From IMG/VR virus record IMGVR_UViG_2660238524_000005: a stretch of 47,221 bases of DNA. One strand, 5' to 3'. Positions 1 to 47,221 of this stretch are shown here, in pieces. Within the stretch, counting starts at the first letter, position 1. The number at the start of each line of letters is the position of its first letter. The notes beneath the pieces were generated by a model. It was given only the letters and a program-made list of their open reading frames with translations. It did no database searches and had not been told where the DNA came from. Both the position numbers and the translations under genes were made by a program. Source of the DNA: a virus (taxonomy: Duplodnaviria > Heunggongvirae > Uroviricota > Caudoviricetes).

Positions 1-249
1 ATGGCGGCAGCACAACCGCTGGTATTTGATGCAGAACTGGACACCGTGCGTGGGCGTCTTGGTAGCGTAAAAGGCGTTAATTACGATACGGCGATGTGGA
101 GTTCGGCAATTAACAGCCGCAACAACGTGACCACTGATGCAGGCGCTGGCTTTGAGCAAACATTGACGGGGCTAACGCTTGGTATCGACAGCCGTTTCTC
201 CCGTGAAGAAAGCAGCACAACTCAGGCGGGTGTGGTCTGGACGTTCTGA
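1..249 (+). CDS. Autotransporter-like outer-membrane beta-barrel protein, C-terminal fragment (5' end outside window)
   Basis: ORF runs from window edge; C-terminus ...QAGVVWTF ends in aromatic residue with alternating hydrophobic pattern typical of autotransporter barrels; host flank outside the prophage. Confidence 0.4.
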   Translation: MAAAQPLVFDAELDTVRGRLGSVKGVNYDTAMWSSAINSRNNVTTDAGAGFEQTLTGLTLGIDSRFSREESSTTQAGVVWTF

Positions 250-258
250 TAACAGAAA

Positions 259-291
259 ATAAACAGGCCGTGATGTGTCGCGGTCTGTTTA
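259..291 (+). terminator. Imperfect hairpin plus T-run downstream of the host ORF stop
   Basis: AAACAGGCCG...CGGTCTGTTTAT directly after stop at 249; one mismatch in stem. Confidence 0.3.
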
Positions 292-310
292 TCGAATTAA
301 ATGCAGATAT

Positions 311-340
311 AAAAAAACCAACCGCAATAGGTTGGTTTTC
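311..340 (-). terminator. Intrinsic terminator downstream of the tRNA fragment (minus strand)
   Basis: Minus-strand reading gives AACCAACC...GGTTGG stem followed by T7. Confidence 0.4.
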
Positions 341-350
341 TTGGGATTTT

Positions 351-396
351 TGGTCGGCACGAGAGGATTTGAACCTCCGACCCCCGACACCCCATG
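351..396 (-). tRNA. Partial tRNA-Pro(GGG) (proL-like): 3'-terminal 46 nt from anticodon loop to CCA; phage attachment-site core, not an intact tRNA
   Basis: Reverse complement reads CATGGGGTGTCGGGGGTCGGAGGTTCAAATCCTCTCGTGCCGACCA, matching the 3' half of enterobacterial tRNA-Pro as I recall it; upstream 30 nt cannot form acceptor or D arm (would need CGGCACG at the 5' end). Confidence 0.65.
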
Positions 397-611
397 TCAC
401 CGCGCCTGAAACGCTGGAGACCGCGCCATTGCTGGGCTGGCAGGGTGTTTCACTGTGTGCGCAAACAGTGCATAATTCGCAAAATTCACGCTATATACAT
501 CAATGAGTTAAGAGAGATTTTTCCCCACTCCTAAATGGTCAGTTTTTGGAGCATTACTATATTAATAGGTTCCGTCTATAGCACTTTTTGATTTGCTTCT
601 AATATGCTTTT

Positions 612-638
612 CTGTGGATAAGATTTAGTTATCCACAG
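612..638. promoter_or_regulatory. Perfect inverted pair of consensus DnaA boxes (TGTGGATAA-N7-TTATCCACA)
   Basis: CTGTGGATAAgatttagTTATCCACAG; both 9-mers equal the DnaA box consensus TTATCCACA; about 200 bp upstream of the ORF at 835. Confidence 0.45.
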
Positions 639-834
639 ACTTATCTCCTAAGTTTCCGAGCAGCTACATGTTTTTTGTTGATTGTTTTATGTTTGGCGTA
701 AAGTCAACAATTACTTCGCTTTTTGACCATTTTAGCCCATTGGAAATTACGATCATCTTCATGTAACCTTCTAAAACTTACTAAGATTGCAGAAGTTAAA
801 GCAACATAGCTCGTAGTTTCTTAAAGGTGATTTA

Positions 835-1602
835 ATGCCACAGCCGGCGCTAAAAGCGAACGAAATCAGCAGTGAATTAATCGATATTCTTGCGGCTCGG
901 AATACGATATCCGAAATGCAATATTTTCGTTATATCAGAGATATAGAAAAGTTGCGCGACAGCGCATCTGAGGACTATCTCAAAGCGTTGGCTAATGGTG
1001 CTTTTGGGCGTAAAGATACTGCAGTTGCATTCTTTGAAGAAGCATTGAAGCATAACAACCTGATCATTGCTCAAAATTATGTAGTTTATCTCAACGATTA
1101 CGGCAGCTTCCGTGAAGTTGAACAAGTGGTAAATCGATTAGTTGAACGTTATAACTCCCCTACGATGCTGTCCCATGCATGGGAAGCTAACTTGTTCTTG
1201 GGGCGTATTGACAAAGCGCTCTACTATGCTGAGAGATTGATAAGTATGGTAGATGAAAAGGAGGCTGAATTGGTTAAGCACCTCGCAGCCACAGCACTGG
1301 CCCAATCCACGACCTTCAAAAGTGCAACTGGAATTACTGATGAAGAACTACAGGATATTGCAAACCGCATAGTGGATATCATGGCTGACCATAAAGTTAG
1401 TCCTGTTGCTATGTCTTTCTGCTCTATCCCTGAAGAGCGTACGTCATCATATGTCATGGCAGTTAATACTGAAGATTCTGATGTTCTCTCTGATATGAAC
1501 TTGGATATAGCATTTTCTCTTGCAGAAAATGAAAGTTTGATTGGAAAACCCTTCAGCGTATGGTTTGAAGGGCGTTTGGAGGAACCTGCGCGTGCCAGTT
1601 AA
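835..1602 (+). CDS. Hypothetical protein, first gene of AT-rich two-gene cargo operon
   Basis: 255-aa ORF, SD AAAGGTGA 5 nt upstream of ATG; protein-like composition; no family recognised. Confidence 0.6.
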   Translation: MPQPALKANEISSELIDILAARNTISEMQYFRYIRDIEKLRDSASEDYLKALANGAFGRKDTAVAFFEEALKHNNLIIAQNYVVYLNDYGSFREVEQVVNRLVERYNSPTMLSHAWEANLFLGRIDKALYYAERLISMVDEKEAELVKHLAATALAQSTTFKSATGITDEELQDIANRIVDIMADHKVSPVAMSFCSIPEERTSSYVMAVNTEDSDVLSDMNLDIAFSLAENESLIGKPFSVWFEGRLEEPARAS

Positions 1603-1975
1603 TAGTTCCGATTTTATCGCTTTCGCAAAAGATTGTGAAAAGCGTAACGACGAAATTGGTTACAGAAACGCTGTCGCACGTGCGTATTATGGTGCTTATC
1701 ACCACGTACTTCCGTGTTTGACCATGGGGCCGAAAGAAAGTCACCAAGGCCTCATTGACTATCTTGTTAACGATGCTTGGAAGGGTAACGAACCTTTTGA
1801 AAAAAGAGACTTAATTGGTTTGGGGTATGCTCTTCAATCGCTTAAGGATCAGAGAATAGTTTGTGATTACAGACTTAACGACACTATTACGCCAACCCAA
1901 TCAAGCACCGCGATTAAGACTGCAGAGAAATTAATCCAGCGTTGCGCTAATATGACCAAGTCTAAAGCGTCCTAA
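1594..1975 (+). CDS. Small hypothetical protein with R-x6-H motif (HEPN-like?), translationally coupled to upstream gene
   Basis: GTG start with SD GGAGG 7 nt upstream, overlapping the stop of the 835-1602 ORF; motif RAYYGAYH; ORF track gives 1541..1975 from an upstream TTG. Confidence 0.5.
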
Positions 1976-1980
1976 TCCCC

Positions 1981-2008
1981 AAAATTGGCCTCATTTGAGG
2001 CCAATTTT
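1981..2008. terminator. Strong bidirectional hairpin terminator closing the two-gene operon
   Basis: AAAATTGGCCTCA tt TGAGGCCAATTTT, perfect 13-bp inverted repeat flanked by A- and T-runs, 6 nt after stop. Confidence 0.55.
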
Positions 2009-2034
2009 ATTATGCATTGTATTTAATTTCACCG

Positions 2035-2400
2035 TGCGGAAGCATTACCCAATCATATGGTTCCGCGTATAAATTTTCGTTGATTTCGCGTCGCTGTGGG
2101 CTATGAGCCCTTGTGGTCTACTCCCTGTTTATCAAACAAAATGCAGCTAGTGCGCGTATTTTGTGGAATGTGGGGGCGCAGCTCCATCGTCAAATTATTA
2201 CACAAGCCTAACGAATCACGGGGCAATGAAAAGTATGGCTAAGATAGGCAGGTGCGGATACCTCTTTACTGCGTTTGTTATTACGCTCGGTATACGGTGA
2301 ACGATATACGGGCAGGCAACGTTATCGCGACTGTTATCAATAATACGTTTCAGTTTGTCCTCGAACTACATCACAACCGGCTTGAAAACTAATTACTGGA
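2035..2400 (-). pseudogene. Degraded remnant of a tyrosine-integrase 3' region (paralogous to the intact int at 3553-4737)
   Basis: Nucleotide blocks align by eye with int 3608-3920 (e.g. GTATAAATTTT..GATTTCGC.TCGCT.TG and CCTCTTTACTGCGTTT); minus-strand translation gives ...KLKRIIDNSRDNVACPYIVHRIP then loses frame; no ORF of 60 aa or more. Confidence 0.55.
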
Positions 2401-2458
2401 TTTTGTGCCTCCATAATCATATGATTTAAAATGTTATTTTATAAAAAAGGAGTTGTAT

Positions 2459-3415
2459 ATGACCAATTTGTATAAGTTTATGGGAGCGGATATAATTGAT
2501 AAATTGATGATGGATGAAACACATATAGGAATAAAATTCTCTCATTTACATGAATATAATGATCCCTATGAGTTTTTCCTTACTATTGATTTTAATCGCG
2601 GTTCTGATGAGTTAGCATTTTACAATGAAATGATTGGCATGGTTACAAAACAACCAGCAACTTGTTTTACGAAAAGCCCTGTGATACCACCTATGTGGGC
2701 ACATTATGCAGGTAATTCTTCTGGTTTTGTAATAGAGATTAATGAGGAGAAGTTTAAAAAGTATTTGGATGAAATCGGCTTCCAGGATCATAGTTCAATA
2801 GCAGATGTTGAATATAAAGATTCTCCAGATACAGGTATTGAAGACATTCTGGCGAGAGCATTTCATATCTGTAAACCTCGTTATATCTACTGGCTACAAT
2901 CCTGTATAATGACAGCCGCATATTTGACAAAACAAACTTGCTGGAGTTATGAGCAGGAACGTCGCGTAATAATTAATGAGAAAGCACTTACTAAACTGAA
3001 TGACAATCTTATGCTCCTTCCGGTACCGATTAATTGTATAACTGGAGTTATAGTTGGGCACAAATCAAATGATTTATTAAAGCAGAAAATTCAATCTTTA
3101 GCTAAAAAGGCTAAATGTAGATATTTCGAAATGGTAATAGGAAAAACAACAACTACACCATTTCTTTTATCTCAAAATCTCAAATCACACCAATTTATTA
3201 ATGGCAATATAATACCTGCATCAAGGCAATGTAAAAAATGTTATGAGCCTTTAAACATGGAAAATAAAGTTTGTGGCTGGTGTGGAATTACTAATCATGA
3301 TGTGAAAATGGCAGAGTACCGTAATTCATTTCGAATGATAGCCAACTATGGTGGGCTGGATAAATATATATCATCCATGAATAAGATTACTGAAGAGTAT
3401 AATAAGGGTAAATAA
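2459..3415 (+). CDS. DUF2971-family protein with C-terminal CxxC...CxxC zinc-ribbon-like motif
   Basis: LYKF...NDPYEF and PPMWAHYAGNSSGFVIEI motifs characteristic of DUF2971 (from memory); CKKCYEP...CGWCG near C-terminus; SD AGGAG 6 nt before ATG 2459; strongly AT-rich. Confidence 0.65.
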   Translation: MTNLYKFMGADIIDKLMMDETHIGIKFSHLHEYNDPYEFFLTIDFNRGSDELAFYNEMIGMVTKQPATCFTKSPVIPPMWAHYAGNSSGFVIEINEEKFKKYLDEIGFQDHSSIADVEYKDSPDTGIEDILARAFHICKPRYIYWLQSCIMTAAYLTKQTCWSYEQERRVIINEKALTKLNDNLMLLPVPINCITGVIVGHKSNDLLKQKIQSLAKKAKCRYFEMVIGKTTTTPFLLSQNLKSHQFINGNIIPASRQCKKCYEPLNMENKVCGWCGITNHDVKMAEYRNSFRMIANYGGLDKYISSMNKITEEYNKGK

Positions 3416-3552
3416 ATTTTATTAATAAATATTGCTTTCTGGACAAGGGAGAAGTTATGGTAAATGGGCATAGAACTGCCTTTTAAATTAAGCTTTACTC
3501 TATGCCTTAGCAACCGTTATTGTCAGTCAAAATAAAGTGGAGAATTTAATAA

Positions 3553-4737
3553 CTAACCGGTTTTAATTTCTCCATGAGGGACAACAATCCAATCTATATG
3601 ATTTTTAGTATAAATTTTAGTAGATTTCGCATCGCTATGTGCCATTCGTCCCTGCGGATCAATCCCTTGTTTATCAAATAGGTGAGCTGCCAAAGCTCTT
3701 ATTTCATGGAATGTAGGTCTTTGTTCCATTGCTAGATGATTGCATAGTCCGAGTTTGTCTCGCACGGAAGAGAATGACCGACTCAAATAATCTGGTGCAA
3801 CTTGAGTTGGGTGCGAAACCTCTTTACTGCGTTTAACATGCCGTTCTGGGATTCTATGAACGACAAAGGGACTGGCCACATTGTCACGGCTATTGTCAAT
3901 TATCCGTTTCAATTCTTCACCAATTGGTATTGCAACATGTGATGCCTCCTTTTTTTGTACTTTTTGCCTATGGATGTATAGTGTACCATATATGCCATTT
4001 TGTGGTTGTTCGAACCAAACACATCCACATAAACCGTCTTTAGGTTCGCGAATTGAGTAACGGATTCGCGATACTTCGAGTCGTGCATGTGTAGTCTGCA
4101 ATGCTAGGTCCATTGCTGTTCTTAACCATGGTGCAGCGGCCTGCCTGATAGCTATAAAATGCTCGAGTGACAGGCGCCGTCTTTTCTTCTCATCAGTCCT
4201 ACGCATTTTTTTTCTGATGGCCGGGTTATCCTGCATTAGTGATTCATCGACCGCATAAGAGAACAACTTTTTAAGAAAGCTGACCTTTCTGTTCTGCACA
4301 TTTGCGGATGCGCTGGCATGATATTTGTTGATGTAGGCATTAACGTGTTCAAGTTCGATATCGCATGCCGGAACATTTACGAAAAACGCTTTTACGCGTA
4401 GAGCGTCATTTTTCCAGTCATCTAAGGTACTCTGGGAAGGTCGTTCGTCTTCGATAATTCTGGCCATTATGTGATCGACATGTTCAGCAAATGGTTTTGC
4501 TTCTCCGGTGACCCCGCCAGATTCTCTAATAAGATTATCCACTGATGGGTATAATTCTGATCGCATCCTCAGGTTGTACTCTCTGGCGATTGCAACGGCT
4601 ATTGCCCGATCCTTACCTATATTTTTCTTTTTTCCGGTAATAAGTGTGAATTTATAAACACCTCGATCTTTATCAAAAACCAGATAATCAGGAAGATGTC
4701 TGTATTCTTTTTTACGTGGCCTTGCCGCCATGGTCAT
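3553..4737 (-). CDS. int: Phage integrase (tyrosine recombinase)
   Basis: 394 aa; C-terminal catalytic region with conserved H-x-x-R and terminal Tyr context (...HEIRALAAHLF...AHSDAKSTKIYTK); adjacent to att core and overlapped by xis. Confidence 0.9.
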   Translation of the reverse strand: MTMAARPRKKEYRHLPDYLVFDKDRGVYKFTLITGKKKNIGKDRAIAVAIAREYNLRMRSELYPSVDNLIRESGGVTGEAKPFAEHVDHIMARIIEDERPSQSTLDDWKNDALRVKAFFVNVPACDIELEHVNAYINKYHASASANVQNRKVSFLKKLFSYAVDESLMQDNPAIRKKMRRTDEKKRRRLSLEHFIAIRQAAAPWLRTAMDLALQTTHARLEVSRIRYSIREPKDGLCGCVWFEQPQNGIYGTLYIHRQKVQKKEASHVAIPIGEELKRIIDNSRDNVASPFVVHRIPERHVKRSKEVSHPTQVAPDYLSRSFSSVRDKLGLCNHLAMEQRPTFHEIRALAAHLFDKQGIDPQGRMAHSDAKSTKIYTKNHIDWIVVPHGEIKTG

Positions 4738-4943
4738 CCCTCATTTATTAACTTGCGAACAGCTTGACTAACCATTGAGTCGACTCCCCATTTTTCTGTT
4801 TCGCAGACAAAAACAGAACCGTCCACGATACGCCCCATGAGCAGACCGTTCTCGACCCAGCGTTTTATCGTTCGGTTGTCAGGAATTGAGCCATTAGAGA
4901 ATTCACGGCGTCCCCATTGGCTCGCTTTCATTAGTTTTGCCAT
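4734..4943 (-). CDS. xis: Excisionase (Xis-like)
   Basis: Small basic protein MAKLMKASQWGRREF...IKRWVENGLL; SD GGAGAAA before ATG at 4943; stop overlaps int start (ATGA). Confidence 0.7.
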   Translation of the reverse strand: MAKLMKASQWGRREFSNGSIPDNRTIKRWVENGLLMGRIVDGSVFVCETEKWGVDSMVSQAVRKLINEG

Positions 4944-5004
4944 GGCTGTTTCTCCACTTAACCCGCTGCACACGGGCAGTAATATCAAATTTCAGTCCTG
5001 ATAA

Positions 5005-5220
5005 TTAATTTTGTTCTCTGGTTGCTACCTGTTTAATTGGCCTGATGCTGTCCAGGAGCAGTCGGCGGCGCGTATTTTCTGCAAAGTGGCGGCGTCCGGT
5101 TTCTTTGTGGTAAAACTCGTTTTCTCCGACGACCCACATCCGCTTTGTCTGGTGCAGTTTTTTTACCTGCGGACCGTTTCGGGTAATAACAATTCCTGTA
5201 TGAGTTTTTATCACGCTCAT
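5005..5220 (-). CDS. Small hypothetical phage protein
   Basis: 71-aa ORF with 4-nt overlap to upstream gene in early-left operon. Confidence 0.45.
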   Translation of the reverse strand: MSVIKTHTGIVITRNGPQVKKLHQTKRMWVVGENEFYHKETGRRHFAENTRRRLLLDSIRPIKQVATREQN

Positions 5221-5579
5221 TTCTTATTCTCCGGTGCTTTCGGCATTACTGCCCAGTGAGTGATATTGACGTTTTCAAGGTCCCCGACCTGAAATGTCCA
5301 CTGCCATTCTCCGGTTTCTTTTTGTCCCCAGGTGTACCAGAGAGAACGCCAGCCAATTAGCCAGCCTTCTCCGTTAGCATCAAATAACAGAACACTTTCA
5401 TTTGCAGGTGGCAGTTCAGCTGACACTGGTATTATTTTGTTTTCCAGTGCCGCACATTTAGCTTCAAGCGCGTCGAATTTACGTACTAGGTACTCAGCAT
5501 TTGTTTCGTTCACTTTCAGATCTCGCGGTACACATTTCCCGCGAAGAAACCCTTCCATTTCGAAAACATTCATGCGCAT
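5217..5579 (-). CDS. DUF551-like phage protein
   Basis: C-terminal motif ...GEGWLIGW...ITHWAVMPKAPE resembles DUF551 (from memory). Confidence 0.5.
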   Translation of the reverse strand: MRMNVFEMEGFLRGKCVPRDLKVNETNAEYLVRKFDALEAKCAALENKIIPVSAELPPANESVLLFDANGEGWLIGWRSLWYTWGQKETGEWQWTFQVGDLENVNITHWAVMPKAPENKK

Positions 5580-6106
5580 TTGCGTAACTCCGATAACTCG
5601 TTAAAGCGTTCCATAAACATCCCGTAGGCATGGCCCGGTGCCAGTGGAATCACGTTGAACATCTCTGTTGCCGGGATACCTTCCAGTACAGGCCAGAAAG
5701 AGCCATCATCAAGCCCGAGATCGCGGCGTTCGGTTGCCAGCATGATGAGATCGGCATATTTCACGGGCGTACTCATAACTGGGGGTAACCCGTATTTCTC
5801 ACGGATTACGGCGTCTATTTTTTCTTCCATTTGTTTATAGTCAGGAAGAAGGCGTTTCAGTGGTGCGGGAATGTCCTGGCAATACGCTTCTGTTGCATCA
5901 TGCATTAACGCTTCAAAAGCAAATTCCTGCGGCACCAACTGGCTGCAAAGAACCGCATGTTGGGCGACGCTGTAGAAGTGCGAAAGATGACCGGCAAAGC
6001 GACAGATATTTGAAAGGGAAACCGCGATATCGTTAATATCGATGTCGTCTTTATTTATCCTGTCATAATAAAAATGCTTCCCGGAAAAAGTTTTAATAAA
6101 TGACAT
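5570..6106 (-). CDS. HD-domain phosphohydrolase (YfdR-like 5'-deoxynucleotidase)
   Basis: H...HD metal-binding motifs (FAGHLSHFYSVAQHAV...LMHDATEA); start at second ATG (MSFIKTF) with SD GGAGAA gives 178 aa. Confidence 0.75.
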   Translation of the reverse strand: MSFIKTFSGKHFYYDRINKDDIDINDIAVSLSNICRFAGHLSHFYSVAQHAVLCSQLVPQEFAFEALMHDATEAYCQDIPAPLKRLLPDYKQMEEKIDAVIREKYGLPPVMSTPVKYADLIMLATERRDLGLDDGSFWPVLEGIPATEMFNVIPLAPGHAYGMFMERFNELSELRKCA

Positions 6107-6233
6107 TTTGTTCTCCACGTATATGCGCTGCACCGCGCTGAATTTTGGTTAAAGAAAACCCTCGCCATCAGGCGATTATTGAGTTAATTACGTTTCCATA
6201 AATGCCCCCGCAGGGGCATTTGCAGTAATGAAA

Positions 6234-7058
6234 TCAGGCGGTGAAAGTACCAATAAAGGTTTCTACTTTGCTGTCTTTGAATTTTTCAACAAGCAGATCA
6301 CGAAATTCGTTAGCCATTTCTTCCTGTACTGCTTCCAGCTGAATAATGCGCAGAACCAGTACAGGGCGATCACCAGTGATAATGCTGAGGCGTAATTTAA
6401 ACGGACGTTCTTTCAGGCCTTCAAACGGAACGCATTTAAACTCAAATGCTACTGGCATAATGTCTTTGGTTTTCGCTTCGACAGACTCCATCAGAGAGCG
6501 TTTGCCGCTGAAGTCATTGTCTTCAAAATCAGCGGTCTGGTTTGCTTCAATCGTGATTTTACGGACCGCCGCAGCCGCTTTTGTTGCCTGAATGGCGTCA
6601 CCATTAGCATCAAAGCCCACAAGGTAGTCGGCCCAGTCTTCAATCCATTCTGCCAGTGACTTCTGGGAGTTACGCTCGCCGTTAACAGACAACAGGGCAG
6701 AGAACGGTGCTGTCTTTTTCAGTTTGAGAGTGGCGGTGTTATCTGCGTGACCTGGTTCATCAATAGTACCCAGGTTAAGCACACTGACGGCTCGCATATT
6801 ATCAGCATCGATAAAGCAGCGGGTGCCTTCATCTGCAAGATCTTTAGAATAACGGGTAAAGTCATCGATGCTGGCAGTGGAAAGCGCACCACGGAAACGG
6901 AAGCGATTTAAATTAAATTTTTCCAGATCATGAATGCGGAAATTCTCAGGCAATGCCACAGCATCGGCACCAATCTTACTGATAATTTCATTAACACCCT
7001 GAGCAGAAATAAGGGCATGGATTTGATTAATTGCGGTTGCGTCTAAGTTCTGAGACAT
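6234..7058 (-). CDS. YfdQ-like (DUF2303) prophage protein
   Basis: 274-aa ORF; length and synteny with HD hydrolase match the CPS-53 yfdP-yfdQ-yfdR arrangement as I recall it. Confidence 0.55.
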
Positions 7059-7123
7059 AATAAGGCCTCACTATATAAAGATATTCAGTGATGAGATAAA
7101 TAATCAGTTAATTAAGAACGATA

Positions 7124-7486
7124 TTAATGACCTGCTGCGCGGAGTTTTCCGTCAGGTTCACCGGCAAGAGTCAGTAATTGTCCCTGGTCTTCCTGCAGAA
7201 TAGTCAGGCGACCACCGCGATTGACATACATCGGCGTTTCGGTGGTGTCTTCTTCGGAAATTTTCCCGCGGTTAGTCGGGCGAACATATGAGAGTTTGTG
7301 TTTGATTTTCACACGGTTCTCATCAAATGGTTCGATTTCCAGGTTGAGTGAGACCTTACCTTTGGTTTTCGTGTTCATCACACCGGAAGCGACTTCACTG
7401 AGAACTGCGCCGATTTTGGTTTCAAATACGCCGCCGTCCAGCTCCCCGATAAATGCCTGCACATCAGTACTGCGTTCGCTAGCCAT
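7124..7486 (-). CDS. YfdP-like hypothetical prophage protein
   Basis: Start at internal ATG (MASERSTDV...) with SD GAGGAG; the longer track ORF upstream has implausible composition. Confidence 0.5.
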   Translation of the reverse strand: MASERSTDVQAFIGELDGGVFETKIGAVLSEVASGVMNTKTKGKVSLNLEIEPFDENRVKIKHKLSYVRPTNRGKISEEDTTETPMYVNRGGRLTILQEDQGQLLTLAGEPDGKLRAAGH

Positions 7487-8144
7487 TTTGCTGCTCCTCA
7501 TCATATCGACCCTGTAAGGTCGGTTAGTTTCTCCACAAAACAGAGAAGAACACCTGCGGTGGCAGCCGCCCGGATGGATTGGGTTATGAGCCCGTCGTCC
7601 GGTGATGCTCTTCTCTGTTTTGTAAAAAGAGCGGTACCAGCCGGAAGCAAGGGTACAAACTGGTACCGCCAAAGCAGTGGCTGTTGTGGTGGGGTTGTCA
7701 CTCAGGCGTATGGTCAACCTGACAATCCGGTGTCCTCAACGGGGAAAGAGTAACCCCGCCATACTTACCGCCGCGCCATTTCGCGGATTACCACAACGCT
7801 GAGAGCACTTAGCCAGTTACAGCACCACACTTTGTCGCGGCTCCATAAATGCCCTCATCGTTGCACCCTGGTCTCTTCCCAGGCGTCAAACCGAATCGCC
7901 ACGCTGGTTAGGCGTCTTATCAGCATCATCATTGACTTGCACATTCCGGCTACCTGGTTTGTTTGCCCGAGCAAGGAGTGGATTGTCCCCTTTAACGTCC
8001 CCAGACCGCTAACGACGCATGTGCCATACGCCGTGTTACAACCAAATTTTGTTAGTACCTTGTTTGTTTGTCTGGAAAGAAAGATAAAATGAAGTTGCGC
8101 ATTATGCAAGTGTTTTTGTTGCGAGATATGCAATTTAAAGGGTA

Positions 8145-8168
8145 ATGAAAAGCCACCTTTGGGTGGCT
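8145..8168 (-). terminator. Intrinsic terminator downstream of cI (minus strand)
   Basis: GCCACC ttt GGGTGGC hairpin with T-run on the minus strand, about 20 nt after cI stop. Confidence 0.45.
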
Positions 8169-8188
8169 AATTGATGAGGAGGTAAGGG

Positions 8189-8881
8189 TTAATTGTGTCG
8201 CTTAAGGGTTTGTGACTGGCTGATTAAGACCTTTCCAAAGACCATAAACCGGTGTTCATTTTCGCTGGTAATTCCCCATTCACGGTAAATCTGGTTATCA
8301 GAAATCACCAGTAGTTTGTCAGGTATCATTTGCAGTCGTTTGACATAAATTTTATCATCAAAACCAAATACATAGATACCATCTCCATCAAACTGATTGA
8401 TACTGACATCAACGAAGATGAGATCTCCTGGCTCAATGGTTGGACACATACTGTCCCCACGAACGTTGATAACTTTAATGTGATTGGCTGGCCGTCCGCC
8501 AAACATCGATACAGCATTATCAGTTCTGTATTCAATGGCATGAATCACATCAATGACATCACCGCCCTGGATAAGGCCATTTCCCGCACTGGCACTGACA
8601 TCCAGCATTTCAATACGGAATACATCCTTCACCTGCGCAACATCCTCACTAATACTGTTTTTACATACAGTATTACTTTTGACGTCTGAGGTAAAGAGAT
8701 CTGCAATATCAACACCTAAGCTCCTGGCAATATTACTCAGGGCTTGTTCAGTGAATTGTTTCTGCTTACCTGTTTCCAGGCGTGAGATATTCGCCGCATC
8801 CACTCCTATTGCTTCAGCGAGATCGGCGATTTTCATGTTCTTCGCCTGGCGAAGTTGTCTGACTCGGTTTCCTATGTTCAT
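8189..8881 (-). CDS. cI: CI-like repressor (XRE HTH + S24 LexA-type autopeptidase)
   Basis: N-terminal HTH (VRQLRQAKNMKIADLAEAIGVDAANISRLETG) and C-terminal S24 motifs (GDSMCPTIEPGDLIFVD...VKRL); divergent from cro. Confidence 0.9.
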   Translation of the reverse strand: MNIGNRVRQLRQAKNMKIADLAEAIGVDAANISRLETGKQKQFTEQALSNIARSLGVDIADLFTSDVKSNTVCKNSISEDVAQVKDVFRIEMLDVSASAGNGLIQGGDVIDVIHAIEYRTDNAVSMFGGRPANHIKVINVRGDSMCPTIEPGDLIFVDVSINQFDGDGIYVFGFDDKIYVKRLQMIPDKLLVISDNQIYREWGITSENEHRFMVFGKVLISQSQTLKRHN

Positions 8882-8978
8882 GCGTTTATTACATTTCTTT
8901 ATTGCGTGTTAAGCAAATCAACTTGCGCAAAATATTTGCGTGAAATAATATGCTCATCACGCAATATGTGGAGGTAAT
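8882..8978. promoter_or_regulatory. Divergent cI/cro promoter-operator region
   Basis: 97-bp interval between divergent starts with four copies of TTGCG(T/C)G half-site, including palindrome TTGCGCAA and inverted pair TTGCGTGA...TCACGCAA. Confidence 0.6.
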
Positions 8979-9239
8979 ATGCAATCACCATTACGGAATG
9001 TGCGTAAGGCGCACGGATTTACTTTGCAGCATGTTGCTGCTGGCGTTCAGGTCAATCCAGCGACGCTGAGTCGTATTGAAAGACTGGAACAAGTTCCATC
9101 TATCGATCTTGCAGAACGTCTGGCCAATTTTTTTAAGGGTGAAATCAGCGAAATGCAGATTCTTTATCCGGCACGTTTTCAATCTAGCCAAAACCAGAAT
9201 GGGTTTAAACCACAGGAACAGGAGGTAAGCCGTGGGTAA
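8979..9239 (+). CDS. cro: Cro-like HTH regulator
   Basis: 86 aa, HTH (HGFTLQHVAAGVQVNPATLSRIER); SD GGAGG upstream. Confidence 0.8.
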   Translation: MQSPLRNVRKAHGFTLQHVAAGVQVNPATLSRIERLEQVPSIDLAERLANFFKGEISEMQILYPARFQSSQNQNGFKPQEQEVSRG

Positions 9240-9783
9240 TCATCACTGGAAAGTGGAAAAACAGCCTGAGTGGTACGTGAAAGCTGTCAGAAAAACTATC
9301 GCAAAGTTGCCGGGTGGTTACGCTGAAGCAGCTGACTGGCTGGATGTAACAGAGAACGCATTATTTAACCGCCTTCGTGCCGATGGCGATCAGATTTTCC
9401 CGCTGGGATGGGCAATGATTTTGCAACGTGCTGGTGGAACTCACTTCATTGCTGACGCTGTGGCGCAGTCTGCAAATGGCGTCTTTGTGTCTCTTCCTGA
9501 CGTCGAGGATGTGGACAACGCCGATATTAACCAGCGCCTGCTGGAAGTCATTGAACAGATCGGCAGTTATTCAAAACAGATTCGTTCAGCAATTGAAGAC
9601 GGTGTAGTGGAACCGAATGAGAAGACAGCAATTAACGACGAGCTGTACCTCTCAATTTCGAAGCTGCAGGAGCATGCAGCACTGGTCTACAAAATTTTTT
9701 GCATTTCAGAAAGTAATGACGCCCGCGAGTGTGCAGCTCCGGGCGCCGTGGCGTGTCGTGACTGTGGAGAAACTAACGCATGA
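9232..9783 (+). CDS. Early regulatory protein (CII/YdaT-like position)
   Basis: 183-aa ORF immediately after cro; assignment by position and vague resemblance only. Confidence 0.35.
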
Positions 9784-10118
9784 ACAGTTTAACAACACAC
9801 TACCGTCGCTCGCAACTGATTGCGCTTCCTGTACCGGGTGGAAAAGCGAAGGTGGAGTATTGCTATGCAGTAAATGTACTAGGTGACAGGGAAATTGTAA
9901 CCCACAGCTTTGCAGAGTGGGCTGTGGGTGATTTCAACCGGCAGAAGGAGACAGTCCTTTGCGACAAGTTAACCGCTGGTTCAAAGATCACTACGGAGTG
10001 CCCGTCAGAGTCATTCGTTGGGAGCCGGAAACACAACGGGTTATCTACCTCCGCGAAGGCTATGAGCATGAGTGCTTCAGCCCGCTCGAACAGTTTCGTC
10101 GTAAATTCAGGGAAGTAG
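9780..10118 (+). CDS. Hypothetical protein; 3' half overlaps an alternative-frame small ORF
   Basis: ATG with SD GGAG 8 nt upstream; C-terminal 50 aa low-complexity ([10 protein letters not shown]). Confidence 0.3.
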
Positions 10119-10138
10119 AGGTCGGTCATGAGCACTAA
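9959..10138 (+). CDS. Small ORF (59 aa, TTG start) not in the supplied track
   Basis: SD AAGGAG 9 nt upstream of TTG; translation [59 protein letters not shown]; stop overlaps start of the replication gene. Confidence 0.35.
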
Positions 10139-11099
10139 ATTAACCGGCTATGTATGGGATGGTTGCGCTGCATCAGGCATGAAATTATCCAGCGTGGCAA
10201 TTATGGCCCGCCTGGCTGATTTCAGTAATGACGAAGGTGTGTGCTGGCCATCAATTGAAACCATTGCCCGTCAGATTGGCGCGGGGATGAGTACCGTCAG
10301 AACGGCTATCGCACGGCTGGAAGCAGAAGGCTGGTTAACGCGTAAGGCGCGTCGCCAGGGTAACCGCAATGCGTCGAATGTTTATCAGCTTAACGTTGCG
10401 AAGCTTCAGGCAGCGGCATTTTCTCAACTGTCAGATTCTGACCCGTCAAAATCTGACGCATCAAAATCTGACGCATCAAAATCTGACGCATCAAAATCTG
10501 ACCCGTCAAAATTTGATGCGTCGAAATCTGGCAAAAAAGCGGGTTTTCACCCGTCAGAATCTGGCGGGGATCCGTCAGTAAAATCAAAACATGATCCGTC
10601 AGATAAAAAACCTTCTCGTCCGGACGCTTCGCAACCGGACACGCAGACGGCTGAACAGGATTTTTTAACTCGCCATCCTGATGCGGTTGTATTCAGCCCT
10701 AAAAAGCGCCAGTGGGGGACGCAGGATGATTTGACCTGCGCACAGTGGCTCTGGAAAAAAATCATCGCCCTGTACGAGCAGGCTGCCGAATGTGACGGCG
10801 AGGTGGTTCGTCCCAAAGAACCGAACTGGACAGCCTGGGCAAACGAAATTCGCCTGATGTGTGTGCAGGATGGTCGTACTCACAAACAAATCTGCGAGAT
10901 GTACAGCCGCGTCAGCCGCGATCCGTTCTGGTGCCGTAACGTGCTCAGCCCGTCGAAGCTGCGGGAAAAATGGGATGAGCTTTCTCTGCGCTTATCGCCG
11001 TCCGTCAGCACGTACACAGAAAAACGCGAAGACCCGTACTTCAAAGCCAGTTACGACAATGTGGACTACAGCCAGATCCCGGCAGGATTCAGGGGGTGA
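10128..11099 (+). CDS. Replication initiation protein (lambda O-like, iteron-containing)
   Basis: N-terminal winged-helix region; internal tandem repeat encoding SKSDA units; position after cro/cII-like genes. Confidence 0.7.
   Translation: MSTKLTGYVWDGCAASGMKLSSVAIMARLADFSNDEGVCWPSIETIARQIGAGMSTVRTAIARLEAEGWLTRKARRQGNRNASNVYQLNVAKLQAAAFSQLSDSDPSKSDASKSDASKSDASKSDPSKFDASKSGKKAGFHPSESGGDPSVKSKHDPSDKKPSRPDASQPDTQTAEQDFLTRHPDAVVFSPKKRQWGTQDDLTCAQWLWKKIIALYEQAAECDGEVVRPKEPNWTAWANEIRLMCVQDGRTHKQICEMYSRVSRDPFWCRNVLSPSKLREKWDELSLRLSPSVSTYTEKREDPYFKASYDNVDYSQIPAGFRG
10431..10567. repeat. Iteron array (candidate ori) inside the replication initiator gene
   Basis: About 8 direct 15-bp repeats of TCAAAATCTGACGCA (3 perfect, others 1-4 mismatches). 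Confidence 0.65.
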
Positions 11100-11101
11100 T
11101 C

Positions 11102-11590
11102 ATGAGTCTTTTGAATGAAGTTCAGAAATTCATTGAAGCCCATCCGGGGTGTACTTCCGGAGACATTGCGGATGCTTTTGCAGGTTACTCACGGCAGCGC
11201 GTTCTGCAGTCAGCAAGCAAGTTACGTCAGAGTGGGCGTGTGGCTCACCGTTGTGAAGGGGATACACGCAGACATTTCCCGCGCCAGACAAAGATATCGC
11301 CGGAGGCGGAACGGCAACCAGTTCGTGAAACCAGACCTGTGCGCAATTTCTATGTCGGCACTAACGACCCGCGGGAGATTTTATGCCTGACCCGCCAGGC
11401 TGAAGAACTGGAGTCCAGGGGCTTATACCGTCGTGCTGCAACGGTGTGGATGGCGGCATTCCGTGAAAGCCACTCCCAGCCAGAACGAAACAATTTTCTG
11501 GCGCGTCGTGAGCAGTGTTTACGGAAAAGCAGCAAGCGCGCTGTATCGGGTGATGAGTGGTATCTGTCAGGGAATTACGTGGGGGCTTAA
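11102..11590 (+). CDS. Putative transcriptional regulator (winged-helix N-terminus, PerC/ANR-like C-terminus)
   Basis: ATG with SD AGGGGG; C-terminal ...GLYRRAATVWMAAFRES... resembles PerC-family motif (from memory). Confidence 0.4.
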   Translation: MSLLNEVQKFIEAHPGCTSGDIADAFAGYSRQRVLQSASKLRQSGRVAHRCEGDTRRHFPRQTKISPEAERQPVRETRPVRNFYVGTNDPREILCLTRQAEELESRGLYRRAATVWMAAFRESHSQPERNNFLARREQCLRKSSKRAVSGDEWYLSGNYVGA

Positions 11591-12243
11591 TGAGTAATAA
11601 ATATTGCCAGGAGCTGGTGGAACTGCGGAACAAACCAGCCCATGAACTGAAGGAAGTGGGCGATCAGTGGCGCACGCCGGACAACATTTTCTGGGGAATT
11701 AACACCCTGTTTGGTCCGTTTGTTCTGGATCTGTTCACTGACGGTGATAACGCCAAATGTGCTGCGTATTACACGGCGGAAGACAACGCGCTGGCGCATG
11801 ACTGGTCAGAACGCCTTGCGGAGCTTAAAGGTGCTGCCTTTGGAAATCCCCCATACAGCCGCGCCAGTCAGCATGAGGGGCAATACATCACCGGCATGCG
11901 TTACATCATGAAGCATGCCAGTGCCATGCGTGATAAGGGCGGGCGCTATGTTTTCCTGATCAAAGCTGCCACCAGCGAAGTGTGGTGGCCGGAAGATGCA
12001 GATCATATTGCTTTTATTCGCGGGCGTATTGGTTTTGAACTGCCTGCCTGGTTTATCCCGAAGGATGAGAAGCAGGTGCCGACAGGCGCTTTCTTCGCTG
12101 GTGCTATTGCTGTTTTCGACAAGACCTGGAAGGGACCGGCAATCAGCTACATCGGGCGCGATGAACTTGAGGCATGTGGTGAGGCGTTTCTGGCGCAGGT
12201 TCGCCTGCAGGCGGAAAAGCTGGTCAGGGAGATGGCGGCATGA
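11590..12243 (+). CDS. Phage Dam-type N6-adenine DNA methyltransferase
   Basis: Catalytic motif FGNPPYS; size and architecture of phage Dam (pfam05869-like). Confidence 0.8.
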   Translation: MSNKYCQELVELRNKPAHELKEVGDQWRTPDNIFWGINTLFGPFVLDLFTDGDNAKCAAYYTAEDNALAHDWSERLAELKGAAFGNPPYSRASQHEGQYITGMRYIMKHASAMRDKGGRYVFLIKAATSEVWWPEDADHIAFIRGRIGFELPAWFIPKDEKQVPTGAFFAGAIAVFDKTWKGPAISYIGRDELEACGEAFLAQVRLQAEKLVREMAA

Positions 12244-12566
12244 CGACGTTAACTCAATGCCAGCAGCAGGTGCTGGATATGCTGATTTCTTATCAGAAAG
12301 AGCGTGGCTTCCCGCCAACCAATCAGGAGGTGGCAACCATGCTGGGATACCGTTCGGTGAATGCAGCGGTGGAGCATCTTCGCGCACTGGAGAAAAAAGG
12401 CGTCATCACGATAAAGCGTGGTGTGGCCCGGGGGATCACGCTTCATACCGCGGTGAAGGACGACGACAGCAAGGCGGTCGGGATTATCCGCTCACTGCTT
12501 GCCGGTGAGGAAAACGCAAGGCTGCGTGCAACTCACTGGTTACATGAGAGAGGCCTGAAAGTATGA
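12240..12566 (+). CDS. LexA N-terminal DNA-binding-domain homolog lacking the S24 peptidase domain
   Basis: MTTLTQCQQQVLDMLISYQKERGFPPTNQEVATMLGYRSVNAAVEHLRALEKKGVI aligns by eye with E. coli LexA residues 1-70; only 108 aa. Confidence 0.6.
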   Translation: MTTLTQCQQQVLDMLISYQKERGFPPTNQEVATMLGYRSVNAAVEHLRALEKKGVITIKRGVARGITLHTAVKDDDSKAVGIIRSLLAGEENARLRATHWLHERGLKV

Positions 12567-12952
12567 AGCTGATCCTGCCTTTCCCGCCCAGCGTGAACAC
12601 CTACTGGCGACACCCCAACAAAGGGGCATTTGCTGGTAAGAGCCTGATAAGCGCGGCGGGGCGAAAATTTCAGAGCGCGGCGTGCGCAGCAATAGTTGAG
12701 CAGTTACGTCGTCTGCCAAAACCAACGTCGGCACCTGCTTCAGTGGAGATCGTGTTGTTTCCTCCGGATAACCGGATCCGCGATCTGGACAACTATAACA
12801 AGGCGCTGTTTGACGCCCTGACCCACGCGGGTGTGTGGGAAGACGACAGACAGGTGAAAAGAATGCTGGTGGAGTGGGGACCGGTTATCCCGAAAGGGAA
12901 GGTCGAGATCACTATCAGTAAGTATGAGAAACCGGCGGGTGCAGCCGCCTGA
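12563..12952 (+). CDS. rusA: RusA Holliday-junction resolvase
   Basis: MKLILPFPPSVNTYW...DLDNYNKALFDAL signature of the RusA family. Confidence 0.9.
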   Translation: MKLILPFPPSVNTYWRHPNKGAFAGKSLISAAGRKFQSAACAAIVEQLRRLPKPTSAPASVEIVLFPPDNRIRDLDNYNKALFDALTHAGVWEDDRQVKRMLVEWGPVIPKGKVEITISKYEKPAGAAA

Positions 12953-12971
12953 TTAAGAGGAGAAACGAAGT

Positions 12972-13781
12972 ATGAATAATCTGATGGTTATTGATGGTAT
13001 TGAAGTTCGTCGTGATGCTTATGGGCGTTACAGCCTGAACGATCTGCACAGGGCAGCCGGGGGAGAACAAAAAAACCGCCCGAAATACTGGCTCTCCAAT
13101 AAGCAAACCTGTGAATTGATTGAACAACTTTTCACCGAGGGTGGAATTCCGCCTCTGGAACAAAATCAACCAGTTAGCGTCATTAATGGCGGAAATAACC
13201 AGGGGACGTATGTCTGCAAAGAACTGGTGTATGCCTATGCAATGTGGATCAGCCCGTCATTCCATCTGAAGGTGATCCGTACTTTCGATATGGTAACCAG
13301 CACACCGGAAAAATTATCCGGGCAGGCTGCTGACAAGATGCAGGCTGGCGTGATTCTGCTGGACTTTATGCGCCGGGAGTTAAACCTGTCTAACTCTTCA
13401 GTGCTTGGTGCCTGTCAGAAACTCCAGGAGGCTGTTGGCTTACCGAATCTGGCACCGCGCTATGCCATTGATGCTCCTGCTGACGCGCCTGATGGCTCAA
13501 GCCGCCCGACGCTGGCGCTGAGTGCACTGCTGAAGCAGTATGGTATCCGCCTGACGGCTAATCAGGCATATCACCAGATGGCGAAGCTGGGGATCGTTGA
13601 ACAACGCGAACGATACAGCCGTACCGCAATTAACAACATTAAAAAATTCTGGTCGCTGACGGCGAAAGGCTGCATGTTCGGCAAGAACATCACCAGTCCT
13701 GCAAATCCGCGTGAGACGCAGCCGCATTTCTTCGAATCCCGATTCCCTGAGCTGTTAAAGCTGCTCGATACCGTTCATTGA
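12972..13781 (+). CDS. KilA-N domain protein
   Basis: N-terminal KilA-N-like segment (DGIEVRRDAYGRYSLNDLHRA...YVCKELVYAYAMWISPSFHLKVI). Confidence 0.7.
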   Translation: MNNLMVIDGIEVRRDAYGRYSLNDLHRAAGGEQKNRPKYWLSNKQTCELIEQLFTEGGIPPLEQNQPVSVINGGNNQGTYVCKELVYAYAMWISPSFHLKVIRTFDMVTSTPEKLSGQAADKMQAGVILLDFMRRELNLSNSSVLGACQKLQEAVGLPNLAPRYAIDAPADAPDGSSRPTLALSALLKQYGIRLTANQAYHQMAKLGIVEQRERYSRTAINNIKKFWSLTAKGCMFGKNITSPANPRETQPHFFESRFPELLKLLDTVH

Positions 13782-13782
13782 G

Positions 13783-14778
13783 GTGACCGTGAGAGCGCTA
13801 CTGACCCCTGAAATTGCCCCGCGTATGGGGATCGTATTGTTCAGACCCGGTTCAGAGCTGATGCCCCTGTTTATGCAGGGGCGTGTCCTGCTGGAGCCTG
13901 AGCCGGAACATTATTCATCTTTTTCCAGTGGTGCCGTTCCGGCGGCATTACAACCACTGGCGGATGATCCTGCCGTTCGGGCTGTGTTCCGCAATGAGGC
14001 GGTGATCCGTCGTGCTGGTGGCGTGGAATGTCTTGAAAGCTGGTTACTTCGTGAAAAAGGCTGCCAGTGGCCTCATTCCGACTGGCACAGCGAGAACATG
14101 ACCACAATGCGACACGCTCCGGGCGCAATCCGTCTGTGCTGGCACTGCGATAACCAGCTGCGCGATCAGTTCACGGAACGGCTGGAATCAATGGCAACGG
14201 ATAACTGTGCCCGCTGGGTGTTGTCTGTCGTGCGTCGGGATCTCGGTTTTGATGACAGTCACGTTGTGACAATGCCGGAACTGTGCTGGTGGCTGGTTCG
14301 TAATGACCTGGCGGATGCCTTACCGGAAAGTGCAGCCCGTAAGGCACTGAGATTACCGAAGCCTGTTGTGCCGTCTGTCACCCGGGAAAGTGATCTTGTT
14401 CCTTCGGTTCCTGCCACCAGCATCATCCAGGATAAAGCGAAAAAGGTGCTGGCGCTGAAAGTGGAGCCGGAGTCGCCGGAGTCTTTTATGTTACGCCCAA
14501 AACGTCGCCGCTGGGTTAATGAAAAGTACACGCGCTGGGTTAAGACGCAGCCGTGTGCATGTTGTGGAAAGCCCGCCGATGATCCCCACCACCTGATAGG
14601 CCACGGTCAGGGTGGAATGGGTACAAAAGCGCATGACCTTTTTGTGTTGCCTTTGTGCAGAAAGCATCACGACGAGCTGCATGCGGATACCGTGGCATTT
14701 GAAGAGAAGTATGGCTCCCAGCTGGAGCTGATATTTCGTTTTATCGATCGTGCGCTGGCGATTGGTGTGCTGGCCTGA
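13783..14778 (+). CDS. DUF968-family phage protein
   Basis: C-terminal Cys/His cluster CACCGKPADDPHHL...PLCRKHHDELH; GTG start per track. Confidence 0.55.
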   Translation: MTVRALLTPEIAPRMGIVLFRPGSELMPLFMQGRVLLEPEPEHYSSFSSGAVPAALQPLADDPAVRAVFRNEAVIRRAGGVECLESWLLREKGCQWPHSDWHSENMTTMRHAPGAIRLCWHCDNQLRDQFTERLESMATDNCARWVLSVVRRDLGFDDSHVVTMPELCWWLVRNDLADALPESAARKALRLPKPVVPSVTRESDLVPSVPATSIIQDKAKKVLALKVEPESPESFMLRPKRRRWVNEKYTRWVKTQPCACCGKPADDPHHLIGHGQGGMGTKAHDLFVLPLCRKHHDELHADTVAFEEKYGSQLELIFRFIDRALAIGVLA

Positions 14779-14795
14779 TTTTGTGGAGAAAGTTG

Positions 14796-15158
14796 ATGCG
14801 TGATATTCAGATGGTTCTGGAGCGTTGGGGAGCATGGGCGGCGAGTGATAGTTCTGGAGTAGATTATTCGCCTATAGCTGCTGGGTTTAAAGGGCTTCTT
14901 CCCTATACAAGTAAAACACGTCAGGCTTGTTCAGATAGTGATGCATTAATTATTGAAGGTTGTCTTGCTCGTCTAAAGCAAAAAAGGCCGGACGAACATT
15001 CGCTTCTTGTTGCCCATTACCTATTCGGTATCTCTAAAAGAAAGCTCGCCAAGGCTCGTAAAAAGGATGAGAAATTAATACGCATTGAGATACAGATGGC
15101 TGAGGGGTTTATTGATGGCTGCCTTTCAATGCTAGATCTAACATTAGATATGGATTAA
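14796..15158 (+). CDS. Q: Late-gene antiterminator Q (phage 21/DLP12 QuuD-like)
   Basis: MRDIQMVLERWGAWAA...AAGFKGL...; SD GGAGAAAG before ATG 14796. Confidence 0.8.
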   Translation: MRDIQMVLERWGAWAASDSSGVDYSPIAAGFKGLLPYTSKTRQACSDSDALIIEGCLARLKQKRPDEHSLLVAHYLFGISKRKLAKARKKDEKLIRIEIQMAEGFIDGCLSMLDLTLDMD

Positions 15159-15176
15159 TTAAGATGAGAAAGATAC

Positions 15177-15590
15177 CTACACAGTATCTTTCTCAATTTG
15201 TTCAAATTTTGGTAATGGATTTGCTGTACTATTTTTTCCTATATTGATCATTATTTCCACAGTTGCTTCTCGAGAGCGTAGCAGCTTTTGCCTAAACTCA
15301 TCAGTGGTATATTTCGATGCTAATTGCTTATCAATGGTCTCGAGATCTCGGAGGCATTGCTTTCTTTTTGCTGCATCTTCTGGTGATTCAAGTCCATGAC
15401 GTGCAATTACCCAGCAAAGTATATATGTCAGGATTGCCGAAATAAGAGGTATTATTAAATATAGTAATTTCGCAAGGTTTGAATTGGCATCAGGTACGCA
15501 AAATGTTACCAGACCTGACAAAATGATCCCAAAACCGCCAGTAGAGAGGGTTGAAGTGACTGGGCTAGTTGGTTTTTTTTCATCAGACAT
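15177..15590 (-). CDS. Small membrane protein (two predicted TM helices + helical tail)
   Basis: Start ATG overlaps upstream stop (ATGTCTGA); hydrophobic segments GGFGIILSGLVTFCV and LLYLIIPLISAILTYILCWVIA. Confidence 0.55.
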   Translation of the reverse strand: MSDEKKPTSPVTSTLSTGGFGIILSGLVTFCVPDANSNLAKLLYLIIPLISAILTYILCWVIARHGLESPEDAAKRKQCLRDLETIDKQLASKYTTDEFRQKLLRSREATVEIMINIGKNSTANPLPKFEQIEKDTV

Positions 15591-15846
15591 TTGAACTGGT
15601 GCCGTCATTCGTTGCTTCTTCTATCAGTTGAACGATAGTTTTGCTTTTGTCTTTAGGCATGACAATAGTGATTGACCGCTTATCGTTGGTGACTTCATCG
15701 ACAAAAACAAACTCAAACTTACGAACAGGGAATAACCTCCGCCATAGTAAAGCGGATGCAGCGTATGAGAAGCGAAACAGGAGAGGTGATATCATGATCA
15801 CCCCTATCCACATCGCGAGTTCTATGATCTGCTGGGTTAACATCAT
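15583..15846 (-). CDS. Small membrane protein (one predicted TM helix)
   Basis: 87 aa; hydrophobic stretch LAMWIGVIMISPLLF; SD AGGA before ATG. Confidence 0.5.
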   Translation of the reverse strand: MMLTQQIIELAMWIGVIMISPLLFRFSYAASALLWRRLFPVRKFEFVFVDEVTNDKRSITIVMPKDKSKTIVQLIEEATNDGTSSNV

Positions 15847-15852
15847 TCCTGT

Positions 15853-16716
15853 TTAAGCTGGTCGTCTACGTTTAACTTTTTTGATAGCATAACGGTTTGT
15901 TACGCCACGCGCAGTAAATGTTTTTGTTGTTTCTAAATCAACAACATAAAGGTCCTCTTTTGAAAATTGTACTGTTGCAGCCTGAACCTGCGAAAGGAAA
16001 ACATTGTCATCTAGGCTTACTGAATGTTCTTCACCAAGATAATCAATTCGCCATCCCTTATTCCCTTCAAAGTTTACTTGAATGAATCTGACGTTAACCT
16101 CATCAATAGAAACTTCTTTTTCTAGTAAAGTACCACGTGGTAGTGGTTTGATTTCTTCAGTTTCTTCTCCTTCAAGCTTGAGAATCTCTTCTCCATTATC
16201 ATCAGTAATTTTGAAGATCGGGCGCTCTTTACCATCTAGTGGTGCTCTAACTACGTTAACTAAGGCTTGTCGTATTTCGGGATCAGTCACTAACTTTGCA
16301 ACAGCCTCATGACAAATAATTTCTTCTCCATCAAGTTCTAATACTGCTTCTTGTGTGTCGACCTTTCGAGTAACAGAAATAACCTTTCTACTCCCCAATT
16401 GTCGAATCAATGCAAGAGCTGAGCCACCAGCTAATGCACCACCAGCAACAGTGAGTCCAATTGCTTTGGCGACATCGACAGCATGAGGAACTAACTCTTG
16501 CATTGAATAAATAACACCGATTGATCCAGGTGCAGCAGGAGCGGTAACCATCAATTTGACTGTTTCCTGCCCATCATTAAGATTTCGATCCGCCTTTGCA
16601 ATAAGGTCAGCCATAGACCCTATTGATAAACTTAGTGTTTTTGCATCAATCTTATGCTGTGCTAATTCTTCATCTTCGGCATCATAGAAGACTTTGAAAG
16701 TGGTAGAACTATCCAA
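15853..16716 (-). CDS. Hypothetical soluble protein, first gene of reverse-strand cargo operon
   Basis: 287 aa, acidic, no TM segments or recognisable catalytic motifs; AT-rich; opposite to flanking late genes. Confidence 0.6.
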   Translation of the reverse strand: MDSSTTFKVFYDAEDEELAQHKIDAKTLSLSIGSMADLIAKADRNLNDGQETVKLMVTAPAAPGSIGVIYSMQELVPHAVDVAKAIGLTVAGGALAGGSALALIRQLGSRKVISVTRKVDTQEAVLELDGEEIICHEAVAKLVTDPEIRQALVNVVRAPLDGKERPIFKITDDNGEEILKLEGEETEEIKPLPRGTLLEKEVSIDEVNVRFIQVNFEGNKGWRIDYLGEEHSVSLDDNVFLSQVQAATVQFSKEDLYVVDLETTKTFTARGVTNRYAIKKVKRRRPA

Positions 16717-16844
16717 TTTTGCCTCAGTTTATTTTTAATTCTATCCTGTAGACTTAAATTAACGTGAAAGAGATGAAAAATCACTAACGCGGTCCGCATT
16801 TTTTCATTTAGCATGTTAAGAGTGGTTACTTCGCCACACAACTT

Positions 16845-16870
16845 AAACCCGCCGCTGAGCGGTTTTTTTG
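16845..16870 (+). terminator. Weak intrinsic terminator (possible tR'-like element downstream of Q)
   Basis: CCGC cgctga GCGG followed by T7; plus orientation. Confidence 0.35.
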
Positions 16871-16967
16871 TACCTGTAAACCTGGTGCAGTACAGTAAAC
16901 ACGCTGGTTGTCGTGAATACTGACTTTTTATCTTGCTGGCATTTTAGACAAGAGTTATTGGTATGTC

Positions 16968-17195
16968 ATGTTAACCAGAAGGGAAAAAGACATGCTAAAA
17001 CAGCAAGATATGACAGAAACCGCCGCCGCAGTCCTTCATTTCTTACCTGCTGACAAGTGGGTAACGCCACGCATGATGACGAGAACTACCGGAGTAAGCG
17101 AAGCCCGGTGCCAGTTAATACTGACTCAGTTAGTTCTGGCGGGTCTGGCGAAGGATAACGGCGGGTACGGGAATAAATTCAGACGCTGCCAGTAA
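16968..17195 (+). CDS. Small hypothetical protein, possibly winged-helix
   Basis: 75-aa ORF upstream of the methyltransferase; weak call. Confidence 0.3.
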   Translation: MLTRREKDMLKQQDMTETAAAVLHFLPADKWVTPRMMTRTTGVSEARCQLILTQLVLAGLAKDNGGYGNKFRRCQ

Positions 17196-17345
17196 TGGCG
17201 GTTTCCTGCTGTGAAAATGGGCGGCTGGTGGGTGTTGGTAGCACCTGCCAGCCATTCGCTCATGCCTACTGGTCACAAGCGAACCACGGCCCACTGCTTT
17301 AGCGCAAAAGCAGAGTGAGCCTACCAGAGTTACGCTTACTGATCC

Positions 17346-18398
17346 ATGAAAAATACTGTAAAAATAAACAGTGTTGATTTAATCAACGCTGATTGCCTGC
17401 ATTTTATTCAGTCCCTGCCTGATGATTCCATTGACCTGATTGTTACCGATCCGCCTTACTTCAAGGTGAAACCCAACGGCTGGGACAATCAGTGGAAAGG
17501 GGACGAAGATTACCTTAAGTGGCTGGACCACTGTCTGGCCCAGTTCTGGCGGGTGTTGAAACCTGCCGGAAGCCTTTACCTGTTCTGTGGGCATCGCCTG
17601 GCATCTGATATTGAGATCATGATGCGTGAACGTTTCAACGTGCTTAACCATATCATCTGGGCGAAGCCGTCCGGACGTTGGAATGGGTGTAATAAAGAAA
17701 GTCTGCGCGCATATTTTCCTGCCACAGAGCGCGTTCTGTTTGCTGAACATTACCAGGGGCCATATCGCGGCAAAAGTGACGGCTATGCGGCAAAAGAAAG
17801 GGAACTCAAACAGCACATAATGGCACCGCTGATATCGTATTTCAGGGATGCTCGTGCCGAACTGGGTATAACGGCAAAACAAATTGCCGAAGCCACAGGT
17901 AAGAAAAATATGGTTTCCCACTGGTTTGGTGCCAGTCAGTGGCAGTTGCCGAATGAGGCTGACTATCGGAAGTTACAGGCACTGTTTTCCCGTATAGCGG
18001 CAGAGAAGTTTCAGGAACAACAACTGGAACAACCACACCACCAACTGGTGGCATCTTATGATTCACTGAATCGTAAATATTCTGAATTGCTGGATGAGTT
18101 TAAATCTCTCCGGCGCTATTTCTCCGTATCAGTCTCCGTGCCTTATACCGATGTCTGGATGCATAAACCCGTTCAGTTCTACCCGGGTAAACATCCGTGT
18201 GAGAAACCGGCGGATATGCTCAGGCAAATAATCAATGCCAGTAGTCGACCTGGTGATCTGGTTGCTGATTTTTTTATGGGATCCGGTTCCACAATAAAAG
18301 CAGCAATGGCGTTGGGGCGTCGGGCCTTAGGTGTTGAGCTTGAGTCAGAGCGGTTTAACCAGACAGTGAAAGAGATAAACGAGCTGGTGGGGAAATAA
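17346..18398 (+). CDS. DNA methyltransferase (beta-class N6A/N4C, DPPY motif)
   Basis: Motif IV DPPY near N-terminus and motif I FxGSGST near C-terminus; no adjacent restriction enzyme. Confidence 0.85.
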
Positions 18399-18465
18399 TC
18401 TGGTGGCCACGTCAGGTGGCCTTTTTATTTCCATTACACAGCACCCGCATCTGCGAGGTGGGGTT

Positions 18466-18681
18466 ATGAAATCCATGGATAAGTTAACAACGGGTGTCGC
18501 CTATGGCACCTCAGCAGGTAGTGCCGGGTACTGGTTTTTACAGTTGCTCGATAAAGTCACGCCCTCACAGTGGGCGGCAATTGGAGTGCTGGGTAGTCTG
18601 GTATTTGGCTTGCTGACGTATCTGACAAACCTTTATTTCAAGATTAAAGAAGATAAGCGTAAGGCTGCGAGAGGTGAATAA
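18466..18681 (+). CDS. S: Pinholin S21-type holin with dual-start motif
   Basis: [29 protein letters not shown]...[23 protein letters not shown] closely resembles phage 21 S21 (from memory); Met1 and Met4 dual start. Confidence 0.85.
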
Positions 18682-19178
18682 TGTCGCCATCATTACGCAA
18701 GGCTGTTGCTGCTGCTATTGGTGGTGGGGCAATTGCTATAGCATCTGTGTTAATCACTGGCCCAAGTGGTGACGATGGTCTGGAAGGTGTTAGCCACATA
18801 CCATACAAAGATATTGTTGGTGTATGGACTGTATGTTACGGACACACCGGAAAAGACATCATGCTAGGTAAAACGTATACCGAAGCAGAATGCAAAGCCC
18901 TCCTGAATAAAGACCTTGCCACGGTCGCCAGACAAATTAACCCGTACATCAAAGTCGATATACCGGAAACAACGCGCGGCGCTCTTTACTCGTTCGTTTA
19001 CAACGTGGGTGCTGGCAATTTCAGAACATCGACGCTTCTTCGCAAAATAAACCAGGGCGATATCAAAGGCGCATGTGATCAGCTACGTCGCTGGACATAT
19101 GCTGGCGGTAAGCAATGGAAAGGACTGATGACTCGTCGGGAGATTGAGCGTGAAGTCTGTTTGTGGGGGCAGAAATGA
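18681..19178 (+). CDS. R: SAR endolysin (R21-type lysozyme with N-terminal signal-anchor-release domain)
   Basis: Gly/Ala-rich weakly hydrophobic N-terminus [18 protein letters not shown], then lysozyme catalytic region; overlaps holin stop (TAATG). Confidence 0.9.
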
Positions 19179-19636
19179 GCAGATTAACCGCGATTATCTC
19201 CGCTCTGGTTATCTGCATCATCGTCTGCCTGTCATGGGCTGCTAATCATTACCGTGATAACGCCATGACTTACAAAGAGCAGCGCGACAAAAACACCAGA
19301 GAACTGAAACTGGCGAACGCCACCATCAAAGACATGCAGATCCGCCAGCGTGATGTAGCGGCTCTGGATGCCAAATACACGAAGGACTTAGCTGATGCTA
19401 AAAAGCAGCTTGATGATTTGCAGCGTTGTGTTCGCACTGGCAAGTGTGGGCTGCACTTCAACGCCAGATGTCCCGCGAATGGAGCGACCAGCACCGGCAG
19501 CTTGGGCGATGTTACCAGCCCCCGACTTAATGACTCCGCTGAACGGGATTATTTCACCCTTAGAGAGCGAATCGTCACAGTGACTAAACAGATTAGTTAT
19601 CTGCAGAACTATATCGTCACCCAGTGCATTATGTAG
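19175..19636 (+). CDS. Rz: Rz i-spanin
   Basis: N-terminal TM segment then coiled-coil region; ATG overlaps endolysin stop (ATGA). Confidence 0.8.
19395..19583 (+). CDS. Rz1: Rz1 o-spanin lipoprotein embedded in the +1 frame of Rz
   Basis: Signal peptide with lipobox-like LASVGC, proline-rich mature part ([24 protein letters not shown]). Confidence 0.6.
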
Positions 19637-19656
19637 TATGTAGTATGTAGTATGTT
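19629..19656. repeat. Short tandem repeat (ATGTAGT x3-4) at end of Rz
   Basis: tatgtagtatgtagtatgtagtatg. Confidence 0.4.
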
Positions 19657-19682
19657 GAGCTTTCTCACTAAAGGATGAAGAA

Positions 19683-19922
19683 ATGAATATATTAGATGAT
19701 TTTGAAAAACATGCTGAAATCTATGGGTATCTCAAGGTATTGAAAATGGGAGCGATGCACTTAGGTGCAGACTTCAAAATTTCAGAGGCATTCTCACATG
19801 ATAATGTGCTACCTCAATTGCAAGCATTCTATAAAAAAAAATATATAGAGAAAGAAGCACTTGAAGCGATAAACTGGTGGTCGTCACTGTCGCCGGAGTT
19901 ACGAAACAAATTCGACAATTAG
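19683..19922 (+). CDS. Small AT-rich hypothetical protein (moron) after lysis cassette
   Basis: 79-aa ORF followed by a terminator. Confidence 0.45.
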   Translation: MNILDDFEKHAEIYGYLKVLKMGAMHLGADFKISEAFSHDNVLPQLQAFYKKKYIEKEALEAINWWSSLSPELRNKFDN

Positions 19923-19957
19923 TATTTGAGTTTTTGATCTAACATACGTCACACTTG

Positions 19958-19985
19958 AAATGCCGCCTCCGGGCGGTTTTTTTAT
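19958..19985 (+). terminator. Intrinsic terminator
   Basis: CCGCC tccg GGCGG followed by T7. Confidence 0.5.
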
Positions 19986-20404
19986 TGCTATTACAAAGCC
20001 CACTCCCTACAGAGTGGCTTTGATAATGGCTTATACCCTACACGGGATAACTTAACTGATATCCCTTTTAACGGATAAAGGTATTCAAGCCTGACACATC
20101 ATGCGCTGTATCGTCGCTGTATTCCCGCATTAACCATGACCGTAGCCCGACGGGGAACTCCTTCTGCGCGAGTGTGCGGGAATAATCAAAAACGATGCAC
20201 ACCGGGTTTTTACCGCGCTAATGATTCGCGGGTTTGTCCCTCATGCTCGCCAGTCCTGTGCGGGGGTGGAAGAAACAGGACACTCACACAGATTCTTGTG
20301 GGTCGATGCTATTCCTTTCTGGATTATCCCGATGCCATTCATGCAAGGGCTGTATCAGACGTTCGTCATGGCTTTCAGGCTGACGGGTCCTCCCGGTGGG
20401 GTGG

Positions 20405-20435
20405 CCTGCCACGGGGCGGGAGCGTCGCGCAAAAA
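20405..20435. other. Candidate cos site (cosN-like) about 180 bp upstream of terminase small subunit
   Basis: ACGGGGCGGGAGCGTCGCG resembles lambda cosN region ACGGGGCGGCGACCTCGCG (from memory); spacing to terS start similar to lambda. Confidence 0.35.
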
Positions 20436-20599
20436 AGCTAGTTTTTGCATTTTTATCGGCCACCATCATCTTTGCATATTATTGATTATTAATGGTTATT
20501 TGTTTTTTGTATGTCGAATTGAGTGTTTTTTGTTCGACATCGAACGCGTTTTCTTAAAGTTGTTCGCACGATGCATGTTTAAAGCTCTCCGGAGGAAAT

Positions 20600-21091
20600 A
20601 TGGATCATGAGTTGAAAAACCTGGTGCTGAATATTAATCAACTGGCGGCTTTATCTGGTCTGCACCGCCAGACTGTCGTGGCAAGACTGAAAAACATTCG
20701 TCCCGCTGGTGGACATGACAAACTCAAGCTATACCGGTTGACCGATATTCTGACTGAATTTATGGGGTTACCACCGCCGGTTGCTGAGGGCGAAATGGAT
20801 CCACATGAACGCAAAGCCTGGTATCAGTCTGAACGTGAGCGTCTTAAGTTCGAACAGGAAACGGCACAACTCATTCCGGCCAGTGATGTCAGACGGGAGT
20901 TTGCCATCTGGGCAAAAGCGGTCGTGCAGGTGCTGGAGACATTACCGGATATTCTGGAACGTGACTGCGGCCTGCAGCCTGCCGCTGTGAGCCGTGTTCA
21001 GTCCATTATTGATGATCTGCGCGATCAGATAGCCCTGCGGGTGACCGAAGCAGGTGCGGATGATGAGGAGGAATTACAGCAGGAGGAGTAA
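20600..21091 (+). CDS. Terminase small subunit (Nu1-like)
   Basis: N-terminal HTH; SD GGAGG; followed by large subunit with 1-nt overlap. Confidence 0.85.
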   Translation: MDHELKNLVLNINQLAALSGLHRQTVVARLKNIRPAGGHDKLKLYRLTDILTEFMGLPPPVAEGEMDPHERKAWYQSERERLKFEQETAQLIPASDVRREFAIWAKAVVQVLETLPDILERDCGLQPAAVSRVQSIIDDLRDQIALRVTEAGADDEEELQQEE

Positions 21092-23193
21092 TGCTGAATC
21101 AGGAAACCGCAAAGGCAGCACGAACCGATTCAGGTTATATCCTTCGCGCACCGAGACGAATGCGGGTTGCTGATGCCGTTGCTCAGTATATGCGGGTGCC
21201 CATGGGGGCCGGGAATTCAGTCCCGTGGGATCCGCTGGTGGCACCGTATGTTATTGAGCCGATGAACTGCCTGGCCTCGCGTGAATACGACGCAGTGATA
21301 TTTGTTGGCCCGGCACGAACTGGCAAGACTATCGGCCTGATTGACGGCTGGGTGATTTACAATGTGATTTGCGATCCTGCTGATATGCTGATCATTCAGA
21401 TGACGGAGGAAAAAGCCCGCGAACACTCCAAAAAACGACTTGCCAGAACGTTTCGCGTCAGCCCGGAAGTGGTCAGTCGCCTGAGTCCGAACAAAAATGA
21501 CAACAACGTTTATGACAGAACATTCCTTGCTGGCAACTACCTGAAAATCGGCTGGCCGTCAGTCAATATCATGTCCTCATCAGATTATAAATGCGTGGCG
21601 CTGACGGATTATGACCGTTTTCCGGAAGATATTGATGGCGAGGGGGATGCCTTCTCTCTTGCCTCAAAACGTACCACCACATTTATGTCCAGTGGTATGA
21701 CGCTGGTGGAGAGTTCCCCCGGCAGGGATGTGAAGGATGTGAAATGGCGACGGACTTCACCGCATGAGGCTCCACCAACCACGGGGATACTGTCGCTCTA
21801 TAACCGTGGCGATCGCCGTCGCTGGTACTGGCCCTGTCCACACTGTGGTGAGTATTTTCAGCCCTGCGGCGATGTGGTTGCTGGTTTCCGTGATATTGCC
21901 GATCCCGTGCTGGCAAGTGAGGCGGCTTATATTCAGTGTCCTTCCTGTTCAGGACGGATTATGCCTGAACAAAAACGTGAGCTGAACGGACGTGGGGTCT
22001 GGTTGCGGGATGGTGAATCCATCAATGCGGATGGCAGTCGTTATGGTGATCCCCGACGCTCACGTATTGCGTCATTCTGGATGGAGGGTCCGGCAGCTGC
22101 TTACCAGACACTCTCGCAACTCGTTTACAAACTGCTTACTGCAGAACAGGAATACGAGACAACCGGAAGTGAAGAAACACTCAGGGCGGTTATCAATACC
22201 GACTGGGGATTACCTTATCTTCCCCGTGCCAGCATGGAGCAACGAAAAAGTGAACTGCTTGAGCAGCGGGCAGAGCCAGTTCCTTCCCGCAGTGTGCCGG
22301 ATGGCGTTAATTTCCTGGTGGCGACAGTTGATGTGCAGGCGGGACGTCATCGCCGTTTTGTGGTTCAGGTAACGGGCTATGGCAGCCGTGGCGAACGCTG
22401 GATTATTGATCGTTACAACATCACGCAGTCATTGCGCGGTGACAGCGACGGGGAGAGCCAGCGAATTGATCCGGCCAGCTATCCGGAAGACTGGGATGTC
22501 CTGCTGACGGATGTTTTTCATAAAAGCTGGCCGCTGGCCTCCGATCCTTCTCAACAAATGCGACTGATGGCAATGGCGGTGGACTCCGGCGGTGAAGACG
22601 GGGTCACTGATAATGCCTATAAATTCTGGCGTCGTTGCCGTCGTGATGGCCTTGGTAAACGTATTTACCTGTTTAAGGGCGACAGCATCCGGCGCGCAAA
22701 ACTGATCACCCGTACATTCCCTGATAACACCGGACGAACGGGCCGACGGGCGCAGGCCGCAGGTGATGTGCCGCTCTGGCTTCTTCAGACGGATGCCCTG
22801 AAAGACCGGGTGAATAACGCGTTATGGCGTGACTCTCCAGGTCCCGGCTATGTGCATTTCCCTGACTGGCTGGGGAGCTGGTTTTACGACGAACTGACGT
22901 ATGAAGAGCGGAGCAGTGACGGGAAATGGAGTAAGCCGGGTCGCGGTGCCAACGAAGCTTTTGACCTGATGGTGTATGCCGAGGCTCTGGTCATTCTGCA
23001 TGGATACGAAAAGATCCGCTGGCCGGATGCACCGGAGTGGGCGAGCCGGGAAACCTGGCTGGAGTGTGTCCCGGACAGTACCGAACCGTCACCCTCACCG
23101 GAACCGGTATCCACGCCTGTTAAAAAACAAAAACGGAAGAAAACAGTAACTGACGATGTTAACCCCTGGCTGACTTCCGGAGGATGGTTATGA
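21091..23193 (+). CDS. Terminase large subunit (gpA-like)
   Basis: 700 aa; Walker A-like VGPARTGKT; lambda gpA-like size and position. Confidence 0.9.
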   Translation: MLNQETAKAARTDSGYILRAPRRMRVADAVAQYMRVPMGAGNSVPWDPLVAPYVIEPMNCLASREYDAVIFVGPARTGKTIGLIDGWVIYNVICDPADMLIIQMTEEKAREHSKKRLARTFRVSPEVVSRLSPNKNDNNVYDRTFLAGNYLKIGWPSVNIMSSSDYKCVALTDYDRFPEDIDGEGDAFSLASKRTTTFMSSGMTLVESSPGRDVKDVKWRRTSPHEAPPTTGILSLYNRGDRRRWYWPCPHCGEYFQPCGDVVAGFRDIADPVLASEAAYIQCPSCSGRIMPEQKRELNGRGVWLRDGESINADGSRYGDPRRSRIASFWMEGPAAAYQTLSQLVYKLLTAEQEYETTGSEETLRAVINTDWGLPYLPRASMEQRKSELLEQRAEPVPSRSVPDGVNFLVATVDVQAGRHRRFVVQVTGYGSRGERWIIDRYNITQSLRGDSDGESQRIDPASYPEDWDVLLTDVFHKSWPLASDPSQQMRLMAMAVDSGGEDGVTDNAYKFWRRCRRDGLGKRIYLFKGDSIRRAKLITRTFPDNTGRTGRRAQAAGDVPLWLLQTDALKDRVNNALWRDSPGPGYVHFPDWLGSWFYDELTYEERSSDGKWSKPGRGANEAFDLMVYAEALVILHGYEKIRWPDAPEWASRETWLECVPDSTEPSPSPEPVSTPVKKQKRKKTVTDDVNPWLTSGGWL

Positions 23194-23402
23194 ACCAGAA
23201 TGATATCGAAGCCATGATTCAGCGTTATACGGAAGCTGAAATGGCGGTGCTGGACGGAAAATCCGTCACCTTTAATGGTCAGCAGATGACCATGGAAAAC
23301 TTATCTGAGATCCGGCAGGGACGGCAGGAGTGGGAGCGCCGCCTTGCGGCTCTGATTACACGACGACGGGGGCATCCCGGGTACCGGCTGGCGAGGTTCT
23401 GA
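23190..23402 (+). CDS. W: Head-tail joining protein (gpW-like)
   Basis: Small protein with basic C-terminus ...RRRGHPGYRL; SD GGAGGA 6 nt before ATG 23190; overlaps terL stop. Confidence 0.65.
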   Translation: MNQNDIEAMIQRYTEAEMAVLDGKSVTFNGQQMTMENLSEIRQGRQEWERRLAALITRRRGHPGYRLARF

Positions 23403-24910
23403 TGGCAATTCTTGATGATGTGATTGGCGTTTTTTCACCAGGATGGAAAGCGGCAAGGCTGCGTTCCCGTGCGGTGATCCAGGCTTATGAGGCCGTAAAA
23501 ACGACGCGGACACACAAAGCCCGGCGGGAAAACCGAACTGCCGACCAGTTAAGCCAGTACGGGGCCGTGTCGTTACGTGAGCAGGCCCGTTACCTTGATA
23601 ACAACCACGATCTGGTTATTGGTGTATTTGACAAGCTGGAAGAACGGGTGGTGGGGAAAAACGGGATTATTGTCGAGCCACATCCGGTATTACGCAATGG
23701 GGCCATTGCCCGTGATCTGGCAGCGGAGATTCGCACCCGATGGAGTGAATGGTCTGTCAGCCCGGAAGTCACCGGGCAGTTTACCCGTCCGATGCTGGAA
23801 CGTCTGATGCTGCGTACCTGGCTGCGCGATGGTGAGGTGTTTGCCCAGATGGTTTCCGGGCGCATAAACAGCCTGACGCCTTCTGCCGGTGTTCATTTCT
23901 GGCTGGAGGCGCTCGAGCCGGACTTTATTCCCATGACCAGTGATGAGAGCAACAGGCTGAATCAGGGCGTGTTTGTTGATGACTGGGGGCGTCCCGAAAA
24001 ATATCTGGTGTATAAAAGCCGTCCCGTATCCGGACGGCAGATGGAAACCAAAGAAGTGGATGCAGAGCGAATGCTGCATCTTAAATTTGTTCGCCGTCTG
24101 CACCAGATGCGCGGGACGTCTTTGTTGTCCGGTGTGCTGATCCGCCTCAGTGCCCTGAAAGAGTATGAAGATTCTGAGCTGACTGCAGCAAGGATCGCCG
24201 CTGCTCTGGGGATGTACATCCGGAAAGGCGACGGGCAGAGCTATGAACCGGATGGTAATGGCAGCAAGGATAAGGAACGCGAGCTTACCATTCAGCCAGG
24301 CATTATTTACGACGATCTGAAACCCGGCGAAGAAATTGGAATGGTGAAGTCGGATCGCCCCAATCCTAATCTTGAAACTTTTCGTAATGGTCAGTTGCGT
24401 GCCGTGGCGGCGGGCAGTCGTCTGAGTTTTTCCAGTACGGCACGCAACTATAACGGCACTTACAGCGCCCAGCGTCAGGAACTGGTTGAGTCCACTGATG
24501 GCTACCTGATCCTGCAGGACTGGTTTATTGGTGCCGTCACCCGCCCGATGTATCGTGCATGGCTGAAACAGGCTGTGGCATCCGGTGTTATCAGGCTACC
24601 CCGTGATCTTGACCGTTCTTCACTGTATACCGCGGTGTATTCCGGACCAGTGATGCCGTGGATTGACCCTGTTAAGGAGGCTGAGGCCTGGAAAATCCAG
24701 ATTCGTGGTGGAGCGGCGACAGAATCAGACTGGGTACGTGCTGGTGGTCGTAATCCGGATGATGTCAAACGTCGGCGCAAGGCCGAAATTGATGAAAACC
24801 GCAAGCTGGATCTGGTATTTGATACCGATCCGGCCAGTGATAAAGGAGGCAGCAGTGCCGCAACGAAACGACAGGAGCCGCAGCACACCGACGACCAGTC
24901 CGAAGAATAA
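23402..24910 (+). CDS. B: Portal protein (lambda B-like)
   Basis: About 500 aa after W; ATG 23402 with SD GAGG. Confidence 0.85.
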   Translation: MAILDDVIGVFSPGWKAARLRSRAVIQAYEAVKTTRTHKARRENRTADQLSQYGAVSLREQARYLDNNHDLVIGVFDKLEERVVGKNGIIVEPHPVLRNGAIARDLAAEIRTRWSEWSVSPEVTGQFTRPMLERLMLRTWLRDGEVFAQMVSGRINSLTPSAGVHFWLEALEPDFIPMTSDESNRLNQGVFVDDWGRPEKYLVYKSRPVSGRQMETKEVDAERMLHLKFVRRLHQMRGTSLLSGVLIRLSALKEYEDSELTAARIAAALGMYIRKGDGQSYEPDGNGSKDKERELTIQPGIIYDDLKPGEEIGMVKSDRPNPNLETFRNGQLRAVAAGSRLSFSSTARNYNGTYSAQRQELVESTDGYLILQDWFIGAVTRPMYRAWLKQAVASGVIRLPRDLDRSSLYTAVYSGPVMPWIDPVKEAEAWKIQIRGGAATESDWVRAGGRNPDDVKRRRKAEIDENRKLDLVFDTDPASDKGGSSAATKRQEPQHTDDQSEE

Positions 24911-24923
24911 TTCCTGGTTCAGG

Positions 24924-26882
24924 ATGCAGGCTGGTCACCAGAGTGACGCGGATATTTATATTTATGACGAGATTGGTTTCTGGGGGGTTACAGCGAAGCA
25001 GTTTATCAGTGATCTGAATGCACTGGGCGATATCACCCACATTAATCTCCATATCAATTCACCGGGTGGCGATGTCTTTGAAGGCATCGCCATTTTTAAT
25101 GCGCTGAAAACACATGGTGCGTCCATTACCGTTTATGTCGACGGTGTGGCGGCGTCAATGGCGTCGGTCATTGCGATGGTGGGAAACCCGGTCATTATGC
25201 CGGAAAACACCTTCATGATGATTCATAAACCATTTGGCTTTACGGGCGGTGATGCGGAGGACATGCGCACCTATGCCGACCTGCTCGATAAGGTTGAGGC
25301 GGTTCTGTTACCCGCTTATGCACAGAAAACCGGGAAAACCACCGATGAAATTGCTGCCATGCTGGCGGATGAGACCTGGATGTCCGGAGCCGAATGTCTG
25401 GCTCATGGATTTGCTGACCAGGTGACGCCAGCCGTTAAGGCAATGGCATGTATTCAGTCAAAACGTACAGAGGAATTTAAAAAGATGCCGGAATCCATTC
25501 GAAACATGATTACTCCGCCACGCAACAGTGCTCCACGCGTACCGGATGATGAACCAGCAGCACCCCGGACGCCAGTGCAGGCAGCAGCACCAGTGGTGGA
25601 TGAAAACAGTATCCGTGCGCAGGTACTGGCAGAGCAAAAAGCGCGTGTAAACGGTATTAATGATCTGTTTGCCATGTTTGGCGGGCGTTATCAGGCGCTG
25701 CAGGCTCAGTGCCTTGCCGATCCTGAGTGTTCGCTGGAGCAGGCCCGCGAGAAGCTGTTGAACGAGATGGGGCGCGAGTCCACGCCATCCAATAAAAATA
25801 CCCCGGCTCATATTTATGCCGGTAACGGTAATTTTGTGGGGGACGGGATCCGCCAGGCGCTGATGGCGCGTGCCGGATTTGAAAAAACCGAACGTGATAA
25901 TGTCTACAACGGGATGACTCTGCGTGAATATGCCCGTATGTCACTGACTGAACGGGGTATTGGGGTTTACAGTTATAACCCGATGCAGATGGTCGGTGCG
26001 GCGTTCACACACAGTACGTCTGACTTCGGTAATATTCTGCTGGATGTTGCGAACAAAGCCATTCTGCAGGGCTGGGAAGATGCCCCTGAAACCTATGAAC
26101 AGTGGACGCGGAAAGGTCAGTTGTCTGATTTTAAAATTGCCCATCGTGTGGGTATGGGTGGCTTCAGTGCTCTGCGTCAGGTGCGTGAAGGGGCGGAATA
26201 TAAATACGTCACCACCGGAGATAAACAGGCCACTATTGCACTGGCGACCTATGGCGAGCTGTTCAGTATCACCCGTCAGGCCATTATCAATGATGATCTG
26301 AATATGCTGACCGATGTCCCGATGAAACTGGGCCGTGCGGCGAAATCCACTATTGCCGATCTGGTTTATGCCATTCTGACGTCTAACCCGAAAATCTCCA
26401 CAGATAATGTAAGTCTGTTCGATAAAGCGAAACATGCAAACGTACTGGAGAGCGCTGCAATGGACGTGGCATCGCTGGATAAAGCCCGCCAGTTGATGCG
26501 CGTTCAGAAAGAGGGGGAGCGTCATCTGAATATTCGTCCTGCGTTCGTACTGGTACCGACGGCGATGGAGTCTGTTGCTAACCAGGTCATTCGCTCCTCA
26601 AGTGTCAAGGGGGCTGACATTAACGCCGGTATTATTAACCCGGTGAAAGATTTTGCGACCGTTATTGCAGAGCCTCGTCTTGATGATAACAGCCAGACCA
26701 CCTTCTACCTGGCTGCGTCAAAAGGCTCCGATACGATTGAAGTGGCTTATCTCAACGGTGTGGATACGCCATATATTGATCAGATGGAGGGCTTCAGTGT
26801 GGATGGCGTGACAACGAAAGTGCGTATTGACGCCGGTGTCGCGCCAGTTGATCACCGCGGTCTGGTGAAATGTACGGCGTAA
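24924..26882 (+). CDS. Prohead protease (ClpP/S49-like) fused to major capsid protein
   Basis: N-terminal ClpP-like motifs (DIYIYDEIGFWG...INSPGGDVFEGIAIFNAL...VDGVAASMASVIAM) continuous with a capsid-like C-terminal 400 aa. Confidence 0.8.
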   Translation: MQAGHQSDADIYIYDEIGFWGVTAKQFISDLNALGDITHINLHINSPGGDVFEGIAIFNALKTHGASITVYVDGVAASMASVIAMVGNPVIMPENTFMMIHKPFGFTGGDAEDMRTYADLLDKVEAVLLPAYAQKTGKTTDEIAAMLADETWMSGAECLAHGFADQVTPAVKAMACIQSKRTEEFKKMPESIRNMITPPRNSAPRVPDDEPAAPRTPVQAAAPVVDENSIRAQVLAEQKARVNGINDLFAMFGGRYQALQAQCLADPECSLEQAREKLLNEMGRESTPSNKNTPAHIYAGNGNFVGDGIRQALMARAGFEKTERDNVYNGMTLREYARMSLTERGIGVYSYNPMQMVGAAFTHSTSDFGNILLDVANKAILQGWEDAPETYEQWTRKGQLSDFKIAHRVGMGGFSALRQVREGAEYKYVTTGDKQATIALATYGELFSITRQAIINDDLNMLTDVPMKLGRAAKSTIADLVYAILTSNPKISTDNVSLFDKAKHANVLESAAMDVASLDKARQLMRVQKEGERHLNIRPAFVLVPTAMESVANQVIRSSSVKGADINAGIINPVKDFATVIAEPRLDDNSQTTFYLAASKGSDTIEVAYLNGVDTPYIDQMEGFSVDGVTTKVRIDAGVAPVDHRGLVKCTA

Positions 26883-26972
26883 ACATCGCAGACAACAACT
26901 CTGATGGCCCGTAAGTAAGGGCTTTTTTTGTACCTGAAATCAGCCCCTGAACGGGGCTGTGTGGAGACAGTT

Positions 26973-27296
26973 ATGGCAAAGAATTTTGTAGAAGAAGGAA
27001 AAACGGTGGCGATTGTTGCCAGTGCAGCCATCAGCAGCGGAGATCTGGTGCAGGTGGGTGATGTTTTTGCGGTGGCGCTGACCGATATTCCACAGGGTGA
27101 AACAGGCGACGGTATGACCGAAGGTGTGTTTATGCTGCCTAAGCTGAAAACGGATGACATGAAAACGGGTAAGAAGGTTTATCTGAAGTCCGGAAAAGTT
27201 CAGCTGACTAACAGCGGCTCTGATCCGCTGGTCGGGGTTGTCTGGGCAGATGCCGGAACCAGTGCAGAAGAAGTGCCGGTAAAACTCAATGTCTGA
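26973..27296 (+). CDS. Small head-associated protein (DUF2190-like; FI-equivalent position)
   Basis: SD GGAGA before ATG 26973; position after capsid. Confidence 0.45.
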   Translation: MAKNFVEEGKTVAIVASAAISSGDLVQVGDVFAVALTDIPQGETGDGMTEGVFMLPKLKTDDMKTGKKVYLKSGKVQLTNSGSDPLVGVVWADAGTSAEEVPVKLNV

Positions 27297-41104: not shown

Positions 41105-44100
41105 ATGGCAGTAAAAATTTCAGGTGTACTGAAAGACGGCACAGGAAAACCGGTACAGAACTGCACAATCCAGCTGAAAGCAAAACGTAACAGTACCACG
41201 GTGGTGGTGAACACGCTGGCATCTGAAAATCCGGATGAAGCCGGGCGTTACAGTATGGACGTTGAGTACGGTCAGTACAGCGTTATTCTGTTGGTGGAAG
41301 GATTCCCGCCGTCACATGCCGGGACCATCACAGTGTATGAAGATTCCCGACCCGGTACGCTGAATGATTTTCTCGGTGCCATGACGGAGGATGATGCCCG
41401 TCCGGAGGCACTGCGCCGTTTTGAGCTGATGGTGGAAGAGGTGGCGCGTAACGCGTCCGTGGTGGCACAGAACACGGCAGCCGCGAAGAAGTCAGCCAGT
41501 GATGCCAGCACATCAGCCCGTGAGGCGGCAACCCATGCGACTGATGCTGCAGGCTCAGCACGCGCAGCCAGCACGTCAGCCGGACAGGCCGCGTCGTCGG
41601 CTCAGTCAGCGACTTCCAGCGCAGGAACGGCATCAACAAAGGCTACTGAAGCATCAAAAAGTGCTGCCGCTGCAGAGTCCTCAAAAAGCGCGGCAGCTAC
41701 CAGTGCCAGTGCCGCGAAAACGTCAGAAACGAATGCTGCAGCGTCACAACAATCAGCAGCCACTTCTGCATCCACCGCAACTACGAAAGCGTCAGAAGCT
41801 GCCACCTCAGCCCGGGATGCGGCGGCTTCAAAAGAGGCGGCAAAATCATCAGAAACGAACGCATCCTCGAGCGCCAGTAACGCAGCTTCCTCGGCAACAG
41901 CGGCAGGAAATTCCGCGAAGGCGGCAAAAACGTCAGAGACGAACGCCAGGTCTTCTGAAACGGCAGCGGGACAGAGCGCCTCGGCTGCGGCAGGCTCAAA
42001 AACAGCGGCTGCGTCGTCTGCCAGTGCAGCGTCAACAAGTGCCGGGCAGGCCTCAGCCAGTGCCACCGCCGCCGGAAAATCGGCAGAAAGCGCCGCATCG
42101 TCTGCTTCAACAGCCACAACGAAGGCTGACGAAGCCACTGAACAGGCCAGCGCAGCAGCGAGGTCTGCTTCCGCAGCGAAGACATCCGAAACGAACGCGA
42201 AAGCGTCGGAAACCAGCGCAGAATCCTCAAAAACGGCTGCCGCATCGTCAGCCAGTTCGGCGTCGTCATCGGCATCATCTGCGTCTGCTTCAAAAGATGA
42301 GGCGACCAGACAGGCGTCAGCAGCGAAGAGCAGCGCCACGACGGCATCCACGAAGGCAACAGAGGCGGCAGGCAGTGCGACGGCAGCATCTCAGAGCAAA
42401 ACTACTGCTGAATCCGCTGCGACCCGTGCGGAAGCTGCTGCTGATCGTGCTGAAGAGATTGCCGGTGCAGTTGCGATGGAAGACGCAAGCCTTACAACTA
42501 AAGGTGTTGTGAAACTTAGCAGTGCTGTTGATAGCACCAGTGAATCGCTGGCCGCAACGCCAAAAGCAGTTAAAGCAGCCAATGACAATGCGAATAGCAG
42601 GGTGCCATCTAACCGAAAAGTTAACGGAAAAGCACTGACTGCGGATATAACATTAACGCCGAAAGATATTGGTACTTTAAATTCAGTAACGATGTCTTTC
42701 TCTGGCGGGGCTGGGTGGTTCAAACTGGCTACGGTTACCATGCCACAAGCGAGTTCCATCGTTTACATCGCATTGATTGGTGGCGCTGGTTACAACGTCG
42801 GTTCCCCACATCAGGCAGGCATTTCAGAACTGGTTCTACGAGCAGGCAATGGAAACCCCAAAGGAATTACCGGGGCTTTGTGGAAGCGTACAGCCGTCGG
42901 ATTAACGAATTTCGCCTGGATCAACACATCCGGCGATACATATGATATTTACGTTGAGATTGGCAATTATGCGACGAGTGTAAATATCCATTGGGATTGT
43001 ACTGCAAATGCGTCAGTTTCTGTTTATACCTCGCCAACATATTCAGCGAGTAAGCCTTCCAGCGTTACCTATGGTGTTGTTTATACGATGTATAGCTCAC
43101 ATCAGAAACCTACACCATCAGATATTGGAGCACTGCCAACAACCGGAGGAACAGTTTCAGGTCCGTTGTCTGTTACAGGTGGATTAACTGGTTCATTGAA
43201 TGGTAATGCAAGTACAGCCACGAAATTGCAGACGGCAAGATCTATCGGTGGAGTTGTTTTCGACGGTTCTGCAAATATTAACCTTCCAGGTGTAAACACT
43301 ACGGGTAATCAGAACACCACTGGTAATGCTGCAACTGCTACAAAACTTCAGACTGCAAGAAAAATATCCGGTGTTCCATTTGATGGTTCTACTGATATCA
43401 CTTTAACCGCCGCGCATGTGGCTGCTTTTGCCAGAAGGGCAACGGATACATATGCCGATGCGGATGGGGGCGTTCCCTGGAATGCCGAATCAGGCGCTTA
43501 TAAGGTCACCCGCTCTGGCGACAGCTATATTCTGGTTAACTTCTATACCGGAGTCGGAAGTTGCCGGACCTTGCAGATGAAGGCGCATTACAGAAATGGT
43601 GGTCTGTTCTACCGTTCTTCAAGAGACGGTTATGGTTTTGAGGAAGACTGGGCAGAAGTTTATACCTCGAAAAATCTTCCACCAGAAAGCTACCCAGTCG
43701 GCGCACCAATCCCGTGGCCATCAGATACCGTTCCGTCTGGTTATGCCCTGATGCAGGGGCAGACTTTTGACAAATCTGCCTACCCGAAACTTGCAGCCGC
43801 TTATCCGTCAGGCGTGATCCCTGATATGCGTGGCTGGACGATTAAGGGCAAGCCCGCCAGTGGTCGTGCCGTATTGTCTCAGGAACAGGACGGCATAAAA
43901 TCGCATACCCACAGCGCCAGCGCATCCAGTACTGATTTGGGGACGAAAACCACATCGTCGTTTGATTACGGCACTAAATCCACGAATAACACTGGTGCGC
44001 ATACCCATAGTGTTAGCGGTACGGCTGCTTCAGCCGGTGCACATACCCATTCGATGACATTTGTTTCAGGTGGTTCCAGTGGTGCTCCGGGAAGTGGATC

Positions 44101-44332
44101 ACCTGATTATTCTAAATACAGTGTTAACACTTCTTCTGCAGGCGCTCATACGCACTCTGTATCGGGTACTGCTGCAAGCGCAGGTGCACACGCACATACT
44201 GTAGGTATTGGTGCGCATACGCACTCGGTTGCGATTGGTTCACATGGACACACCATCACCGTTAACGCTGCTGGTAACGCGGAAAACACCGTCAAAAACA
44301 TCGCATTTAACTATATTGTGAGGCTTGCATAA
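41105..44332 (+). CDS. stf: Side tail fiber protein (Stf-like), intact
   Basis: N-terminus [26 protein letters not shown] and C-terminus ...[19 protein letters not shown] match lambda Stf from memory; Ala/Ser/Thr-rich shaft with repeated KTSETNA units; C-terminal GAHTHS/HxH repeats. Confidence 0.8.
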
Positions 44333-44916
44333 TGGCATTCAGAATGAGTGAACAAGCACGGACCATAAAAATTTATAATCTGCTGTCCGGAACTAATGAA
44401 TTTATTGGTGAAGGTGATGCATATATTCCGCCTCATACAGGTCTGCCAGCAAACAGTACCGACATTGCACCGCCAGATATTCCAGCTGGCTTCGTGGCTG
44501 TTTTCAACAGTGATGAGTTATCGTGGCATCTCGTTGAAGATCATCGGGGTAAAACGGTTTATGACGTGGCTTCCGGCGACGCGTTATTTATTTCTGAACT
44601 CGGTCCGTTACCGGAAAATGTCACCTGGTTATCCCCGGAAGGGGAGTTTCAGAAGTGGAACGGCACAGCCTGGGTGAAAGATGCAGAAGCAGAAAAACTG
44701 TTCCGGATCCGGGAGGCGGAAGAAACAAAAAACAGCCTGATGCAGGCAGCGAATGAGCATATTGCGCCACTTCAGGATGCTGTAGATCTGGAAATCGCAA
44801 CGGAGGAAGAAAACTCGTTGCTGGAAGCCTGGAAAAAGTATCGGGTGTTGCTGAACCGTGTTGATACATCAGTAGCACCGGATATTGAGTGGCCTGCTGT
44901 CCCTGTTATGGAGTAA
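44332..44916 (+). CDS. tfa: Tail fiber assembly protein (Tfa)
   Basis: 194 aa; MAFRMSEQ...[10 protein letters not shown] closely resembles lambda Tfa (from memory). Confidence 0.85.
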
Positions 44917-45019
44917 TCGTTTTGAGATACGCCGCATACACGTTGTATGCAATAACGTGCTGCGGCTTGGTAAATTTTAGCTAGTTTCAGCAGGAGACAT
45001 AAAAAACTTCAATATAAGA

Positions 45020-45822
45020 TTAAGCATCACGTATTGCCAACCTGATTTTTGACTGATACCAATTGGGGCCTTCTGCAATTATTTCTTCCTCAACATGCAT
45101 GATGGGATGCATTTCAATTTCAGAGTTTTTGACTTTTAGATCTAGTCCATATTTTTTTGAAATTTGTAAAACTTCATTTTTGAAATCCTTATCTGCGAAA
45201 GGTGAAATCCTTATTTCTTCCAACAGATTATTAAGAGATACAGGGACTAGTTTTCCCTTTACAGGTGGAGTGTTAAAGGTATTCTCTTGAAAAATAGCTC
45301 TAAACTCTTTTTCGTGTTCGAAAGATGGTCTCTTGTTAAAGAATACATCTGATTCTGGATTGTATTGTTTTATCCAGAAATTTTTGACGTATTTTACGTG
45401 TTTTAATTGTAGTTTGTTTAGATTATTATTTTCAAGTTGGCTTTGGAGGTTTTTTTCTTTGATTTTATGACAACGCCTTTAGCGGGGTTTTTACAATACA
45501 GCTTCCACATAGCTTCAGATTCATGTTCGTTACAATGCCAGCAACTTATATATGTCCTCTCGCTTATTTCCTTAAGTGTCTTTAAATTGAATGCCATGAA
45601 AGGCTCTAAGTCCATGCCGGCACCATGAGTAGCGCATAGTTTTTCCTGTGTCTCAATGAATTTTTTATAGCCAGTATGTCCCCAAGCAAATTCACCTTCG
45701 AACGGATCTTCAAAATTTTTTGCTGAGCAAAAAAATAAAGCATTTTGTTCGAGTAACATAGAGAATTTCTCTATGTCAAGATATCGCCATATATACTCAG
45801 TGTGCATGATAGCTCCTTGCAA
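45020..45822 (-). pseudogene. DUF2971-family gene disrupted by a frameshift at an A7 homopolymer (or needing a -1 shift)
   Basis: N-terminal 134-aa ORF has DUF2971 motifs (LFFCSAKNFEDPFEG; SEAMWKLY...KGVVIKS) and stops after the A7 run (plus-strand T7 at 45450-45456); the -1 frame is open through both segments down to 45020. Confidence 0.55.
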
Positions 45823-46018
45823 TATAACTATTTCTATCTGTTCATTTGTACTTAAAAAGGATTGAGTAGCCCGAACAGTTCTATCCGTAAATATACCAGA
45901 TAGAAGAGTTGTACAATAACAAATCCTCCGTATAAGAACCAGCCATAATAGTCTGGTTCTTAAGGTTTTTTTGTTCGAGGGGTTTTAACCTACGATTCGT
46001 CCCCATATCGGCGATAAA

Positions 46019-47221
46019 TTAGGCTTGTACCAACGCTTCTGTTTCTGTGAGTGAAATCTGATAGCGTTTTACTGCCTCAGCAAAGGCGTGCGCGGCATCT
46101 GCATTTGATACCATATATTCTTCAGTTACCCCTGTTTGAGAATGGAAAGTAATATTTCCATAAATGCAAATAGGGATTTGGTAGTTGTCTTTAAAACGAC
46201 GGTCTGGTGAGCCATTCTTATTCGTTTTCGCCCATGTATAACCATCTATGCGTGAGTCACTGGGAACACCTTCTTCCTCATGGAATCTTAGATATTCTGA
46301 ACTAATTTGTAATTCGCGTAAATCAATCAGAGCGAATGCTCCATCGGCTCGTGGTATGACTGCAACTCCAGGATAAAGCAAAATATCGTCTCCATTTGCA
46401 TTTTCAAACCTCATCGCACGCCCTGTAAATTGAATGAGATCCGTTGAACTAAAATCAAAGGTAACTGGGTGACGATTAACAGACCGGGTTGCTAATGTTC
46501 TTTCAGCAAACTGGTCTGTAGCTTTATCTGCAGTAATATCCCATTTTTTGACACTCGATTTTAACATATCAAATGCATGGACCATCGCTGCATATGCGCG
46601 CTGTGAAGCATCACTGCTCTCGAATGTTATGGCTATTTTTGTGCTGTCTTCCCATGAAACTAGGCGAGATATCTCAGCTTGGGTTAGGGGGAGTAGTGTC
46701 TCAAGTTCTGCGATGCGTCGTTTGTAAAACCAACGGAATAGACTTGATTTGCGTCGAGCCAGCTCGCTTTTTTGTTTTGATTCTTCGGCAAGAGCCTCTT
46801 GAAGATCTGCTTTTATCTCTGCTCTTTGTTCTCGTGCTTTAGCAATCAAATCTCGTAAAGGTAAAAGGGAGGTACTTGTAAGGACTTCTACCGAAGCGCT
46901 GGATATTTCATTCATGCCAGCTACAGGCATATATATTTTAGCGTTCGATGGTGTGTTTTCTGGAGATGACCCAGACCCCAAATGAGGTTCTGTAGGGGCT
47001 GGATTTAATGGATTGGTAACTGAGTATCCATCATCATAGGGCAAGGTAGGTGTAGTATAAGATAAGCCTGTGCCCGGTAATCCGACAGTTGCTCTAACCC
47101 CTTTTTTACCAACATTGACAGTTGCGCCAGGCATGCCAATGCTTGCACTTATTCCACGCTTGCCAATGTTGAGTCGAACGCCAGGAAATAAAGTAAAGGT
47201 TTGTCTGAAACGAAGAGACAT
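46019..47221 (-). CDS. DUF4236-domain protein (N-terminal Gly/Lys-rich repeat domain + about 340-aa unknown C-terminal domain); start at window edge
   Basis: N-terminus MSLRFRQTFTLFPGVRLNIGKRGISASIGMPGATVNVGKKGVRATVGLPGTGLSY matches DUF4236 (from memory); ATG is the last codon of the window, so the true start may lie outside. Confidence 0.5.
   Translation of the reverse strand: MSLRFRQTFTLFPGVRLNIGKRGISASIGMPGATVNVGKKGVRATVGLPGTGLSYTTPTLPYDDGYSVTNPLNPAPTEPHLGSGSSPENTPSNAKIYMPVAGMNEISSASVEVLTSTSLLPLRDLIAKAREQRAEIKADLQEALAEESKQKSELARRKSSLFRWFYKRRIAELETLLPLTQAEISRLVSWEDSTKIAITFESSDASQRAYAAMVHAFDMLKSSVKKWDITADKATDQFAERTLATRSVNRHPVTFDFSSTDLIQFTGRAMRFENANGDDILLYPGVAVIPRADGAFALIDLRELQISSEYLRFHEEEGVPSDSRIDGYTWAKTNKNGSPDRRFKDNYQIPICIYGNITFHSQTGVTEEYMVSNADAAHAFAEAVKRYQISLTETEALVQA

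Follow-up and report, generated by a model that had tools for sequence, protein, structure and literature searches.

An inverted pair of DnaA boxes as a candidate upstream operator of a mobile TPR–HEPN prophage module in the Enterobacterales

Why should a perfect inverted pair of DnaA boxes stand in front of a two-gene cargo operon at the edge of a prophage? The window (the whole stretch of DNA that was analysed, 47,221 nucleotides) is Escherichia coli chromosome starting at the proL junction of a lambdoid prophage. The original prediction, made from the letters of this DNA alone, proposed that the pair could be a DnaA-regulated promoter or operator, a DnaA titration site, part of an origin, or the operator of an unrelated dimeric regulator. 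Positions 611–639 of the window read tcTGTGGATAAgatttagTTATCCACAga and resolve into the following elements.

611–639, no strand: perfect inverted repeat TCTGTGGATAA-N7-TTATCCACAGA, an exact match that is kept in 18 loci
613–621, minus strand: left box TGTGGATAA, an exact TTATCCACA
629–637, plus strand: right box TTATCCACA, exact

The predicted inverted pair of perfect DnaA boxes is real, both 9-mers being exact copies of TTATCCACA, and the paired pattern is absent from shuffled sequence. Its symmetry is perfect, as had been claimed, but the arms, given as 10 bp, are 11 bp long (611–621 and 629–639, with 7 bp between them), one base more on each side. From the start of the left box to the ATG at 835 is 222 bp, and the DNA is AT-rich, which agrees with the predicted position about 200 bp upstream of that ORF. 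The proposed search for the same palindrome elsewhere was run on the window and found the pattern to be unique there: the 25-bp pattern occurs once at up to two mismatches and in 0 of 100 dinucleotide-preserving shuffles. There are three exact copies of TTATCCACA in the 47 kb, and two of them belong to the palindrome. Both arms conform to the R-type DnaA box, TT(A/T)TNCACA. On these figures the palindrome is judged to be non-random.

The position of the pair near a prophage end raises the possibility of a role in integration. In an O25b:H4 genome with an identical region, the gene order is narP, an autotransporter pseudogene (window 1–249), a tRNA-Pro fragment, two hypothetical genes, a recombinase pseudogene, a DUF2971 gene, a tyrosine integrase with a lambda-type arm-binding domain and a small excisionase-like gene. 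The full upstream region was found in 54 of 5,426 complete E. coli genomes. The junction has one composite feature.

354–527, minus strand: prophage attachment junction, consisting of the 3' 45 nt of proL (354–398) and the attP arm (399–527)

The window holds only these 3' 45 nt of proL (minus strand), and ARAGORN calls no tRNA; intact proL forms the far end of the prophage, adjoining yejM (L195, 7222–7298). With a fragment at this end and the intact gene at the other, 354–398 is thus the core of the prophage junction. In the APEC O78 equivalent (L003, 4952–5029) of window 354–431 (minus strand), RefSeq annotates a tRNA-Pro. The 128 bp at 399–527 are common to other proL-integrating elements (APEC O78 and the phages Eeyore and Flotzy) and in phage Eeyore directly adjoin the 3' end of the integrase gene; this segment is the attP arm. 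Similarity to the other proL elements ends near 527, before the palindrome, which therefore lies outside the attachment site. A function as attP arm or integrase site was rejected, since the shared arm ends at about 527 and the pair follows the cargo module to a second prophage position, the gap between the antiterminator gene Q and the lysis genes. The pair is also present with a different integrase type (L169) and, in Yersinia and Hafnia, away from any integrase.

A C-terminal integrase remnant (2010–2360, minus strand) lies between the cargo module and the DUF2971 gene (2453–3415), a neighbour that matches the PADLOC candidate PDC-S31. The gap between att and int seems to have gained cargo in layers, and in APEC O78 (L003) it holds different genes. 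The last ORF of the window (46019–47221, DUF4236) is offset by about 1.4 kb from its collinear position in the best-matching genome, NZ_CP015085.1, so that the prophage in the window must differ from that genome by an indel somewhere in its body.

The cargo module has three parts.

835–1602, plus strand: cargo gene 1, 255 aa, with a TPR domain and a small alpha/beta C-terminal domain (domain match and structure model)
1592–1975, plus strand: cargo gene 2, 127 aa, HEPN/UPF0332 family, overlapping gene 1
1981–2008, no strand: terminator, a 13-bp perfect hairpin with an A-run and a T-run (AAAATTGGCCTCA/TGAGGCCAATTTT)

The HEPN/UPF0332 gene always accompanies the TPR gene, and the hairpin at 1981–2008 is a predicted bidirectional terminator that closes the module; the sole Rfam match, a sub-threshold chance match, fell on this terminator. 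No DNA-binding domain was recognisable in the structure model of the TPR protein (pLDDT 92), PADLOC matched neither module protein, tblastn found no match to the module in sequenced phages or plasmids, and the interval 528–834 held no conserved small ORF of at least 40 aa. The module occupies two prophage positions, the att–int gap and the Q–lysis gap, and we class it as a self-contained prophage moron with a promoter predicted from alignment.

Whether the palindrome belongs to this module was examined by comparison with relatives. Homologues of the TPR protein at 37–93% identity were located in Brenneria, Lonsdalea, Citrobacter amalonaticus, C. koseri, Klebsiella variicola, K. michiganensis, Enterobacter sp. 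R4-368, E. wuhouensis, Pseudocitrobacter and several metagenomic contigs. Nearly all of these loci are flanked by a proL-type core on one side and an integrase on the other, the integrase being of another type in one clade (L169, L197 and L204). Through homologues of the HEPN partner, prophages of Yersinia and Hafnia were added, in which the two genes stand between antiterminator Q and the lysis genes. A scan of species-representative genomes added only three further loci. The pair is kept in 18 loci of about 10 genera, including the Q–lysis positions of Yersinia and Hafnia; upstream of the module it is missing in Mixta and Serratia, and Lonsdalea has a decayed copy. The versions found are as follows.

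TGTGGATAA-N7-TTATCCACA: E. coli, C. koseri, E. wuhouensis and L025
TGTGGGTAA-N7-TTATCCACA: Brenneria, C. amalonaticus, Klebsiella, L170 and L196
TGTGGGTAA-N7-TTATACACA: second C. amalonaticus copy
TGTTAATAA-N7-TTATTAACA: Pseudocitrobacter
TGTGTATAA-N7-TTGTCAACA: Enterobacter R4-368
TGTTGATAA-N8-TTAT(G/A)AACA: L169, L197 and L204
TGTCGATAA-N7-TTATCAACA: Yersinia
TGTTGATAA-N7-TTATCAACA: Hafnia

In mean pairwise identity among 13 lineages, the arms reach 87%, the spacer 45% and the 30-bp flanks 38–41%. The spacer is fixed in length at 7 bp, or 8 bp in one clade, and in one diverged E. coli copy the arms are intact and two of the seven spacer positions are substituted. The distance from the pair to the start codon is 218–246 bp, apart from L170 (167 bp), where the called start looks misplaced. 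This retention of the arms across lineages whose spacers and flanks have diverged indicates that the element is under selection and is part of the module's own control region. From its distribution, it belongs to that region and not to att, int or any particular phage backbone. With its conserved arms, fixed spacing and changes that are in some cases symmetric in both arms (e.g. TGTTAATAA/TTATTAACA), the pair behaves like a protein-binding site.

Alignment of 13 upstream regions, with spacings measured across the 18 loci, placed the pair in a control region of about 270 bp, roughly 60–85 bp inside the left boundary of the module. The further conserved features of this region are listed here with their window coordinates.

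581–590, plus strand: conserved block 1, GCACTTTTTG, from the alignment
641–649, plus strand: degenerate third box TTATCTCCT, in direct orientation, 3 bp after the right arm
676–684, plus strand: conserved block TGTTGATTG, which in Klebsiella reads TGTTGATAA, a one-mismatch box
703–715, no strand: remnant of a second palindrome, GTCAA-N3-TTGAC, from the alignment
740–769, plus strand: predicted sigma-70-type promoter, TTGGAA (740–745), an 18-bp spacer and TAACCT (764–769, preceded by TG)
783–805, plus strand: conserved AAGATTGC ... AAAGCAAC in the predicted 5' untranslated region, from the alignment

The spacing of these blocks is rigid. Wherever block 1 is present it starts 32–34 bp ahead of the left box, and the GTCAA block starts 89–91 bp after the left box. 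The third box begins with an invariant TT followed by two nearly invariant bases (TTRT); distant lineages carry a full box at this position (TTATGCACA, TTATACACA, TTATCAACA or TTATTAACA). TGTTGAT forms the conserved block between the pair region and the second palindrome in the 13-region alignment. The second palindrome, which lies about 67 bp before the predicted transcription start, is intact in most genera (L157, L158, L162, L164, L165, L168 and L170) and broken in E. coli and C. koseri, with E. coli keeping the GTCAA half only. It may be the site of a second regulator that has been lost in this lineage.

Downstream, the arrangement TTGGAA-18-TA(nnn)T with a preceding TG is the only promoter-like arrangement common to all lineages. 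In the promoter alignment (13 loci) the TGG and TGTA..CT positions are invariant, and the –10 element keeps TAnnnT in every locus examined, the E. coli version, TAACCT, being weak. The block TGTAACCT is conserved after TTGGAA and before AAGATTGC ... AAAGCAAC and the ribosome-binding site. The segments AAGATTGC and AAAGCAAC could form a short hairpin; both are invariant, leaving no covariation by which such pairing might be tested. A sigma-54 promoter was also considered and did not fit in a by-eye comparison with the consensus, which is a weak test. From this alignment we infer a transcription start near 776, which would put the pair at about –150. The distance from the pair to TGTAnnnT is 147–150 bp in 13 loci (12 lineages) and 158–159 bp in the other 5, the longer class being one helical turn more. 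A distance that is either fixed or longer by one helical turn suggests a phase-dependent complex between a bound protein and the promoter region. The option of a promoter or operator element for the cargo operon is thus strongly supported, by the persistence of the pair across genera and by its fixed distances to other blocks of the control region.

Which protein would bind such an operator is a separate matter, and the evidence points in two directions. In favour of DnaA, 16 control regions contain 18 strict TTATNCACA matches, compared with 0.28 expected from shuffles; 15 of the 16 lineages have one or more strict boxes (Hafnia has none). Five of these 18 are found at various places outside the pair, with one more at –110 in Yersinia. 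Lineages with off-consensus pairs have a strict box (TTATGCACA or TTATACACA) 2–3 bp past the right arm, and a 3-bp spacing of boxes matches that of DARS boxes II–III and of the box pairs of phage T5. All four bases are found at position 5, the free N of the consensus. Of 30 half-sites, 21 have C, 8 have A and one has G at position 6, and 24 have T and 6 have C at position 4. The half-sites of the proL clade, despite unrelated spacers, have C at position 6 throughout and, with a single exception, at position 5, so that they are constrained no less strictly than the DnaA consensus requires. In consensus and footprinting work on DnaA, C6 and T4 are important for binding, which is weakened by the off-consensus bases A or G at position 6 and C at position 4. 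Against DnaA, the deep-branching versions (Yersinia, Hafnia, L169, L197, L204, Pseudocitrobacter and Enterobacter R4-368) have A or G at position 6, and their half-sites TTATCAACA, TTATTAACA, TTATGAACA and TTATCGACA fall outside TT(A/T)TNCACA, as does the left arm TTACCCACA (C at position 4) of many lineages.

Viral sequences were also searched. The exact N7 pair is present in 35 viral contigs, where by our own rough estimate about one would be expected, and many of these pairs lie within clusters of further DnaA boxes. In six unrelated environmental phage contigs (L010, L036, L039, L005, L007 and L034) the pair sits amid at least four additional boxes; such clusters may be origins or DnaA-binding control regions. 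The 7-bp spacing was rejected as a general rule for DnaA box pairs, being seen in only 2 of 89 sampled head-to-head pairs of perfect boxes, which is a point against DnaA. The type-B palindrome was found in 17 viral contigs, most of them very AT-rich and chance-like and one a box cluster, and none of the 17 adds an enterobacterial context. A literature search on TTATCAACA gave nothing useful besides a preprint on phage T5 (bioRxiv 10.1101/866236).

The variable half-sites are what an operator for some other dimeric protein, of host or unrecognised origin, would explain, with a half-site TTATn(C/A)ACA, halves 16 bp apart from centre to centre, and the DnaA-box match of E. coli as a by-product of similar half-sites. 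Every lineage retains a core TGT...TAA-N7-TT.T..ACA around varying positions 4–6; Hafnia (TGTTGATAA/TTATCAACA) and Pseudocitrobacter (TGTTAATAA/TTATTAACA) make perfect palindromes out of half-sites that are not DnaA boxes; and a fixed 7-bp spacer between strictly symmetric halves is what dimeric regulators typically show, but not DnaA pairs generally. We nevertheless consider this explanation a possible but rather unlikely one. The strictness of the proL clade at position 6 equals or exceeds that of the DnaA consensus, and a dimer bound to the palindrome does not account for the extra single strict boxes that recur elsewhere in the control regions. The proteins of the module lack a DNA-binding fold. 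The sites of CRP, Fur, LexA, IHF, HipB, TyrR, NrdR and UvrY did not fit when consensus sequences were compared by eye (again a weak test), and we know of no characterised enterobacterial regulator with this site.

An inverted repeat might also act in RNA, here as a stabilizing or processing hairpin in a long 5' leader of a plus-strand transcript that starts upstream of 611. The predicted hairpin is stable (–15.2 kcal/mol, z = –5.5, in E. coli; –16.6 kcal/mol in Hafnia), the frequent A-to-G change in the left arm preserves a G-U pair on the plus strand only, and consensus-like promoters lie upstream in E. coli (536–563), Brenneria and Lonsdalea, although these candidates are not conserved among lineages. 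Pairing is retained in 96.6% of cells across 13 sequences, three of them changed on both sides, a count that symmetric changes in a DNA palindrome would equally produce and that cannot separate a hairpin from a DNA site. In Enterobacter R4-368 the hairpin collapses to –3 kcal/mol, no better than shuffles, and the broken pairs fall at stem positions 4 and 5, that is at box positions 6 and 5, as recognition of half-sites predicts. The third direct box and the additional single boxes would also be left without explanation, and we regard a transcript hairpin as very unlikely. An intrinsic terminator was rejected: the scan was negative, 4 of the 11 pairs of the stem are GC, and neither strand has a T/U-run after the stem. 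Still more improbable, in our view, is that the DnaA-bound pair marks off the 5' edge of the module as a roadblock or insulator in both directions, keeping out transcription from the adjoining DNA instead of regulating the promoter of the module. The pair is far from the promoter and only about 60–85 bp inside the left boundary, and Schaefer and Messer are said to have found at asnC that box-bound DnaA blocks RNA polymerase in one orientation, in which case an inverted pair would block it from both directions. An insulator would not, however, need a promoter distance held to 3 bp or one helical turn; the window already has a terminator upstream at 311–342; and at the Q–lysis position antiterminated polymerase would probably read through.

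We therefore return to the reading of the palindrome as a conserved upstream operator of the mobile module, probably bound by DnaA, to which we assign a probability of about 0.5. The operator would be centred about 150 bp 5' of the predicted module promoter within a rigidly spaced array of blocks, and the phase-dependent complex might repress the promoter, activate it from upstream or act through a DNA loop. Among possible binders host DnaA comes first: the E. coli arms are perfect boxes of the R type and would be of high affinity, and the third box of distant lineages lies 3 bp past the right arm, as is typical of boxes in cooperative DnaA arrays. The module would in that case be expressed according to how much DnaA the cell has or to the nucleotide state of the protein. 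A more specific and decidedly doubtful extension is that the TPR and HEPN proteins, with a possible toxin or defence role, form a portable module that senses the status of the host replication initiator by means of three DnaA boxes bound in phase some 150 bp before its promoter, so that its expression would be gated by the level or ATP/ADP state of DnaA. A less likely variant is that the array of boxes itself disturbs the pool of host DnaA, by titration or in a DARS-like way; the exact copy of DARS1 boxes I–II in the Yersinia version hints at this.

If DnaA does bind, the locus would illustrate clearly how horizontally mobile prophage cargo can be tied to the replication initiator of its host, with the expression of a HEPN-type module linked to the replication state of the cell via a phase-locked operator. 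If the binder is another protein, the element defines a regulator site that is conserved across the Enterobacterales, with half-site variants common to the element and to the still unexplained injection-stop region of phage T5.

Among known systems, the origin and titration proposals of the original prediction find little footing. A replication origin (oriC, plasmid or phage ori) was rejected, as was any part in one: E. coli has only the two boxes, there are no replication genes or other origin-like features nearby, and the pair travels with the cargo module. Beyond the pair no box with one mismatch or fewer occurs before 4535, and the only nearby repeats are terminator hairpins. A datA-type locus, with four or five boxes and an IHF site, was likewise rejected; E. 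coli has two boxes and its relatives at most 3–5 box-like 9-mers, and no IHF site could be fitted by eye against the consensus. Titration as the main role fits poorly with two to three boxes and with an architecture that differs from that of DARS.

DnaA-box operators are known at non-origin E. coli promoters, those of dnaA, nrdAB, mioC, rpoH and uvrB, where DnaA represses or activates. These are the closest in kind, with one to a few R-type boxes (TTATNCACA) near a promoter. They lie within or just upstream of the core promoter, whereas the module pair is about 150 bp upstream, inverted and with a 7-bp gap; unlike them it resides in a mobile prophage module, and its binding by DnaA is a prediction from sequence.

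In DARS, boxes I and II are inverted and 5 bp apart with their ACA ends facing, and box III is direct (PMC6868365). DARS1 of K-12 reads TTATCCACT-attcc-TGTGGATAA-cca-TGTGTATTA, with box III 3 bp after box II. DARS1 and DARS2 thus share with the module the three-box core of an inverted pair and a direct neighbour 3 bp away; in the module, however, the TTAT ends face each other across 7 bp and the direct box is on the other side. Identity with DARS was rejected on this opposite polarity and on the spacing of 7 bp rather than 5 bp. The Yersinia loci (L173 and L174, at about 2116–2139) do contain TTATCCACT-N5-TGTGGATAA, identical to boxes I–II of DARS1 in sequence and spacing, with the second box falling exactly on the –35-like element of the promoter; in Hafnia the first box alone is kept.

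A further parallel is the injection-stop region of phage T5, whose DnaA boxes have a function that is only hypothesized (bioRxiv 10.1101/866236). There (L214, 9440–9520) the boxes form the direct pairs TGGGGATAA-gtc-TGTTGATAA and TGTTGATAA-gtc-TGTGGATAA, non-origin boxes in a phage genome in which the consensus and the variants TTATCAACA/TTATTAACA stand 3 bp apart, as in the distant versions of the module. The T5 boxes differ in being direct pairs inside long inverted repeats of a non-coding region.

Finally, the module resembles the morons of lambdoid prophages, units of a promoter, one or more genes and a terminator set between conserved phage genes, in having its own control region and terminator and in occupying the two classical moron positions, but the promoter of a typical moron is less elaborate than this rigidly spaced, multi-site control region of 270 bp. 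A box-type operator in the control region of a promoter is a known kind of element; mobile prophage cargo is an unusual place for it.

Follow-up and report, generated by a model that had tools for sequence, protein, structure and literature searches.

What do the two overlapping genes that lie between an att site and an integrase gene in this prophage encode, and what might they do together? The window analysed here, a stretch of 47,221 nucleotides of Caudoviricetes DNA (IMG/VR record IMGVR_UViG_2660238524_000005), carries both on its plus strand. Gene 1 (835–1602) encodes a protein of 255 aa and gene 2 (1592–1975) one of 127 aa; the two overlap by 11 nt. Gene 2 opens with a GTG at 1592, which is in frame with a longer ORF (1541–1975) beginning with TTG, and a Shine-Dalgarno sequence, GGAGG, lies 9 nt upstream of this codon at 1578–1582 (plus strand), within the final part of gene 1. 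Both CDS are also annotated by NCBI PGAP (WP_001136067 and WP_001145023) in the E. coli O25b:H4 record of identical sequence. This agrees with a sequence-only reading of the DNA, which had described two overlapping ORFs, the second starting at the GTG across the stop of the first, and had named an upstream TTG as the competing start. The homologues decide between the two starts. They begin at an equivalent MPV/MAV position, mostly with ATG preceded by an SD; in most of the divergent ones an ATG follows an SD-like GAGG or GGAGG, with overlaps of 4, 11, 14 or 20 nt, and the SD-like element ahead of gene 2 is kept in all lineages. The GTG start is therefore settled and the upstream TTG is rejected. 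The layout fits that of a generic type II toxin-antitoxin module: bicistronic, with the partner upstream, coupled translation, and an acidic gene 1 product (pI 4.7) against a basic gene 2 product (pI 8.3).

The surroundings of the pair are those of prophage cargo. The genes had been called AT-rich, and their GC content (42–43%) is indeed below that of the flanking host DNA (~51%), but the AT-richness is only moderate. The perfect 13-bp hairpin that had been reported after gene 2 is present as an inverted repeat, AAAATTGGCCTCA/TGAGGCCAATTTT, with a 2-nt loop (1981–2008; arms at 1981–1993 and 1996–2008), between gene 2 and a convergent integrase remnant. We consider it likely to be the terminator; in other lineages, hairpins of differing sequence occupy the same place after gene 2. 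A simple terminator scan did not flag it, probably because the loop rule of the scan requires at least 3 nt. On the upstream side, the att core (351–396, minus strand) corresponds to the 46-nt 3' part of a tRNA-Pro (nt 32–77, anticodon loop to CCA) and is identical to the annotated tRNA-Pro of NZ_CP015085. ARAGORN found no full tRNA in the window; the core is a displaced tRNA copy at the int-proximal prophage end, and the intact tRNA-Pro lies at the far prophage end. The pair thus occupies the proposed slot between a tRNA-derived att core and an integrase, but the intact prophage tyrosine integrase gene (3553–4737, minus strand, convergent with the pair) is not its neighbour. Between them lie the C-terminal part of an integrase pseudogene (approximately 2010–2359, minus strand; 'recombinase, frameshifted, missing N-terminus' according to PGAP), which shares just 36–39% identity with the intact integrase by tblastn, and a DUF2971 gene (2459–3415, plus strand; GC 32–36%), a candidate defence gene with a PADLOC PDC-S31 match that is found between the pair and int only in the lineage of the window. 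The alternative cargo of the att-int slot in sister prophages gave no PADLOC match, so the slot does not qualify as a proven hotspot of defence genes. We conclude that the two genes form a genuine operon with coupled translation, lodged in the cargo slot of a prophage.

Is gene 2 a HEPN protein, as had been suspected from its sequence? The AF2 model of the protein (pLDDT 91.9) contains helices at residues 5–17, 21–42, 51–66, 71–93 and 101–122, arranged as the HEPN four-helix up-and-down bundle with an insert (51–66) between core helices 2 and 3. The top Foldseek matches in the PDB were all HEPN domains (AF0298, SsR10, TT1696, sacsin HEPN, HepT, Csm6 and AbiV), at modest scores (best E 5.8e-3, TM 0.59–0.66). 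A profile of the gene 2 family matched 9xbd, a 'HEPN domain-containing protein', with E 9.6e-7 and AF0298 (2hsb) with E 0.002. Pfam PF05168 was matched by 13 of 22 family members (E<=0.01; best 2e-5), the window protein alone falling short of the Pfam threshold (E 0.099), and the source annotation of some homologues reads UPF0332 or HEPN. The profile search and the structure prediction that had been recommended as checks both point to the same fold, and we assign gene 2 to the HEPN proteins of AF0298/UPF0332 (HEPN-T) type.

The motif from which this fold had been guessed does not have the part assigned to it. The string RAYYGAYH is present at residues 30–37 (nt 1679–1702), and it had been taken for the signature of HEPN RNases; R30-x6-H37, however, lies in the middle of helix 2, whereas the HEPN Rx4-6H motif is found where core helix 3 ends (PMC3710099). 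There, gene 2 reads R88-I-V-C-D92-Y93: the Arg is kept and the His is absent. Since R30 aligns with a Thr in AF0298 and H37 with a Tyr in 9xbd, R-x6-H is not a motif of the clade. The pattern R-x4-6-H also occurs in 39% of gene 2 shuffles and in 44 of the 74 window ORFs of at least 100 aa, a chance frequency that makes it uninformative by itself. Position, clade alignment and chance frequency together rule out R-x6-H as the catalytic motif.

A different set of residues is predicted to form the active site. AF0298-like HEPN-T proteins retain the motif Arg, often carry D in place of the His and gain an alternative His from the helix 2-3 insert; together with an Ex3[KR] element, the alternative His and motif Arg have been described for AF0298 and AbiV (Anantharaman et al., 2013; PMC3710099). 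Mapped onto this scheme, the predicted site of gene 2 comprises, all on the plus strand, E21-x3-R25 on helix 2 (nt 1652–1666), H51 (nt 1742–1744) and R88/D92/Y93 (nt 1853–1870). R88, D92 and H51 align with the R, D and H of AF0298 and 9xbd, E21-I-G-Y-R25 is invariant, and E21 aligns with the E of AF0298. Seventeen polar or aromatic residues are invariant in 33 gene 2 sequences (39–86% identity), among them E21, R25, H51, R88, D92 and Y93. With the AF0298-like proteins (UPF0332/COG1895, PF05168; 2hsb, 9xbd), which have ~125 aa and the same five-helix HEPN fold, gene 2 has in common the YY of helix 2, the His opening the helix 2-3 insert and the R-x3-D-Y ending core helix 3. It differs from them in its family-specific invariant residues R25, N26, R30, H37 and E67, in being carried by phages, and in having a TPR/C-domain protein as its partner instead of MNT. 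To our knowledge, no activity has been demonstrated so far for the branch of AF0298/UPF0332 proteins without the catalytic His.

The missing His raises the alternative that gene 2 is a non-catalytic HEPN module and not a toxin. It would then merely bind a ligand (nucleotide, RNA or protein), and, together with the TPR protein, might control lysogeny or the timing of lysis, or counter host immunity as an anti-defence decoy or sponge. HEPN domains lacking the motif His are frequently non-catalytic binding, substrate-binding or regulatory modules (PMC3710099), and this precedent, together with the R88-x3-D92-Y93 that stands in place of the canonical motif, counts against a toxin. The invariance of H51, R88 and E-x3-R, as predicted for the alternative active site, speaks the other way, as does the strict coupling to an acidic upstream partner, an arrangement typical of toxin neutralisation. 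Weighing these points with those from the distribution of the cassette (see below), we consider a purely binding role unlikely.

Gene 1 encodes a protein other than the usual MNT antitoxin. Its residues 1–165 (nt 835–1329, plus strand) form a TPR-like helical array, seen as an antiparallel helix-pair solenoid in the model and matched by a TPR profile, and residues 166–255 (nt 1330–1599, plus strand) form a small acidic alpha/beta domain (pI 4.1, net charge -12) with an alpha-beta-beta-alpha-beta topology in the model and no matching Pfam family. The best-conserved part of the protein is a helix and strand of this C-terminal domain (aa 216–247), in which domain the acidic residues E200, E201, D220 and E231 are invariant. 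Gene 1 has diverged more quickly (35–39% identity) than its HEPN partner (54–62%). No DNA-binding domain (HTH/RHH/AbrB) was found in gene 1 by the Pfam search, and the model has no such fold; because such a domain is typical of type II antitoxin autoregulation, its absence counts against a toxin-antitoxin reading. An MNT antitoxin is absent upstream of gene 2, gene 1 having no nucleotidyltransferase signature or Pfam match, and the searches gave no support for an enzymatic nature of gene 1, MNT or otherwise.

These results bear on a possible relation to the type VII system HepT/MntA, likewise a dyad whose upstream gene encodes the partner and whose downstream gene encodes a small HEPN-fold protein, in which, as in gene 2, a conserved Tyr stands beside the motif Arg (PMC3710099, PMC7641770). 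A cryptic version of this system would require an unrecognised enzymatic activity of the gene 1 C-domain that modifies the HEPN protein, for example at Y93. In its favour, nucleotidylation of the conserved C-terminal Tyr was proposed for MNT-associated HEPNs (Anantharaman et al., PMC3710099), and Tyr nucleotidylation, the AMPylation of HepT by MNT, has been demonstrated (PMC7641770). In gene 2, the invariant Y93 aligns with a Tyr that differs (Y to F) between the PDB entries 9xbd and 9xbc, and the invariant acidic residues of the C-domain fit an enzymatic role. However, gene 1 is no nucleotidyltransferase, no feature of it supports neutralisation by AMPylation, and HepT has the canonical Rx4H, unlike gene 2, which lacks that His and has the Tyr as invariant Y93. 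The topology of the C-domain is also one that we take to be distinct from the Pol-beta NTase fold. Modification of the type VII kind is accordingly a highly improbable account of the pair.

The two genes are found together wherever the locus was retrieved. In all 56 fetched loci (56/56, down to an HMM E of 1e-26), a relative of gene 2 directly follows a relative of gene 1 on the same strand, the junction being an overlap of 4–20 nt or abutting. The set consists of 27 loci near the window pair, 16 distant IMG/VR loci, 11 in a baseplate context (5 of the 11 scanned) and two from Aeromonas, and many of the 56 are near-duplicates. Three single-protein scans for loci found none. A more distant relative of gene 2 has a TPR-like partner of 257 aa, and in one distant pair the partner is C-domain-like and just 109 aa long. 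Each gene is disrupted in one copy, so the losses show no informative asymmetry. One locus (L034) has a 5-nt deletion in gene 2 beside an intact gene 1; in one Pseudocitrobacter assembly, gene 1 is split by a 2-nt deletion, with the C-domain ORF remaining and gene 2 intact. The latter, if real, argues against strong toxicity and favours the non-catalytic module considered above.

The genomic context of the pair varies. It was found between att and int beside two different integrase types, between the antiterminator gene Q and the holin gene in Hafnia and Serratia, between mor and the endolysin gene in Mu-like Aeromonas prophages, upstream of baseplate genes, and at one non-phage chromosomal site. 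With at least five contexts, the pair behaves as a mobile moron cassette, which jumps from one classic moron slot to another in prophages of lambdoid, Mu-like and other kinds. The Serratia pair has an ApeA-like HEPN gene at a distance of 3.6 kb. The cassette is present in about 99 of 5426 E. coli genomes (~2% of complete genomes), including ST131 and CFT073. Gene 1 gave no tblastn match among deposited phage genomes and is present on IMG/VR prophage contigs. The leader-proximal spacer of an E. coli type I-E CRISPR array is identical to gene 1, with an AAG PAM, indicating that gene 1 travels on invading DNA. For the non-catalytic module, this distribution cuts both ways: several copies lie beside lysis genes after Q or mor, a home of phage-serving genes too, but the cassette is dispensable and patchy and its position shifts among phage types, unlike that of a core regulator.

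The same data allow a pure addiction module to be weighed, that is, a toxin-antitoxin pair that stabilises the prophage or its cargo slot by post-segregational killing, with no phage sensing and with a structural role for the TPR array. The operon logic would be the one assumed in our preferred explanation (below), the site at the prophage edge by att and int would penalise loss upon excision, and the deletion in the L034 copy of gene 2 beside an intact gene 1 fits the decay of a toxin. Yet many copies occupy the Q-lysis or mor-lysis moron slot and not an edge, gene 1 offers no DNA-binding domain for conditional cooperativity, and a large repeat array that evolves quicker than the effector fits a sensing surface better than it does a simple labile antitoxin. 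Addiction as the sole function thus appears quite improbable, more so than a binding module.

Neither gene is named in the resources searched. PADLOC-DB v2.0 gave no match for gene 1, gene 2 or two distant gene 1 homologues, which counts against a toxin or defence role and for a non-catalytic module; NCBIfam matched neither protein, and PHROGs lists both families with function unknown. The four RefSeq accessions of the proteins appear in no paper retrieved, a literature search on UPF0332/COG1895 retrieved nothing, the P2/P4 hotspot paper describes no such system, and the accessions are absent from the accessible parts of the DefensePredictor paper and of its supplements. The pair is a real uncharacterised cassette, named by no PADLOC, Pfam or literature match.

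Relatives by fold or by arrangement are nevertheless known among conflict systems. AbiV, placed near the AF0298-like clade, is an rRNA-cleaving antiphage RNase (bioRxiv 10.1101/2024.05.05.592566); its structures (9bj5, 9bj7) are weak Foldseek matches to gene 2 (probability 0.2–0.5), and no significant sequence similarity between the two was found. AbiV is longer (201 aa), and its antitoxin is an RNA (type III). Similar in arrangement are the LA2681 HEPN, which occurs either as a fusion with TPR or in one operon with it, and AbiU2, whose operon includes a Sel1-repeat protein (Anantharaman et al., 2013; PMC3710099): like the pair, they join a HEPN effector with a protein of helical repeats in the setting of a conflict system. 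In contrast to gene 2, they keep the canonical Rx4-6H and belong to other HEPN clades; no sequence relationship of either gene to the LA2681/AbiU2 families was found, and an acidic C-terminal domain like that of gene 1 is not described for them (Anantharaman et al., 2013).

A toxin-antitoxin or abortive-infection role, as the sequence-only reading had suggested, is plausible for the pair, and a module of toxin-antitoxin or phage-exclusion type is the reading that we rank first. We propose a self-contained prophage cassette, made of a leader, gene 1, the coupled gene 2 and the hairpin terminator, that moves among unrelated prophage backbones. The effector or toxin would be gene 2, acting as a metal-independent RNase or at the least as an inhibitor that binds RNA; its putative active site combines E21-x3-R25 on helix 2 with R88 of the degenerate R-x3-D-Y and with H51 of the helix 2-3 insert. 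Gene 1, a different protein in the upstream place held by the MNT antitoxin in classical HEPN/MNT pairs, may mask the HEPN protein with its acidic C-domain through antitoxin-like stoichiometric binding, and its TPR array would offer a surface for binding proteins or for sensing. When another phage infects, or when the gene 1 protein is lost, the HEPN activity would be freed and would stop translation; superinfection exclusion, abortive infection or prophage addiction could follow. We hold this moron-cassette reading, with a HEPN effector masked by gene 1, as a serious possibility that falls just short of probable. The more specific claim, that the pair represents a new HEPN exclusion or toxin-antitoxin class in which an H51/R88 RNase is held in check by the acidic alpha/beta domain and a fast-evolving TPR array senses phages, is tentative and in our judgement rather doubtful.

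As a compact member of the His-less AF0298/UPF0332 branch, with MNT replaced by a TPR protein that carries a Pfam-unmatched domain, the pair offers a tractable E. coli system for asking whether the alternative HEPN active site (insert His plus motif Arg) catalyses, and how a non-enzymatic partner governs a HEPN effector. If the pair defends against phages, it would be a new small system with a new sensor-antitoxin domain; if it is not defensive, it would be one more uncharacterised moron.

A promoter scan gave a result no higher than the shuffle expectation, and an Rfam search of positions 1–2500 gave no credible match. A perfect 11-bp inverted repeat, TCTGTGGATAA-N7-TTATCCACAGA, lies at 611–639, ~198 nt upstream of gene 1, and its arms are two consensus DnaA-box sequences. 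It was not found upstream of the CFT073-type and Q-holin-type copies, and we regard it as a candidate operator or att-arm element whose membership in the cassette is uncertain. The palindrome is present at the same distance in loci L010, L020, L022 and L023, and in L009 it is symmetrically changed.

The two genes form a mobile, self-contained and translationally coupled prophage cassette, in which the downstream gene 2 is an AF0298-type HEPN protein and the upstream gene 1, an acidic protein made of a TPR-like array and a C-terminal domain (C-domain), occupies the usual place of the MNT (minimal nucleotidyltransferase) antitoxin. An E. coli O25b:H4 (ST131-type) chromosome carries a sequence identical to the window. 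In this region narP and then a yejO-like autotransporter pseudogene come before the att core, a 46-nt fragment (351–396, minus strand) identical to nt 32–77 of tRNA-Pro, in agreement with the tRNA derivation proposed in the sequence-only reading; the complete tRNA-Pro lies at the opposite prophage end, beside yejM and just outside the window. Gene 1 (835–1602, 255 aa) and gene 2 (1592–1975, 127 aa) follow on the plus strand, and after them a perfect 13-bp inverted-repeat hairpin (1981–2008), an integrase pseudogene fragment (~2010–2359, minus strand), a DUF2971 gene (2459–3415) and the intact integrase (3553–4737, minus strand), with lambdoid prophage genes beyond. The overlapping operon, its hairpin and its AT-richness, described from the sequence alone, were all borne out. 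PGAP makes both CDS calls identically; the gene 2 GTG at 1592, in the same frame as a mechanically listed 144-aa ORF, has GGAGG upstream (1578–1582) and creates an 11-nt overlap with the gene 1 stop; and the pair has a GC content of 42–43% versus ~51% in host DNA. The pair was also correctly placed between att core and integrase, but the integrase remnant and the DUF2971 cargo gene intervene before the intact integrase.

Homologues of both genes were found across Enterobacterales (35–96% identity), and the predicted structures of the two proteins have a mean pLDDT of 91.9. We fetched 56 loci with a gene 1 relative, many of them near-duplicates: 27 near the window pair, 16 distant IMG/VR loci, 11 in a baseplate context (5 of these 11 scanned) and 2 from Aeromonas. 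In every scanned locus a gene 2 relative directly follows the gene 1 relative on the same strand, the two genes abutting or overlapping by 4, 11, 14 or 20 nt. Gene 2 starts with ATG in most lineages and with GTG solely in the clade of the window, always with an SD-like GAGG or GGAGG on the 5' side. These starts therefore rule out the upstream TTG that had been raised as a possible true start of gene 2. Hairpins follow gene 2 in most lineages, their sequences unrelated to one another. A toxin-antitoxin or exclusion role for the pair is plausible, if somewhat short of probable. Two disrupted copies count against it: in a Pseudocitrobacter faecalis assembly (L069, 2501–3639) gene 1 is broken by a 2-nt deletion into ORFs of 143 and 111 aa while gene 2 is intact, and, in the reverse case, a 5-nt deletion frameshifts gene 2 of an IMG/VR prophage (L034, 4774–5176) and leaves gene 1 intact.

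The window gene 2 matched a Pfam HEPN family only below threshold (E = 0.099). PF05168 was matched by 13 of 22 family members at E ≤ 0.01, and the family profile matched the PDB entries 9xbd ("HEPN domain-containing protein", E = 9.6e-7) and AF0298/2hsb (UPF0332, E = 0.002). The predicted model has five helices (5–17, 21–42, 51–66, 71–93 and 101–122), and among PDB entries Foldseek matched it best to HEPN proteins, with modest scores. The HEPN-like nature proposed for the small protein is upheld by these searches. According to Anantharaman et al. 2013 (PMC3710099), the Rx4-6H motif of HEPN proteins lies where core helix 3 ends, and helix 2 of many HEPN families has an Ex3[KR] motif. In the AF0298-like HEPN-T family and in AbiV the motif His is missing, often with Asp instead, the Arg is kept, and an alternative conserved His comes from the helix 2–3 insert (PMC3710099). 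The corresponding residues of gene 2 are E21-x3-R25; H51, which opens the insert helix; and R88-x3-D92-Y93, which closes helix 71–93. None of the six varies among 33 sequences with identities as low as 39%, and H51, R88, D92 and Y93 align with their counterparts in AF0298 and 9xbd. By its residues, gene 2 is thus an exact match to the HEPN-T description (Arg kept, alternative His, Ex3[KR]), and its membership of the HEPN superfamily and of the AF0298-like HEPN-T clade is supported. The missing motif His is a point against the toxin-antitoxin or exclusion role, and a non-catalytic or other phage function for gene 2 or the pair is an alternative to which we give a minor but real chance.

The R-x6-H motif (R30 to H37) on which the HEPN call had been based was rejected as catalytic. 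Both residues are invariant within the gene 2 family; they lie in the middle of helix 2, AF0298 has Thr at the R30 position, 9xbd has Tyr at the H37 position, and by the antiparallel topology of the predicted model H37 should be far from R88. An R-x4-6-H match arose by chance in 39% of gene 2 shuffles, and 44 of the 74 long window ORFs have one. Since the motif is misplaced and frequent by chance, the HEPN call was right for the wrong reason.

Gene 1 residues 1–165 form a TPR-like solenoid; the window protein fell just under the cutoff for Pfam TPR_15, TPR_14 and TPR-S, and TPR_15 was matched by 8 of 26 relatives. Residues 166–250 form a small alpha-beta-beta-alpha-beta domain in the predicted model, for which no Pfam family and no PDB sequence match were found. 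Out of 1.84 billion representatives its profile retrieved just 52 clusters, almost all of them 250–277 aa long and carrying the domain in the same place, and in BFVD two uncultured gut siphovirus proteins matched the full-length gene 1 model. Gene 1 is acidic (pI 4.7; C-domain pI 4.1, net charge -12) and gene 2 mildly basic (pI 8.3). Gene 1 diverges faster, with same-genome identities of 35–39% versus 54–62% for gene 2, and its most conserved stretch, aa 216–247, falls in the C-domain. One distant HEPN homologue is partnered by a 109-aa C-domain-like protein alone, and another by a 257-aa protein in which only the TPR-like part is detectable. The lack of a DNA-binding domain in gene 1 speaks against a toxin-antitoxin or exclusion role. 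No nucleotidyltransferase resemblance was seen in gene 1, and a covalent-modification variant appears very improbable.

Under the toxin-antitoxin or exclusion reading, gene 2 would be an RNA-targeting effector using the H51/R88/E21 site, gene 1 would bind it with the acidic C-domain and so neutralise it, and the TPR array may sense the trigger. Release of gene 2 would then arrest translation, resulting in exclusion of other phages or in addiction; that the pair is purely an addiction module seems unlikely. AbiV, an rRNA-cleaving antiphage RNase (bioRxiv 10.1101/2024.05.05.592566), provides a precedent, and its alternative His is at the same position as in the AF0298-like HEPN-T family (Anantharaman et al., PMC3710099). 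LA2681 and AbiU2, HEPN proteins with a TPR or Sel1 partner, are parallels in concept alone (PMC3710099); they belong to other HEPN clades and, unlike gene 2, keep the canonical motif. Assignment of the pair to type VII HepT/MntA was rejected, as it has neither the defining MNT partner nor the Rx4H motif. The pair had no PADLOC match, a further point against the toxin-antitoxin or exclusion role. No mention of its RefSeq accessions was found in the papers searched, and they are not listed in those files of a recent E. coli defence screen that could be checked. The main interest of the pair is as a tractable system in which to test the alternative HEPN active site and a partner other than an MNT.

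The pair turns up in several genomic settings. It is found flanked by att and a convergent integrase, which is either of the window type (77–90% identity) or of the CFT073 type, located next to glaH. Hafnia and Serratia prophages carry it between the antiterminator Q gene and the holin/lysis genes, Mu-like Aeromonas prophages in the mor-to-endolysin interval, and a further prophage group 5' of baseplate V/W/J-like genes; in a single case it lies in a non-phage part of the chromosome. Among 5426 complete E. coli genomes, 54–55 carry a near-identical pair and a further 44, CFT073 among them, a divergent one. Downstream of the pair, the window lineage has the 3' remnant of yet another, third integrase type (36–39% identical to the intact integrase) and then the DUF2971 gene, which indicates mosaic recombination at this end. 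This insert (2010–3415) is confined to the window lineage; elsewhere the pair abuts the integrase directly. The very AT-rich DUF2971 gene (GC 32–36%) has a PADLOC match to the candidate system PDC-S31 (E = 5e-22) and encodes a C-terminal zinc-ribbon-like CxxC...CxxC. Sister prophages with the same integrase (proL site) fill the att–int slot with unrelated cargo of unknown function, namely a 289-aa protein (L066, 3922–4791), a 66-aa plus 283-aa pair (L067, 3925–4981) and a DUF4760 protein (L068, 3608–4606). The cargo of the slot therefore varies; PADLOC found no match and no catalogued defence gene in these three cargoes, which do not support defence-hotspot status. In E. coli NY1601, the spacer nearest the leader of a type I-E CRISPR array (queE–ygcE interval) is 100% identical to window 1279–1310, inside gene 1, with a consensus AAG PAM on the 5' side (1276–1278; positions recorded for the match: window 1276–1311 and L030, 1501–1535); gene 1 has thus been encountered as invading DNA.

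In Serratia fonticola (loci L005–L007, 1–1589) the pair lies ~3.6 kb downstream of a gene for a 565-aa ApeA-like HEPN protein with weak Pfam matches to ApeA_NTD1 and HEPN_Apea, in a degraded prophage adjoining fimbrial genes. A perfect 11-bp inverted repeat (611–639, TCTGTGGATAA-N7-TTATCCACAGA) lies ~198 nt 5' of gene 1, and its arms are two head-to-head consensus DnaA boxes (3 boxes in the whole window versus 0.42 expected). Loci with a gene 1 of only 48–63% identity still have the repeat equally far upstream, and in one fetched locus (L009) both arms are changed symmetrically (TTGTTAATAA/TTATTAACAA). It was not found in CFT073-type and Q-holin-type copies, and given this absence it may be part of the att/int module or an operator. 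The otherwise divergent gene 1 leader (640–834, alignment A4) contains the conserved islands GTCAAnnnTTGACAT, TTGGAAAT, TGTAACCTT, AAGATTGC and AAAGCAAC, the first being -35-like and degenerate in the window, which suggests a conserved promoter or 5'-UTR element. Elsewhere in the window, six tandem 15-bp TCAAAATCTGACGCA-like repeats (10416–10530, within ORF 10128–11099) look like lambdoid replication-origin iterons. An Rfam IS009 RNA match (44675–44873; 209 bits, over the gathering score) lies within ORF 44332–44916, which comes after the long ORF 41099–44332 near the tRNA-proximal prophage end.

Follow-up and report, generated by a model that had tools for sequence, protein, structure and literature searches.

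An integrase pseudogene between two cargo units of a proL prophage as a probable scar of the fusion of att-proximal phage modules

The window analysed here, i.e., the whole stretch of 47,221 nucleotides of IMG/VR record IMGVR_UViG_2660238524_000005, is essentially identical to E. coli O25b:H4 NZ_CP015085.1. The element in it is a lambdoid prophage integrated in tRNA-Pro (proL) of E. coli, in which the resident integrase gene (int2) and its xis-like neighbour are followed on the right by complete early, lysis, head and tail gene sets of lambdoid type. The left end of the prophage comprises the following features (coordinates of the window):

1..249, plus strand: 3' end of yejO, a host autotransporter gene, which is the chromosomal flank (an ORF annotated as autotransporter/yejO in matching genomes)
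353..403, minus strand: att core at attL, i.e., the 3' ~48 nt of tRNA-Pro(GGG) proL, read from the sequence
404..535, no strand: P' arm of the phage attachment site, 130 nt, which ends with the motif GTGGGGAAAAA (tRNA-sense), the start of the variable cargo slot
536..834, plus strand: spacer upstream of gene A, within cargo unit 1 (94% identity with the T309.Ta3 allele, 82.6% with the spacer that precedes A-B in L041)
835..1602, plus strand: cargo gene A, 255 aa, weak TPR-like matches, PHROG 17809 (dN/dS 0.13 between the two alleles)
1592..1975, plus strand: cargo gene B, 127 aa, faint HEPN match, PHROG 5176, overlapping A by 11 nt (dN/dS 0.14)
1981..2008, no strand: perfect 12-bp hairpin AAAATTGGCCTC-ATTT-GAGGCCAATTTT between the B stop and the end of the integrase remnant, read from the sequence
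2022..2375, minus strand: integrase remnant (int'), codons ~270-392, the 3' third, of a lambda-type tyrosine integrase; a pseudogene
2359..2385, no strand: zone with the putative fusion junction, in which int nt ~797-816 would be joined to the start of a second phage's cargo slot (placed by alignments with intact ints and single-cargo DUF2971 phages; the exact base is blurred by decay)
2386..2458, plus strand: upstream/promoter region of DUF2971, with the motifs CTGGATTTT (2396) and CATATGATTTA (2418) and the RBS AAGGAG (motifs conserved in remnant-free loci)
2459..3415, plus strand: cargo unit 2, a DUF2971 protein of 318 aa (Pfam PF11185, E = 1.8e-9; dN/dS 0.07)
3553..4737, minus strand: resident intact integrase int2, 394 aa, with arm-binding and catalytic domains (pN ~0.06 vs pS ~0.75; 87-90% aa identity to the ints of relatives)
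4734..4943, minus strand: small xis-like gene, 69 aa, upstream of int2, conserved beside int in all relatives

At the core at 353-403, the match to the tRNA runs as far as ...CCCCATG, which lies in the anticodon loop, and nt 30-77 of proL match the equivalent site in related loci. No complete tRNA was detected in the window with ARAGORN, and the near-identical genome NZ_CP015085.1 carries an intact tRNA-Pro (attR) ~0.8 kb past the right end of the window, beside yejM. The prophage thus has a single att pair, made up of the core at 353-403 and this intact tRNA-Pro past the window end. A second att-core copy, of which the earlier note had raised the prospect, was not found in the window, either by regular expression (<=8 mismatches in 40 nt) or by self-BLAST of the arm. 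The P' arm and that of the APEC O78 proL prophage (L006) share 88-91% identity, their homology stopping at ~527-535, and the identities to the arms of other members of the phage family are 73-83%.

The hairpin at 1981-2008 was also seen as a stem-loop by a sub-threshold Rfam match, and together with the spacer between B and int' it is 89-91% conserved relative to the spacer between B and int of the single-cargo phages L023 and L024. It is thus predicted to be an old convergent (bidirectional) terminator of cargo 1 and of int1, the integrase gene that the remnant would have belonged to. Homologues of gene A adjoin intact ints in L015, L016, L022-L028 and CFT073. The last of these was considered as a donor and rejected, since its A-B homologues lie beside an unrelated int at another site. 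The DUF2971 protein matches the PADLOC candidate defence family PDC-S31 (E = 4.9e-22) and is therefore regarded as a candidate defence gene product, while no PADLOC model was matched by A or B; a search of the literature on DUF2971 in defence or on PDC-S31 returned nothing specific.

Aligned with the 3' end of int2 (3562-3914), the minus strand of 2022-2355 is 69.4% identical over 330 columns without gaps, and the local alignment score of 85 compares with 10.7 +/- 1.4 (maximum 15) for 300 dinucleotide shuffles (z ~53), i.e., far above what is expected of random sequence. The resident Int matched the remnant in two frames when compared with the window by tblastn (E = 8e-15 and 7e-9), and the frameshift-corrected remnant shares 65% aa identity with Int over 138 aligned positions. 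A frameshift-aware alignment places frameshifts at 2286, 2233, 2172, 2140, 2117 and 2055, plus a 15-nt deletion and in-frame stops. The regions of the HxxR, H and Tyr motifs can be recognised in the corrected translation (...RPtFHKIRALAA..., ...AHSDAKSTKIYT...), while nothing is left of the arm-binding and core-binding domains or of the first half of the catalytic domain, and the upstream Arg and the Lys of the catalytic set fall in the missing part. With only residues ~270-392 left, and these interrupted by frameshifts, stops and a 15-nt deletion, the remnant is a pseudogene and not a gene. The automated PGAP annotation of NZ_CP015085.1 (WLH_RS30540) labels it in the same sense as 'recombinase; frameshifted; incomplete; missing N-terminus'. 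The claim of the earlier note that a decayed fragment homologous to the 3' third of the resident int lies between the two cargo units is hence borne out, including the quoted peptide ...KLKRIIDNSRDNVACPYIVHRIP, which is present in frame -1, and its position falls exactly at the joint of A-B and DUF2971. The limits given there, 2035-2400, need correction to about 2022-2375, as 2376-2458 is the upstream region of DUF2971 and not int.

A second allele of the whole block, that of strain T309.Ta3, is 95% identical to that of the window overall and 85-89% identical in the remnant, which has the same 5' boundary there and carries one frameshift and one stop only. Between the two alleles, 11.2% of the aligned remnant sites differ (d = 0.12, with 26 gap columns), and the dS of the neighbouring genes is 0.09 for A, 0.12 for B and 0.07 for DUF2971. 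With dN/dS values of 0.07-0.14, these three genes are under strong purifying selection, while the divergence of the remnant equals the dS of its neighbours, i.e., it evolves neutrally; conservation above the neutral rate was not found in this comparison (d = 0.12 vs neighbour dS of 0.07-0.12). Retention of the remnant for a function, be it as a promoter or operator of DUF2971, as an antisense RNA against A-B or as a truncated Int-like peptide, is thus very improbable. Its position, divergent to DUF2971 and convergent to B, would be in favour of such a role, as would the open frame of 119 aa kept by some remnants of the family (L004, L008), but these frames start at a TTG, the Leu276 codon, and are products of gene callers. 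Besides divergence at the synonymous rate and the indels (the gap columns between the alleles and the six frameshifts seen here), a function is contradicted by the location of the conserved DUF2971 upstream motifs outside the remnant, by promoter- and terminator-like matches in the region that are no commoner than in shuffles, the hairpin between B and int' apart, and by an Rfam scan of the region that gave no family above threshold. When the corrected remnant was used as a protein query, only short ORFs of 76-202 aa came up. We considered a family of mini-integrases in this respect and rejected it, since the short ORFs reflect the way in which the search tool selects candidates and the use of an internal TTG as a start by gene callers.

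The remnant is not a copy of the resident integrase gene. While it is only 67% identical to int2 across int nt 816-1176, and the T309.Ta3 remnant 69% identical, the latter shares 80.7% nt and 86.8% aa identity with the intact int of another phage, L100 (IMGVR_UViG_2576861216_000001), and ~75% identity with all other ints of the family. In the 100 nt beside the breakpoint, the T309.Ta3 remnant is 88% identical to the L100 int. Judging from these identities, the parent of the remnant was a different integrase of the same family, and the pattern refutes a decayed local duplication of int2, to which we give hardly any weight. The common strand, the distance of 1.2 kb to int2 and the membership of the same gene family would fit a duplication, but the neutral divergence since the composite alleles split amounts to only 0.12, and both flanks of the remnant match the single-cargo slots of other phages. 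In this respect the earlier note was right to hold the fragment apart from a duplicated segment of the current int.

The phage family to which the element belongs consists of lambdoid temperate phages of Enterobacteriaceae that integrate in the anticodon loop of tRNA-Pro (proL), and it has a variable slot that extends from where the P' arm of attP ends distally to the stop codon of int. Among the IMG/VR relatives in which both landmarks (arm and int stop) were present, the slot measures 13-29 nt, i.e., it is empty, in 11 loci (L100 included), 0.3-0.5 kb in 2 loci and 1.1-1.75 kb in 12 loci, and it reaches 3.0 kb in the present composite only. The order arm, A, B, intact int and xis is found in L015 (Pseudocitrobacter faecalis), L016 (Enterobacter wuhouensis), L022-L025, L027 and L028, and in L022-L024 and L027 the A and B proteins are 91-94% and 94-95% aa identical, respectively, to those of the window. 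The order arm, DUF2971, intact int and xis is found in L035, in L125-L127 (Klebsiella aerogenes) and in L124 (an E. coli draft genome); DUF2971 is 81-83% identical to that of the window in these loci, with 82-83% for the nearest remnant-free genes, and the motifs CTGGATTTT and CATATGATTTA precede DUF2971 in the remnant-free loci L124, L125, L127, L035 and L037. All single-cargo A-B and DUF2971 phages have a proL-type core and arm. The comparison of the locus across relatives that the earlier note had put forward therefore yields an empty slot or single cargo, with both single-cargo forms existing elsewhere, and the order A-B, int', DUF2971 and int occurs in this phage alone.

The slot region is strongly mosaic. 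Compared with the closest A-B phages (L024), the window is 93% identical in A-B at the nt level, ~60% in the arm and spacer, and 70-75% at the 3' end of int. It has the arm in common with L006 but not the spacer, and the spacer in common with L041 but not the arm. In another group of remnant-bearing loci, referred to as the K lineage below, the remnant and its flank are 88% conserved between L008 and L026, and the cargo between arm and remnant is wholly different. Recombinational shuffling in the slot is thus frequent, with breakpoints tight around the cassettes and at the end of the arm.

Our survey covered 5,426 complete E. coli genomes, with other collections sampled in part. The remnant was present in 53 of the 5,426 genomes, always at proL and always with A-B and DUF2971 alongside, with the one exception of strain J2, in which everything beyond the first 305 nt of the remnant, towards the right, was lost through an IS1. 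Neither A-B nor DUF2971 (>=95%) was found without the remnant among these 5,426 genomes. The composite block was also detected in 5 IMG/VR contigs, and the phage collection INPHARED gave a trivial 80-nt match only. The hosts of the composite include ST131 and ST167 as well as avian, porcine, bovine and environmental strains. In the window, the whole block from the arm through A, B, int' and DUF2971 to int lies inside the prophage, between attL at 353-403 and the tRNA-Pro past the right end. Because the block is common to these genomes as a unit between the att sites of the phage, the fusion is an old one in the phage lineage and not an event at the locus of this strain, and since the diverged T309.Ta3 allele has the same breakpoint, the junction is older than a neutral divergence of ~0.12. 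This differs from the earlier note, which had placed the event at this tRNA locus.

We propose that the remnant is the scar left by a fusion between two related phages in their att-proximal cargo modules. It lies at the joint of two cargo units that are each known alone beside an intact int of the family, which explains the side-by-side position of unrelated cargo and agrees with the earlier suggestion that an older, foreign int accounts for it. The hairpin and spacer known from A-B phages on the one side, and the DUF2971 upstream motifs on the other, within the 75 nt that separate the remnant from the DUF2971 start, suggest that in the composite an A-B phage contributed the left part, from the arm to int codon ~270 (counted in from the 3' end), and a DUF2971 phage the slot joined to it. 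In this scheme, parent 1 would have carried arm, A-B and int1, and parent 2 arm, DUF2971 and int2. One illegitimate joint would have linked int1 nt ~797-816 to the first bases of the slot of phage 2, just beyond the distal end of its P' arm, and would have removed the 5' two-thirds of int1. The product, with the order arm, A-B, int1', DUF2971 and int2, would have one att pair and one working int, and would have kept moving as a two-cargo phage while the remnant decayed at the neutral rate. We give this reading as a whole a probability of about 0.75; it includes that the remnant is a functionless molecular fossil and that the fusion happened once, long ago, in a phage and not in this chromosome.

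As to how the two modules came together, we tentatively regard it as most likely that the two phages lay in tandem at proL in a double lysogen and that a deletion followed. The starting order would be yejO, O-P1', A-B, int1, the remainder of phage 1, P1-O-P2', DUF2971, int2, the remainder of phage 2 and the tRNA, and a deletion that begins within int1 and stops where the P2' arm ends would remove the middle att site and all of phage 1 but its cargo, leaving an element of normal size that could be excised through the outer sites. As a single event suffices in a tandem lysogen, this is the simplest single-event route. The model needs the deletion to have removed the internal att site, since none was found between the modules and no arm-like sequence occurs between the remnant and DUF2971. 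Two full prophages of the family in tandem at proL were not found in any of the 5,426 complete E. coli genomes, and the exact parent was not found either, the nearest relative of int1 (L100) being only 81% identical and having an empty slot. Furthermore, the best match to the arm beside A-B is the arm of the APEC O78 phage, which has an int resembling int2 and not int1, and this is a poor fit to a simple history of tandem insertion and deletion. Likewise, the closest A-B phages are alike in the cassette but not in the arm or the 3' end of int, thus the cassette and the remnant need not have arrived together.

The same product could arise without serial integration, through an illegitimate short-homology crossover between two phage genomes that replicate or are co-induced, or between an incoming phage and a resident prophage, followed by homologous exchange of the backbone. 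The heavy mosaicism described above, with breakpoints that hug the cassettes and the arm end, is in line with such a crossover: the window and L024 are alike in A-B and not in arm and spacer, the window combines an arm like that of L006 with a spacer like that of L041, and the K-lineage remnants share their flank next to totally different cargo. The resemblance of the P' arm to that of an int2-like phage also points in this direction. On the other hand, this route would take either two crossovers or the packaging of a recombinant that has the right size, while one event is enough for the tandem deletion, and we give it somewhat less weight than the tandem route. Short homology at the junction was no more than expected by chance in a general comparison of arms and ints. 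A homology between the end of the P' arm and int nt 793-840 was considered and rejected, as local alignments of arm and int were no better than shuffles in 9 phages. The data do not separate a tandem with deletion from illegitimate recombination between phages, which give the same product. Serial integration, as suggested in the earlier note, accordingly stands as one plausible but conjectural route; no second att core is present, and recombination between phages leads to the same outcome.

The position of the fusion junction within int1 recurs in other remnants of the family. Three lineages, whose discovery did not depend on ORF length, have breakpoints no more than ~20 nt apart in a gene of 1,185 nt:

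window lineage (window and T309.Ta3): int nt ~797-816
S lineage (L004/L005): int nt 799
K lineage (L026, L008-L010): int nt 800

The S lineage consists of a 3-kb module, attP-like and with SMODS, SLATT, int' and a small ORF, which is carried by other lambdoid prophages in ~47 E. coli genomes, where it occupies two or more positions. Over the 100 nt closest to the junction, the window lineage is 88% identical to L100 and the K lineage 87% identical to L015, while their mutual identity is 71-75%. That these segments are closest to different intact ints argues for independent truncations and against one ancient truncation that homologous exchange would later have 'refreshed'. At the S and K junctions, the 6 nt on the left read CCCGTC, CCCGTT or ACCGTT, followed by ATG, which resembles the left half-site of attB, ACCGTC-ATG, of tRNA-Pro at the natural crossover. 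Integration of a mini-circle into attB is an unsupported explanation for the S and K lineages, as their flanks do not correspond to the 5' half of the tRNA beyond ~12 nt and no tRNA is present. For a remnant in L039, a break at the same CATG was considered and rejected, since this remnant is flanked by sequence that encodes a lambda R-like lysozyme and its junction comes ~16 nt later.

These observations raise the speculative idea of a site-preferential cut, in which the integrase or another sequence-specific process would act at a core-like site in int (GC/CA-CATG-T, nt ~799), with the cargo being stacked or left behind as cassettes of att, cargo and int'. The three unselected breaks in close proximity, the apparent independence of the truncations and the attB-like half-site at the S and K junctions are in its favour, and the neutral evolution of the remnant speaks against selective retention as the cause of a common length. 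However, the pattern is post hoc with n = 3, S and K might share one ancestral junction, and the site in int is only weakly similar to the core. The flanks of the S and K junctions soon part from the tRNA, as noted above, and the flank in the window is the upstream region of DUF2971 and not an att arm. Other remnants, though chosen for their ORF length, have breakpoints at 760, ~816 (fusion with a lambda R-like lysozyme gene), ~825 and ~860 (IS605). We consider it improbable, on this balance, that the ints of this family of proL phages have a hotspot of recombination, located at the CATG of codons 266-267 or close to it, that is cut repeatedly and gives rise to portable cassettes of att arm, cargo and a 3' stub of int. 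If it were true, such cassettes could be stacked beside a second cargo as in the window, kept after the loss of the prophage or moved into unrelated prophages as with SMODS-SLATT, and this would amount to an integron-like, integrase-linked assembly of defence cargo in phages.

Integrases of the lambda family are known for secondary-site (abnormal) recombination, which could account for a repeated breakpoint at a core-like CATG. The window differs in that the partner at the junction is not an att arm, and cutting at the CATG is putative here. Temperate phages also have variable accessory ('moron' or defence) hotspots at fixed positions, such as the b region of lambda beside attP and the hotspots of P2 and P4. 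The slot described here is likewise fixed between conserved backbone (the end of the P' arm and the int stop) and is either empty or filled with differing small cassettes, and its cargo includes a candidate defence gene (PDC-S31), with SMODS and SLATT in a sister lineage. The present locus differs from these hotspots by a two-cassette state in which the joining scar is preserved.

Tandem accretion and deletion at tRNA genes have been described for ICEs, CIMEs, IMEs and genomic islands, including those at Asn tDNAs of Klebsiella (PMC4891358) and in Streptococcus suis (PMC5053989), and phage-ICE tandems have been reported as well (PMC13651849). The proposed history is similar in that two elements of one att specificity would lie side by side, the recombination module of one would be deleted and its cargo joined to the other, and the composite would move by the outer att sites. 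In contrast, accreted elements normally keep internal att sites, of which there are none in the present composite, and here both partners would be phages, the result being a compact phage with an enlarged slot and not an island array, with the tandem stage itself conjectural. Integrase pseudogenes are also known from decaying ('grounded') prophages (reviewed in PMC6379469), which share with our case a truncated, frameshifted int beside att that evolves neutrally; plain decay products of this kind, derived from the same int family, occur in L011, L128, L129 and strain J2. The pseudogene of the window, on the other hand, lies between two cargo units within an otherwise complete prophage with an intact int, and would mark a fusion and not the death of an element.

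An integrase pseudogene is a known kind of object, and this one had already been flagged by automated annotation (PGAP), thus its value is that of a marker of fusion. If our reading is correct, the locus provides a concrete, datable case of an att-side accessory slot growing from one cassette to two, with the joint preserved and both parental states identifiable. It also indicates that an internal integrase pseudogene can mislead predictors of prophage boundaries and islands into splitting one element in two, or into calling serial integration in the host chromosome, though the event belongs to the history of the phage. Finally, the shared breakpoint, if real in independent lineages, would speak for a mechanism, directed by sequence, through which phages build and move cassettes of defence genes.

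The cargo slot between the P' arm and the integrase gene (int) in the window, which is arranged as arm, A, B, decayed integrase 3' fragment (int'), DUF2971 and int, has a counterpart within other lambdoid prophages. We detected there a 3.0-kb SMODS-SLATT module with the same layout of arm, cargo, int' and cargo, located as follows:

L004 (E. coli AR435), 3914-6926: SMODS-SLATT module
L005 (E. coli AUSMDU00014361), 2600-6925: SMODS-SLATT module

These two copies share 99.3-99.6% identity but occupy different sites, one behind the tail-fibre genes and the other between the replication genes and hokD; the module was seen in approximately 47 E. coli genomes. Its attP-like site is of the proL type, with a terminator hairpin, the 3' half of tRNA-Pro and a P' arm, and it is accompanied by genes for a SMODS nucleotidyltransferase and for SLATT, by a 3' remnant of int bearing a single frameshift, and by an ORF of 61 aa.

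A motif reading (C/G/T)(A)TGGGGA(A/G)AAA in tRNA-sense orientation is conserved where the P' arm ends distally (window 519-535), precisely at the start of the cargo slot. The motif was also observed at equivalent positions in L004, in the APEC O78 proL prophage (L006), in L035, in the IMG/VR contig L100 and in an E. coli draft genome (L124), and is similar to the opening bases of the core overlap, CATGGGGT. At the remnant, independent int' copies of the proL-phage integrase family have a nearly identical 5' breakpoint, at CATG around int nt ~797-816:

Window, 2359-2385: int' breakpoint
L004, ~6367-6385: int' breakpoint
L008, ~7976: int' breakpoint
L026, ~7654-7660: int' breakpoint

In two of these lineages the flank resembles the tRNA-Pro attB half-site ACCGTC|ATG. 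The shared breakpoint may reflect a recombination hotspot, or may be a coincidence.

The remnant and its outer flank are 88% identical between L008 (7976-9983) and L026 (5515-7747), and the P' arm is 89% identical, while the cargo enclosed by these matching segments is wholly different, consisting of a 366-aa gene in one locus and A-B homologues in the other. Judged from these sequences, the cargo is evidently swappable, with the dead int stub acting as one homology flank. In L002 (E. coli T309.Ta3; 7654-8622), an IS903B lies between DUF2971 and int, and identity to the window is 99.9% to its right but only 95.5% to its left, a step that indicates a recombination boundary close to the int 3' end.

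The A-B pair itself was found at the following positions:

Window, 835-1975: A-B pair
L007 (CFT073), 6201-7389: A-B pair

A is a TPR-like protein of 255 aa and B a protein of 127 aa with a faint HEPN match; the pair is under strong purifying selection and matched none of the PADLOC models. It recurs immediately beside integrases from two or more unrelated families, and the integration sites differ. Such recurrence next to unrelated integrases is typical behaviour of phage-borne defence or exclusion cassettes, making A-B an uncharacterised candidate.

Insertions have further altered these loci. A 1,442-nt insertion in the window (31896-33337), missing from the otherwise identical E. coli O25b:H4 genome NZ_CP015085.1, contains minus-strand ORFs (173 aa and 283 aa) and has the appearance of an IS3-family (IS150-like) element. 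As the insertion splits the tail tape-measure gene, this strain probably carries a defective prophage. In L003 (E. coli J2, NZ_CP195980.1; 4836-7916), an IS1 interrupts the remnant after 305 nt and the remainder of the prophage is lost, leaving att, A, B, partial int', IS1 and a DinI pseudogene adjoining an intact tRNA-Pro. The locus exemplifies, in nature, cargo kept once the prophage is lost.

The marine gammaproteobacterium Pseudoalteromonas ardens (L128, 2276-6778) carries a same-family integrase remnant (68% aa) at a tRNA-Pro gene, with an Mrr-like gene and two more genes between the int stub and an att fragment. The att-cargo-int' pattern therefore reaches well past the Enterobacteriaceae.

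Follow-up and report, generated by a model that had tools for sequence, protein, structure and literature searches.

Results

An intact DUF2971 gene between two integrase genes at the attL end of a proL prophage

The window that we analyzed, a stretch of 47,221 nucleotides of caudoviricete DNA (IMG/VR record IMGVR_UViG_2660238524_000005), contains an open reading frame that runs uninterrupted from an ATG to its stop codon and encodes a protein of 318 aa (Table 1). RefSeq annotates identical coordinates as a "DUF2971 domain-containing protein" (WP_000183538.1) in Escherichia coli O25b:H4, a strain of the human pathogen lineage ST131 whose RefSeq genome shows 100% identity to window positions 1–5000. 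An AAGGAG Shine-Dalgarno sequence 6 nt 5' of the ATG at 2459 supports this start codon rather than the TTG at 2453. The GC content of the gene is 33.3%, compared to 42–44% in its flanks and 49.8% in the window as a whole. Together with the Pfam match described below, these observations bear out the first-pass annotation of the window, which had called the gene intact and strongly AT-rich. Comparison with the Klebsiella, Enterobacter, and Pantoea orthologues gave dN/dS values of 0.08–0.10 for the whole gene and 0.05–0.06 for the N-terminal domain alone, and purifying selection is strong in both domains of the protein. When positions 1900–3700 were scanned, the number of promoter sites was not above that in shuffled sequence and none was positioned to drive the DUF2971 gene; the sole terminator-like element found was a weak hairpin at 3466–3481. 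One E. coli genome carries an IS1 element inside the stretch that was searched (window 2400–3500).

Table 1. Features of the DUF2971 locus, in window coordinates
Feature	Position	Strand	Basis or description
Conserved phage arm adjoining attL	346–527	.	blastn, 77% identity to locus L003 7606–7788 and locus L063 7735–7913
attL core	351–396	-	Repeats the 3'-terminal 46 nt of proL (tRNA-Pro GGG); identity to intact proL
Remnant (3' part, decayed) of an older, related integrase gene	2022–2410	-	tblastn: int residues 257–392, two frames, stop codons
Shine-Dalgarno sequence AAGGAG	2447–2452	+	Direct sequence reading
DUF2971 CDS with C-terminal zinc-ribbon module	2459–3415	+	Intact; ORF and translation
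Predicted N-terminal ADP-ribosyltransferase-fold domain	2459–3055	+	About residues 1–199
NDPYEF	2558–2575	+	Residues 34–39, directly after the first core strand (model)
MWAHYAGNSSGFVIEI	2693–2740	+	Residues 79–94; helix bearing the invariant Tyr83 (candidate motif II of ARTs), followed by a core strand (model)
WSYEQERR	2942–2965	+	Residues 162–169; ExE at E165 and E167 (candidate catalytic motif III), where a core strand begins (model)
C-terminal module	3056–3412	+	Residues 200–318; helix, small beta-sheet, zinc ribbon, three helices (model)
Predicted zinc ribbon, C258-KK-C261-EP...C272-GW-C275	3230–3283	+	Two CxxC pairs
Lambda-type tyrosine integrase gene (int), working	3553–4737	-	ORF; RefSeq integrase; convergent with the DUF2971 gene
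Second DUF2971 gene	45020–45807	-	Frameshifted in the window by loss of 1 nt from an A8 tract

The first-pass annotation had placed the gene between a decayed integrase remnant and the functional int, and both neighbors are as it described them. RefSeq lists the remnant as a pseudogene ("recombinase, frameshifted, missing N-terminus"), in agreement with tblastn, and the protein encoded by the working int matches Pfam Arm-DNA-bind_1 above the cut-off and Phage_integrase weakly. The DUF2971 gene lies about 2 kb from the attL core, a proL fragment that neither ARAGORN nor Rfam calls as a tRNA. In NZ_CP015085.1, an intact proL marks the far end of the prophage, and its 3' end is identical to the attL core. 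In Klebsiella aerogenes and Enterobacter, a DUF2971 gene follows the conserved phage arm within about 90–170 bp. Homology to those loci resumes at 2420–2447 of the window, indicating that positions 528–2419 are extra material from another element.

The claim that a second paralog sits at the opposite prophage end held in part: a DUF2971 gene is present there, but it is frameshifted and is not a close paralog. The two proteins share ~20% identity over 76 residues (E = 0.022), which rules out a recent duplication, and the second lacks the zinc ribbon. In other E. coli this second gene is intact, encoding a 246-aa protein with a Pfam DUF2971 match. The copy in the window carries an N-x-x-DPFE motif similar to the NDPYEF of the first.

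Family assignment

Profile searches confirmed membership in DUF2971. The Pfam DUF2971 model (PF11185) matches residues 79–170 across its full length (profile positions 1–89 of 89) with 39.3 bits, above the cut-off of 22 (E = 1.8e-9), the match beginning at MWAHYAGNSSGFVIEI, and it also matches all 27 relatives that we aligned. The phage protein family phrog_1762 matches with an E-value of 1.8e-33. All five models of the PADLOC candidate PDC-S31 (profile lengths of 208–273 positions) match as well, with E-values from 4.9e-22 for the best to 6.8e-07. Among the PDC-S31 matches listed, the span is residues 3–228; since these best matches stop by about residue 228, the zinc-ribbon module lies outside the PDC-S31 models, and it falls outside the Pfam and PHROG matches alike. 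NCBIfam has no model for WP_000183538.1. None of the 27 subfamily members matched Pfam models of DarT or of any ADP-ribosyltransferase (ART) family except DUF2971 at E-values up to 10, a range in which the HMMER filters discard most matches above ~0.1, and no AbiGi Pfam match was seen among them.

The first-pass annotation had regarded DUF2971 as a family with no established function, a view that is now outdated. In 2025 the family was placed in the ART superfamily, beside DarT and AbiGi, and was described as an H-Y-E-clade ART with a strictly conserved motif II Tyr, an ExE motif III, a poorly conserved motif I His, and a catalytic core judged to be well conserved (PMC12522546). It also includes Aristaios, a single-gene abortive-infection system consisting of the 316-aa DUF2971 protein of the Lactococcus plasmid gene pUCCL641_199 (Grafakou et al. 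2024, PMC11381338; PMC13064643), which is reported to block phage transcription and protein production (PMC11381338, PMC13064643). The protein described here is thus an additional stand-alone member of a family that already has one proven anti-phage member.

Conserved motifs and a predicted ADP-ribosyltransferase fold

Two motifs pointed out in the first-pass annotation, NDPYEF and MWAHYAGNSSGFVIEI, contain residues that are invariant among the 27 aligned relatives, whose identity to the protein goes down to 34%: N34, D35, P36, and E38 in the former, and M79, W80, A81, H82, Y83, G89, and F90 in the latter. The same holds for W162, Y164, E165, E167, and R169 of WSYEQERR, and the pattern W-x-Y-E-x-E-x-R recurs in nearly all region-covering members of a larger set of 195 relatives, including distant ones without a zinc ribbon. 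The two cysteine pairs that had been noticed near the C terminus (C258/C261 and C272/C275) are likewise invariant in the 27 relatives, as are E263, P264, and W274. Because of this invariance across relatives with identities down to 34%, neither the motifs nor the CxxC pairs can be attributed to chance.

Searches of the PDB by sequence returned chance matches only, whether the query was the protein by itself or a profile of the family. The best profile matches were Arf GTPases (E = 0.3–1.6), which are not ARTs; the name "ADP-ribosylation factor" is a coincidence. The first-pass annotation had also proposed structure prediction. In an AlphaFold2 model (pLDDT 88.8, pTM 0.80), the predicted fold of the N-terminal ~200 residues is the ART core, closest to DarT and Tpt1/KptA: the best four Foldseek matches in the PDB were Thermus DarT structures, and Tpt1/KptA was also among the best. 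The long helical inserts that the model places between strands 1 and 2 and between strands 4 and 5 agree with the published description of the H-Y-E clade (PMC12522546).

In the model, E167 opens the strand formed by residues 167–171 and E165 immediately precedes it. Y83 and E165/E167 are candidate active-site residues, placed by their sequence position and predicted secondary structure. The His or Arg expected in motif I is not conserved: at the position of H29, on strand 22–29, relatives have P, Y, F, Q, or L, and near-invariance is limited to S28. Because this motif I residue is not conserved, binding of NAD+ is not assured. From the candidate motifs and the predicted fold, we infer that the protein is probably an enzyme that would use NAD+ and transfer ADP-ribose.

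A C-terminal zinc-ribbon module marks a DUF2971 subfamily

In both structure models, the C258-x2-C261-N10-C272-x2-C275 segment is flanked by short strands, and the zinc-ribbon Pfam models DZR, DUF7575, and Zn_ribbon_15 gave sub-threshold matches. The two CxxC knuckles are predicted to form a zinc ribbon. The pattern CxxC-N(10–20)-CxxC is shared by nearly every close relative of full length and is absent from all distant DUF2971 matches, and judged by this distribution the module marks a subfamily of DUF2971. We found no structural match to the C-terminal module, and a search of a 5.8-billion-protein collection with a profile of the module returned one 65-aa fragment only. In P0141, a protein from an 899-bp metagenomic contig, the module is fused to a different N terminus that carries an Rx4H-like motif and has no Pfam match.

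Relatives occupy mobile and defense-associated loci

Five of the six annotated relatives occupy moron positions in a prophage or lie beside a P4-like satellite. The K. aerogenes relative sits in the same attL-int slot as the gene described here. The Morganella relative, within the nin region of a lambdoid prophage, points the same way as the genes for replication, Dam, and Lar; the Edwardsiella relative lies between Q and the holin gene and the Pseudomonas syringae relative at the tail end of a prophage, both on the opposite strand; and the Pantoea relative adjoins a P4-like satellite. In Enterobacter sp. ECC-175, the gene is intact in a prophage reduced to ~5 kb. Relatives are also found on plasmids and on 47 IMG/VR viral contigs. 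Among the 23 of these contigs that are at least 12 kb long and carry a full-length relative, the gene lies within 2.5 kb of a contig end in 14. A recombinase gene was present within 5 kb at 16 of 87 loci.

When all ORFs within 5 kb were clustered, no neighbor family appeared at more than four of the 87 loci, and no conserved partner or antitoxin gene was found. Across 80 species, defense genes are among the commonest immediate neighbors of subfamily members (SIR2/ThsA, LmuB, and ResIII, 3 each; GajB, TIR, and AAA_21, 2 each). Away from phages, relatives lie beside Thoeris-, Lamassu-, and Gabija-type genes, and they also occur in free-living soil and marine bacteria, in Chloroflexota, and in Microbacterium. 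Lactococcus does not rank among the top ten genera of the plasmid search. In the window itself, the immediate neighbors are the integrase remnant and int, not defense genes. We conclude that the gene is stand-alone mobile cargo associated with defense genes.

The first-pass annotation had read the gene as mobile-element cargo, and the relatives on viral contigs and plasmids, at moron and satellite positions, and near recombinases agree with it. Their neighborhoods, in which defense genes are frequent, do not fit a housekeeping family lacking enrichment in mobile elements. What had been observed from the sequence is confirmed, and its interpretation is partly supported: the family assignment and the mobile-cargo context hold, whereas the statement on function is outdated and the second gene is a distant, frameshifted family member.

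Discussion

A probable lysogen defense gene

We interpret the gene as a self-contained moron, carried by a lambdoid prophage in proL, that most likely guards the lysogen against other phages, as Aristaios does for its host; we put the probability of this reading at roughly 55%. DarT and Tpt1/KptA, the closest folds, have nucleic acids as their substrates. Y83 and E165-x-E167 would sit where ARTs bind NAD+ and catalyze transfer. On infection, the enzyme might use NAD+ to ADP-ribosylate nucleic acid or part of the machinery for transcription or replication; the modification would shut down phage gene expression, and the infected cell would be sacrificed. Because no antitoxin gene accompanies the DUF2971 gene, such an enzyme would have to be self-restrained, and the zinc-ribbon module is the best candidate for holding it off, for sensing phage, or for binding substrate. 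Several observations count against this reading: no convincing sigma-70 promoter was found upstream of the gene, carriage in E. coli is rare (53 of 5,426 genomes) and one genome has the IS1 element noted above, the motif I residue varies, and the Morganella gene is co-oriented with the early operon.

The nearest known system, compared by its published description only, is Aristaios itself, which is also a single gene of nearly the same length (316 vs. 318 aa) with a Pfam DUF2971 domain, a predicted ART fold, and a mobile carrier; it differs in residing on a Gram-positive plasmid rather than in an enterobacterial prophage. PDC-S31 (Payne et al. 2024, 10.1101/2024.01.29.577857) resembles the gene in being a single-gene ("S" series) system, and every one of its models matches; its models, however, exclude the zinc-ribbon module, and PDC-S31 is itself a candidate. 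The PADLOC phage-defense candidates were defined by their embedding in known defense systems (10.1101/2024.01.29.577857). DarT of the DarTG system (PDB 7yk3, 7omv, 8baq) differs in sequence, with 7–12% identity, and has neither the long helical inserts nor a zinc-ribbon module. Its macrodomain antitoxin, DarG, is not encoded next to the gene here, nor is a macrodomain among the frequent neighbor families. Tpt1, with its catalytic tetrad Arg-His-Arg-Arg, has a housekeeping role in tRNA splicing, in contrast to the mobile cargo described here. The alignment to Tpt1/KptA (PDB 7yw4, 9ld3, 7yw2) covers 83–103 residues only. Lactococcal AbiGi acts with a second gene, AbiGii, and this two-gene arrangement is unlike the partnerless DUF2971 gene. 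AbiGi is nonetheless near DUF2971 in sequence (PMC12522546), and it too is a component of an abortive-infection system.

A bolder proposal, which we hold tentatively and consider rather doubtful, is that members of the zinc-ribbon subfamily may be single-chain equivalents of DarT that work without an antitoxin, nucleic-acid ARTs inhibited by their own module, and that the module may also be a portable phage sensor combinable with other effector domains. Because the module search gave one fragment only, the notion of a module shared with other effectors is drawn from a singleton, P0141.

Alternative explanations

An ART that serves the phage, being made in lytic growth or on induction and modifying host machinery or countering host defenses, is an unlikely alternative, albeit the best of those that we considered. 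ART folds are used by both sides of the phage-host conflict, and T4 Alt, ModA, and ModB modify host proteins. The membership in a PHROG and the occurrence on IMG/VR viral contigs suit such a role, and the Morganella gene, being co-oriented with the early genes of the nin region, could be read from the early operon, as would fit a function in the lytic cycle. In the window, in Edwardsiella, and in P. syringae, on the other hand, the gene opposes the adjoining phage operons, the usual layout of autonomous lysogen genes. Also against service to the phage, the gene is kept intact in the 5-kb Enterobacter remnant, relatives are found on plasmids and, off-phage, beside defense genes, and the sole family member to have been tested is a host defense.

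We think it improbable that the gene is a selfish toxin or addiction gene, or a self-inhibited toxin with no role in defense, kept since its loss or misregulation is harmful. The absence of an antitoxin partner or any recurrent neighbor family, with an integrase remnant and int as flanks, argues against this, and a single-protein addiction module would have no obvious means to punish its own loss. The DarT-like fold does recall the toxin of a toxin-antitoxin pair, and the patchy distribution, horizontal mobility, and AT-richness are compatible with selfishness, but purifying selection on both domains and the defense-gene neighbors fit a benefit to the host better. Equally improbable, in our estimate, is a catalytically dead ART-like scaffold acting through its zinc ribbon as a nucleic-acid- or protein-binding regulator: the invariance of Y83 and the ExE motif across very divergent relatives is hard to explain without catalysis, the N-terminal domain has the lower of the dN/dS values given above, and the published analysis found the catalytic core well conserved (PMC12522546). 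A role as a secreted virulence effector, acting by ADP-ribosylation on targets in host cells, is very improbable, since no conserved secretion-system or chaperone gene occurs at the 87 loci and relatives are also present in the soil, marine, and other bacteria named above, even though ~18% of DUF2971 proteins were proposed as effectors in a Legionella survey (PMC12522546) and the host strain comes from a pathogen lineage.

Implications

Aristaios is proof that the DUF2971 family can stop phages, and we know of no DUF2971 protein with a known biochemical mechanism. Lactococcal genetics is slow; the protein described here is an E. coli representative of the family, from a natural prophage in a clinically important lineage. 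With Y83, E165, and E167 as candidate residues and a separable zinc-ribbon module, how a DarT-like toxin might be used safely without an antitoxin becomes directly testable. In proL-integrating lambdoid phages, the space from the attL arm to int holds exchangeable cargo, which is able to outlive its prophage, and such exchange and persistence commend prophage ends as places to look for defense genes.

An intact DUF2971 gene in the attL-int slot

The window is a lambdoid prophage inserted in proL and adjoining a truncated yejO. The DUF2971 gene near its left end, reported as intact in the first-pass annotation, was confirmed at its coordinates by its open reading frame, its RefSeq label, profile matches, base composition and motif positions. 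Over its first 5 kb, the window matches the chromosome of E. coli O25b:H4 (ST131; NZ_CP015085.1) at 100% identity, and RefSeq labels the identical coordinates there "DUF2971 domain-containing protein." The 318-aa product scored 39.3 bits with Pfam PF11185 (DUF2971; cut-off 22), upholding the family assignment, and also matched all five PADLOC PDC-S31 models (best E = 4.9e-22) and the phage protein family phrog_1762 (E = 1.8e-33). The gene is AT-rich, as had been claimed, with 33% GC compared to 42–44% in its flanks and 50% in the window. Both motifs quoted in the annotation (residues 34–39 and 79–94) and the two CxxC pairs (258/261 and 272/275) were found.

Features of the prophage ends, in window coordinates
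Feature	Position	Strand	Description
attL core	351-396	-	identical to final 46 nt of proL; intact proL at opposite end of prophage
TPR-like gene	835-1602	+	255 aa; phrog_17809, E = 3.7e-42
HEPN-like gene	1592-1975	+	127 aa; phrog_5176, E = 5.8e-30; weak HEPN match, E = 0.099
int remnant	2022-2410	-	residues 257-392 of neighbouring integrase matched in two frames, with stop codons
Shine-Dalgarno AAGGAG	2447-2452	+	strong; ATG 6 nt downstream
DUF2971 gene	2459-3415	+	318 codons, uninterrupted; WP_000183538.1
Working int	3553-4737	-	convergent with DUF2971 gene
Second DUF2971 gene	45020-45807	-	directly after tail-fibre assembly gene; 246 aa when intact; no zinc ribbon
DUF4236 protein	46019-47221	-	400 aa; Pfam E = 7.1e-21; right prophage end, after broken DUF2971 gene

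The gene does lie between a decayed integrase remnant and the functional int, as described, and the remnant is the 3′ leftover of an older, related int gene. The attL arm (window 346–527) has a 77%-identical counterpart in Klebsiella aerogenes and Enterobacter, where a DUF2971 gene begins ~90–170 bp past the arm and, in Klebsiella, is followed by a full integrase. Homology between the window and these loci restarts at 2420–2447. This gene order and the position of the restart indicate that the DUF2971 gene is cargo of the current prophage, in the slot between the attL arm and int. The intervening window 528–2419, which holds the TPR-like/HEPN-like gene pair and the int remnant, looks like other cargo from an older, related prophage in the same slot. 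The two genes (835–1975) overlap, have the attL arm on one side and the integrase remnant on the other, and gave no match in PADLOC or NCBIfam searches; they could form a two-gene toxin or defence pair.

At the attL junction (351–430, minus strand), the true 3′ 46 nt of proL are fused to phage-derived sequence, and the 5′ end can, judged by eye, pair with the 3′ acceptor strand. PGAP calls a 78-nt tRNA-Pro at a near-identical junction in strain VE-V11-M; ARAGORN and Rfam called no tRNA at 351–430 in the window. The autotransporter gene yejO (window 1–249) is damaged in this lineage, with ~630 bp absent at ~220 relative to VE-V11-M, and RefSeq labels it a frameshifted pseudogene. Another IMG/VR contig (IMGVR_UViG_2740892117_000010) stops exactly at the window’s first base, with the gene 2459–3412 from that contig’s end, and the left boundary therefore looks like a prophage-prediction limit rather than a biological one.

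Conservation and the zinc-ribbon subfamily

A search of 5.8 billion proteins returned 48 clusters of full-length relatives (303–348 aa, 33–99% identity) from Enterobacterales, Pseudomonas and Rhizobium, and searching 1.84 billion cluster representatives exhaustively gave 562 relatives, 47 with E < 1e-30. We defined invariant residues by aligning 27 sequences with identities as low as 34%. These were N34, D35, P36, E38, C69, F70, P78 to Y83, G89 and F90 in the N-terminal region; K139, R141, W162, Y164, E165, E167 and R169 in the middle; C258, C261, E263, P264, C272, W274 and C275 in the zinc ribbon; and A285, N289, G298 and L300 beyond it. In a motif scan of 195 relatives, W-x-Y-E-x-E-x-R was near-universal, even among distant DUF2971 proteins, and the CxxC...CxWC zinc ribbon was found in closer relatives only, thus marking a subfamily. 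Of the profile matches, that of Pfam stops at residue 170 and the best ones from PADLOC and PHROG at ~228–229, leaving the last 90 residues outside all three sets of models. This subfamily’s extra module was previously undescribed.

Compared codon by codon with its counterparts in Klebsiella, Enterobacter and Pantoea, the whole gene had a dN/dS of 0.08–0.10, with 0.05–0.06 for residues 1–200 and 0.13–0.20 for residues 201–318. Purifying selection acts on both parts, with the tail evolving two to four times faster.

Predicted fold and relation to Aristaios

An AlphaFold model built from the 27-sequence alignment was confident (mean pLDDT 88.8, pTM 0.80). DarT and Tpt1/KptA headed its structural matches, ahead of a long series of ADP-ribosylating toxins, RES toxins and PARP domains, and in Foldseek the best four hits were all Thermus DarT (E 0.01–0.03); the scores were modest, and the list consisted nearly entirely of proteins with the ADP-ribosyltransferase (ART) fold. 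In a 2025 survey, DUF2971 was assigned to the ARTs of the H-Y-E clade, with DarT, AbiGi and Tox-ART-HYD1 close by; the His of motif I was described as poorly conserved, the Tyr of motif II as strictly conserved and motif III as ExE (PMC12522546). In our model, long helical insertions separate core strand 1 from 2 and 4 from 5, and E167 starts strand 167–171, both in agreement with that description (PMC12522546). In the zinc-ribbon subfamily, Y83 and E165/E167 are invariant and H29 (motif I) varies. The structure prediction that the first-pass annotation had proposed as a route to a catalytic site thus yielded an ART fold with DarT at the top, and sequence position and secondary structure suggest Y83 and E165/E167 as the candidate active site.

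A 263-aa metagenomic protein (P0141; 78–869 of its contig) carries the C-terminal module (residues 200–318 in our protein) behind a different N-terminus, which bears RRDELIH and had no Pfam match. RRDELIH is an Rx4H-like motif, of a kind known from HEPN RNases. Since its source is one 899-bp contig, P0141 may be an assembly artefact, and we treat the module fusion as a hint only.

The earlier statement that DUF2971 has no established function is outdated, given the ART assignment (PMC12522546) and Aristaios, a plasmid-borne DUF2971 protein of Lactococcus (316 aa) that is a single-gene anti-phage system (PMC11381338). Aristaios takes effect once the DNA has been injected, its phenotype is abortive infection, and an ART fold has been predicted for it (PMC11381338). 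In later papers it served as a control abolishing the production of phage structural proteins, and phage transcription was given as the step that it blocks (PMC12967558, PMC13064643). PDC-S31 is among the PADLOC phage-defence candidates, 145 systems proposed from genes embedded in known defence systems (bioRxiv 10.1101/2024.01.29.577857). Our literature search found WP_000183538.1 mentioned in no paper and PF11185 in none beyond those cited here. Going by its published description, Aristaios resembles our protein in family and length (316 vs. 318 aa). Judging from these family matches, the protein belongs to the DUF2971/PDC-S31/Aristaios group of ART-fold defence proteins, with its own defence role a candidate one.

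Genomic contexts of relatives

We read six annotated contexts. The K. aerogenes relative (82% identity) occupies the same attL-int slot. Those of Morganella morganii (60%), Edwardsiella tarda (52%) and Pseudomonas syringae (41%) lie, respectively, in a nin region with Dam/Lar on one side and DUF1367/Q on the other, on the opposite strand between a Q fragment and a holin gene, and at the tail end of a prophage, also on the opposite strand. The Pantoea agglomerans relative (77%; locus 7001–14635) adjoins a P4-like satellite (alpha primase, Ash, AlpA, Ogr/Delta, Psu), and that of Rhizobium laguerreae (38%) has no phage genes nearby. At the Pantoea locus, an HNH_2/DUF6650 gene sits between the relative and the satellite, and a bacterial RNase A/CdiI-like pair lies upstream.

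Relatives occurred on 47 IMG/VR viral contigs, 27 of them with full-length copies; where a full-length copy lay on a contig of 12 kb or more (23 cases), the gene was within 2.5 kb of a contig end in 14, five of these cases being identical E. coli copies and hence not all independent. Plasmid-borne full-length relatives were found in Shewanella, Agrobacterium and Rhizobium. Counting one genome per species, 185 species have a relative, including Alpha-, Beta- and Gammaproteobacteria, Microbacterium, Chloroflexota, Campylobacterales and Desulfobulbaceae, among others; the distribution is patchy and horizontally spread. Within E. coli, 53 of 5,426 complete genomes carry the gene, always as a single chromosomal copy. 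In one carrier, GZ04-0086 (NZ_CP042336.1, 1459014–1460891), IS1 splits the match to window 2400–3500. Enterobacter sp. ECC-175 (locus 7735–12798) has a prophage remnant of only ~5 kb from proL fragment to intact proL, which keeps cargo of both ends: an intact DUF2971 zinc-ribbon gene, an int fragment, a truncated SRAP gene, a DUF3037/HipA_2 kinase pair and dinI. There, the DUF2971 gene has outlasted its prophage.

Clustering of ORFs within 5 kb at 87 loci placed no neighbour family in more than four loci; neither a partner nor an antitoxin is conserved beside the DUF2971 gene. A recombinase of the tyrosine or serine type was present within 5 kb in 16 of the 87 and directly adjacent in six. Among 139 immediate neighbours from 80 species (raw counts, with overlapping Pfam and PADLOC tallies), the most frequent Pfam families included SIR2_2, AAA_23 and ResIII (three each), and TIR_2, UvrD-helicase, AAA_21, HNH_2, Phage_integrase and two transposase families (two each); the top PADLOC matches were LmuB, ThsA and mad3 (three each), then GajB and DRT helicase (two each). 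The picture from these raw counts is one of defence islands and mobile elements rather than of housekeeping surroundings, and the recombinases, defence-gene neighbours and prophage, satellite and plasmid contexts bear out the mobile-cargo reading.

Proposed function

We favor, with a probability of roughly 0.55, an autonomously expressed prophage accessory gene whose product would protect the lysogen by abortive infection. A promoter search of window 1900–3700 identified none for the gene. The N-terminal domain would act as an ADP-ribosyltransferase that depends on NAD+. DarT and Tpt1, its nearest structural relatives, work on nucleic acids, in line with the reported block of phage transcription by Aristaios. 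Because there is no antitoxin, autoinhibition, phage sensing or substrate binding would most plausibly fall to the C-terminal zinc-ribbon module.

That the gene instead serves the phage in lytic growth seems unlikely, its kin being found on plasmids and in a remnant as well as in prophages. A selfish toxin with no defence role is more doubtful still, the neighbours including defence genes and the gene having no conserved antitoxin. Equally doubtful is a binding protein that has lost catalysis, Y83 and E165/E167 being invariant. Against the favored mechanism speak the unconserved motif I of the subfamily, the modest structural scores and the negative promoter search. A secreted effector is very improbable.

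Right end of the prophage

The first-pass annotation had placed a second paralog at the other end. A DUF2971 gene is present there, with the motifs NFEDPFEGE, SEAMWKLY and FEHEKEFR; it is of a distant type (~20% identity to our protein over 76 residues) and frameshifted. Compared to the intact gene of E. coli OHT76-1, one A is missing from an A8 tract near 45456, truncating the gene in the window. Many other E. coli have an intact version with a DUF2971 annotation; OHT76-1 carries the same right-end cargo in a prophage adjoining prfC instead of proL. DUF2971-type cargo is thus found at both prophage ends, with one copy intact. The DUF4236 protein had no PADLOC match, and its start codon ends at the window’s final base. 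Two matches to NZ_CP015085.1, with window 5000–44917 between them, differ in offset by 1,446 bp, indicating that this prophage has ~1.4 kb extra mid-element relative to the 100%-matching reference strain.

Follow-up and report, generated by a model that had tools for sequence, protein, structure and literature searches.

A protease-less LexA-type DNA-binding domain with a conserved C-terminal tail in enteric lambdoid prophages is a candidate RecA-insensitive occupant of SOS boxes

What does a prophage gain from a gene that encodes the DNA-binding domain (DBD) of LexA and nothing of the part through which LexA is inactivated? This question is raised by a small gene in the window analysed here, a stretch of 47,221 nucleotides representing a lambdoid prophage of the mEp460/SfV/cdtI type. 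The gene (Table 1) runs from ATG to TGA over 108 codons, has GGAG 8 nt 5' of its start codon, and lies in the nin region, with the replication genes on one side and the antiterminator gene on the other. Both of its junctions are ATGA start/stop overlaps, and the gene is translationally coupled to the Dam-family methylase gene upstream and to the RusA gene downstream. All genes from cro (8979) through Q are on the plus strand, those downstream of cro and cII including PerC-like, replication, KilA-N, DUF968 and Q antiterminator genes, so that the sequence-only reading fairly assigned the gene to the early-right operon; the Pfam matches of both neighbours agree with the position between a Dam methyltransferase and RusA that it had proposed. 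Directly 5' of the Dam gene, with overlapping stop and start codons, is a homologue of the PerC family of transcriptional activators (11096–11590), and the order PerC, Dam, LexA-DBD, RusA was also seen in three Cronobacter prophages. The preceding gene (10128–11099) encodes a replication-initiator-like protein (HTH_36) with at least four tandem SKSDA repeats, and the DNA repeats underlying these motifs are probably origin iterons. Further downstream, Q is separated from the late genes by an insert of three minus-strand genes (15177–16716; 287, 87 and 143 aa). A match to the PADLOC candidate defence family PDC-S42 was obtained for the 287-aa protein (E = 1e-32) and none for the 87- and 143-aa proteins; the insert is probably a prophage-borne defence moron.

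Table 1. Coordinates of the LexA-DBD gene, its parts, its neighbours and the candidate operators in the window.
Feature	Position	Strand	Basis or remark
Candidate operator, perfect palindrome TAATACTGT-N8-ACAGTATTA	8650–8675		26 bp, perfect 9-nt arms
Candidate operator, SOS-box core TACTGTTTTTACATACAGTA	8653–8672		25.3 bits
Dam-family N6-adenine methyltransferase gene	11557–12243	+	PF05869, E = 1.2e-45; stop overlaps LexA-DBD start
LexA-DBD gene, 108 aa, including stop codon	12240–12566	+	ORF, PF01726, PHROG 362
Winged helix-turn-helix domain, residues 1–69	12240–12446	+	AF2 pLDDT ~88; superposition on 3JSO
Turn and recognition helix 3, residues 39–52 (SVNAAVEHLRALEK)	12354–12395	+	
C-terminal helical hairpin (predicted), residues 75–103	12462–12548	+	AF2 and family alignment
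RusA Holliday-junction resolvase gene	12563–12952	+	PF05866, E = 1.3e-14; start overlaps LexA-DBD stop
Q antiterminator gene	14781–15158	+	PF06530
Candidate operator, SOS box TACTGTAAAAATAAACAGTG	17354–17373		22.3 bits; overlaps annotated methylase start codon

Residues 1–65 of the phage protein matched the Pfam family LexA_DNA_bind (PF01726) over all 65 model positions (E = 2.9e-19, 69 bits; cut-off 23.7 bits), and alignment with residues 1–68 of E. coli LexA gave 51% identity with zero gaps, so that the residue numbers of the two proteins coincide. Both results bear out the earlier assignment of the N-terminal ~70 residues to the LexA winged-helix domain. The AF2 model of this part, which comprises helices 6–22, 28–35 and 40–52 and strands 56–58 and 66–68, superimposed on DNA-bound LexA (PDB 3JSO) with 1.1 Å over 68 residues at 50% identity. 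The residues shared with LexA cluster in the DNA-reading parts: 9 of the 14 residues of the turn and helix 3 are the same as in LexA (SPNAAEEHLKALAR), as are 10 of 16 in the wing, compared with 7 of 22 in helix 1 and 3 of 8 in helix 2. The residues with which LexA contacts DNA are Ser39, Asn41, Ala42, Glu44 and Glu45 (PMC3091678). Helix 3 was the place where the sequence-only reading had suggested looking, and here the phage protein keeps four of the five contacts (S39, N41, A42 and E45), the one exception being E44, which is replaced by V; P40 of LexA is likewise V in the phage protein.

The remainder of the protein has no counterpart of the LexA protease. No match to Peptidase_S24 was found in the 108 residues, and 3' of residue 108 the stop codon overlaps the rusA start; the complete lack of this domain had been recognized correctly. 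In LexA the C-terminal S24 domain holds the Ser119/Lys156 dyad and is also the dimerisation domain. With the NCBIfam LexA equivalog TIGR00498 the phage protein scored 70.8 bits, aligning with model positions 1–91 of 203 and falling below the curated cut-off of 110.95 bits. An A88-G89 dipeptide is present, but other family members do not consistently share it, and the protein has no protease core. The protein is thus not a LexA proper by the presence of S24, by cleavage or by score.

The protein was modelled with AF2 on a 41-sequence family alignment (mean pLDDT 83; an AlphaFold model from the single sequence reached a pLDDT of 53 and was discarded). Following a linker of low confidence (residues 72–74), residues 75–103 are predicted to form an amphipathic helical hairpin with helices 75–88 and 93–103 (pLDDT ~87). 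The tail carries a motif found throughout the family, in which A97 and L101 are invariant and A79 and A93 nearly so. Since this motif is conserved across genera at only 38–60% overall identity, the tail is a functional module rather than a leftover, and the hairpin, as seen in a monomer model, may replace the S24 domain as a dimerisation or partner-binding module. No part of LexA showed significant similarity to the tail, the best match being 7 residues with E = 0.37; this match (AVGIIRS in one protein, AVGVIRN in the other) was considered as a possible remnant of the LexA C-terminal strand and rejected as not significant. MAFFT placed the phage SLLAG-E opposite the LexA cleavage region RVAAG-E, and a role of the tail as a cleavage-site mimic, that is, as a trans-substrate or inhibitor of S24 proteases, was considered and dropped because the family does not conserve the Ala-Gly.

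The tail also bears on the idea of the sequence-only reading that the phage protein might heterodimerise with LexA. This idea found no support, since the LexA dimer interface is in the C-terminal domain (PMC10584840), which is missing from the phage protein, and the tail is unlike LexA. Its nearest workable form is a protein that acts mainly through protein contacts, either joining LexA or LexA fragments on DNA or binding a partner with its tail while tethered to DNA. Isolated LexA N-terminal domains reportedly bind operators cooperatively, which together with a tail that is conserved and has no assigned function would fit such a role; we nevertheless consider it improbable, given the absent interface, the dissimilarity of the tail to LexA and the lack of any partner gene that was consistently adjacent to the LexA-DBD gene across genera.

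The gene belongs to a widespread family. Residues 1–108 matched the profile of PHROG 362 over its full length (positions 1–106 of 106, E = 2.1e-59), and the proteins of SfV (e.g. orf42) and mEp460 (mEp460_046) are 97–99% identical to the one in the window. The family is already annotated, by NCBI as 'LexA family transcriptional regulator' and by depositors as 'LexA-like', 'LexA DNA binding domain protein' or 'unknown', the names being given from similarity only; the gene has thus long been known to annotators, and its LexA-like architecture will not surprise specialists. Our search of the literature, with most subscription journals outside its scope, turned up no experimental study of the enteric proteins. 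We found the gene in 61 phage records, including Stx2c, Stx2a and Stx2k converting phages, the Shigella serotype-converting phages SfII, SfIV and SfV, cdtI, mEp460 and 1720a-02, and it is encoded on at least 594 contigs of IMG/VR. Among 5,426 complete E. coli genomes, 2,233 (~40%) carry the gene, in up to four copies each, and the copy in the window is 100% identical to chromosomal copies of E. coli, for example in an O25b:H4 strain. A search of 1.84 billion representatives returned full-length relatives at 38–50% identity, and a profile search returned relatives of ~105–135 aa, none of them with an S24 domain, from Escherichia, Salmonella, Citrobacter, Cronobacter, Klebsiella, Enterobacter, Atlantibacter and Hafnia. 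Across genera the gene order is methyltransferase, LexA-DBD, RusA, Rha/Ant/KilA-N, DUF968 and antiterminator, and the Cronobacter, Salmonella and Klebsiella loci also have the LexA-DBD gene in a prophage nin region; RusA is absent from the Klebsiella loci, and a gene that we call orfX is confined to a Klebsiella/Enterobacter subgroup. Residues invariant in the family are Q8, G23, P26, E30, G36, S39, N41, L50, K53, R64, G65, I66, A97 and L101.

This conservation already contradicts the view that the gene is a decaying and now functionless remnant of a captured lexA gene. The shortness of the protein and the alignment of its Ala-Gly at 88–89 with the LexA cleavage-site region are what such a view can draw on, against the unconserved state of this dipeptide in the family, the translational coupling to both neighbours, an open reading frame that is intact at 95–100% DNA identity in the 2,233 E. 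coli genomes, and full-length relatives at 38–60% identity in at least eight genera, in which positions of the DBD and of the tail alike are invariant. We therefore give the remnant explanation almost no weight.

The recognition helix varies within the family at the two glutamate contacts of LexA. Position 44 was never Glu in the short family. At position 45 the E. coli forms have Glu, as do several Salmonella, the Kosakonia and some Enterobacter and Klebsiella forms; among other Klebsiella, Cronobacter and Citrobacter forms the residue is L, T, A, D, I or G. The SOS box CTGT-N8-ACAG is common to all these enteric hosts. Because residue 45 has changed in subfamilies whose hosts share the same box, reading of the SOS box is not a constant of the whole family. 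This variation, like the conservation of the tail, had been missed by the sequence-only reading, and the loss of E44 together with the change of P40 to V counts against a mimic of LexA. A different explanation accommodates these facts, namely that the protein is a dedicated phage regulator whose LexA fold has been retargeted to a diverged, non-SOS operator of its own, at which it represses or activates, with the tail dimerising the protein or contacting RNA polymerase. The precedent is gp6 of GIL01, a tectivirus of Bacillus thuringiensis, a truncated LexA homologue that is 44% identical to the DBD of the host LexA, binds GaCACAnnTGTGaC, a palindrome that differs from the host LexA box and overlaps the -35 element of a late promoter, and activates this promoter (PMC6182141). 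As gp6 is the sole truncated LexA homologue that has been studied, and as positions 44 and 45 differ among subfamilies of the enteric protein, retargeting deserves to be taken seriously; the protein of the window, however, has the LexA specificity residues S39, N41, A42 and E45, and on balance we hold retargeting, the main rival of a LexA mimic, to be the less likely of the two for it. The gp6 operator is absent from the window even when one mismatch is allowed, and no recurrent palindrome other than the SOS boxes was found in the early and nin region (7500–19000). Moreover, the late genes of lambdoid phages are switched on by Q, which is present here, so that a gp6-like role as a late activator would be unnecessary, though still possible.

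Two strong SOS boxes were found in the window. The LexA-box matrix rests on a set of 26 E. coli boxes from the literature, a caveat that applies to all bit scores given here; the median of these training boxes was 20.3 bits, and none of 200 shuffles scored above 20.7 bits, both of which values are exceeded by the two boxes (25.3 and 22.3 bits). Counts of the exact pattern, which are independent of this matrix, gave 3 occurrences of ACTGT-N8-ACAGT in the window against ~0.05 expected from its length (47,221/4^10). The higher-scoring box is the core of a perfect palindrome within the hinge-coding part (residues NTVCKNS) of a cI-type repressor gene (8189–8881, minus strand; HTH and S24), 15 codons ahead of an internal Met and of a SASAG cleavage-like site. 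The second box is at the start of an N6/N4 DNA methylase gene (17346–18398; PF01555, E = 2e-42) located between Q and the holin gene. None of the promoters passing a consensus scan overlapped the box at 8653–8672 or that at 17354–17373, and by eye the promoter matches at the two boxes reached only 8/12 (on the minus strand at the cI box). For CTGT/ACAG pairs that also extend to ACTGT, the window showed no preference for a spacing other than N8. A perfect 20-bp palindrome, CACTGTGTGCGCAAACAGTG, with the half-sites of an SOS box and a GC-rich spacer (13.8 bits), is present at 451–470 in the left flank, ~3 kb beyond the integrase gene (3553–4737), where the adjoining genes have TPR and DUF2971 matches.

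Both boxes of the window recur in related loci, the methylase-start box in 31 of 80 such loci and on more than 120 IMG/VR contigs. When the 22 related loci with full 10-kb flanks were scanned, 13 contained one or several boxes that reached 20 bits, compared with 0 after shuffling, and the other 9 had no strong SOS box within 10 kb. The boxes are thus real LexA-type operators, and they are candidate targets of the phage protein. Among the contigs that carry the exact methylase-start box and enough upstream sequence, 17 of 21 have the LexA-DBD gene and 4 lack it; with these 4 contigs on one side and the 9 loci without a strong box on the other, we rejected the methylase box and the LexA-DBD gene as a functional pair, and their co-occurrence reflects lineage linkage. 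Because the box persists without the gene and 9 of 22 loci are boxless, host LexA alone suffices to explain the phage boxes, and the many gene-bearing loci without a nearby SOS box are a further point in favour of a retargeted regulator. A comparison of residue-45 type with nearby SOS boxes gave no clean split among 15 loci from different genera, and the Cronobacter cI genes, which were considered as a comparison for the cI-internal box, are of a different immunity type and uninformative. In six sister phages the gap after rusA is longer and holds, ~50 bp after rusA, a hairpin and a third strong SOS box, TACTGTATTTATGAACAGTG, which precedes a variant KilA-N gene by ~85 nt; the position of this box suggests a LexA-controlled KilA-N/antirepressor-like gene adjoining the LexA-DBD gene.

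The family itself is tied to SOS control in the Klebsiella/Enterobacter subgroup, where a box of 21–27 bits, in the same orientation as the gene, heads the run of genes that includes LexA-DBD, 530–700 bp upstream of it. In five Klebsiella loci the order is box, dinI, orfX and LexA-DBD, and in an Enterobacter locus another small gene takes the place of dinI while the box and the orfX–LexA-DBD pair are kept. The product of orfX has ~96 aa and matched no Pfam family. In K. pneumoniae the box overlaps the -10 element of a promoter-like sequence recognized by eye (TTGAAC, 17-nt spacer, TACTGT).

The reading that we prefer, at a probability of about 45%, is that the phage protein is a RecA-insensitive mimic of LexA that occupies SOS-type operators. 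Isolated LexA N-terminal domain keeps some SOS-box binding and repression, and ClpXP degrades the N-terminal fragment after cleavage has exposed its ClpX-recognition motifs, a degradation that is needed for full SOS induction because the N-terminal domain still binds and represses (PMC10584840). As four of the five helix-3 contacts are kept in the phage protein and an isolated LexA N-terminal domain binds, RecA-insensitive occupancy of SOS boxes by the phage protein is plausible. In the mechanism proposed, the phage winged helix would read the same CTGT half-site as host LexA, and the C-terminal hairpin would hold two copies together in place of the S24 domain. Activated RecA would be unable to inactivate the protein, since it has neither a cleavage site nor a protease core. 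The gene would be transcribed from the rightward promoter with the delayed-early genes, and because of its place in this operon its product can be expected to accumulate after prophage induction, when host LexA is already cleaved. It would then shut SOS-type operators of the host regulon again and also, where these are present, those of the phage (cI hinge and methylase start). We infer the DNA specificity of the protein, its dimerisation through the tail, repression, timing and the benefit to the phage. As to the last, one may speculate that the phage gains by shutting off the host SOS response, by limiting its SOS-boxed genes to a short pulse, or by keeping rival prophages from expressing their LexA-controlled elements.

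Prophage induction, that of Shiga-toxin phages included, is driven by the SOS response, as are the mutagenesis seen under antibiotics and the mobility of mobile elements. If the mimic acts as proposed, it would silence host SOS functions and the SOS-boxed genes of its own phage, as well as LexA-controlled antirepressors, colicins or toxins of rival elements that share its cell. In Klebsiella and Enterobacter, where the gene follows an SOS box of its own and usually dinI, this would amount to a prophage-borne negative-feedback module on SOS. The depth and duration of the SOS response would then vary between strains with their prophage content, and co-resident prophages could disturb each other's induction. 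Since the gene is present in Stx2c, Stx2a, Stx2k, SfII, SfIV and SfV phages, any such effect would touch clinically relevant strains. The picture in full, in which about two-fifths of E. coli strains, and many other Enterobacteriaceae as well, have between one and four prophage genes for an uncleavable LexA mimic that re-shuts the SOS regulon regardless of RecA, with negative feedback in Klebsiella and Enterobacter, is a tentative one that we consider rather doubtful as a whole.

Compared with E. coli LexA (PDB 1LEA and 3JSO), the phage protein has the same winged-helix fold and numbering and the same wing residues R64-G65-I66. In contrast to LexA, it has neither the S24 domain nor the Ser/Lys catalytic dyad, the C-terminal domain being replaced by a helical hairpin of ~30 residues; the conserved Ala-Gly cleavage site of LexA has no conserved equivalent in the phage family; and LexA is encoded by an autoregulated chromosomal gene, the phage protein in a prophage operon. 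The N-terminal cleavage fragment of LexA (residues 1–84) resembles the phage protein in being a DBD without the C-terminal domain, but this fragment is transient, whereas the phage gene yields a stable product that ends in ...GLKV and has the conserved tail. The signal by which ClpX recognizes the LexA fragment is its new C-terminal Val-Ala-Ala. Stand-alone LexA DBDs also occur widely outside the enteric family, in phages that include mycobacteriophages, tectiviruses and uncultured Caudovirales. In our representative library, four single-chain proteins have two tandem LexA DBDs and no S24 domain, which would be another route to a two-headed LexA-type binder. The closest parallel is GIL01 gp6, which, like the enteric protein, is encoded by a phage early gene and is essentially a LexA DBD without the protease. 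It comes from another type of phage and another host phylum, its model ends at the wing without a hairpin, whereas the enteric protein has a conserved C-terminal one, and, unlike gp6, the enteric protein keeps the recognition residues of its host's LexA.

Follow-up and report, generated by a model that had tools for sequence, protein, structure and literature searches.

The closest catalogued relative of the locus described here is PDC-S42, one of 145 defence candidates in PADLOC, which is listed as a single-gene candidate and was picked by its embedding in BREX, DISARM and RM-I loci (Payne et al., bioRxiv 10.1101/2024.01.29.577857). RexAB-type systems, of which we compared lambda RexA/RexB, P. 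putida RexABpp, Sbash gp30/31 and CarolAnn gp44/43, are prophage-borne and presumably expressed in the lysogen. They pair a cytoplasmic protein of ~280–290 aa with one or more small inner-membrane proteins (279 aa for RexA and 144 aa for RexB in lambda), and rexAB is located downstream of cI. In Kiwa, KwaA is a membrane protein and KwaB is a cytoplasmic DNA-binding effector. Here, we compare with these systems a cassette of three reverse-strand genes, referred to as A, B, and C, which is located in a 47,221-nt stretch of caudoviral DNA (IMG/VR record IMGVR_UViG_2660238524_000005); this whole stretch is called the window below.

The cassette comprises gene A (15853–16716; 287 aa), gene B (15583–15846; 87 aa), and gene C (15177–15590; 137 aa), all of which are encoded on the minus strand. 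Gene A starts with TTG, preceded by GAGG 6 nt upstream, and PGAP assigns the identical start. For gene C, an alternative upstream ATG at 15608 opens a longer ORF (15177–15608). The Met that is kept in all homologues is codon seven of this longer ORF (M7), and C therefore probably starts at 15590, which results in a start/stop overlap with B (ATGTCTGA). The corresponding B/C junction overlap in a diverged E. coli allele is ATGA. An initial annotation of the region, which was made from the sequence alone, had described three tightly packed minus-strand genes in an AT-rich block. Both observations were reproduced: all three ORFs are present at the above coordinates, with B and C overlapping if C starts at 15590, and the GC content of the cassette is 0.40 compared to 0.50 for the window and 0.48–0.57 for the flanks. 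Synteny of all three genes is retained at loci in Klebsiella, in Pseudomonas, and elsewhere. Comparing four alleles and a Pseudomonas relative, we found pS values of 0.60–0.84 across the three genes, which are saturated, and pN values well below them (0.10–0.47 for A, 0.22–0.58 for B, and 0.18–0.59 for C). The syntenic conservation together with this difference between pN and pS argues against chance ORFs. Purifying selection acts on all three genes, B included, and together they make up a genuine operon that is conserved and clearly delimited.

None of the three products had been placed in a known family in the initial annotation, which still applies to B and C but no longer to A. In the comparison with PADLOC that had been proposed there, A matched the PDC-S42 model PDLC05015 over its full length (residues 3–287 of 287, E = 9.8e-33), while B and C matched none of the models. 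PDC-S42 was likewise matched by 31/31 diverse relatives of A, with a best E value of 4e-92. A additionally matches the NCBIfam model NF053583 (207.5 bits at a cut-off of 60; model positions 1–292) and phrog_3243, which has no assigned function (E = 2.7e-61). A thus belongs to the same protein family as PDC-S42, with a length of ~290 aa, a single architecture, and an end-to-end match. Clustering at 50% leaves 2023 representatives of the family, and lengths are mostly ~280–320 aa among its best 150 hits. The difference lies in the gene content: PDC-S42 is a single-gene system by definition, whereas A heads a conserved three-gene operon together with two small membrane proteins. The single-gene definition does not hold, as B and C follow A in the window, in Klebsiella, in Pseudomonas prophages, and on megaplasmids. 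PDC-S42 is already catalogued as a defence candidate, and the cassette is not a new category.

Other resources gave little further information on the proteins. Pfam returned no match for A, B, or C, including DUF4868 of KwaB in the case of A, and some distant relatives of A showed a sub-threshold similarity to DUF7946 in their N-terminal part (20 bits at a cut-off of 27). A sequence search of the PDB, carried out with A as a single sequence and with the family profile, yielded noise only. Similarity to known toxins, antitoxins, or virulence factors was not detected for any of the three proteins in Pfam, NCBIfam, and the PDB. In the literature, no paper was found that mentions PDC-S42, the LAPAL motif, the WP accession numbers, DUF7946, phrog_3243, or NF053583.

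According to the initial annotation, clear homology to a structural phage protein would have argued against a defensive role of A, and NF053583 indeed carries the name “LAPAL motif-containing putative phage structural protein”. A thus matches the label by score, but indirect evidence speaks against the role. In a tblastn search of 50,697 phage genome records, A had zero hits, and this absence from sequenced phage genomes makes a virion-structural role of A unlikely. We rejected the identification of A as a structural protein on this ground and because A is encoded on the reverse strand, outside the structural module, and has homologues on megaplasmids and in non-phage loci. The context of A thus does not support the words “structural protein” in this label.

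A is acidic (pI 4.97), in agreement with the initial annotation. Its description as a soluble protein holds only in part, since residues 86–104 form a conserved Gly/Ala-rich hydrophobic stretch (Kyte-Doolittle 1.78). This stretch keeps its position in the 31 diverse relatives compared and, in most of them, exceeds every other part of the protein in hydrophobicity. With a median 19-mer Kyte-Doolittle value of 1.5, and with values of at least 1.6 in 11/31 relatives, it is borderline for a transmembrane (TM) helix. The AF2 model of A (pLDDT 83, pTM 0.67; 27 sequences) predicts an N-terminal alpha/beta domain (residues 1–75), the Gly/Ala-rich stretch, which is modelled with low confidence, a mixed middle domain, and a C-terminal OB-like beta-barrel (residues 197–285). 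Y11, D12, H21, G64, S65, G87, R149, P159, W222, D237, and F240 are invariant or nearly so in the family. We found no enzymatic motif and no recognisable enzyme domain in A. A Ser-His-Asp-type catalytic site composed of D12, H21, and S65 was considered and rejected, because H21 is replaced in several relatives.

Kyte-Doolittle analysis of the two small proteins agrees with the one and two TM helices proposed in the initial annotation. B shows a single N-terminal hydrophobic helix, and its small C-terminal tail is probably cytoplasmic; C shows two hydrophobic helices that are predicted to span the membrane. The AF2 model of C, which is of modest quality (pLDDT 63), places helices at residues 11–31 and 38–65, followed by a helical hairpin. 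A signal peptide or a periplasmic domain is not evident. Neither protein matched Pfam, the PADLOC defence HMMs, PHROGs, or NCBIfam, and no holin family was matched in Pfam, PHROGs, or NCBIfam. In several RefSeq records, B was left without annotation by PGAP.

The initial annotation had judged the cassette not to be Rex-like in sequence, and our comparison agrees: no homology of A, B, or C to RexA/RexB was detected with hhalign (probability 0.2–0.3%; 0.3% for C against RexB). A is not a RexA-like DNA-binding protein by sequence or fold. RexB is a polytopic protein with four TM helices, whereas B and C have one and two predicted TM helices, respectively. The genomic position differs as well, since rexAB lies downstream of cI and the cassette in the window lies behind Q; only a relative in a Pseudomonas lambdoid prophage, L024, matches the rexAB position. 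Every testable feature of Rex membership fails for the cassette, and the likeness consists of the layout and the position of this one relative. Kiwa offers a different parallel, with membrane partners as trigger or anchor and a cytoplasmic protein, which may bind nucleic acid, as effector; this parallel suits the relatives that carry A alone better. However, A, B, and C match no Kiwa model in PADLOC-DB, and the domain content differs.

Downstream of the cassette, the gene of the Q antiterminator (14793–15158, plus strand; PF06530) is convergent with it. A terminator-like hairpin of 13 bp (15165–15195, both strands) marks the 3′ end of the cassette and spans the stop codon of C. The hairpin begins 7 nt past the stop codon of Q and has a predicted energy of -17.5 kcal/mol (z = -5.3); two other alleles, L019 and L003, have non-homologous hairpins at the equivalent position. 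Owing to its own 3′ hairpin, the cassette appears to be a transcription unit of its own. The region upstream of A (16717–16775, minus strand), which forms part of the stretch put forward as a candidate promoter in the initial annotation (16717–16850), is allele-specific and is the putative site of the cassette promoter. Its only promoter-like feature is an A/T-rich -10-like element near 16753–16762, which is conserved in position. Promoter-scan hits for the cassette were rejected, because their frequency was no higher than in shuffled sequence, and the best of them was rejected because it falls within a conserved 75-aa ORF. Rfam did not reveal an RNA family within or around the cassette.

Next to this region lies a conserved block on the plus strand (16776–16850; CGCGGTCCGCA...GTGTTAAGAGTGGTTACTTCGCCACACA), which is common to all E. 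coli and Klebsiella alleles and almost invariant in an alignment of five alleles. It is directly followed by a hairpin with a T-run (16851–16870, plus strand). We infer that 16776–16870 comprises the Q-binding site, the late promoter, and a leader terminator. Similarity to sequenced lambdoid phages restarts at ~16776–16815. Beyond the conserved block follow the conserved 75-aa ORF (phrog_331), a DNA methyltransferase, and then the phage's own holin, lysozyme, and spanin genes (18403–19636). The cassette is convergent with Q and divergent from the late operon, and its location upstream of the 16776–16870 block places it between Q and the putative target promoter of Q, outside the late transcript. 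The initial placement of the cassette inside the late region thus needs to be corrected.

In E. coli, the cassette was found in 63 of 5426 complete genomes if any allele is counted, and in its identical form in 12 of 5426. It occupies the same reverse-strand slot behind Q in all four records examined (one per allele class), with A being 57%–100% identical at the protein level among E. coli alleles and the flanks mostly 90–99% identical. The identical cassette is also present in a circular lambdoid replicon of 43 kb, in which the nin region is different. In Klebsiella prophages, the trio is also located in the slot behind Q, with A being 58% identical. Overall, the A-B-C trio is conserved down to ~31–36% identity of A, and the slots that it occupies are ones that commonly hold cargo genes expressed in the lysogen. 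In the Pseudomonas lambdoid prophage L024, an S24 cI-like repressor and a CsrA-like gene are followed by A-B-C. Furthermore, the trio is located downstream of an HTH repressor both in a P. aeruginosa P2-like prophage and in an element that is possibly Mu-like (a transposable phage) or transposon-associated. Outside phages, P. aeruginosa megaplasmids, for example pBM413, carry the trio as well. In all contexts examined, A has a lower GC content than the average of its locus. The low GC content, the patchy carriage, and the saturated alleles behind conserved flanks are signs of horizontal acquisition. When related loci were searched for with the closer alignment, a single locus came up, probably a contaminant.

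More distant relatives (21–26% identity) carry A alone, without a credible downstream membrane ORF, and one distant relative has a single TM protein of 70 aa in place of B and C, with AbiEii nearby. The neighbourhoods of these relatives are diverse. One A-only relative adjoins an AAA_15 ATPase, an RM-I S subunit, and an HD protein; another adjoins HigBA and Gp49-HTH toxin-antitoxin pairs; and two are found among ordinary or housekeeping genes. In L026, a distant relative is part of a phage operon beside a lysozyme-like gene, and in L013 another lies directly upstream of an endolysin gene on the same strand. In the window itself, the cassette is set in the prophage slot between Q and the late promoter and not beside known defence systems.

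Taken together, we consider it about an even chance (~0.5), judging from sequence, that the cassette is a defence or exclusion module borne by prophages and plasmids, in which A provides the core activity and B and C act as membrane partners. The embedding of PDC-S42 in defence loci, the patchy, multi-allelic spread, the low GC content, the occurrence on plasmids, and the absence from sequenced phages argue for accessory immunity rather than for a role in the virion or in lysis. The view of the cassette as a candidate for abortive infection or exclusion, put forward in the initial annotation, is thereby partly supported on computational grounds, namely by membership of A in PDC-S42, placement, megaplasmid carriage, and AT-rich, patchy occurrence. 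In four phage types, the cassette is encoded on the same strand as the repressor or on the one opposite to the lytic genes, and this orientation suggests that it is expressed in the lysogen. The cassette would then be an autonomous accessory (moron) operon that is expressed in the lysogen and excludes or aborts infection by other phages. Since more distant relatives carry A alone, A probably holds the core activity, and it would probably also act as sensor; single-stranded nucleic acid or a phage protein might be the ligand of its OB-like barrel. B and C would be small inner-membrane partners with predicted cytoplasmic tails that are translationally coupled to each other. Through a presumed interaction with A, they might anchor A at the membrane, the site of phage DNA entry, or else turn its activation into membrane damage. 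Against this explanation, B and C do not match any defence HMM, and some distant relatives are located among housekeeping genes or immediately precede lysis genes that run in the same direction.

A strict Rex-type abortive infection, in which A would sense a phage replication intermediate and B and C would form an ion channel whose activation by A depolarises the membrane so that the infection aborts, is an unlikely alternative. The combination of one cytoplasmic protein of ~290 aa with small membrane proteins, the sizes close to those of RexA and RexB, and the trio at the rexAB position behind a cI-like repressor in Pseudomonas are in line with it, and functionally Rex-like systems whose sequences show hardly any or no recognisable resemblance to lambda Rex have been reported (PMC12894663). 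The Rex-like logic proposed in the initial annotation is shared in layout and, in L024, in position. However, the coupling of a sensor to membrane effectors is weakened by the A-only relatives, which lack a downstream membrane ORF. They suggest that A is more than a sensor, and we therefore consider strict Rex less probable than B and C serving as anchor or trigger of A.

Superinfection exclusion at the entry step, with a B/C complex and docked A blocking DNA injection or passage through the inner membrane without killing the cell, appears improbable. Many prophage superinfection exclusion (Sie) systems are small membrane proteins, B and C are small proteins predicted for the inner membrane, with tails predicted to be cytoplasmic, and prophages carry the cassette on the strand opposite to the lytic genes. 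On the other hand, A-only relatives exist, and A, being large and strongly conserved with an OB-like domain, is atypical of Sie proteins; a signal peptide or a periplasmic domain is not evident. To the same degree improbable is that the cassette is cargo unrelated to phage, be it for lysogenic conversion (envelope stress, host interaction) or as an addiction module of the toxin-antitoxin type. Morons in the Q–S region include many non-defence genes, the trio resides on megaplasmids, and toxin-antitoxin systems adjoin some of the relatives. Nevertheless, the family came to attention through its embedding in BREX, DISARM, and RM-I loci, the searches of Pfam, NCBIfam, and the PDB showed no resemblance to a known toxin, antitoxin, or virulence factor, and the recurrent position beside phage repressors suits competition between phages better.

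A lysis-associated or virion-structural role, with A, B, and C as partners of the holin-endolysin cassette or as components of the particle, is highly improbable: although B and C are holin-sized, the cassette adjoins the lysis cassette in lambdoid prophages, L013 and L026 have an endolysin and a lysozyme-like gene as neighbours, and the label of NF053583 points to structure, A-B-C in the window precedes the putative late promoter, runs antiparallel to the late genes, and has its own terminator, in a phage that already has a full set of holin, endolysin, and spanin, while B and C match no Pfam holin family, the trio also occurs on megaplasmids, A-only relatives are found in chromosomal non-phage loci, and the tblastn search of phage genomes gave no hit.

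Returning to the defence or exclusion module, we tentatively propose that the trio represents a new widespread anti-phage system of prophages, plasmids, and defence islands, with a mechanism unlike that of Rex and with a core protein whose combination of an N-terminal alpha/beta domain, a glycine-zipper-like hydrophobic segment, and an OB-like barrel has no solved relative. As an example of such a mechanism, B and C might hold A at the inner membrane, where the OB domain would recognise incoming or replicating phage nucleic acid; A might then insert into the membrane or oligomerise via its hydrophobic segment.

Hundreds of similar candidates exist, and nothing in the cassette points to an unusual mechanism. 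If the cassette is defensive, this would correct the product name “putative phage structural protein”, a misleading RefSeq label that is spreading in E. coli annotations, and would flag the small gene B, which is often missed by PGAP. A defensive cassette would further validate one of the 145 candidates of PADLOC and would mean that the candidate works as a three-gene system, rather than as a single gene, in mobile elements of Proteobacteria. It would also add a Rex-like but unrelated membrane-coupled system to those found in the classic exclusion slots behind cI and behind Q. Given the size of the family (~2000 clusters at 50% identity), a phenotype of the cassette would apply widely.

Next to the candidate defence cassette A-B-C, on the plus strand at 16776-16870 of the window, we found a near-invariant block (CGCGGTCCGCA...GTGTTAAGAGTGGTTACTTCGCCACACA, then a GC hairpin and a T-run) that is common to all E. 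coli and Klebsiella alleles, regardless of which version of the cassette adjoins it. For this Q type, the block presumably comprises the Q-binding site, the late promoter and a short terminator in the leader. A second cargo position lies within the late operon, in the stretch that separates the leader terminator from the holin. In the window, it holds two plus-strand genes. The first is a conserved 75-aa ORF (phrog_331, 16968-17195), weakly similar to Ren-like and MarR-like proteins, and the second encodes an N6/N4 DNA methyltransferase (17346-18398). In an O103-type prophage (L018), the methylase is frameshifted and directly followed by tRNA genes; in L019, whose allele is more diverged, tRNA genes occupy this position and the methylase is absent.

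Within the cassette, gene B (minus strand, 15583-15846 of the window) is not called by PGAP in several RefSeq records (L001, L002 and L018 being the loci cited). Its conservation nevertheless extends from E. coli to Pseudomonas, and non-synonymous differences fall well short of synonymous ones. In P. aeruginosa, the trio is found on megaplasmid pBM413 (L031, 81163-82739 of the record), where its products measure 308, 84 and 139 aa; in this one record examined, it adjoins an IS26/IS6100 resistance region. The Pseudomonas megaplasmids that carry the trio are about 370-460 kb in size, and 30 Pseudomonas plasmid records match A by tblastn.

More distant homologues of A were found in other surroundings. 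One is followed by B-like and C-like genes and then by a GH108 endolysin, all on the same strand (L013, 6001-8097), and another lies directly upstream of a partial lysozyme-like gene, again on the same strand (L026, 8001-9492), so that closeness to lysis genes recurs. In an uncultured bacterium (L011, 3433-5379), such a homologue is paired with a 70-aa TM protein upstream of atpD. Since this pair is located directly downstream of a LexA-like gene (LexA_DNA_bind and S24), SOS-linked expression is a possibility there. An enterobacterial-type A-B-C cassette, with 69% identity in A, is also present on a contig assigned to the Gram-positive genus Vagococcus (L010, NZ_JBQPOM010000057.1, 'Vagococcus sp. 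WN89Y'); this occurrence is likely to reflect assembly contamination or mis-binning.

The circular 43,337-bp record NZ_CP174001.1 (L030) was deposited for E. coli SZQ1 under the name 'plasmid pOHT76-1_1', but its sequence is the genome of a lambdoid phage. It is probably a circularised phage rather than a plasmid. An identical copy of the A-B-C cassette lies behind its Q gene (38667-40206 of the record), whereas its nin region (ybcN-ninE-ybcO-rusA-ylcG) is unlike that of the window. This locus shows that the cassette moves between phage backbones.

What the first reader, a model, noticed from the sequence alone, without database searches (positions are those of the whole stretch)
45020..45822. 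Second DUF2971 paralog at the far end of the prophage, broken at an A7 homopolymer
The N-terminal 134 codons carry DUF2971 motifs and stop 12 codons after an A7 run (plus-strand T7 at 45450-45456). The -1 frame is open through both segments down to 45020 and reads like a genuine continuation. A single-base indel in the homopolymer separates an intact gene of about 265-300 codons from the current state. This could be a sequencing error, a recent pseudogenisation, or a phase-variable or frameshift-regulated gene.
Basis: seen in the sequence. Interest (0 to 1): 0.55.

Follow-up and report, generated by a model that had tools for sequence, protein, structure and literature searches.

The report
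Frameshift-broken prophage ADP-ribosyltransferase-like gene
A prophage accessory gene of the DUF2971 family (predicted DarT-like ADP-ribosyltransferase fold, a candidate anti-phage defence protein) is knocked out here by loss of one A from an A8 run; this is a real, inherited and recurrent mutation in E. coli, so an ordinary pseudogene rather than a regulated frameshift.

Summary
On the minus strand a 129-codon ORF (ATG 45807; 134 codons from TTG 45822) stops at 45418. The -1 frame is open from 45478 to 45020. The A7 run (45450-45456) is the only homopolymer in the overlap. Adding one A gives a 262-aa protein that matches full-length homologues end to end, passes Pfam DUF2971 and matches PADLOC candidate PDC-S31. 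A 98%-identical homologue models with high confidence as a DarT-like ADP-ribosyltransferase fold.

Family-invariant residues, including the E166-x-E168 motif, lie after the break, so the encoded product should be inactive.

Of 122 complete E. coli genomes with the locus, 35 carry A7, 2 carry A6 and the rest appear to carry in-frame A8. A7 sits on two SNP backgrounds, which implies at least two slippage events. Broken copies gather further indels and mostly non-synonymous changes, while intact copies differ mostly synonymously. Six related Ec-050 genome records are all A7. No downstream RNA structure exists, and homologues elsewhere are single ORFs.

Verdict: a hotspot loss-of-function allele. 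It is not a sequencing error, a programmed frameshift or a convincing phase switch. Interest is low.

The parts
45418..45807 (-). Present-day ORF: the N-terminal 129 codons of the DUF2971 gene (ATG 45807-45805) plus stop TAA 45420-45418. The last 10 codons (TSKANLKIII) are out-of-frame read-through.
   Evidence: The fragment alone has no Pfam hit. RefSeq annotates a 113-aa 'hypothetical protein' from the internal ATG 45759.
45813..45818 (-). Shine-Dalgarno AAGGAG, 5 nt upstream of ATG 45807.
   Evidence: Read from the sequence. Homologues of 262 aa start at the same Met.
45450..45456 (-). A7 homopolymer (plus-strand T7). The intact allele has A8, read AAG AAA AAA AAC = K117 K118 K119 N120. This is the site of the 1-bp deletion.
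45020..45478 (-). -1-frame continuation encoding the C-terminal 143 residues (N120 to A262) of the intact protein. It includes invariant Y140, K159, E166-x-E168, R170 and P203. Stop TAA is at 45022-45020. No start codon occurs in this frame before TTG 45223.
45729..45735 (-). Gene-sense T7 run, a second slippage site. It is T8 in four genomes that already carry A7 or A6.
45937..45965 (.). Hairpin between the DUF4236 and DUF2971 genes. It matches 28 of 29 bases of the hairpin just downstream of tRNA-Pro. On the + strand the hairpin is followed by AAGG and T7.
   Evidence: sequence; homopolymer list.
46019..47221 (-). Upstream neighbour, a 400-aa DUF4236 protein. It is always adjacent in the E. 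coli lambdoid prophages examined but is not a conserved partner of the family.
2453..3415 (+). Distant second DUF2971 / PDC-S31 family gene, intact, just outside the integrase gene at the other end of the island.

Best explanation
The locus is a horizontally acquired, AT-rich accessory gene at the tail-fibre end of a lambdoid prophage integrated next to tRNA-Pro.

Intact form. The gene encodes a 262-aa DUF2971 protein with a DarT-like ADP-ribosyltransferase fold. By analogy with Aristaios (a lactococcal DUF2971 single-gene abortive-infection system) and the PADLOC candidate PDC-S31, it most likely acts alone. The proposed action is to use NAD+ to ADP-ribosylate a nucleic-acid or protein target when a phage infects, blocking that phage. 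This function is inferred, not shown.

This window. Replication slippage has shortened the in-frame A8 run to A7. Translation leaves the frame after K119 and stops ten codons later. The product lacks Y140, K159, the E166-x-E168 motif and R170, and no internal start can supply the C-terminal half. The allele is therefore a loss-of-function pseudogene.

Population picture. The A8 run is a mutational hotspot and the same loss has happened at least twice in E. coli prophages. Once broken, the gene drifts.
For: Shown:
- The repaired protein equals full-length homologues of the same length: 98% identity over 262 aa with 480 member sequences; 81% in Enterobacter; 51-53% in Pseudomonas.
- Pfam, PADLOC and PHROG profiles align across the break.
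- Invariant residues lie downstream of the break.
- Census: 122 of 5426 complete E. coli genomes carry the locus. 35 have the exact A7 81-mer, 52 the exact A8 82-mer, and 2 have A6. All 27 sampled full-length 952-bp matches are annotated as intact DUF2971.
- A7 occurs on haplotype I (window, FORC_042, O25b:H4, AR202.2) and on haplotype II (CT282, CCUG 73778). A8 occurs on the same two haplotypes (OHT76-1 and 4114; C51 and N2250). CT282 and C51 are identical over 2305 bp except for the run.
- Extra lesions occur only in broken copies: T8 at 45729-45735 in 65COLEC, PSJ-29, 98218 and DETEC-P169; A6 in the last two; a 1-bp deletion at 45142 in CUVET20-1667.
- Substitutions among intact haplotypes are 10 synonymous to 3 non-synonymous. 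Those private to A7 lineages are 1 to 5, including W7L and L78P (Fisher two-sided p = 0.04).
- Six Ec-050 genome records (the original Ec-050 assembly plus T0, T5 and T20 derivatives) are all A7.

From the literature:
- DUF2971 is predicted to be a DarT/AbiGi-like ADP-ribosyltransferase family with a conserved Tyr and an ExE motif (PMC12522546).
- Aristaios, a 316-aa DUF2971 protein, is an experimentally confirmed single-gene Abi-like system that interferes with phage transcription (PMC11381338 and PMC13064643).

Single-gene status:
- The Enterobacter soli homologue stands alone after gpD and ogr at the end of a P2-like prophage.
- None of 83 homologue loci has a DUF4236 gene within 4-5 kb.
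Against: - No read data were available, so an A7/A8 miscall in this particular assembly cannot be formally excluded.
- The two-origin inference could also be produced by one origin plus a short recombination tract. The breakpoints would have to fall between 45766 and 45457 on one side and between 45449 and 45388 on the other.
- The synonymous / non-synonymous contrast rests on 19 substitutions from 20 sampled loci, polarised by parsimony.
- A low level of full-length protein from transcriptional or ribosomal slippage on the A7 run is not excluded.
- Neither defence activity nor ADP-ribosyltransferase activity has been shown for this E. coli subfamily. It is only distantly related to Aristaios, and I did not compare it with the Aristaios sequence directly.
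Confidence: 0.8

Rival explanations
1. Phase-variable contingency gene. The A8/A7 tract switches reversibly by slipped-strand mispairing, turning a costly or toxic defence enzyme on and off in the lysogen population.
For: - Tract length is polymorphic (A8, A7, A6) and A7 sits on two haplotypes, so the tract mutates recurrently.
- A second run in the same gene (T7 or T8) also varies.
- The gene product is plausibly toxic, since it has a DarT-like fold.
Against: - No reversion is evident: each broken lineage is consistent with one-way loss.
- Six related Ec-050 genome records are all A7.
- Broken copies accumulate further frameshifts and radical substitutions, which a switchable gene should not tolerate.
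- The run is not conserved in the family. The Enterobacter homologue has an in-frame A7 followed by CA, and distant homologues lack the KKK.
- From general knowledge: runs of 7-8 nt mutate orders of magnitude more slowly than classical contingency tracts, and E. coli rarely uses them.
Confidence: 0.08
2. Sequencing or assembly error. The source genome really has A8 and the A7 is a homopolymer miscall.
For: - Homopolymer indels are the commonest long-read assembly error (general knowledge).
- Some genomes show odd combinations of run lengths.
Against: - The exact A7 81-mer is present in 35 complete genomes from many laboratories and hosts, in clonally coherent groups such as the ST167-like dog, cat and human isolates.
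- Proteins ending ...KSKKKTSKANLKIII were called from independent read-archive assemblies (P0020).
- A7 lineages carry their own private SNPs.
Confidence: 0.05
3. Programmed recoding. The A7 allele is expressed as full-length protein through -1 ribosomal frameshifting or RNA-polymerase slippage on the A run, which sets a low dose of a toxic enzyme.
For: - The 0-frame reads AAG AAA AAA ACC. A tRNA-Lys slipping back one base on the run would give exactly the A8 product KKKNLQ.
- Lysine codon runs are slip-prone in E. coli (general knowledge).
Against: - The 80 nt downstream have no structure (MFE -3.4 kcal/mol, z -0.33; 68 of 200 shuffles fold as well).
- No Shine-Dalgarno-like element lies within about 20 nt upstream.
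- Most alleles and all sampled homologues are single in-frame ORFs, so the frameshifted state is derived rather than conserved.
- Broken alleles decay.
Confidence: 0.03

Closest known systems
Aristaios (Lactococcus plasmid pUCCL641_199), a single-gene Abi-like antiphage system with a DUF2971 domain
   Same: It has the same Pfam domain (PF11185), a predicted ADP-ribosyltransferase fold, and a stand-alone gene on a mobile element.
   Different: - Aristaios is 316 aa against 262 aa here, from Gram-positive plasmids rather than an enterobacterial prophage.
- I made no direct sequence comparison, and no defence phenotype is known for this subfamily.
- The copy in this window is frameshifted and should be inactive.
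PADLOC candidate system PDC-S31
   Same: The repaired protein matches four of its HMMs (best E 1e-21) and the window's other DUF2971 gene matches five (best E 4e-22).
   Different: PDC-S31 is a computational candidate. I found no paper naming it. The actual ORF in the window is only the N-terminal half.
DarT of DarTG toxin-antitoxin systems (ssDNA ADP-ribosyltransferase)
   Different: - There is no detectable sequence similarity to any solved structure.
- Large helical inserts are present.
- No DarG-like macrodomain antitoxin lies next to the gene; the neighbours are the tail-fibre assembly and DUF4236 genes.
- The target is unknown.
Homopolymer frameshift pseudogenes in prophage accessory (moron) genes
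   Same: There is a one-base loss in an A/T run, further decay afterwards, and a neighbouring DinI-like gene that is also frameshifted at the same integration site.
   Different: Nothing unusual, apart from recurrence on two haplotypes.

Membership tests
Pfam DUF2971 (PF11185) | Score above the curated gathering threshold (22 bits) | tested here: met
   The repaired 262-aa protein scores 29.4 bits over aa 100-170. The ORF as it stands in the window (129 aa) gives no hit. Membership therefore holds for the ancestral gene, not for the present product.
Pfam DUF2971 (PF11185) | Conserved catalytic-type motifs described for the family (conserved Tyr, ExE) | tested here: met
   Y104 and Y140 are conserved and E166-x-E168 is invariant across alignments of 28 and 52 sequences. 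The motifs are described in PMC12522546. Y140 and ExE lie after the break and are lost in the window's product.
PADLOC PDC-S31 | Match to the system's HMMs as a single gene | tested here: met
   PDLC04993 matches at E 1e-21 over aa 80-233, and three further models also match.
Aristaios-type single-gene Abi defence | Protects against phage when expressed alone, with an abortive-infection phenotype | not testable with these tools
   Only context is available. The gene sits at prophage ends (lambdoid tail-fibre end; after ogr in a P2-like prophage) and has no conserved partner.
DarTG toxin-antitoxin | DarT-like ADP-ribosyltransferase fold | tested here: met
DarTG toxin-antitoxin | Adjacent DarG macrodomain antitoxin | tested here: not met
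   The neighbours are the tail-fibre assembly protein (Caudo_TAP) and a DUF4236 protein. Neither shows a macrodomain. The Enterobacter homologue stands alone.
Programmed -1 frameshift sites | Slippery site plus a stimulatory element (downstream structure or upstream SD-like sequence) | tested here: not met
   The run could slip, but the 80 nt downstream fold no better than shuffles (z -0.33) and no SD-like element lies within about 20 nt upstream.
Programmed -1 frameshift sites | Frameshifted arrangement conserved among homologues | tested here: not met
   About 70% of E. coli copies are in frame. The homologues found are full-length, and the 80 loci kept from 489 species-level matches align in one contiguous segment.
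Simple-sequence contingency (phase-variable) loci | Tract-length polymorphism between strains | tested here: met
   A8, A7 and A6 all occur, and A7 sits on two haplotypes.
Simple-sequence contingency (phase-variable) loci | Reversible switching with function retained in OFF lineages | tested here: not met
   Six related Ec-050 genome records are all A7. OFF lineages carry extra frameshifts and 5 non-synonymous to 1 synonymous private changes. Direct switching rates could not be tested.

The most novel reading that the evidence does not exclude
The A8 run, together with the T7 run upstream, acts as a low-frequency on/off switch or an expression attenuator for a toxic DarT-like ADP-ribosyltransferase carried by E. 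coli prophages. Lysogen populations would then hedge between phage defence and the cost of the enzyme. Under this reading, A7 alleles are reservoirs that can revert, or that leak a little full-length protein by slippage.
Probability: 0.06. Interest if true: 0.55.

Novelty: new member of a known kind. Interest (0 to 1): 0.2.

Why it matters
There are three practical consequences.

- **Annotation.** RefSeq calls the broken copy a 113-aa "hypothetical protein" from an internal start rather than a DUF2971 pseudogene. Even for intact copies the annotated start is probably 16 codons too short.
- **Defence inventories.** Defence-system counts for strains with the A7 allele, including ST131 and ST167-like isolates, should not score this gene as functional.
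- **Biology.** A candidate single-gene ADP-ribosyltransferase-like defence protein is repeatedly lost at a homopolymer in E. coli prophages. This fits with such genes being costly or dispensable, and it offers natural on and off alleles (A8 versus A7 on otherwise identical DNA) for testing whether this subfamily defends against phage.

Beyond that the finding is ordinary.

Tried and rejected
- **RNA structure for programmed slippage.** I folded the 80 nt downstream of the run and found none.
- **Promoters and terminators.** The consensus scan of 44850-46150 found no more than chance.
- **NCBIfam.** No named family matched any of the three proteins.
- **Phage records.** There was no DNA match and only one weak protein match, 26% identity in an Acinetobacter phage. 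The gene is known from prophages, not from isolated phages.
- **Solved structures by sequence.** A profile of 52 homologues found nothing at E up to 10. The link to DarT rests on fold only.
- **Recent duplication.** The two DUF2971 genes in the window are about 20% identical, so I rejected a recent duplication.
- **DUF4236 as a partner.** I considered the DUF4236 neighbour as a functional partner or antitoxin and rejected it. It is absent from all 83 homologue loci in other species and from the Enterobacter P2-like context.
- **Split-gene complementation.** I rejected this because the -1 frame has no start codon before TTG 45223, which lies downstream of the ExE motif.
- **Structure prediction.** I used the 98%-identical P0001 instead.
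- **Literature.** A search for PDC-S31 found no papers.

Full report
**1. What is in the sequence**

On the minus strand, the ORF listing gives an ORF at 45418-45822 of 134 aa from TTG. The more likely start is ATG 45807-45805. It is preceded by AAGGAG at 45818-45813, and full-length homologues begin MHTEY at exactly this Met.

The 0-frame reads ...TCA AAG AAA AAA ACC TCC... and ends at TAA 45420-45418. The A7 run occupies 45456-45450, which is T7 on the plus strand.

The -1 frame has a TAA at 45481-45479 and is then open to TAA 45022-45020. Any event that joins the two frames must therefore fall between 45478 and 45421. The A run is the only homopolymer in that interval.

Adding one A gives AAG AAA AAA AAC CTC (KKKNL) and a 262-aa protein.
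- the start codon;
- the -1 frame is not open through the N-terminal part;
- the repaired length is 262 codons rather than 265-300.

**2. The continuation is genuine**

- The repaired protein passes Pfam DUF2971 (29.4 bits against a cut-off of 22). The matched stretch, aa 100-170, straddles the break. The 129-aa fragment alone matches nothing.
- PADLOC PDC-S31 models (best E 1e-21, aa 80-233) and PHROG 34615 (E 3e-30, aa 5-232) also align across the break.
- The protein database holds full-length relatives of the same size. These include a 98%-identical 262-aa cluster with 480 members, 79-82% relatives including Enterobacter soli, and 50-56% relatives in Pseudomonas and Herbaspirillum.
- In alignments of 28 and 52 sequences the invariant columns are D34, E37, C89, W90 and W101 before the break, and Y140, K159, E166, E168, R170 and P203 after it.
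- The KKK encoded by the run is not conserved in distant members.
- The Enterobacter soli gene reads AAG AAA AAA ACA CTC, an in-frame A7.

**3. What the intact gene is**

An AlphaFold2 model of the 98%-identical homologue is confident (pLDDT 93.2, pTM 0.85). Its best matches among solved structures are as follows.

| Method | Match | Score |
|---|---|---|
| Foldseek | top six hits, all DarT | E 1e-4 to 2e-3 |

This agrees with the literature:
- A published survey places DUF2971 in the ADP-ribosyltransferase superfamily next to DarT and AbiGi, with a conserved Tyr and an ExE motif (PMC12522546). I equate that ExE motif with E166-x-E168 by position and invariance; this is an inference.
- Aristaios, a 316-aa DUF2971 protein from a Lactococcus plasmid, is an experimentally confirmed single-gene Abi-like system that interferes with phage transcription (PMC11381338 and PMC13064643).

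The gene is AT-rich, at 34.5% GC against 49.8% for the window. It lies between the tail-fibre assembly gene and a DUF4236 gene.

In E. coli the block DinI-like / DUF4236 / DUF2971 / tfa / stf occurs at the end of lambdoid prophages in at least four chromosomal sites: tRNA-Pro next to yejM, prfC, the icd-iraM region, and near ibsA/yegL.

DUF4236 is not a family partner. The Enterobacter soli homologue stands alone after gpD and ogr at the end of a P2-like prophage. None of 83 homologue loci from other species has a DUF4236 gene within 4-5 kb.

The most likely function is therefore a stand-alone, NAD-dependent abortive-infection-type defence enzyme. This is inferred and not shown for this subfamily.

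**4. What the A7 state is**

*Census.* Of 5426 complete E. coli genomes, 122 carry the locus once each on the chromosome.

| Tract state | Genomes | Basis |
|---|---|---|
| Exact A7 81-mer | 35 | |
| Exact A8 82-mer | 52 | |
| A6 | 2 | |
| Differ from both test sequences within the 81/82-nt stretch | 33 | |

All 27 sampled full-length 952-bp matches are annotated as intact "DUF2971 domain-containing protein". The 33 unresolved genomes are therefore probably A8, but I did not check each one.

*Not an artefact.* The A7 allele is present in many unrelated assemblies and hosts. It also appears in proteins called from independent read-archive assemblies (P0020).

*Recurrent.* Over 2305 bp, two SNP backgrounds each carry both states.

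| Haplotype | Defining bases (45766 / 45388 / 45250 / 45007) | A7 carriers | A8 carriers |
|---|---|---|---|
| I | A / G / C / G | window, FORC_042, O25b:H4, AR202.2 | OHT76-1, 4114 |
| II | G / A / T / T | CT282, CCUG 73778 | C51, N2250 |

CT282 and C51 differ only at the run. More distant haplotypes (M3, AR_0077, SC418) and all sampled distant homologues are in frame, so A8 is ancestral. The simplest reading is at least two independent A8-to-A7 slippages. One origin plus a short recombination tract is the alternative.

*The broken gene decays*.
- 65COLEC and PSJ-29 add a T8 at the T7 run 45729-45735.
- 98218 and DETEC-P169 have T8 plus A6.
- CUVET20-1667 has lost a G at 45142.
- HCM-28C-2 has an IS1 between the DUF4236 and DUF2971 genes.

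The T8 states are each shared by genomes from different laboratories, so they are inherited.

*Selection.* Substitutions separating intact haplotypes are 10 synonymous to 3 non-synonymous. Those private to A7 lineages are 1 to 5 (W7L, L78P, A171T, D223V, P235L). Fisher's two-sided p is 0.04. The sample is small, but the direction is what relaxed selection predicts.

*Stability.* Six Ec-050 genome records (the original assembly plus T0, T5 and T20 derivatives) are all A7.

**5. Alternatives**

*Programmed -1 frameshifting or transcriptional slippage.* A tRNA-Lys slipping back on the run would indeed yield the A8 product. Against this:
- the downstream 80 nt do not fold better than shuffles (MFE -3.4 kcal/mol, z -0.33);
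- no Shine-Dalgarno-like sequence lies close upstream;
- the frameshifted state is a minority, derived state.

A trace of full-length protein cannot be excluded without an experiment.

*Phase variation.* Only the recurrent mutation supports it. The lack of reversion, the extra lesions, the non-synonymous drift and the non-conservation of the tract argue against it.

*Split-gene complementation.* This is excluded because the -1 frame has no start before TTG 45223, which lies beyond the ExE motif.

**6. Comparison with what is known, and verdict**

The ancestral gene is a member of Pfam DUF2971 and matches the PADLOC candidate PDC-S31. It works like Aristaios only by inference. It resembles DarT in fold but is not a DarTG system, because it has no DarG neighbour and no sequence-level similarity.

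The window's copy is a frameshift pseudogene of that gene. The finding is real and correctly read, but ordinary. Its value lies in three things:
- annotation, since RefSeq calls a 113-aa hypothetical protein from an internal ATG at 45759;
- not counting this copy as a functional defence gene;
- the natural A8/A7 allele pairs it provides for testing the subfamily.

Noticed in passing
window 45729-45735: The gene-sense T7 run near the 5' end of the DUF2971 gene is T8 in four genomes that already carry A7 or A6: 65COLEC and PSJ-29 on haplotype I, and 98218 and DETEC-P169 on haplotype II. It is a second slippage hotspot in the same gene.
   Followed up: partly
window 45937-45965 and 309-396: An 88-bp copy (91% identical) of the 3' end of tRNA-Pro plus its downstream hairpin lies at 309-396 and marks the far boundary of the island. 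A 29-bp stretch matching 28 of 29 bases of the hairpin part lies between the DUF4236 and DUF2971 genes. On the + strand the hairpin is followed by AAGG and T7, like an intrinsic terminator. It may be a relic of an older element boundary.
   Followed up: partly
beyond the window's right end; L001 4146-4401, L003 3738-3993: The DinI-like gene next to DUF4236 is annotated as frameshifted in every copy examined at the tRNA-Pro/yejM site, including those with an intact A8 DUF2971. It is intact at the prfC site. The lesion is a 1-bp deletion in a short A run, and FORC_042 additionally has an 8-bp tandem duplication.
   Followed up: partly
window 45757-45759 vs 45805-45807: RefSeq starts both intact and broken copies at the internal ATG 45759 (246 aa and 113 aa). 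The SD-preceded ATG 45807 and the 262-aa homologues indicate that the annotated start is 16 codons too short.
   Followed up: yes
window 835-3415: The second DUF2971 gene (2453-3415) lies outside the integrase gene (3553-4737). In O25b:H4 a recombinase fragment is annotated beside it, with two hypothetical proteins further on, one of which has weak TPR hits (835-1602). It may belong to an older islet at the same tRNA-Pro site rather than to the lambdoid prophage proper.
   Followed up: partly
L014-L016 (Enterobacter soli), gene at 5001-5789: An 81%-identical homologue sits alone directly after gpD and ogr at the end of a P2-like prophage. From memory, this is a position reported to hold defence genes in P2-like phages.
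   Followed up: partly
window 41099-44332: The side tail-fibre gene has a long Ala/Ser/Thr-rich low-complexity central region. In related prophages it varies in length (about 2.9-3.4 kb) or is replaced or truncated.
   Followed up: no
window 19833-19841: An A9 run is the longest homopolymer in the window. I did not examine its coding context.
   Followed up: no
L023 (HCM-28C-2) 559-1256: An IS1A element is inserted between the DUF4236 gene and the broken DUF2971 gene in one A7 genome.
   Followed up: no

Follow-up and report, generated by a model that had tools for sequence, protein, structure and literature searches.

The last gene in the window, i.e. in the whole stretch of 47,221 nucleotides of viral DNA that was analyzed, is an ORF of 400 codons on the minus strand (46019..47221), which runs from an ATG at 47221-47219, the final three bases of the window, to a TAA at 46021-46019. 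Its assignment is based on the list of ORFs, on the sequence itself, and on an identical annotated CDS: in the genome of E. coli O25b:H4 (NZ_CP015085.1) the same DNA, 100% identical, is annotated as a complete CDS encoding the 400-aa 'DUF4236 domain-containing protein' WP_001351450.1. The preliminary description of the locus placed the start of the gene at the edge of the window; the true ATG does coincide with the end of the window, but the start is not missing. In NZ_CP015085.1, past the end of the window, an in-frame stop is found 15 codons upstream of the ATG with no intervening start codon, so that the ORF does not belong to a larger gene, and a purine-rich AGGGA is located about 10 nt upstream of the ATG. 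The upstream stop, together with the same initial Met in 37 of 37 aligned homologs, indicates that the gene is not cut by the window and that only its promoter lies outside. Since the exact protein falls into a cluster of 376 sequences and the block extending from tfa to the DUF4236 gene is present (with at least 80% query coverage) in 122 of 5,426 complete E. coli genomes, the ORF cannot be attributed to chance. It also matches PHROG 17982 over the full length (E-value 3.2e-193, residues 1-400 against positions 1-390 of the 390 in the profile). We conclude that the gene is complete and intact and that it stands alone as an accessory gene (a "moron"). The literature search revealed 'DUF4236' in a single paper, only in the passing annotation 'DUF4236 domain-containing protein', and it found no mention of the accession, the InterPro identifier or the PHROG identifier; the matches to 'PF14020' turned out to be Plasmodium gene identifiers.

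The element that carries the gene is a lambda-like prophage integrated at tRNA-Pro (proL), and the gene resides in its b-region-like arm, in the interval between tfa and the tRNA. The tfa gene (44332-44916, Pfam Caudo_TAP) is followed in NZ_CP015085.1 by a disrupted DUF2971 gene, the DUF4236 gene on the opposite strand to tfa and convergent with the late operon, a disrupted dinI-like gene, and tRNA-Pro. At the other end of the window, a k-mer match to the proL gene located past the window end identifies an exact 54-bp repeat of the tRNA-Pro 3' end with K-12-type downstream sequence (343..396, minus strand), which, when aligned with the empty K-12 site, marks the distal boundary of the whole insert, comprising both the prophage and the DUF4236 cassette. 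The GC content of the gene is 43.1% (30.7% at third codon positions), lower than in the window (49.8%) and in the tail-fiber gene (52.8%), in agreement with the earlier portrayal of the gene as AT-rich minus-strand cargo located where lambda has its b region. The gene itself is carried by 122-147 of the 5,426 E. coli genomes (about 2-3%). No sequenced lambdoid phage in a collection of 50,697 records possesses it, homology ending just past tfa, and none of the sequenced phages searched carries the integrase of this prophage or the region beyond tfa.

Comparison with Klebsiella delineates the cassette. The DNA of the two hosts is 88.5% identical over a stretch that begins 146 nt before the ATG and extends to approximately 88 nt past the stop codon, i.e. 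to about position 45931 of the window, while the flanks differ: E. coli has the remnants of dinI and of the DUF2971 gene in these places, and Klebsiella has ssrA and a tail-spike gene. The DUF4236 gene thus travels together with some 146 nt on its upstream side and some 90 nt on its downstream side, the latter with debris of an attachment core. The conserved upstream block contains a promoter-like TTCACC-16-TATCAT, which is a match to the consensus only, as such matches are no more frequent in the region than in shuffled sequence. Directly 3' of the stop codon lies a degenerate tRNA-Pro 3' half with a hairpin (45931..46008, minus strand). It aligns both to the 3' half of the real proL and to a perfect 51-nt copy 3' of the Klebsiella ortholog, and the pattern match to tRNA-Pro (45937-45964) has no expected occurrence by chance. 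This remnant is debris of an att core, and the hairpin, which in this window lacks a clean T run, is a putative terminator of the cassette. An Rfam scan of the region reported only the real tRNA-Pro. A tmRNA remnant was also sought 3' of the Klebsiella gene and was absent; the downstream remnant in Klebsiella is tRNA-Pro. The cassette is flanked by debris of both tmRNA (ssrA) and tRNA-Pro attachment cores, which records exchange between prophages that integrate into ssrA and those that integrate into tRNA-Pro.

The protein encoded by the gene comprises four segments. The N-terminal head (aa 3-56, 47054..47215, minus strand) was previously recognized as DUF4236, and this identification holds: Pfam PF14020 matches it with an E-value of 7e-21 and 74.9 bits against a cut-off of 27, over model positions 1-55 of 55, which amounts to only 14% of the protein. 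The head contains 10 Gly and 8 Lys or Arg residues and no acidic residue (net charge +8), and it carries short amphipathic beta-strands with a period of approximately 9-11 residues; the structure model predicts six short strands, with a pLDDT of only 35-46. It is followed by a variable linker (aa 57-95, 46937..47053, minus strand) rich in Pro and Ser (8 Pro and 9 Ser or Thr per 38 aa), recognizable by gap-rich alignment columns, poor conservation among homologs and a pLDDT below 50. The next segment (aa 96-194, 46640..46936, minus strand), conserved in three alignments of homologs, begins with an 'EIxSAxxxxLTS' motif and continues into a long helical hairpin, whose helices span residues 116-159 and 163-193 in the full-length model. 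The C-terminal alpha/beta domain (aa 195-400, 46022..46639, minus strand) is modeled as a beta-sandwich with a C-terminal helix cap; the model of the hairpin and the sandwich reaches a pLDDT of 94, and the fold of the latter weakly suggests a PH/PTB-like domain. The preliminary description left the approximately 340 residues beyond the head unassigned, and so they remain after profile and fold searches: residues 95-400 match no Pfam family even at E<=10, the whole protein has no match in NCBIfam or PADLOC and no sequence match in the PDB, and neither a mundane function nor a toxin-like fold emerged. The E. coli protein exhibits no signal peptide and no transmembrane-like segment (the highest Kyte-Doolittle mean over 19 residues is 1.34), and therefore it should be cytoplasmic.

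The helical hairpin and the beta-sandwich together define a large family without a Pfam or NCBIfam model, with about 2,900 clusters at 50% identity in many phyla. Relatives that lack the DUF4236 head start at the 'EIxSAxxxxLTS' motif. Among 149 sampled relatives, 67 (about 45%) are extended at the C-terminus by 60 aa or more; in at least 36 of these 67 a transmembrane-like segment occurs 20-40 aa beyond the domain, and the extensions include SH3_3 in 33 cases and PG_binding_1 in three. The head, in turn, is found in phage proteins of 106 and 108 aa (from a Klebsiella and an Acinetobacter phage), where it is joined to a C-terminal transmembrane helix. These membrane and peptidoglycan-binding parts of the relatives and the tail-anchored phage proteins suggest that the module most likely operates at the cytoplasmic face of the inner membrane; by extrapolation from the relatives, the E. 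coli protein may be membrane-proximal as well.

The gene is under purifying selection, with dN/dS of 0.12 in comparison with Klebsiella, whose ortholog is 93% identical to the E. coli protein, and of 0.09 in a second comparison. Gammaproteobacterial and alphaproteobacterial copies retain 65-69% identity over the full length. In E. coli, the gene is identical and intact in lineages in which both of its neighbors, the dinI-like gene and the DUF2971 gene, are frameshifted, and it has been kept intact beside a decayed prophage.

The state of the DUF2971 neighbor bears directly on the earlier suggestion that the two genes form a functional unit. In the window, the DUF2971 gene (45020..45759, minus strand) is a frameshifted pseudogene, with an N-terminal ORF at 45418-45822 (annotated as 45418-45759) separated from another at 45020-45223 in a different frame, owing to the loss of 1 nt in a T8 run at about 45449; in other E. 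coli it is intact and encodes 246 aa. The intact homolog matches Pfam DUF2971 and the PADLOC candidate PDC-S31, and the gene is adjacent to the DUF4236 gene and co-oriented with it in each of the 122 E. coli genomes with the block; in Janthinobacterium, a DUF2971 gene is located 2 kb from a long-form relative. However, PDC-S31 is listed as a single-gene candidate, the frameshift recurs in many listed genomes, in which the DUF4236 gene is nonetheless identical, and the spacer of about 260 bp (counted from the DUF2971 start annotated in other E. coli) is occupied by the tRNA-Pro remnant and the hairpin. Moreover, no DUF2971 gene accompanies the DUF4236 genes of Klebsiella, Paracoccus, Phaeobacter, Aeromonas and Terrimonas, and co-occurrence was detected at only 2 of 98 other loci of the family. 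The partnership is thus largely refuted, a two-gene system is in our opinion very improbable, and the DUF4236 gene has no conserved partner.

The surroundings of the relatives provide hints of a role in conflicts between phages and hosts. In both E. coli and Klebsiella the gene is located at the end of a prophage, full-length homologs are encoded by Microcystis phages, and long forms adjoin Lamassu-like genes, as well as a helicase-DUF559 gene, a HEPN protein and a Cap4 nuclease. The DUF2971 gene beside it in E. coli is, for its part, a candidate defense gene in PADLOC. Among 141 neighboring ORFs at 24 loci there are strong matches to PifA, SoFic, AbiLi, ThsB and AriA; given that the ORF calls in GC-rich genomes were crude and that the survey had no control set of random genes, the proximity of defense genes is suggestive only. 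On the other hand, many relatives are situated amid housekeeping genes with no defense gene nearby, and PADLOC-DB v2.0.0 contains no family that matches the DUF4236 protein at E<=1.

We tentatively favor the interpretation that the gene is a prophage moron whose product lies close to the inner membrane and is of advantage to the lysogen, probably through the exclusion of phages or defense against them. The module would act on the cytoplasmic side of the inner membrane, where the basic DUF4236 head would help it to associate with the membrane or to self-assemble, and a ligand or a partner would be bound by the conserved polar face of the C-terminal domain; expressed in the lysogen, the gene would benefit the host, as other phages could be excluded, or their infection aborted, at the envelope. 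It is tempting to go further and to regard the combination of the head with the hairpin/PH-like module as a new, widespread, single-gene system of envelope-coupled exclusion or abortive infection, in which the long forms would sense the wall through their SH3b or peptidoglycan-binding domains, and the short prophage form would reach the membrane via its basic beta-hairpin head, which may self-assemble. This broader proposal is possible but doubtful. Alternatively, the gene might persist at tRNA genes because the integrases of other elements move or retain it in the form of a minimal, att-flanked cassette. The very high conservation across phyla speaks against the defense reading, because defense proteins tend to evolve fast.

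The same conservation, together with the purifying selection, would be explained more readily by a conserved cellular target than by an arms race, and it leads to the explanation, rather unlikely in our view, that the protein is an envelope-linked, housekeeping-like accessory factor of fitness, unrelated to phage conflict. It could then be a cytoplasmic scaffold coupled to the wall or membrane, encoded by a lysogenic-conversion gene of phages that became domesticated in many chromosomes. The long forms with a transmembrane segment and SH3b or PG_binding_1 domains would fit such a scaffold, as would the many solitary copies among housekeeping genes and the alphaproteobacterial copies, in which GC3 is largely adapted, indicating long residence. 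A cellular factor of this kind should not, however, be as patchily distributed as this gene is (its strict motif was matched in 248 of 185,579 species representatives, and its presence within E. coli is limited to the 122-147 genomes mentioned above), nor should it reside in prophages and at att sites, have a lower GC content than the flanking DNA, as it does in four of the five other hosts checked, and be frequently accompanied by defense genes. A function at the membrane in the life cycle of the phage itself, such as the timing of lysis, the entry or exit of DNA, or assembly, is suggested by the full-length homologs encoded by Microcystis phages directly 3' of the large terminase gene, by the DUF4236 heads found in many virulent and jumbo phages, and by the resemblance of the fusion of the head with a transmembrane helix in the two checked phages to small lysis or exclusion proteins. 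We find this explanation unlikely for the gene described here, which possesses an upstream region of its own, converges with the late operon, is absent from the sequenced lambdoid phages of the 50,697-record collection, and remains intact both next to the decayed prophage and in phage-free single-gene islets.

These islets also provide an argument for selfish retention, in which the gene would persist independently of any benefit to the host, either as a single gene that is toxic or addictive or as a non-autonomous, att-flanked cassette that integrases acting at tRNA sites mobilize in trans. Direct repeats of tRNA 3' ends, 15-21 nt in length, bound islets of 1.6-3.2 kb at three loci in two or three lineages; no integrase is encoded inside them, and in the two islets at tRNA-Glu (1.6-1.7 kb) the family gene is the sole ORF of more than 100 aa. 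Attachment cores on both sides of the gene in E. coli and Klebsiella point in the same direction. Yet the cores that flank the enterobacterial cassette differ (ssrA on one side and tRNA-Pro on the other), and therefore debris of junctions is a better explanation for them than a mobile cassette. Adjacency to tRNA, considered as a general rule, had to be rejected, as a tRNA is found within 6 kb at only 13 of 80 loci of the family and the association concerns only a subset. Neither an antitoxin-like partner nor a toxin-like fold was found, and purifying selection over the full length argues for a function, so that we deem selfish retention quite improbable.

If the gene does protect lysogens, it would represent a family of defense or exclusion proteins with thousands of members in many phyla that is missing from the current catalogs; about 2-3% of complete E. 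coli genomes already carry it, among them that of the O25b:H4 clinical isolate with the exact sequence. Regardless of the role, a domain family of 300 aa without a Pfam model has now been defined, its module boundaries and invariant residues are clear, and the DUF4236 head can, by analogy with the relatives, be provisionally tied to the inner membrane.

Among the entries of existing catalogs, PF14020 and PHROG 17982 both match the protein, and both are listed without a known function. As regards the position of the gene, the closest counterparts are phage morons and the cargo of the lambda b region (for example lom, bor and the cor-type exclusion genes of lambdoid phages), which occupy the same non-essential slot between the tail-fiber genes and the att site. 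The DUF4236 gene resembles morons in being antiparallel to the late operon, deviant in GC content and patchy in related prophages, and in having a conserved upstream block of its own as well as a hairpin on the downstream side. However, its product has no relation in sequence or fold to those of the characterized morons, and, unlike morons, the cassette is also found far outside phages, in the form of single-gene chromosomal islets. As regards the fold, the nearest, albeit weak, comparison is to PH/PTB-like domains, including bacterial PH-domain proteins (for example, PDB 3b77). As regards the architecture, the family may be compared to defense systems of the Zorya ZorA/ZorB type, which couple phage defense to the envelope by means of a periplasmic peptidoglycan-binding domain joined to a cytoplasmic coiled coil. 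The long-form relatives likewise consist of a cytoplasmic coiled coil, one membrane helix and, in the periplasm, an SH3b or peptidoglycan-binding domain, and they too are often located in defense islands. Nonetheless, there is no homology between the two: the family members are single polypeptides rather than a motor complex with nuclease partners, and the E. coli form dispenses with the membrane and periplasmic parts altogether.

The 400-codon ORF that encodes the DUF4236 protein on the minus strand at 46019-47221 (ATG at 47221-47219, TAA at 46021-46019) is a real and complete gene. The preliminary description remarked that its start coincides with the window edge, and comparison with E. coli O25b:H4 (NZ_CP015085.1), identified by megablast as 100% identical DNA, reveals what lies beyond it. 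There, the annotation treats this ORF as a complete CDS (WP_001351450.1, "DUF4236 domain-containing protein"), with AGGGA located ~10 nt 5' of the ATG. An in-frame stop occurs 15 codons upstream with no alternative start codon in between, and the same Met serves as the start in 37 of 37 aligned homologues; therefore, the window ends exactly on the true start codon, leaving the gene uncut and only the promoter outside. The gene is AT-rich, as described previously (GC 43.1% and GC3 30.7%, vs 49.8% GC for the window), intact and under purifying selection, with dN/dS of 0.12 between E. coli and Klebsiella and 0.09 between Paracoccus and Phaeobacter.

The position after tfa was likewise borne out. 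The gene order in the window is a side tail fibre (41099-44332, plus strand, 1,077 aa), tfa (44332-44916), a frameshifted DUF2971 gene, a tRNA-Pro-like remnant and the DUF4236 gene, followed past the window end by a frameshifted dinI-like gene with a LexA-like box, an intact tRNA-Pro (proL) and yejM. The tail fibre contains a ~400-aa Ala/Ser/Thr-rich low-complexity stretch that gives rise to spurious long ORFs in other reading frames of both strands. At 343-396 the tRNA-Pro 3' end recurs as an exact 54-bp repeat, followed by K-12-type sequence from downstream of proL; therefore, ~47.6 kb have been inserted relative to K-12, with this repeat as the distal att limit of the entire insertion and with the DUF4236 gene enclosed by the att repeats, at the position of the lambda b region. 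The ~3.1 kb between the repeat and the integrase gene (3553-4737) carry two ORFs of unknown function, a recombinase fragment and another DUF2971 gene. The 255-aa ORF (835-1602, plus strand) shows weak TPR matches, including TPR-S ("sensor" TPR), below the Pfam cut-offs, and the overlapping 144-aa ORF (1541-1975, plus strand) shows no match; as RefSeq places hypothetical proteins on the opposite strand at both positions, the two calls are possibly in error. Next to them is a recombinase pseudogene, and this part of the insertion resembles the debris of an older island.

The stretch from tfa to the DUF4236 gene is covered to at least 80% in 122 of 5,426 complete E. coli genomes, and in all four inspected genomes it resides at proL, next to prophages that vary in their tail fibres or in how far they have decayed. 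Different tail-fibre genes precede this right-end block in related E. coli prophages at the site. Neither the region beyond tfa nor the integrase of this prophage was found among the sequenced phages of a 50,697-record collection.

The preliminary description also suggested that the DUF4236 gene may form a unit with the adjacent DUF2971 gene (45020-45759, minus strand), and this interpretation we reject. In the window the neighbour is frameshifted by loss of a single T in a T8 run at ~45449, although the DUF4236 gene is unchanged; no DUF2971 gene accompanies the family members of Klebsiella, Paracoccus, Phaeobacter, Aeromonas or Terrimonas; and among 98 other loci only two have one nearby. The right-end DUF2971 gene is intact at 246 aa in many E. 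coli; it differs from the intact left-end one (2453-3415, plus strand, 320 aa), and both match PDC-S31, a single-gene candidate of PADLOC. Among 141 neighbouring ORFs from 24 loci, no Pfam family was seen more than twice. The observations made earlier are confirmed and their interpretation is partly right, the pairing being the part that did not stand: the DUF4236 gene has no conserved partner and is a self-contained cassette. The DNA of E. coli and Klebsiella is 88.5% identical over a block that runs from 146 nt 5' of the ATG to ~88 nt past the stop. The flanking genes are wholly different: the Klebsiella orthologue has ssrA (tmRNA) on one side and a convergent tail-spike gene on the other. 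The shared upstream block includes a promoter-like TTCACC-16-TATCAT, a consensus match of a kind no more frequent than in shuffled sequence. Just upstream of the cassette and outside the window, the dinI-like gene (10602-10857 in the locus record L001) is preceded by a LexA-type box, CTGT-N8-ACAG (10901-10916), and it is conceivable that SOS-induced transcription from this promoter region reads through into the cassette.

The ends of the cassette carry debris of att cores. The DUF4236 stop codon is followed by a degenerate copy of the tRNA-Pro 3' half with a hairpin (45931-46008, minus strand). In Klebsiella, where the cassette resides at ssrA, a perfect 51-nt tRNA-Pro 3' half and hairpin occur directly past the stop, and ~80 nt more correspond to what follows proL in E. 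coli (9219-9351 in the Klebsiella locus record, L004). Reciprocally, a degenerate ssrA 3' end is found ~145-180 nt upstream of the E. coli ATG (L001 10467-10503, outside the window), and Klebsiella, with an intact ssrA followed by the cassette, differs from E. coli by ~130 bp carrying a strong terminator, which suggests that the E. coli block was derived from an ssrA-adjacent one. In Paracoccus and a related metagenome-assembled genome, islets of 1.6-1.7 kb between 17-21-nt direct repeats of the tRNA-Glu 3' end (L002 7724-7740/9456-9472; L025 2548-2568/4155-4175) contain the family gene and no other ORF >100 aa, and a Chitinophagaceae genome has a 3.2-kb islet between tRNA-Gln 3' repeats (L102 1996-2010/5217-5235). 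None of these three islets (1.6-3.2 kb) contains an integrase, and they represent either minimal remnants or non-autonomous att-flanked cassettes. The cassette has evidently sat at the prophage-chromosome junctions of elements using different tRNA-type sites, and tends to outlast the loss of the remaining element. This setting is not universal, as a tRNA occurs within 6 kb in only 13 of 80 family loci.

The N-terminal DUF4236 domain recognized earlier was confirmed by Pfam (residues 3-56, 74.9 bits vs a cut-off of 27); it comprises ten Gly, eight Lys or Arg and no acidic residues, with a net charge of +8. The remainder is, as previously stated, unassigned: it has no Pfam match even at E<=10 and none in NCBIfam, PADLOC or PDB sequences. 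Domain anatomy was derived from two sequence sets, A1 (37 full-length homologues) and A2 (150 sequences), and two AlphaFold models. The head (aa 1-57), modelled with low confidence (pLDDT 35-46), consists of short amphipathic strands with Gly turns between them; a variable Pro/Ser-rich linker (aa 58-95) leads to a conserved "EIxSAxxxxLTS" segment, a long helical hairpin (helices 116-159 and 163-193) and an alpha/beta domain (aa 195-400). Residues 190-400 modelled alone with a deep alignment reach a pLDDT of 94.3 and a pTM of 0.89, and the resemblance of this domain to PH-like domains is weak. Within the family W227, R241, W330, N334, D340, R342, N346, G364 and S372 are invariant, and conservation is highest in TWAKTNKDGSPDRRF. 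The E. coli protein has no membrane segment.

An exhaustive HMMER search with residues 95-400 retrieved 2,908 representatives of 50% identity clusters at E<=1e-3 (401 at E<=1e-30), and a scan of one genome per species found the strict motif in 248 species of Alpha-, Beta- and Gammaproteobacteria, Acidobacteriota, Verrucomicrobiota, Bacteroidota, Gemmatimonadota, Nitrospirota, Planctomycetota and others. Conservation is striking, with full-length identities of 65-69% between the E. coli protein and those of Paracoccus, Phaeobacter and Sedimentitalea. Three architectures exist: the short form (~400 aa) encoded in the window, headless forms (~290-300 aa) that start at the EIxSA motif, some of which may be miscalled starts, and long forms with a C-terminal extension of at least 60 aa (67 of 149 sampled relatives). 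At least 36 of the 67 long forms have a hydrophobic segment 20-40 residues past the domain, and the extensions include SH3_3 (33 of 67) or PG_binding_1 (3 of 67). The family is large and uncharacterised, and relatives of the E. coli protein are frequently membrane-anchored with wall-binding domains that are presumably periplasmic. DUF4236 heads are also fused to other tails in many phages, and in the 106-aa protein of Klebsiella phage RCIP0034 (L017 3501-3818) and the 108-aa protein of Acinetobacter phage Ab11510-phi (L018 3501-3824) the head is joined by a short charged linker to a C-terminal membrane helix. The RCIP0034 gene runs in the opposite direction to the genes on either side of it, every one of which is annotated as encoding a hypothetical protein.

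As long forms have no signal peptide, their N-terminal ~400 aa would lie in the cytoplasm and the SH3b or PG-binding domain in the periplasm. These anchors and the small phage head-TM proteins point to the cytoplasmic face of the inner membrane as the site of the head and the module, where the product of the DUF4236 gene would act; the basic, Gly-rich head may mediate membrane association or self-assembly, and the conserved polar residues of the C-terminal domain may bind a ligand or a partner. Tentatively, we regard a benefit to the lysogen, e.g. phage exclusion or abortive defence, as the likeliest role, albeit one with the odds against it. The neighbourhoods of relatives suggest a gene of the mobile, conflict-associated pool. 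The Janthinobacterium long form belongs to a region resembling a prophage and is 2 kb from a DUF2971 gene; that of Bosea adjoins Lamassu-like genes, IS66 and QueC; that of Azospirillum (region L024 968-7746) starts 12 nt after the gene for a 1,673-aa SF1 helicase-DUF559 protein (MTES_1575), with which it may form an operon, near a HEPN protein (pEK499_p136), an HNH protein and a Cap4 nuclease. The survey of neighbouring ORFs also yielded strong single matches to PifA, SoFic, AbiLi, a Thoeris TIR protein and AriA, together with phage tail genes. In Microcystis phages, a full-length homologue comes immediately behind the large terminase gene.

The same survey returned many housekeeping genes, and conservation this high across phyla is somewhat unexpected for a typical fast-evolving defence protein. 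The chief alternatives are a fitness function at the envelope that has nothing to do with phages, a role at the membrane during the phage life cycle, and a cassette that persists by selfish retention; the terminase-adjacent homologue of the Microcystis phages bears on the second, and the two tRNA-Glu islets, in which no other ORF exceeds 100 aa, bear on the third. With exclusion or defence still the preferred role, the DUF4236 gene is a well-delimited, testable candidate for an envelope-coupled gene of this type.

Regarding known systems, the protein is a member of Pfam DUF4236 and, over its full length, of PHROG 17982, entries that are both without function, and it does not belong to any PADLOC defence family. 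RefSeq already annotates the gene by its domain name, and our literature search returned a single paper naming DUF4236, in passing, in a Salmonella prophage remnant. New here are the recognition that the C-terminal module constitutes a family, its link to the envelope, the boundaries of the cassette with their att-core debris, and the rejection of the DUF2971 pairing. In position and composition the gene, which stands alone as an accessory cassette in a lambda-like prophage, at its att-proximal end, agrees with a phage moron, and it is as a prophage accessory "moron" of an uncharacterised protein family that it should be classified.
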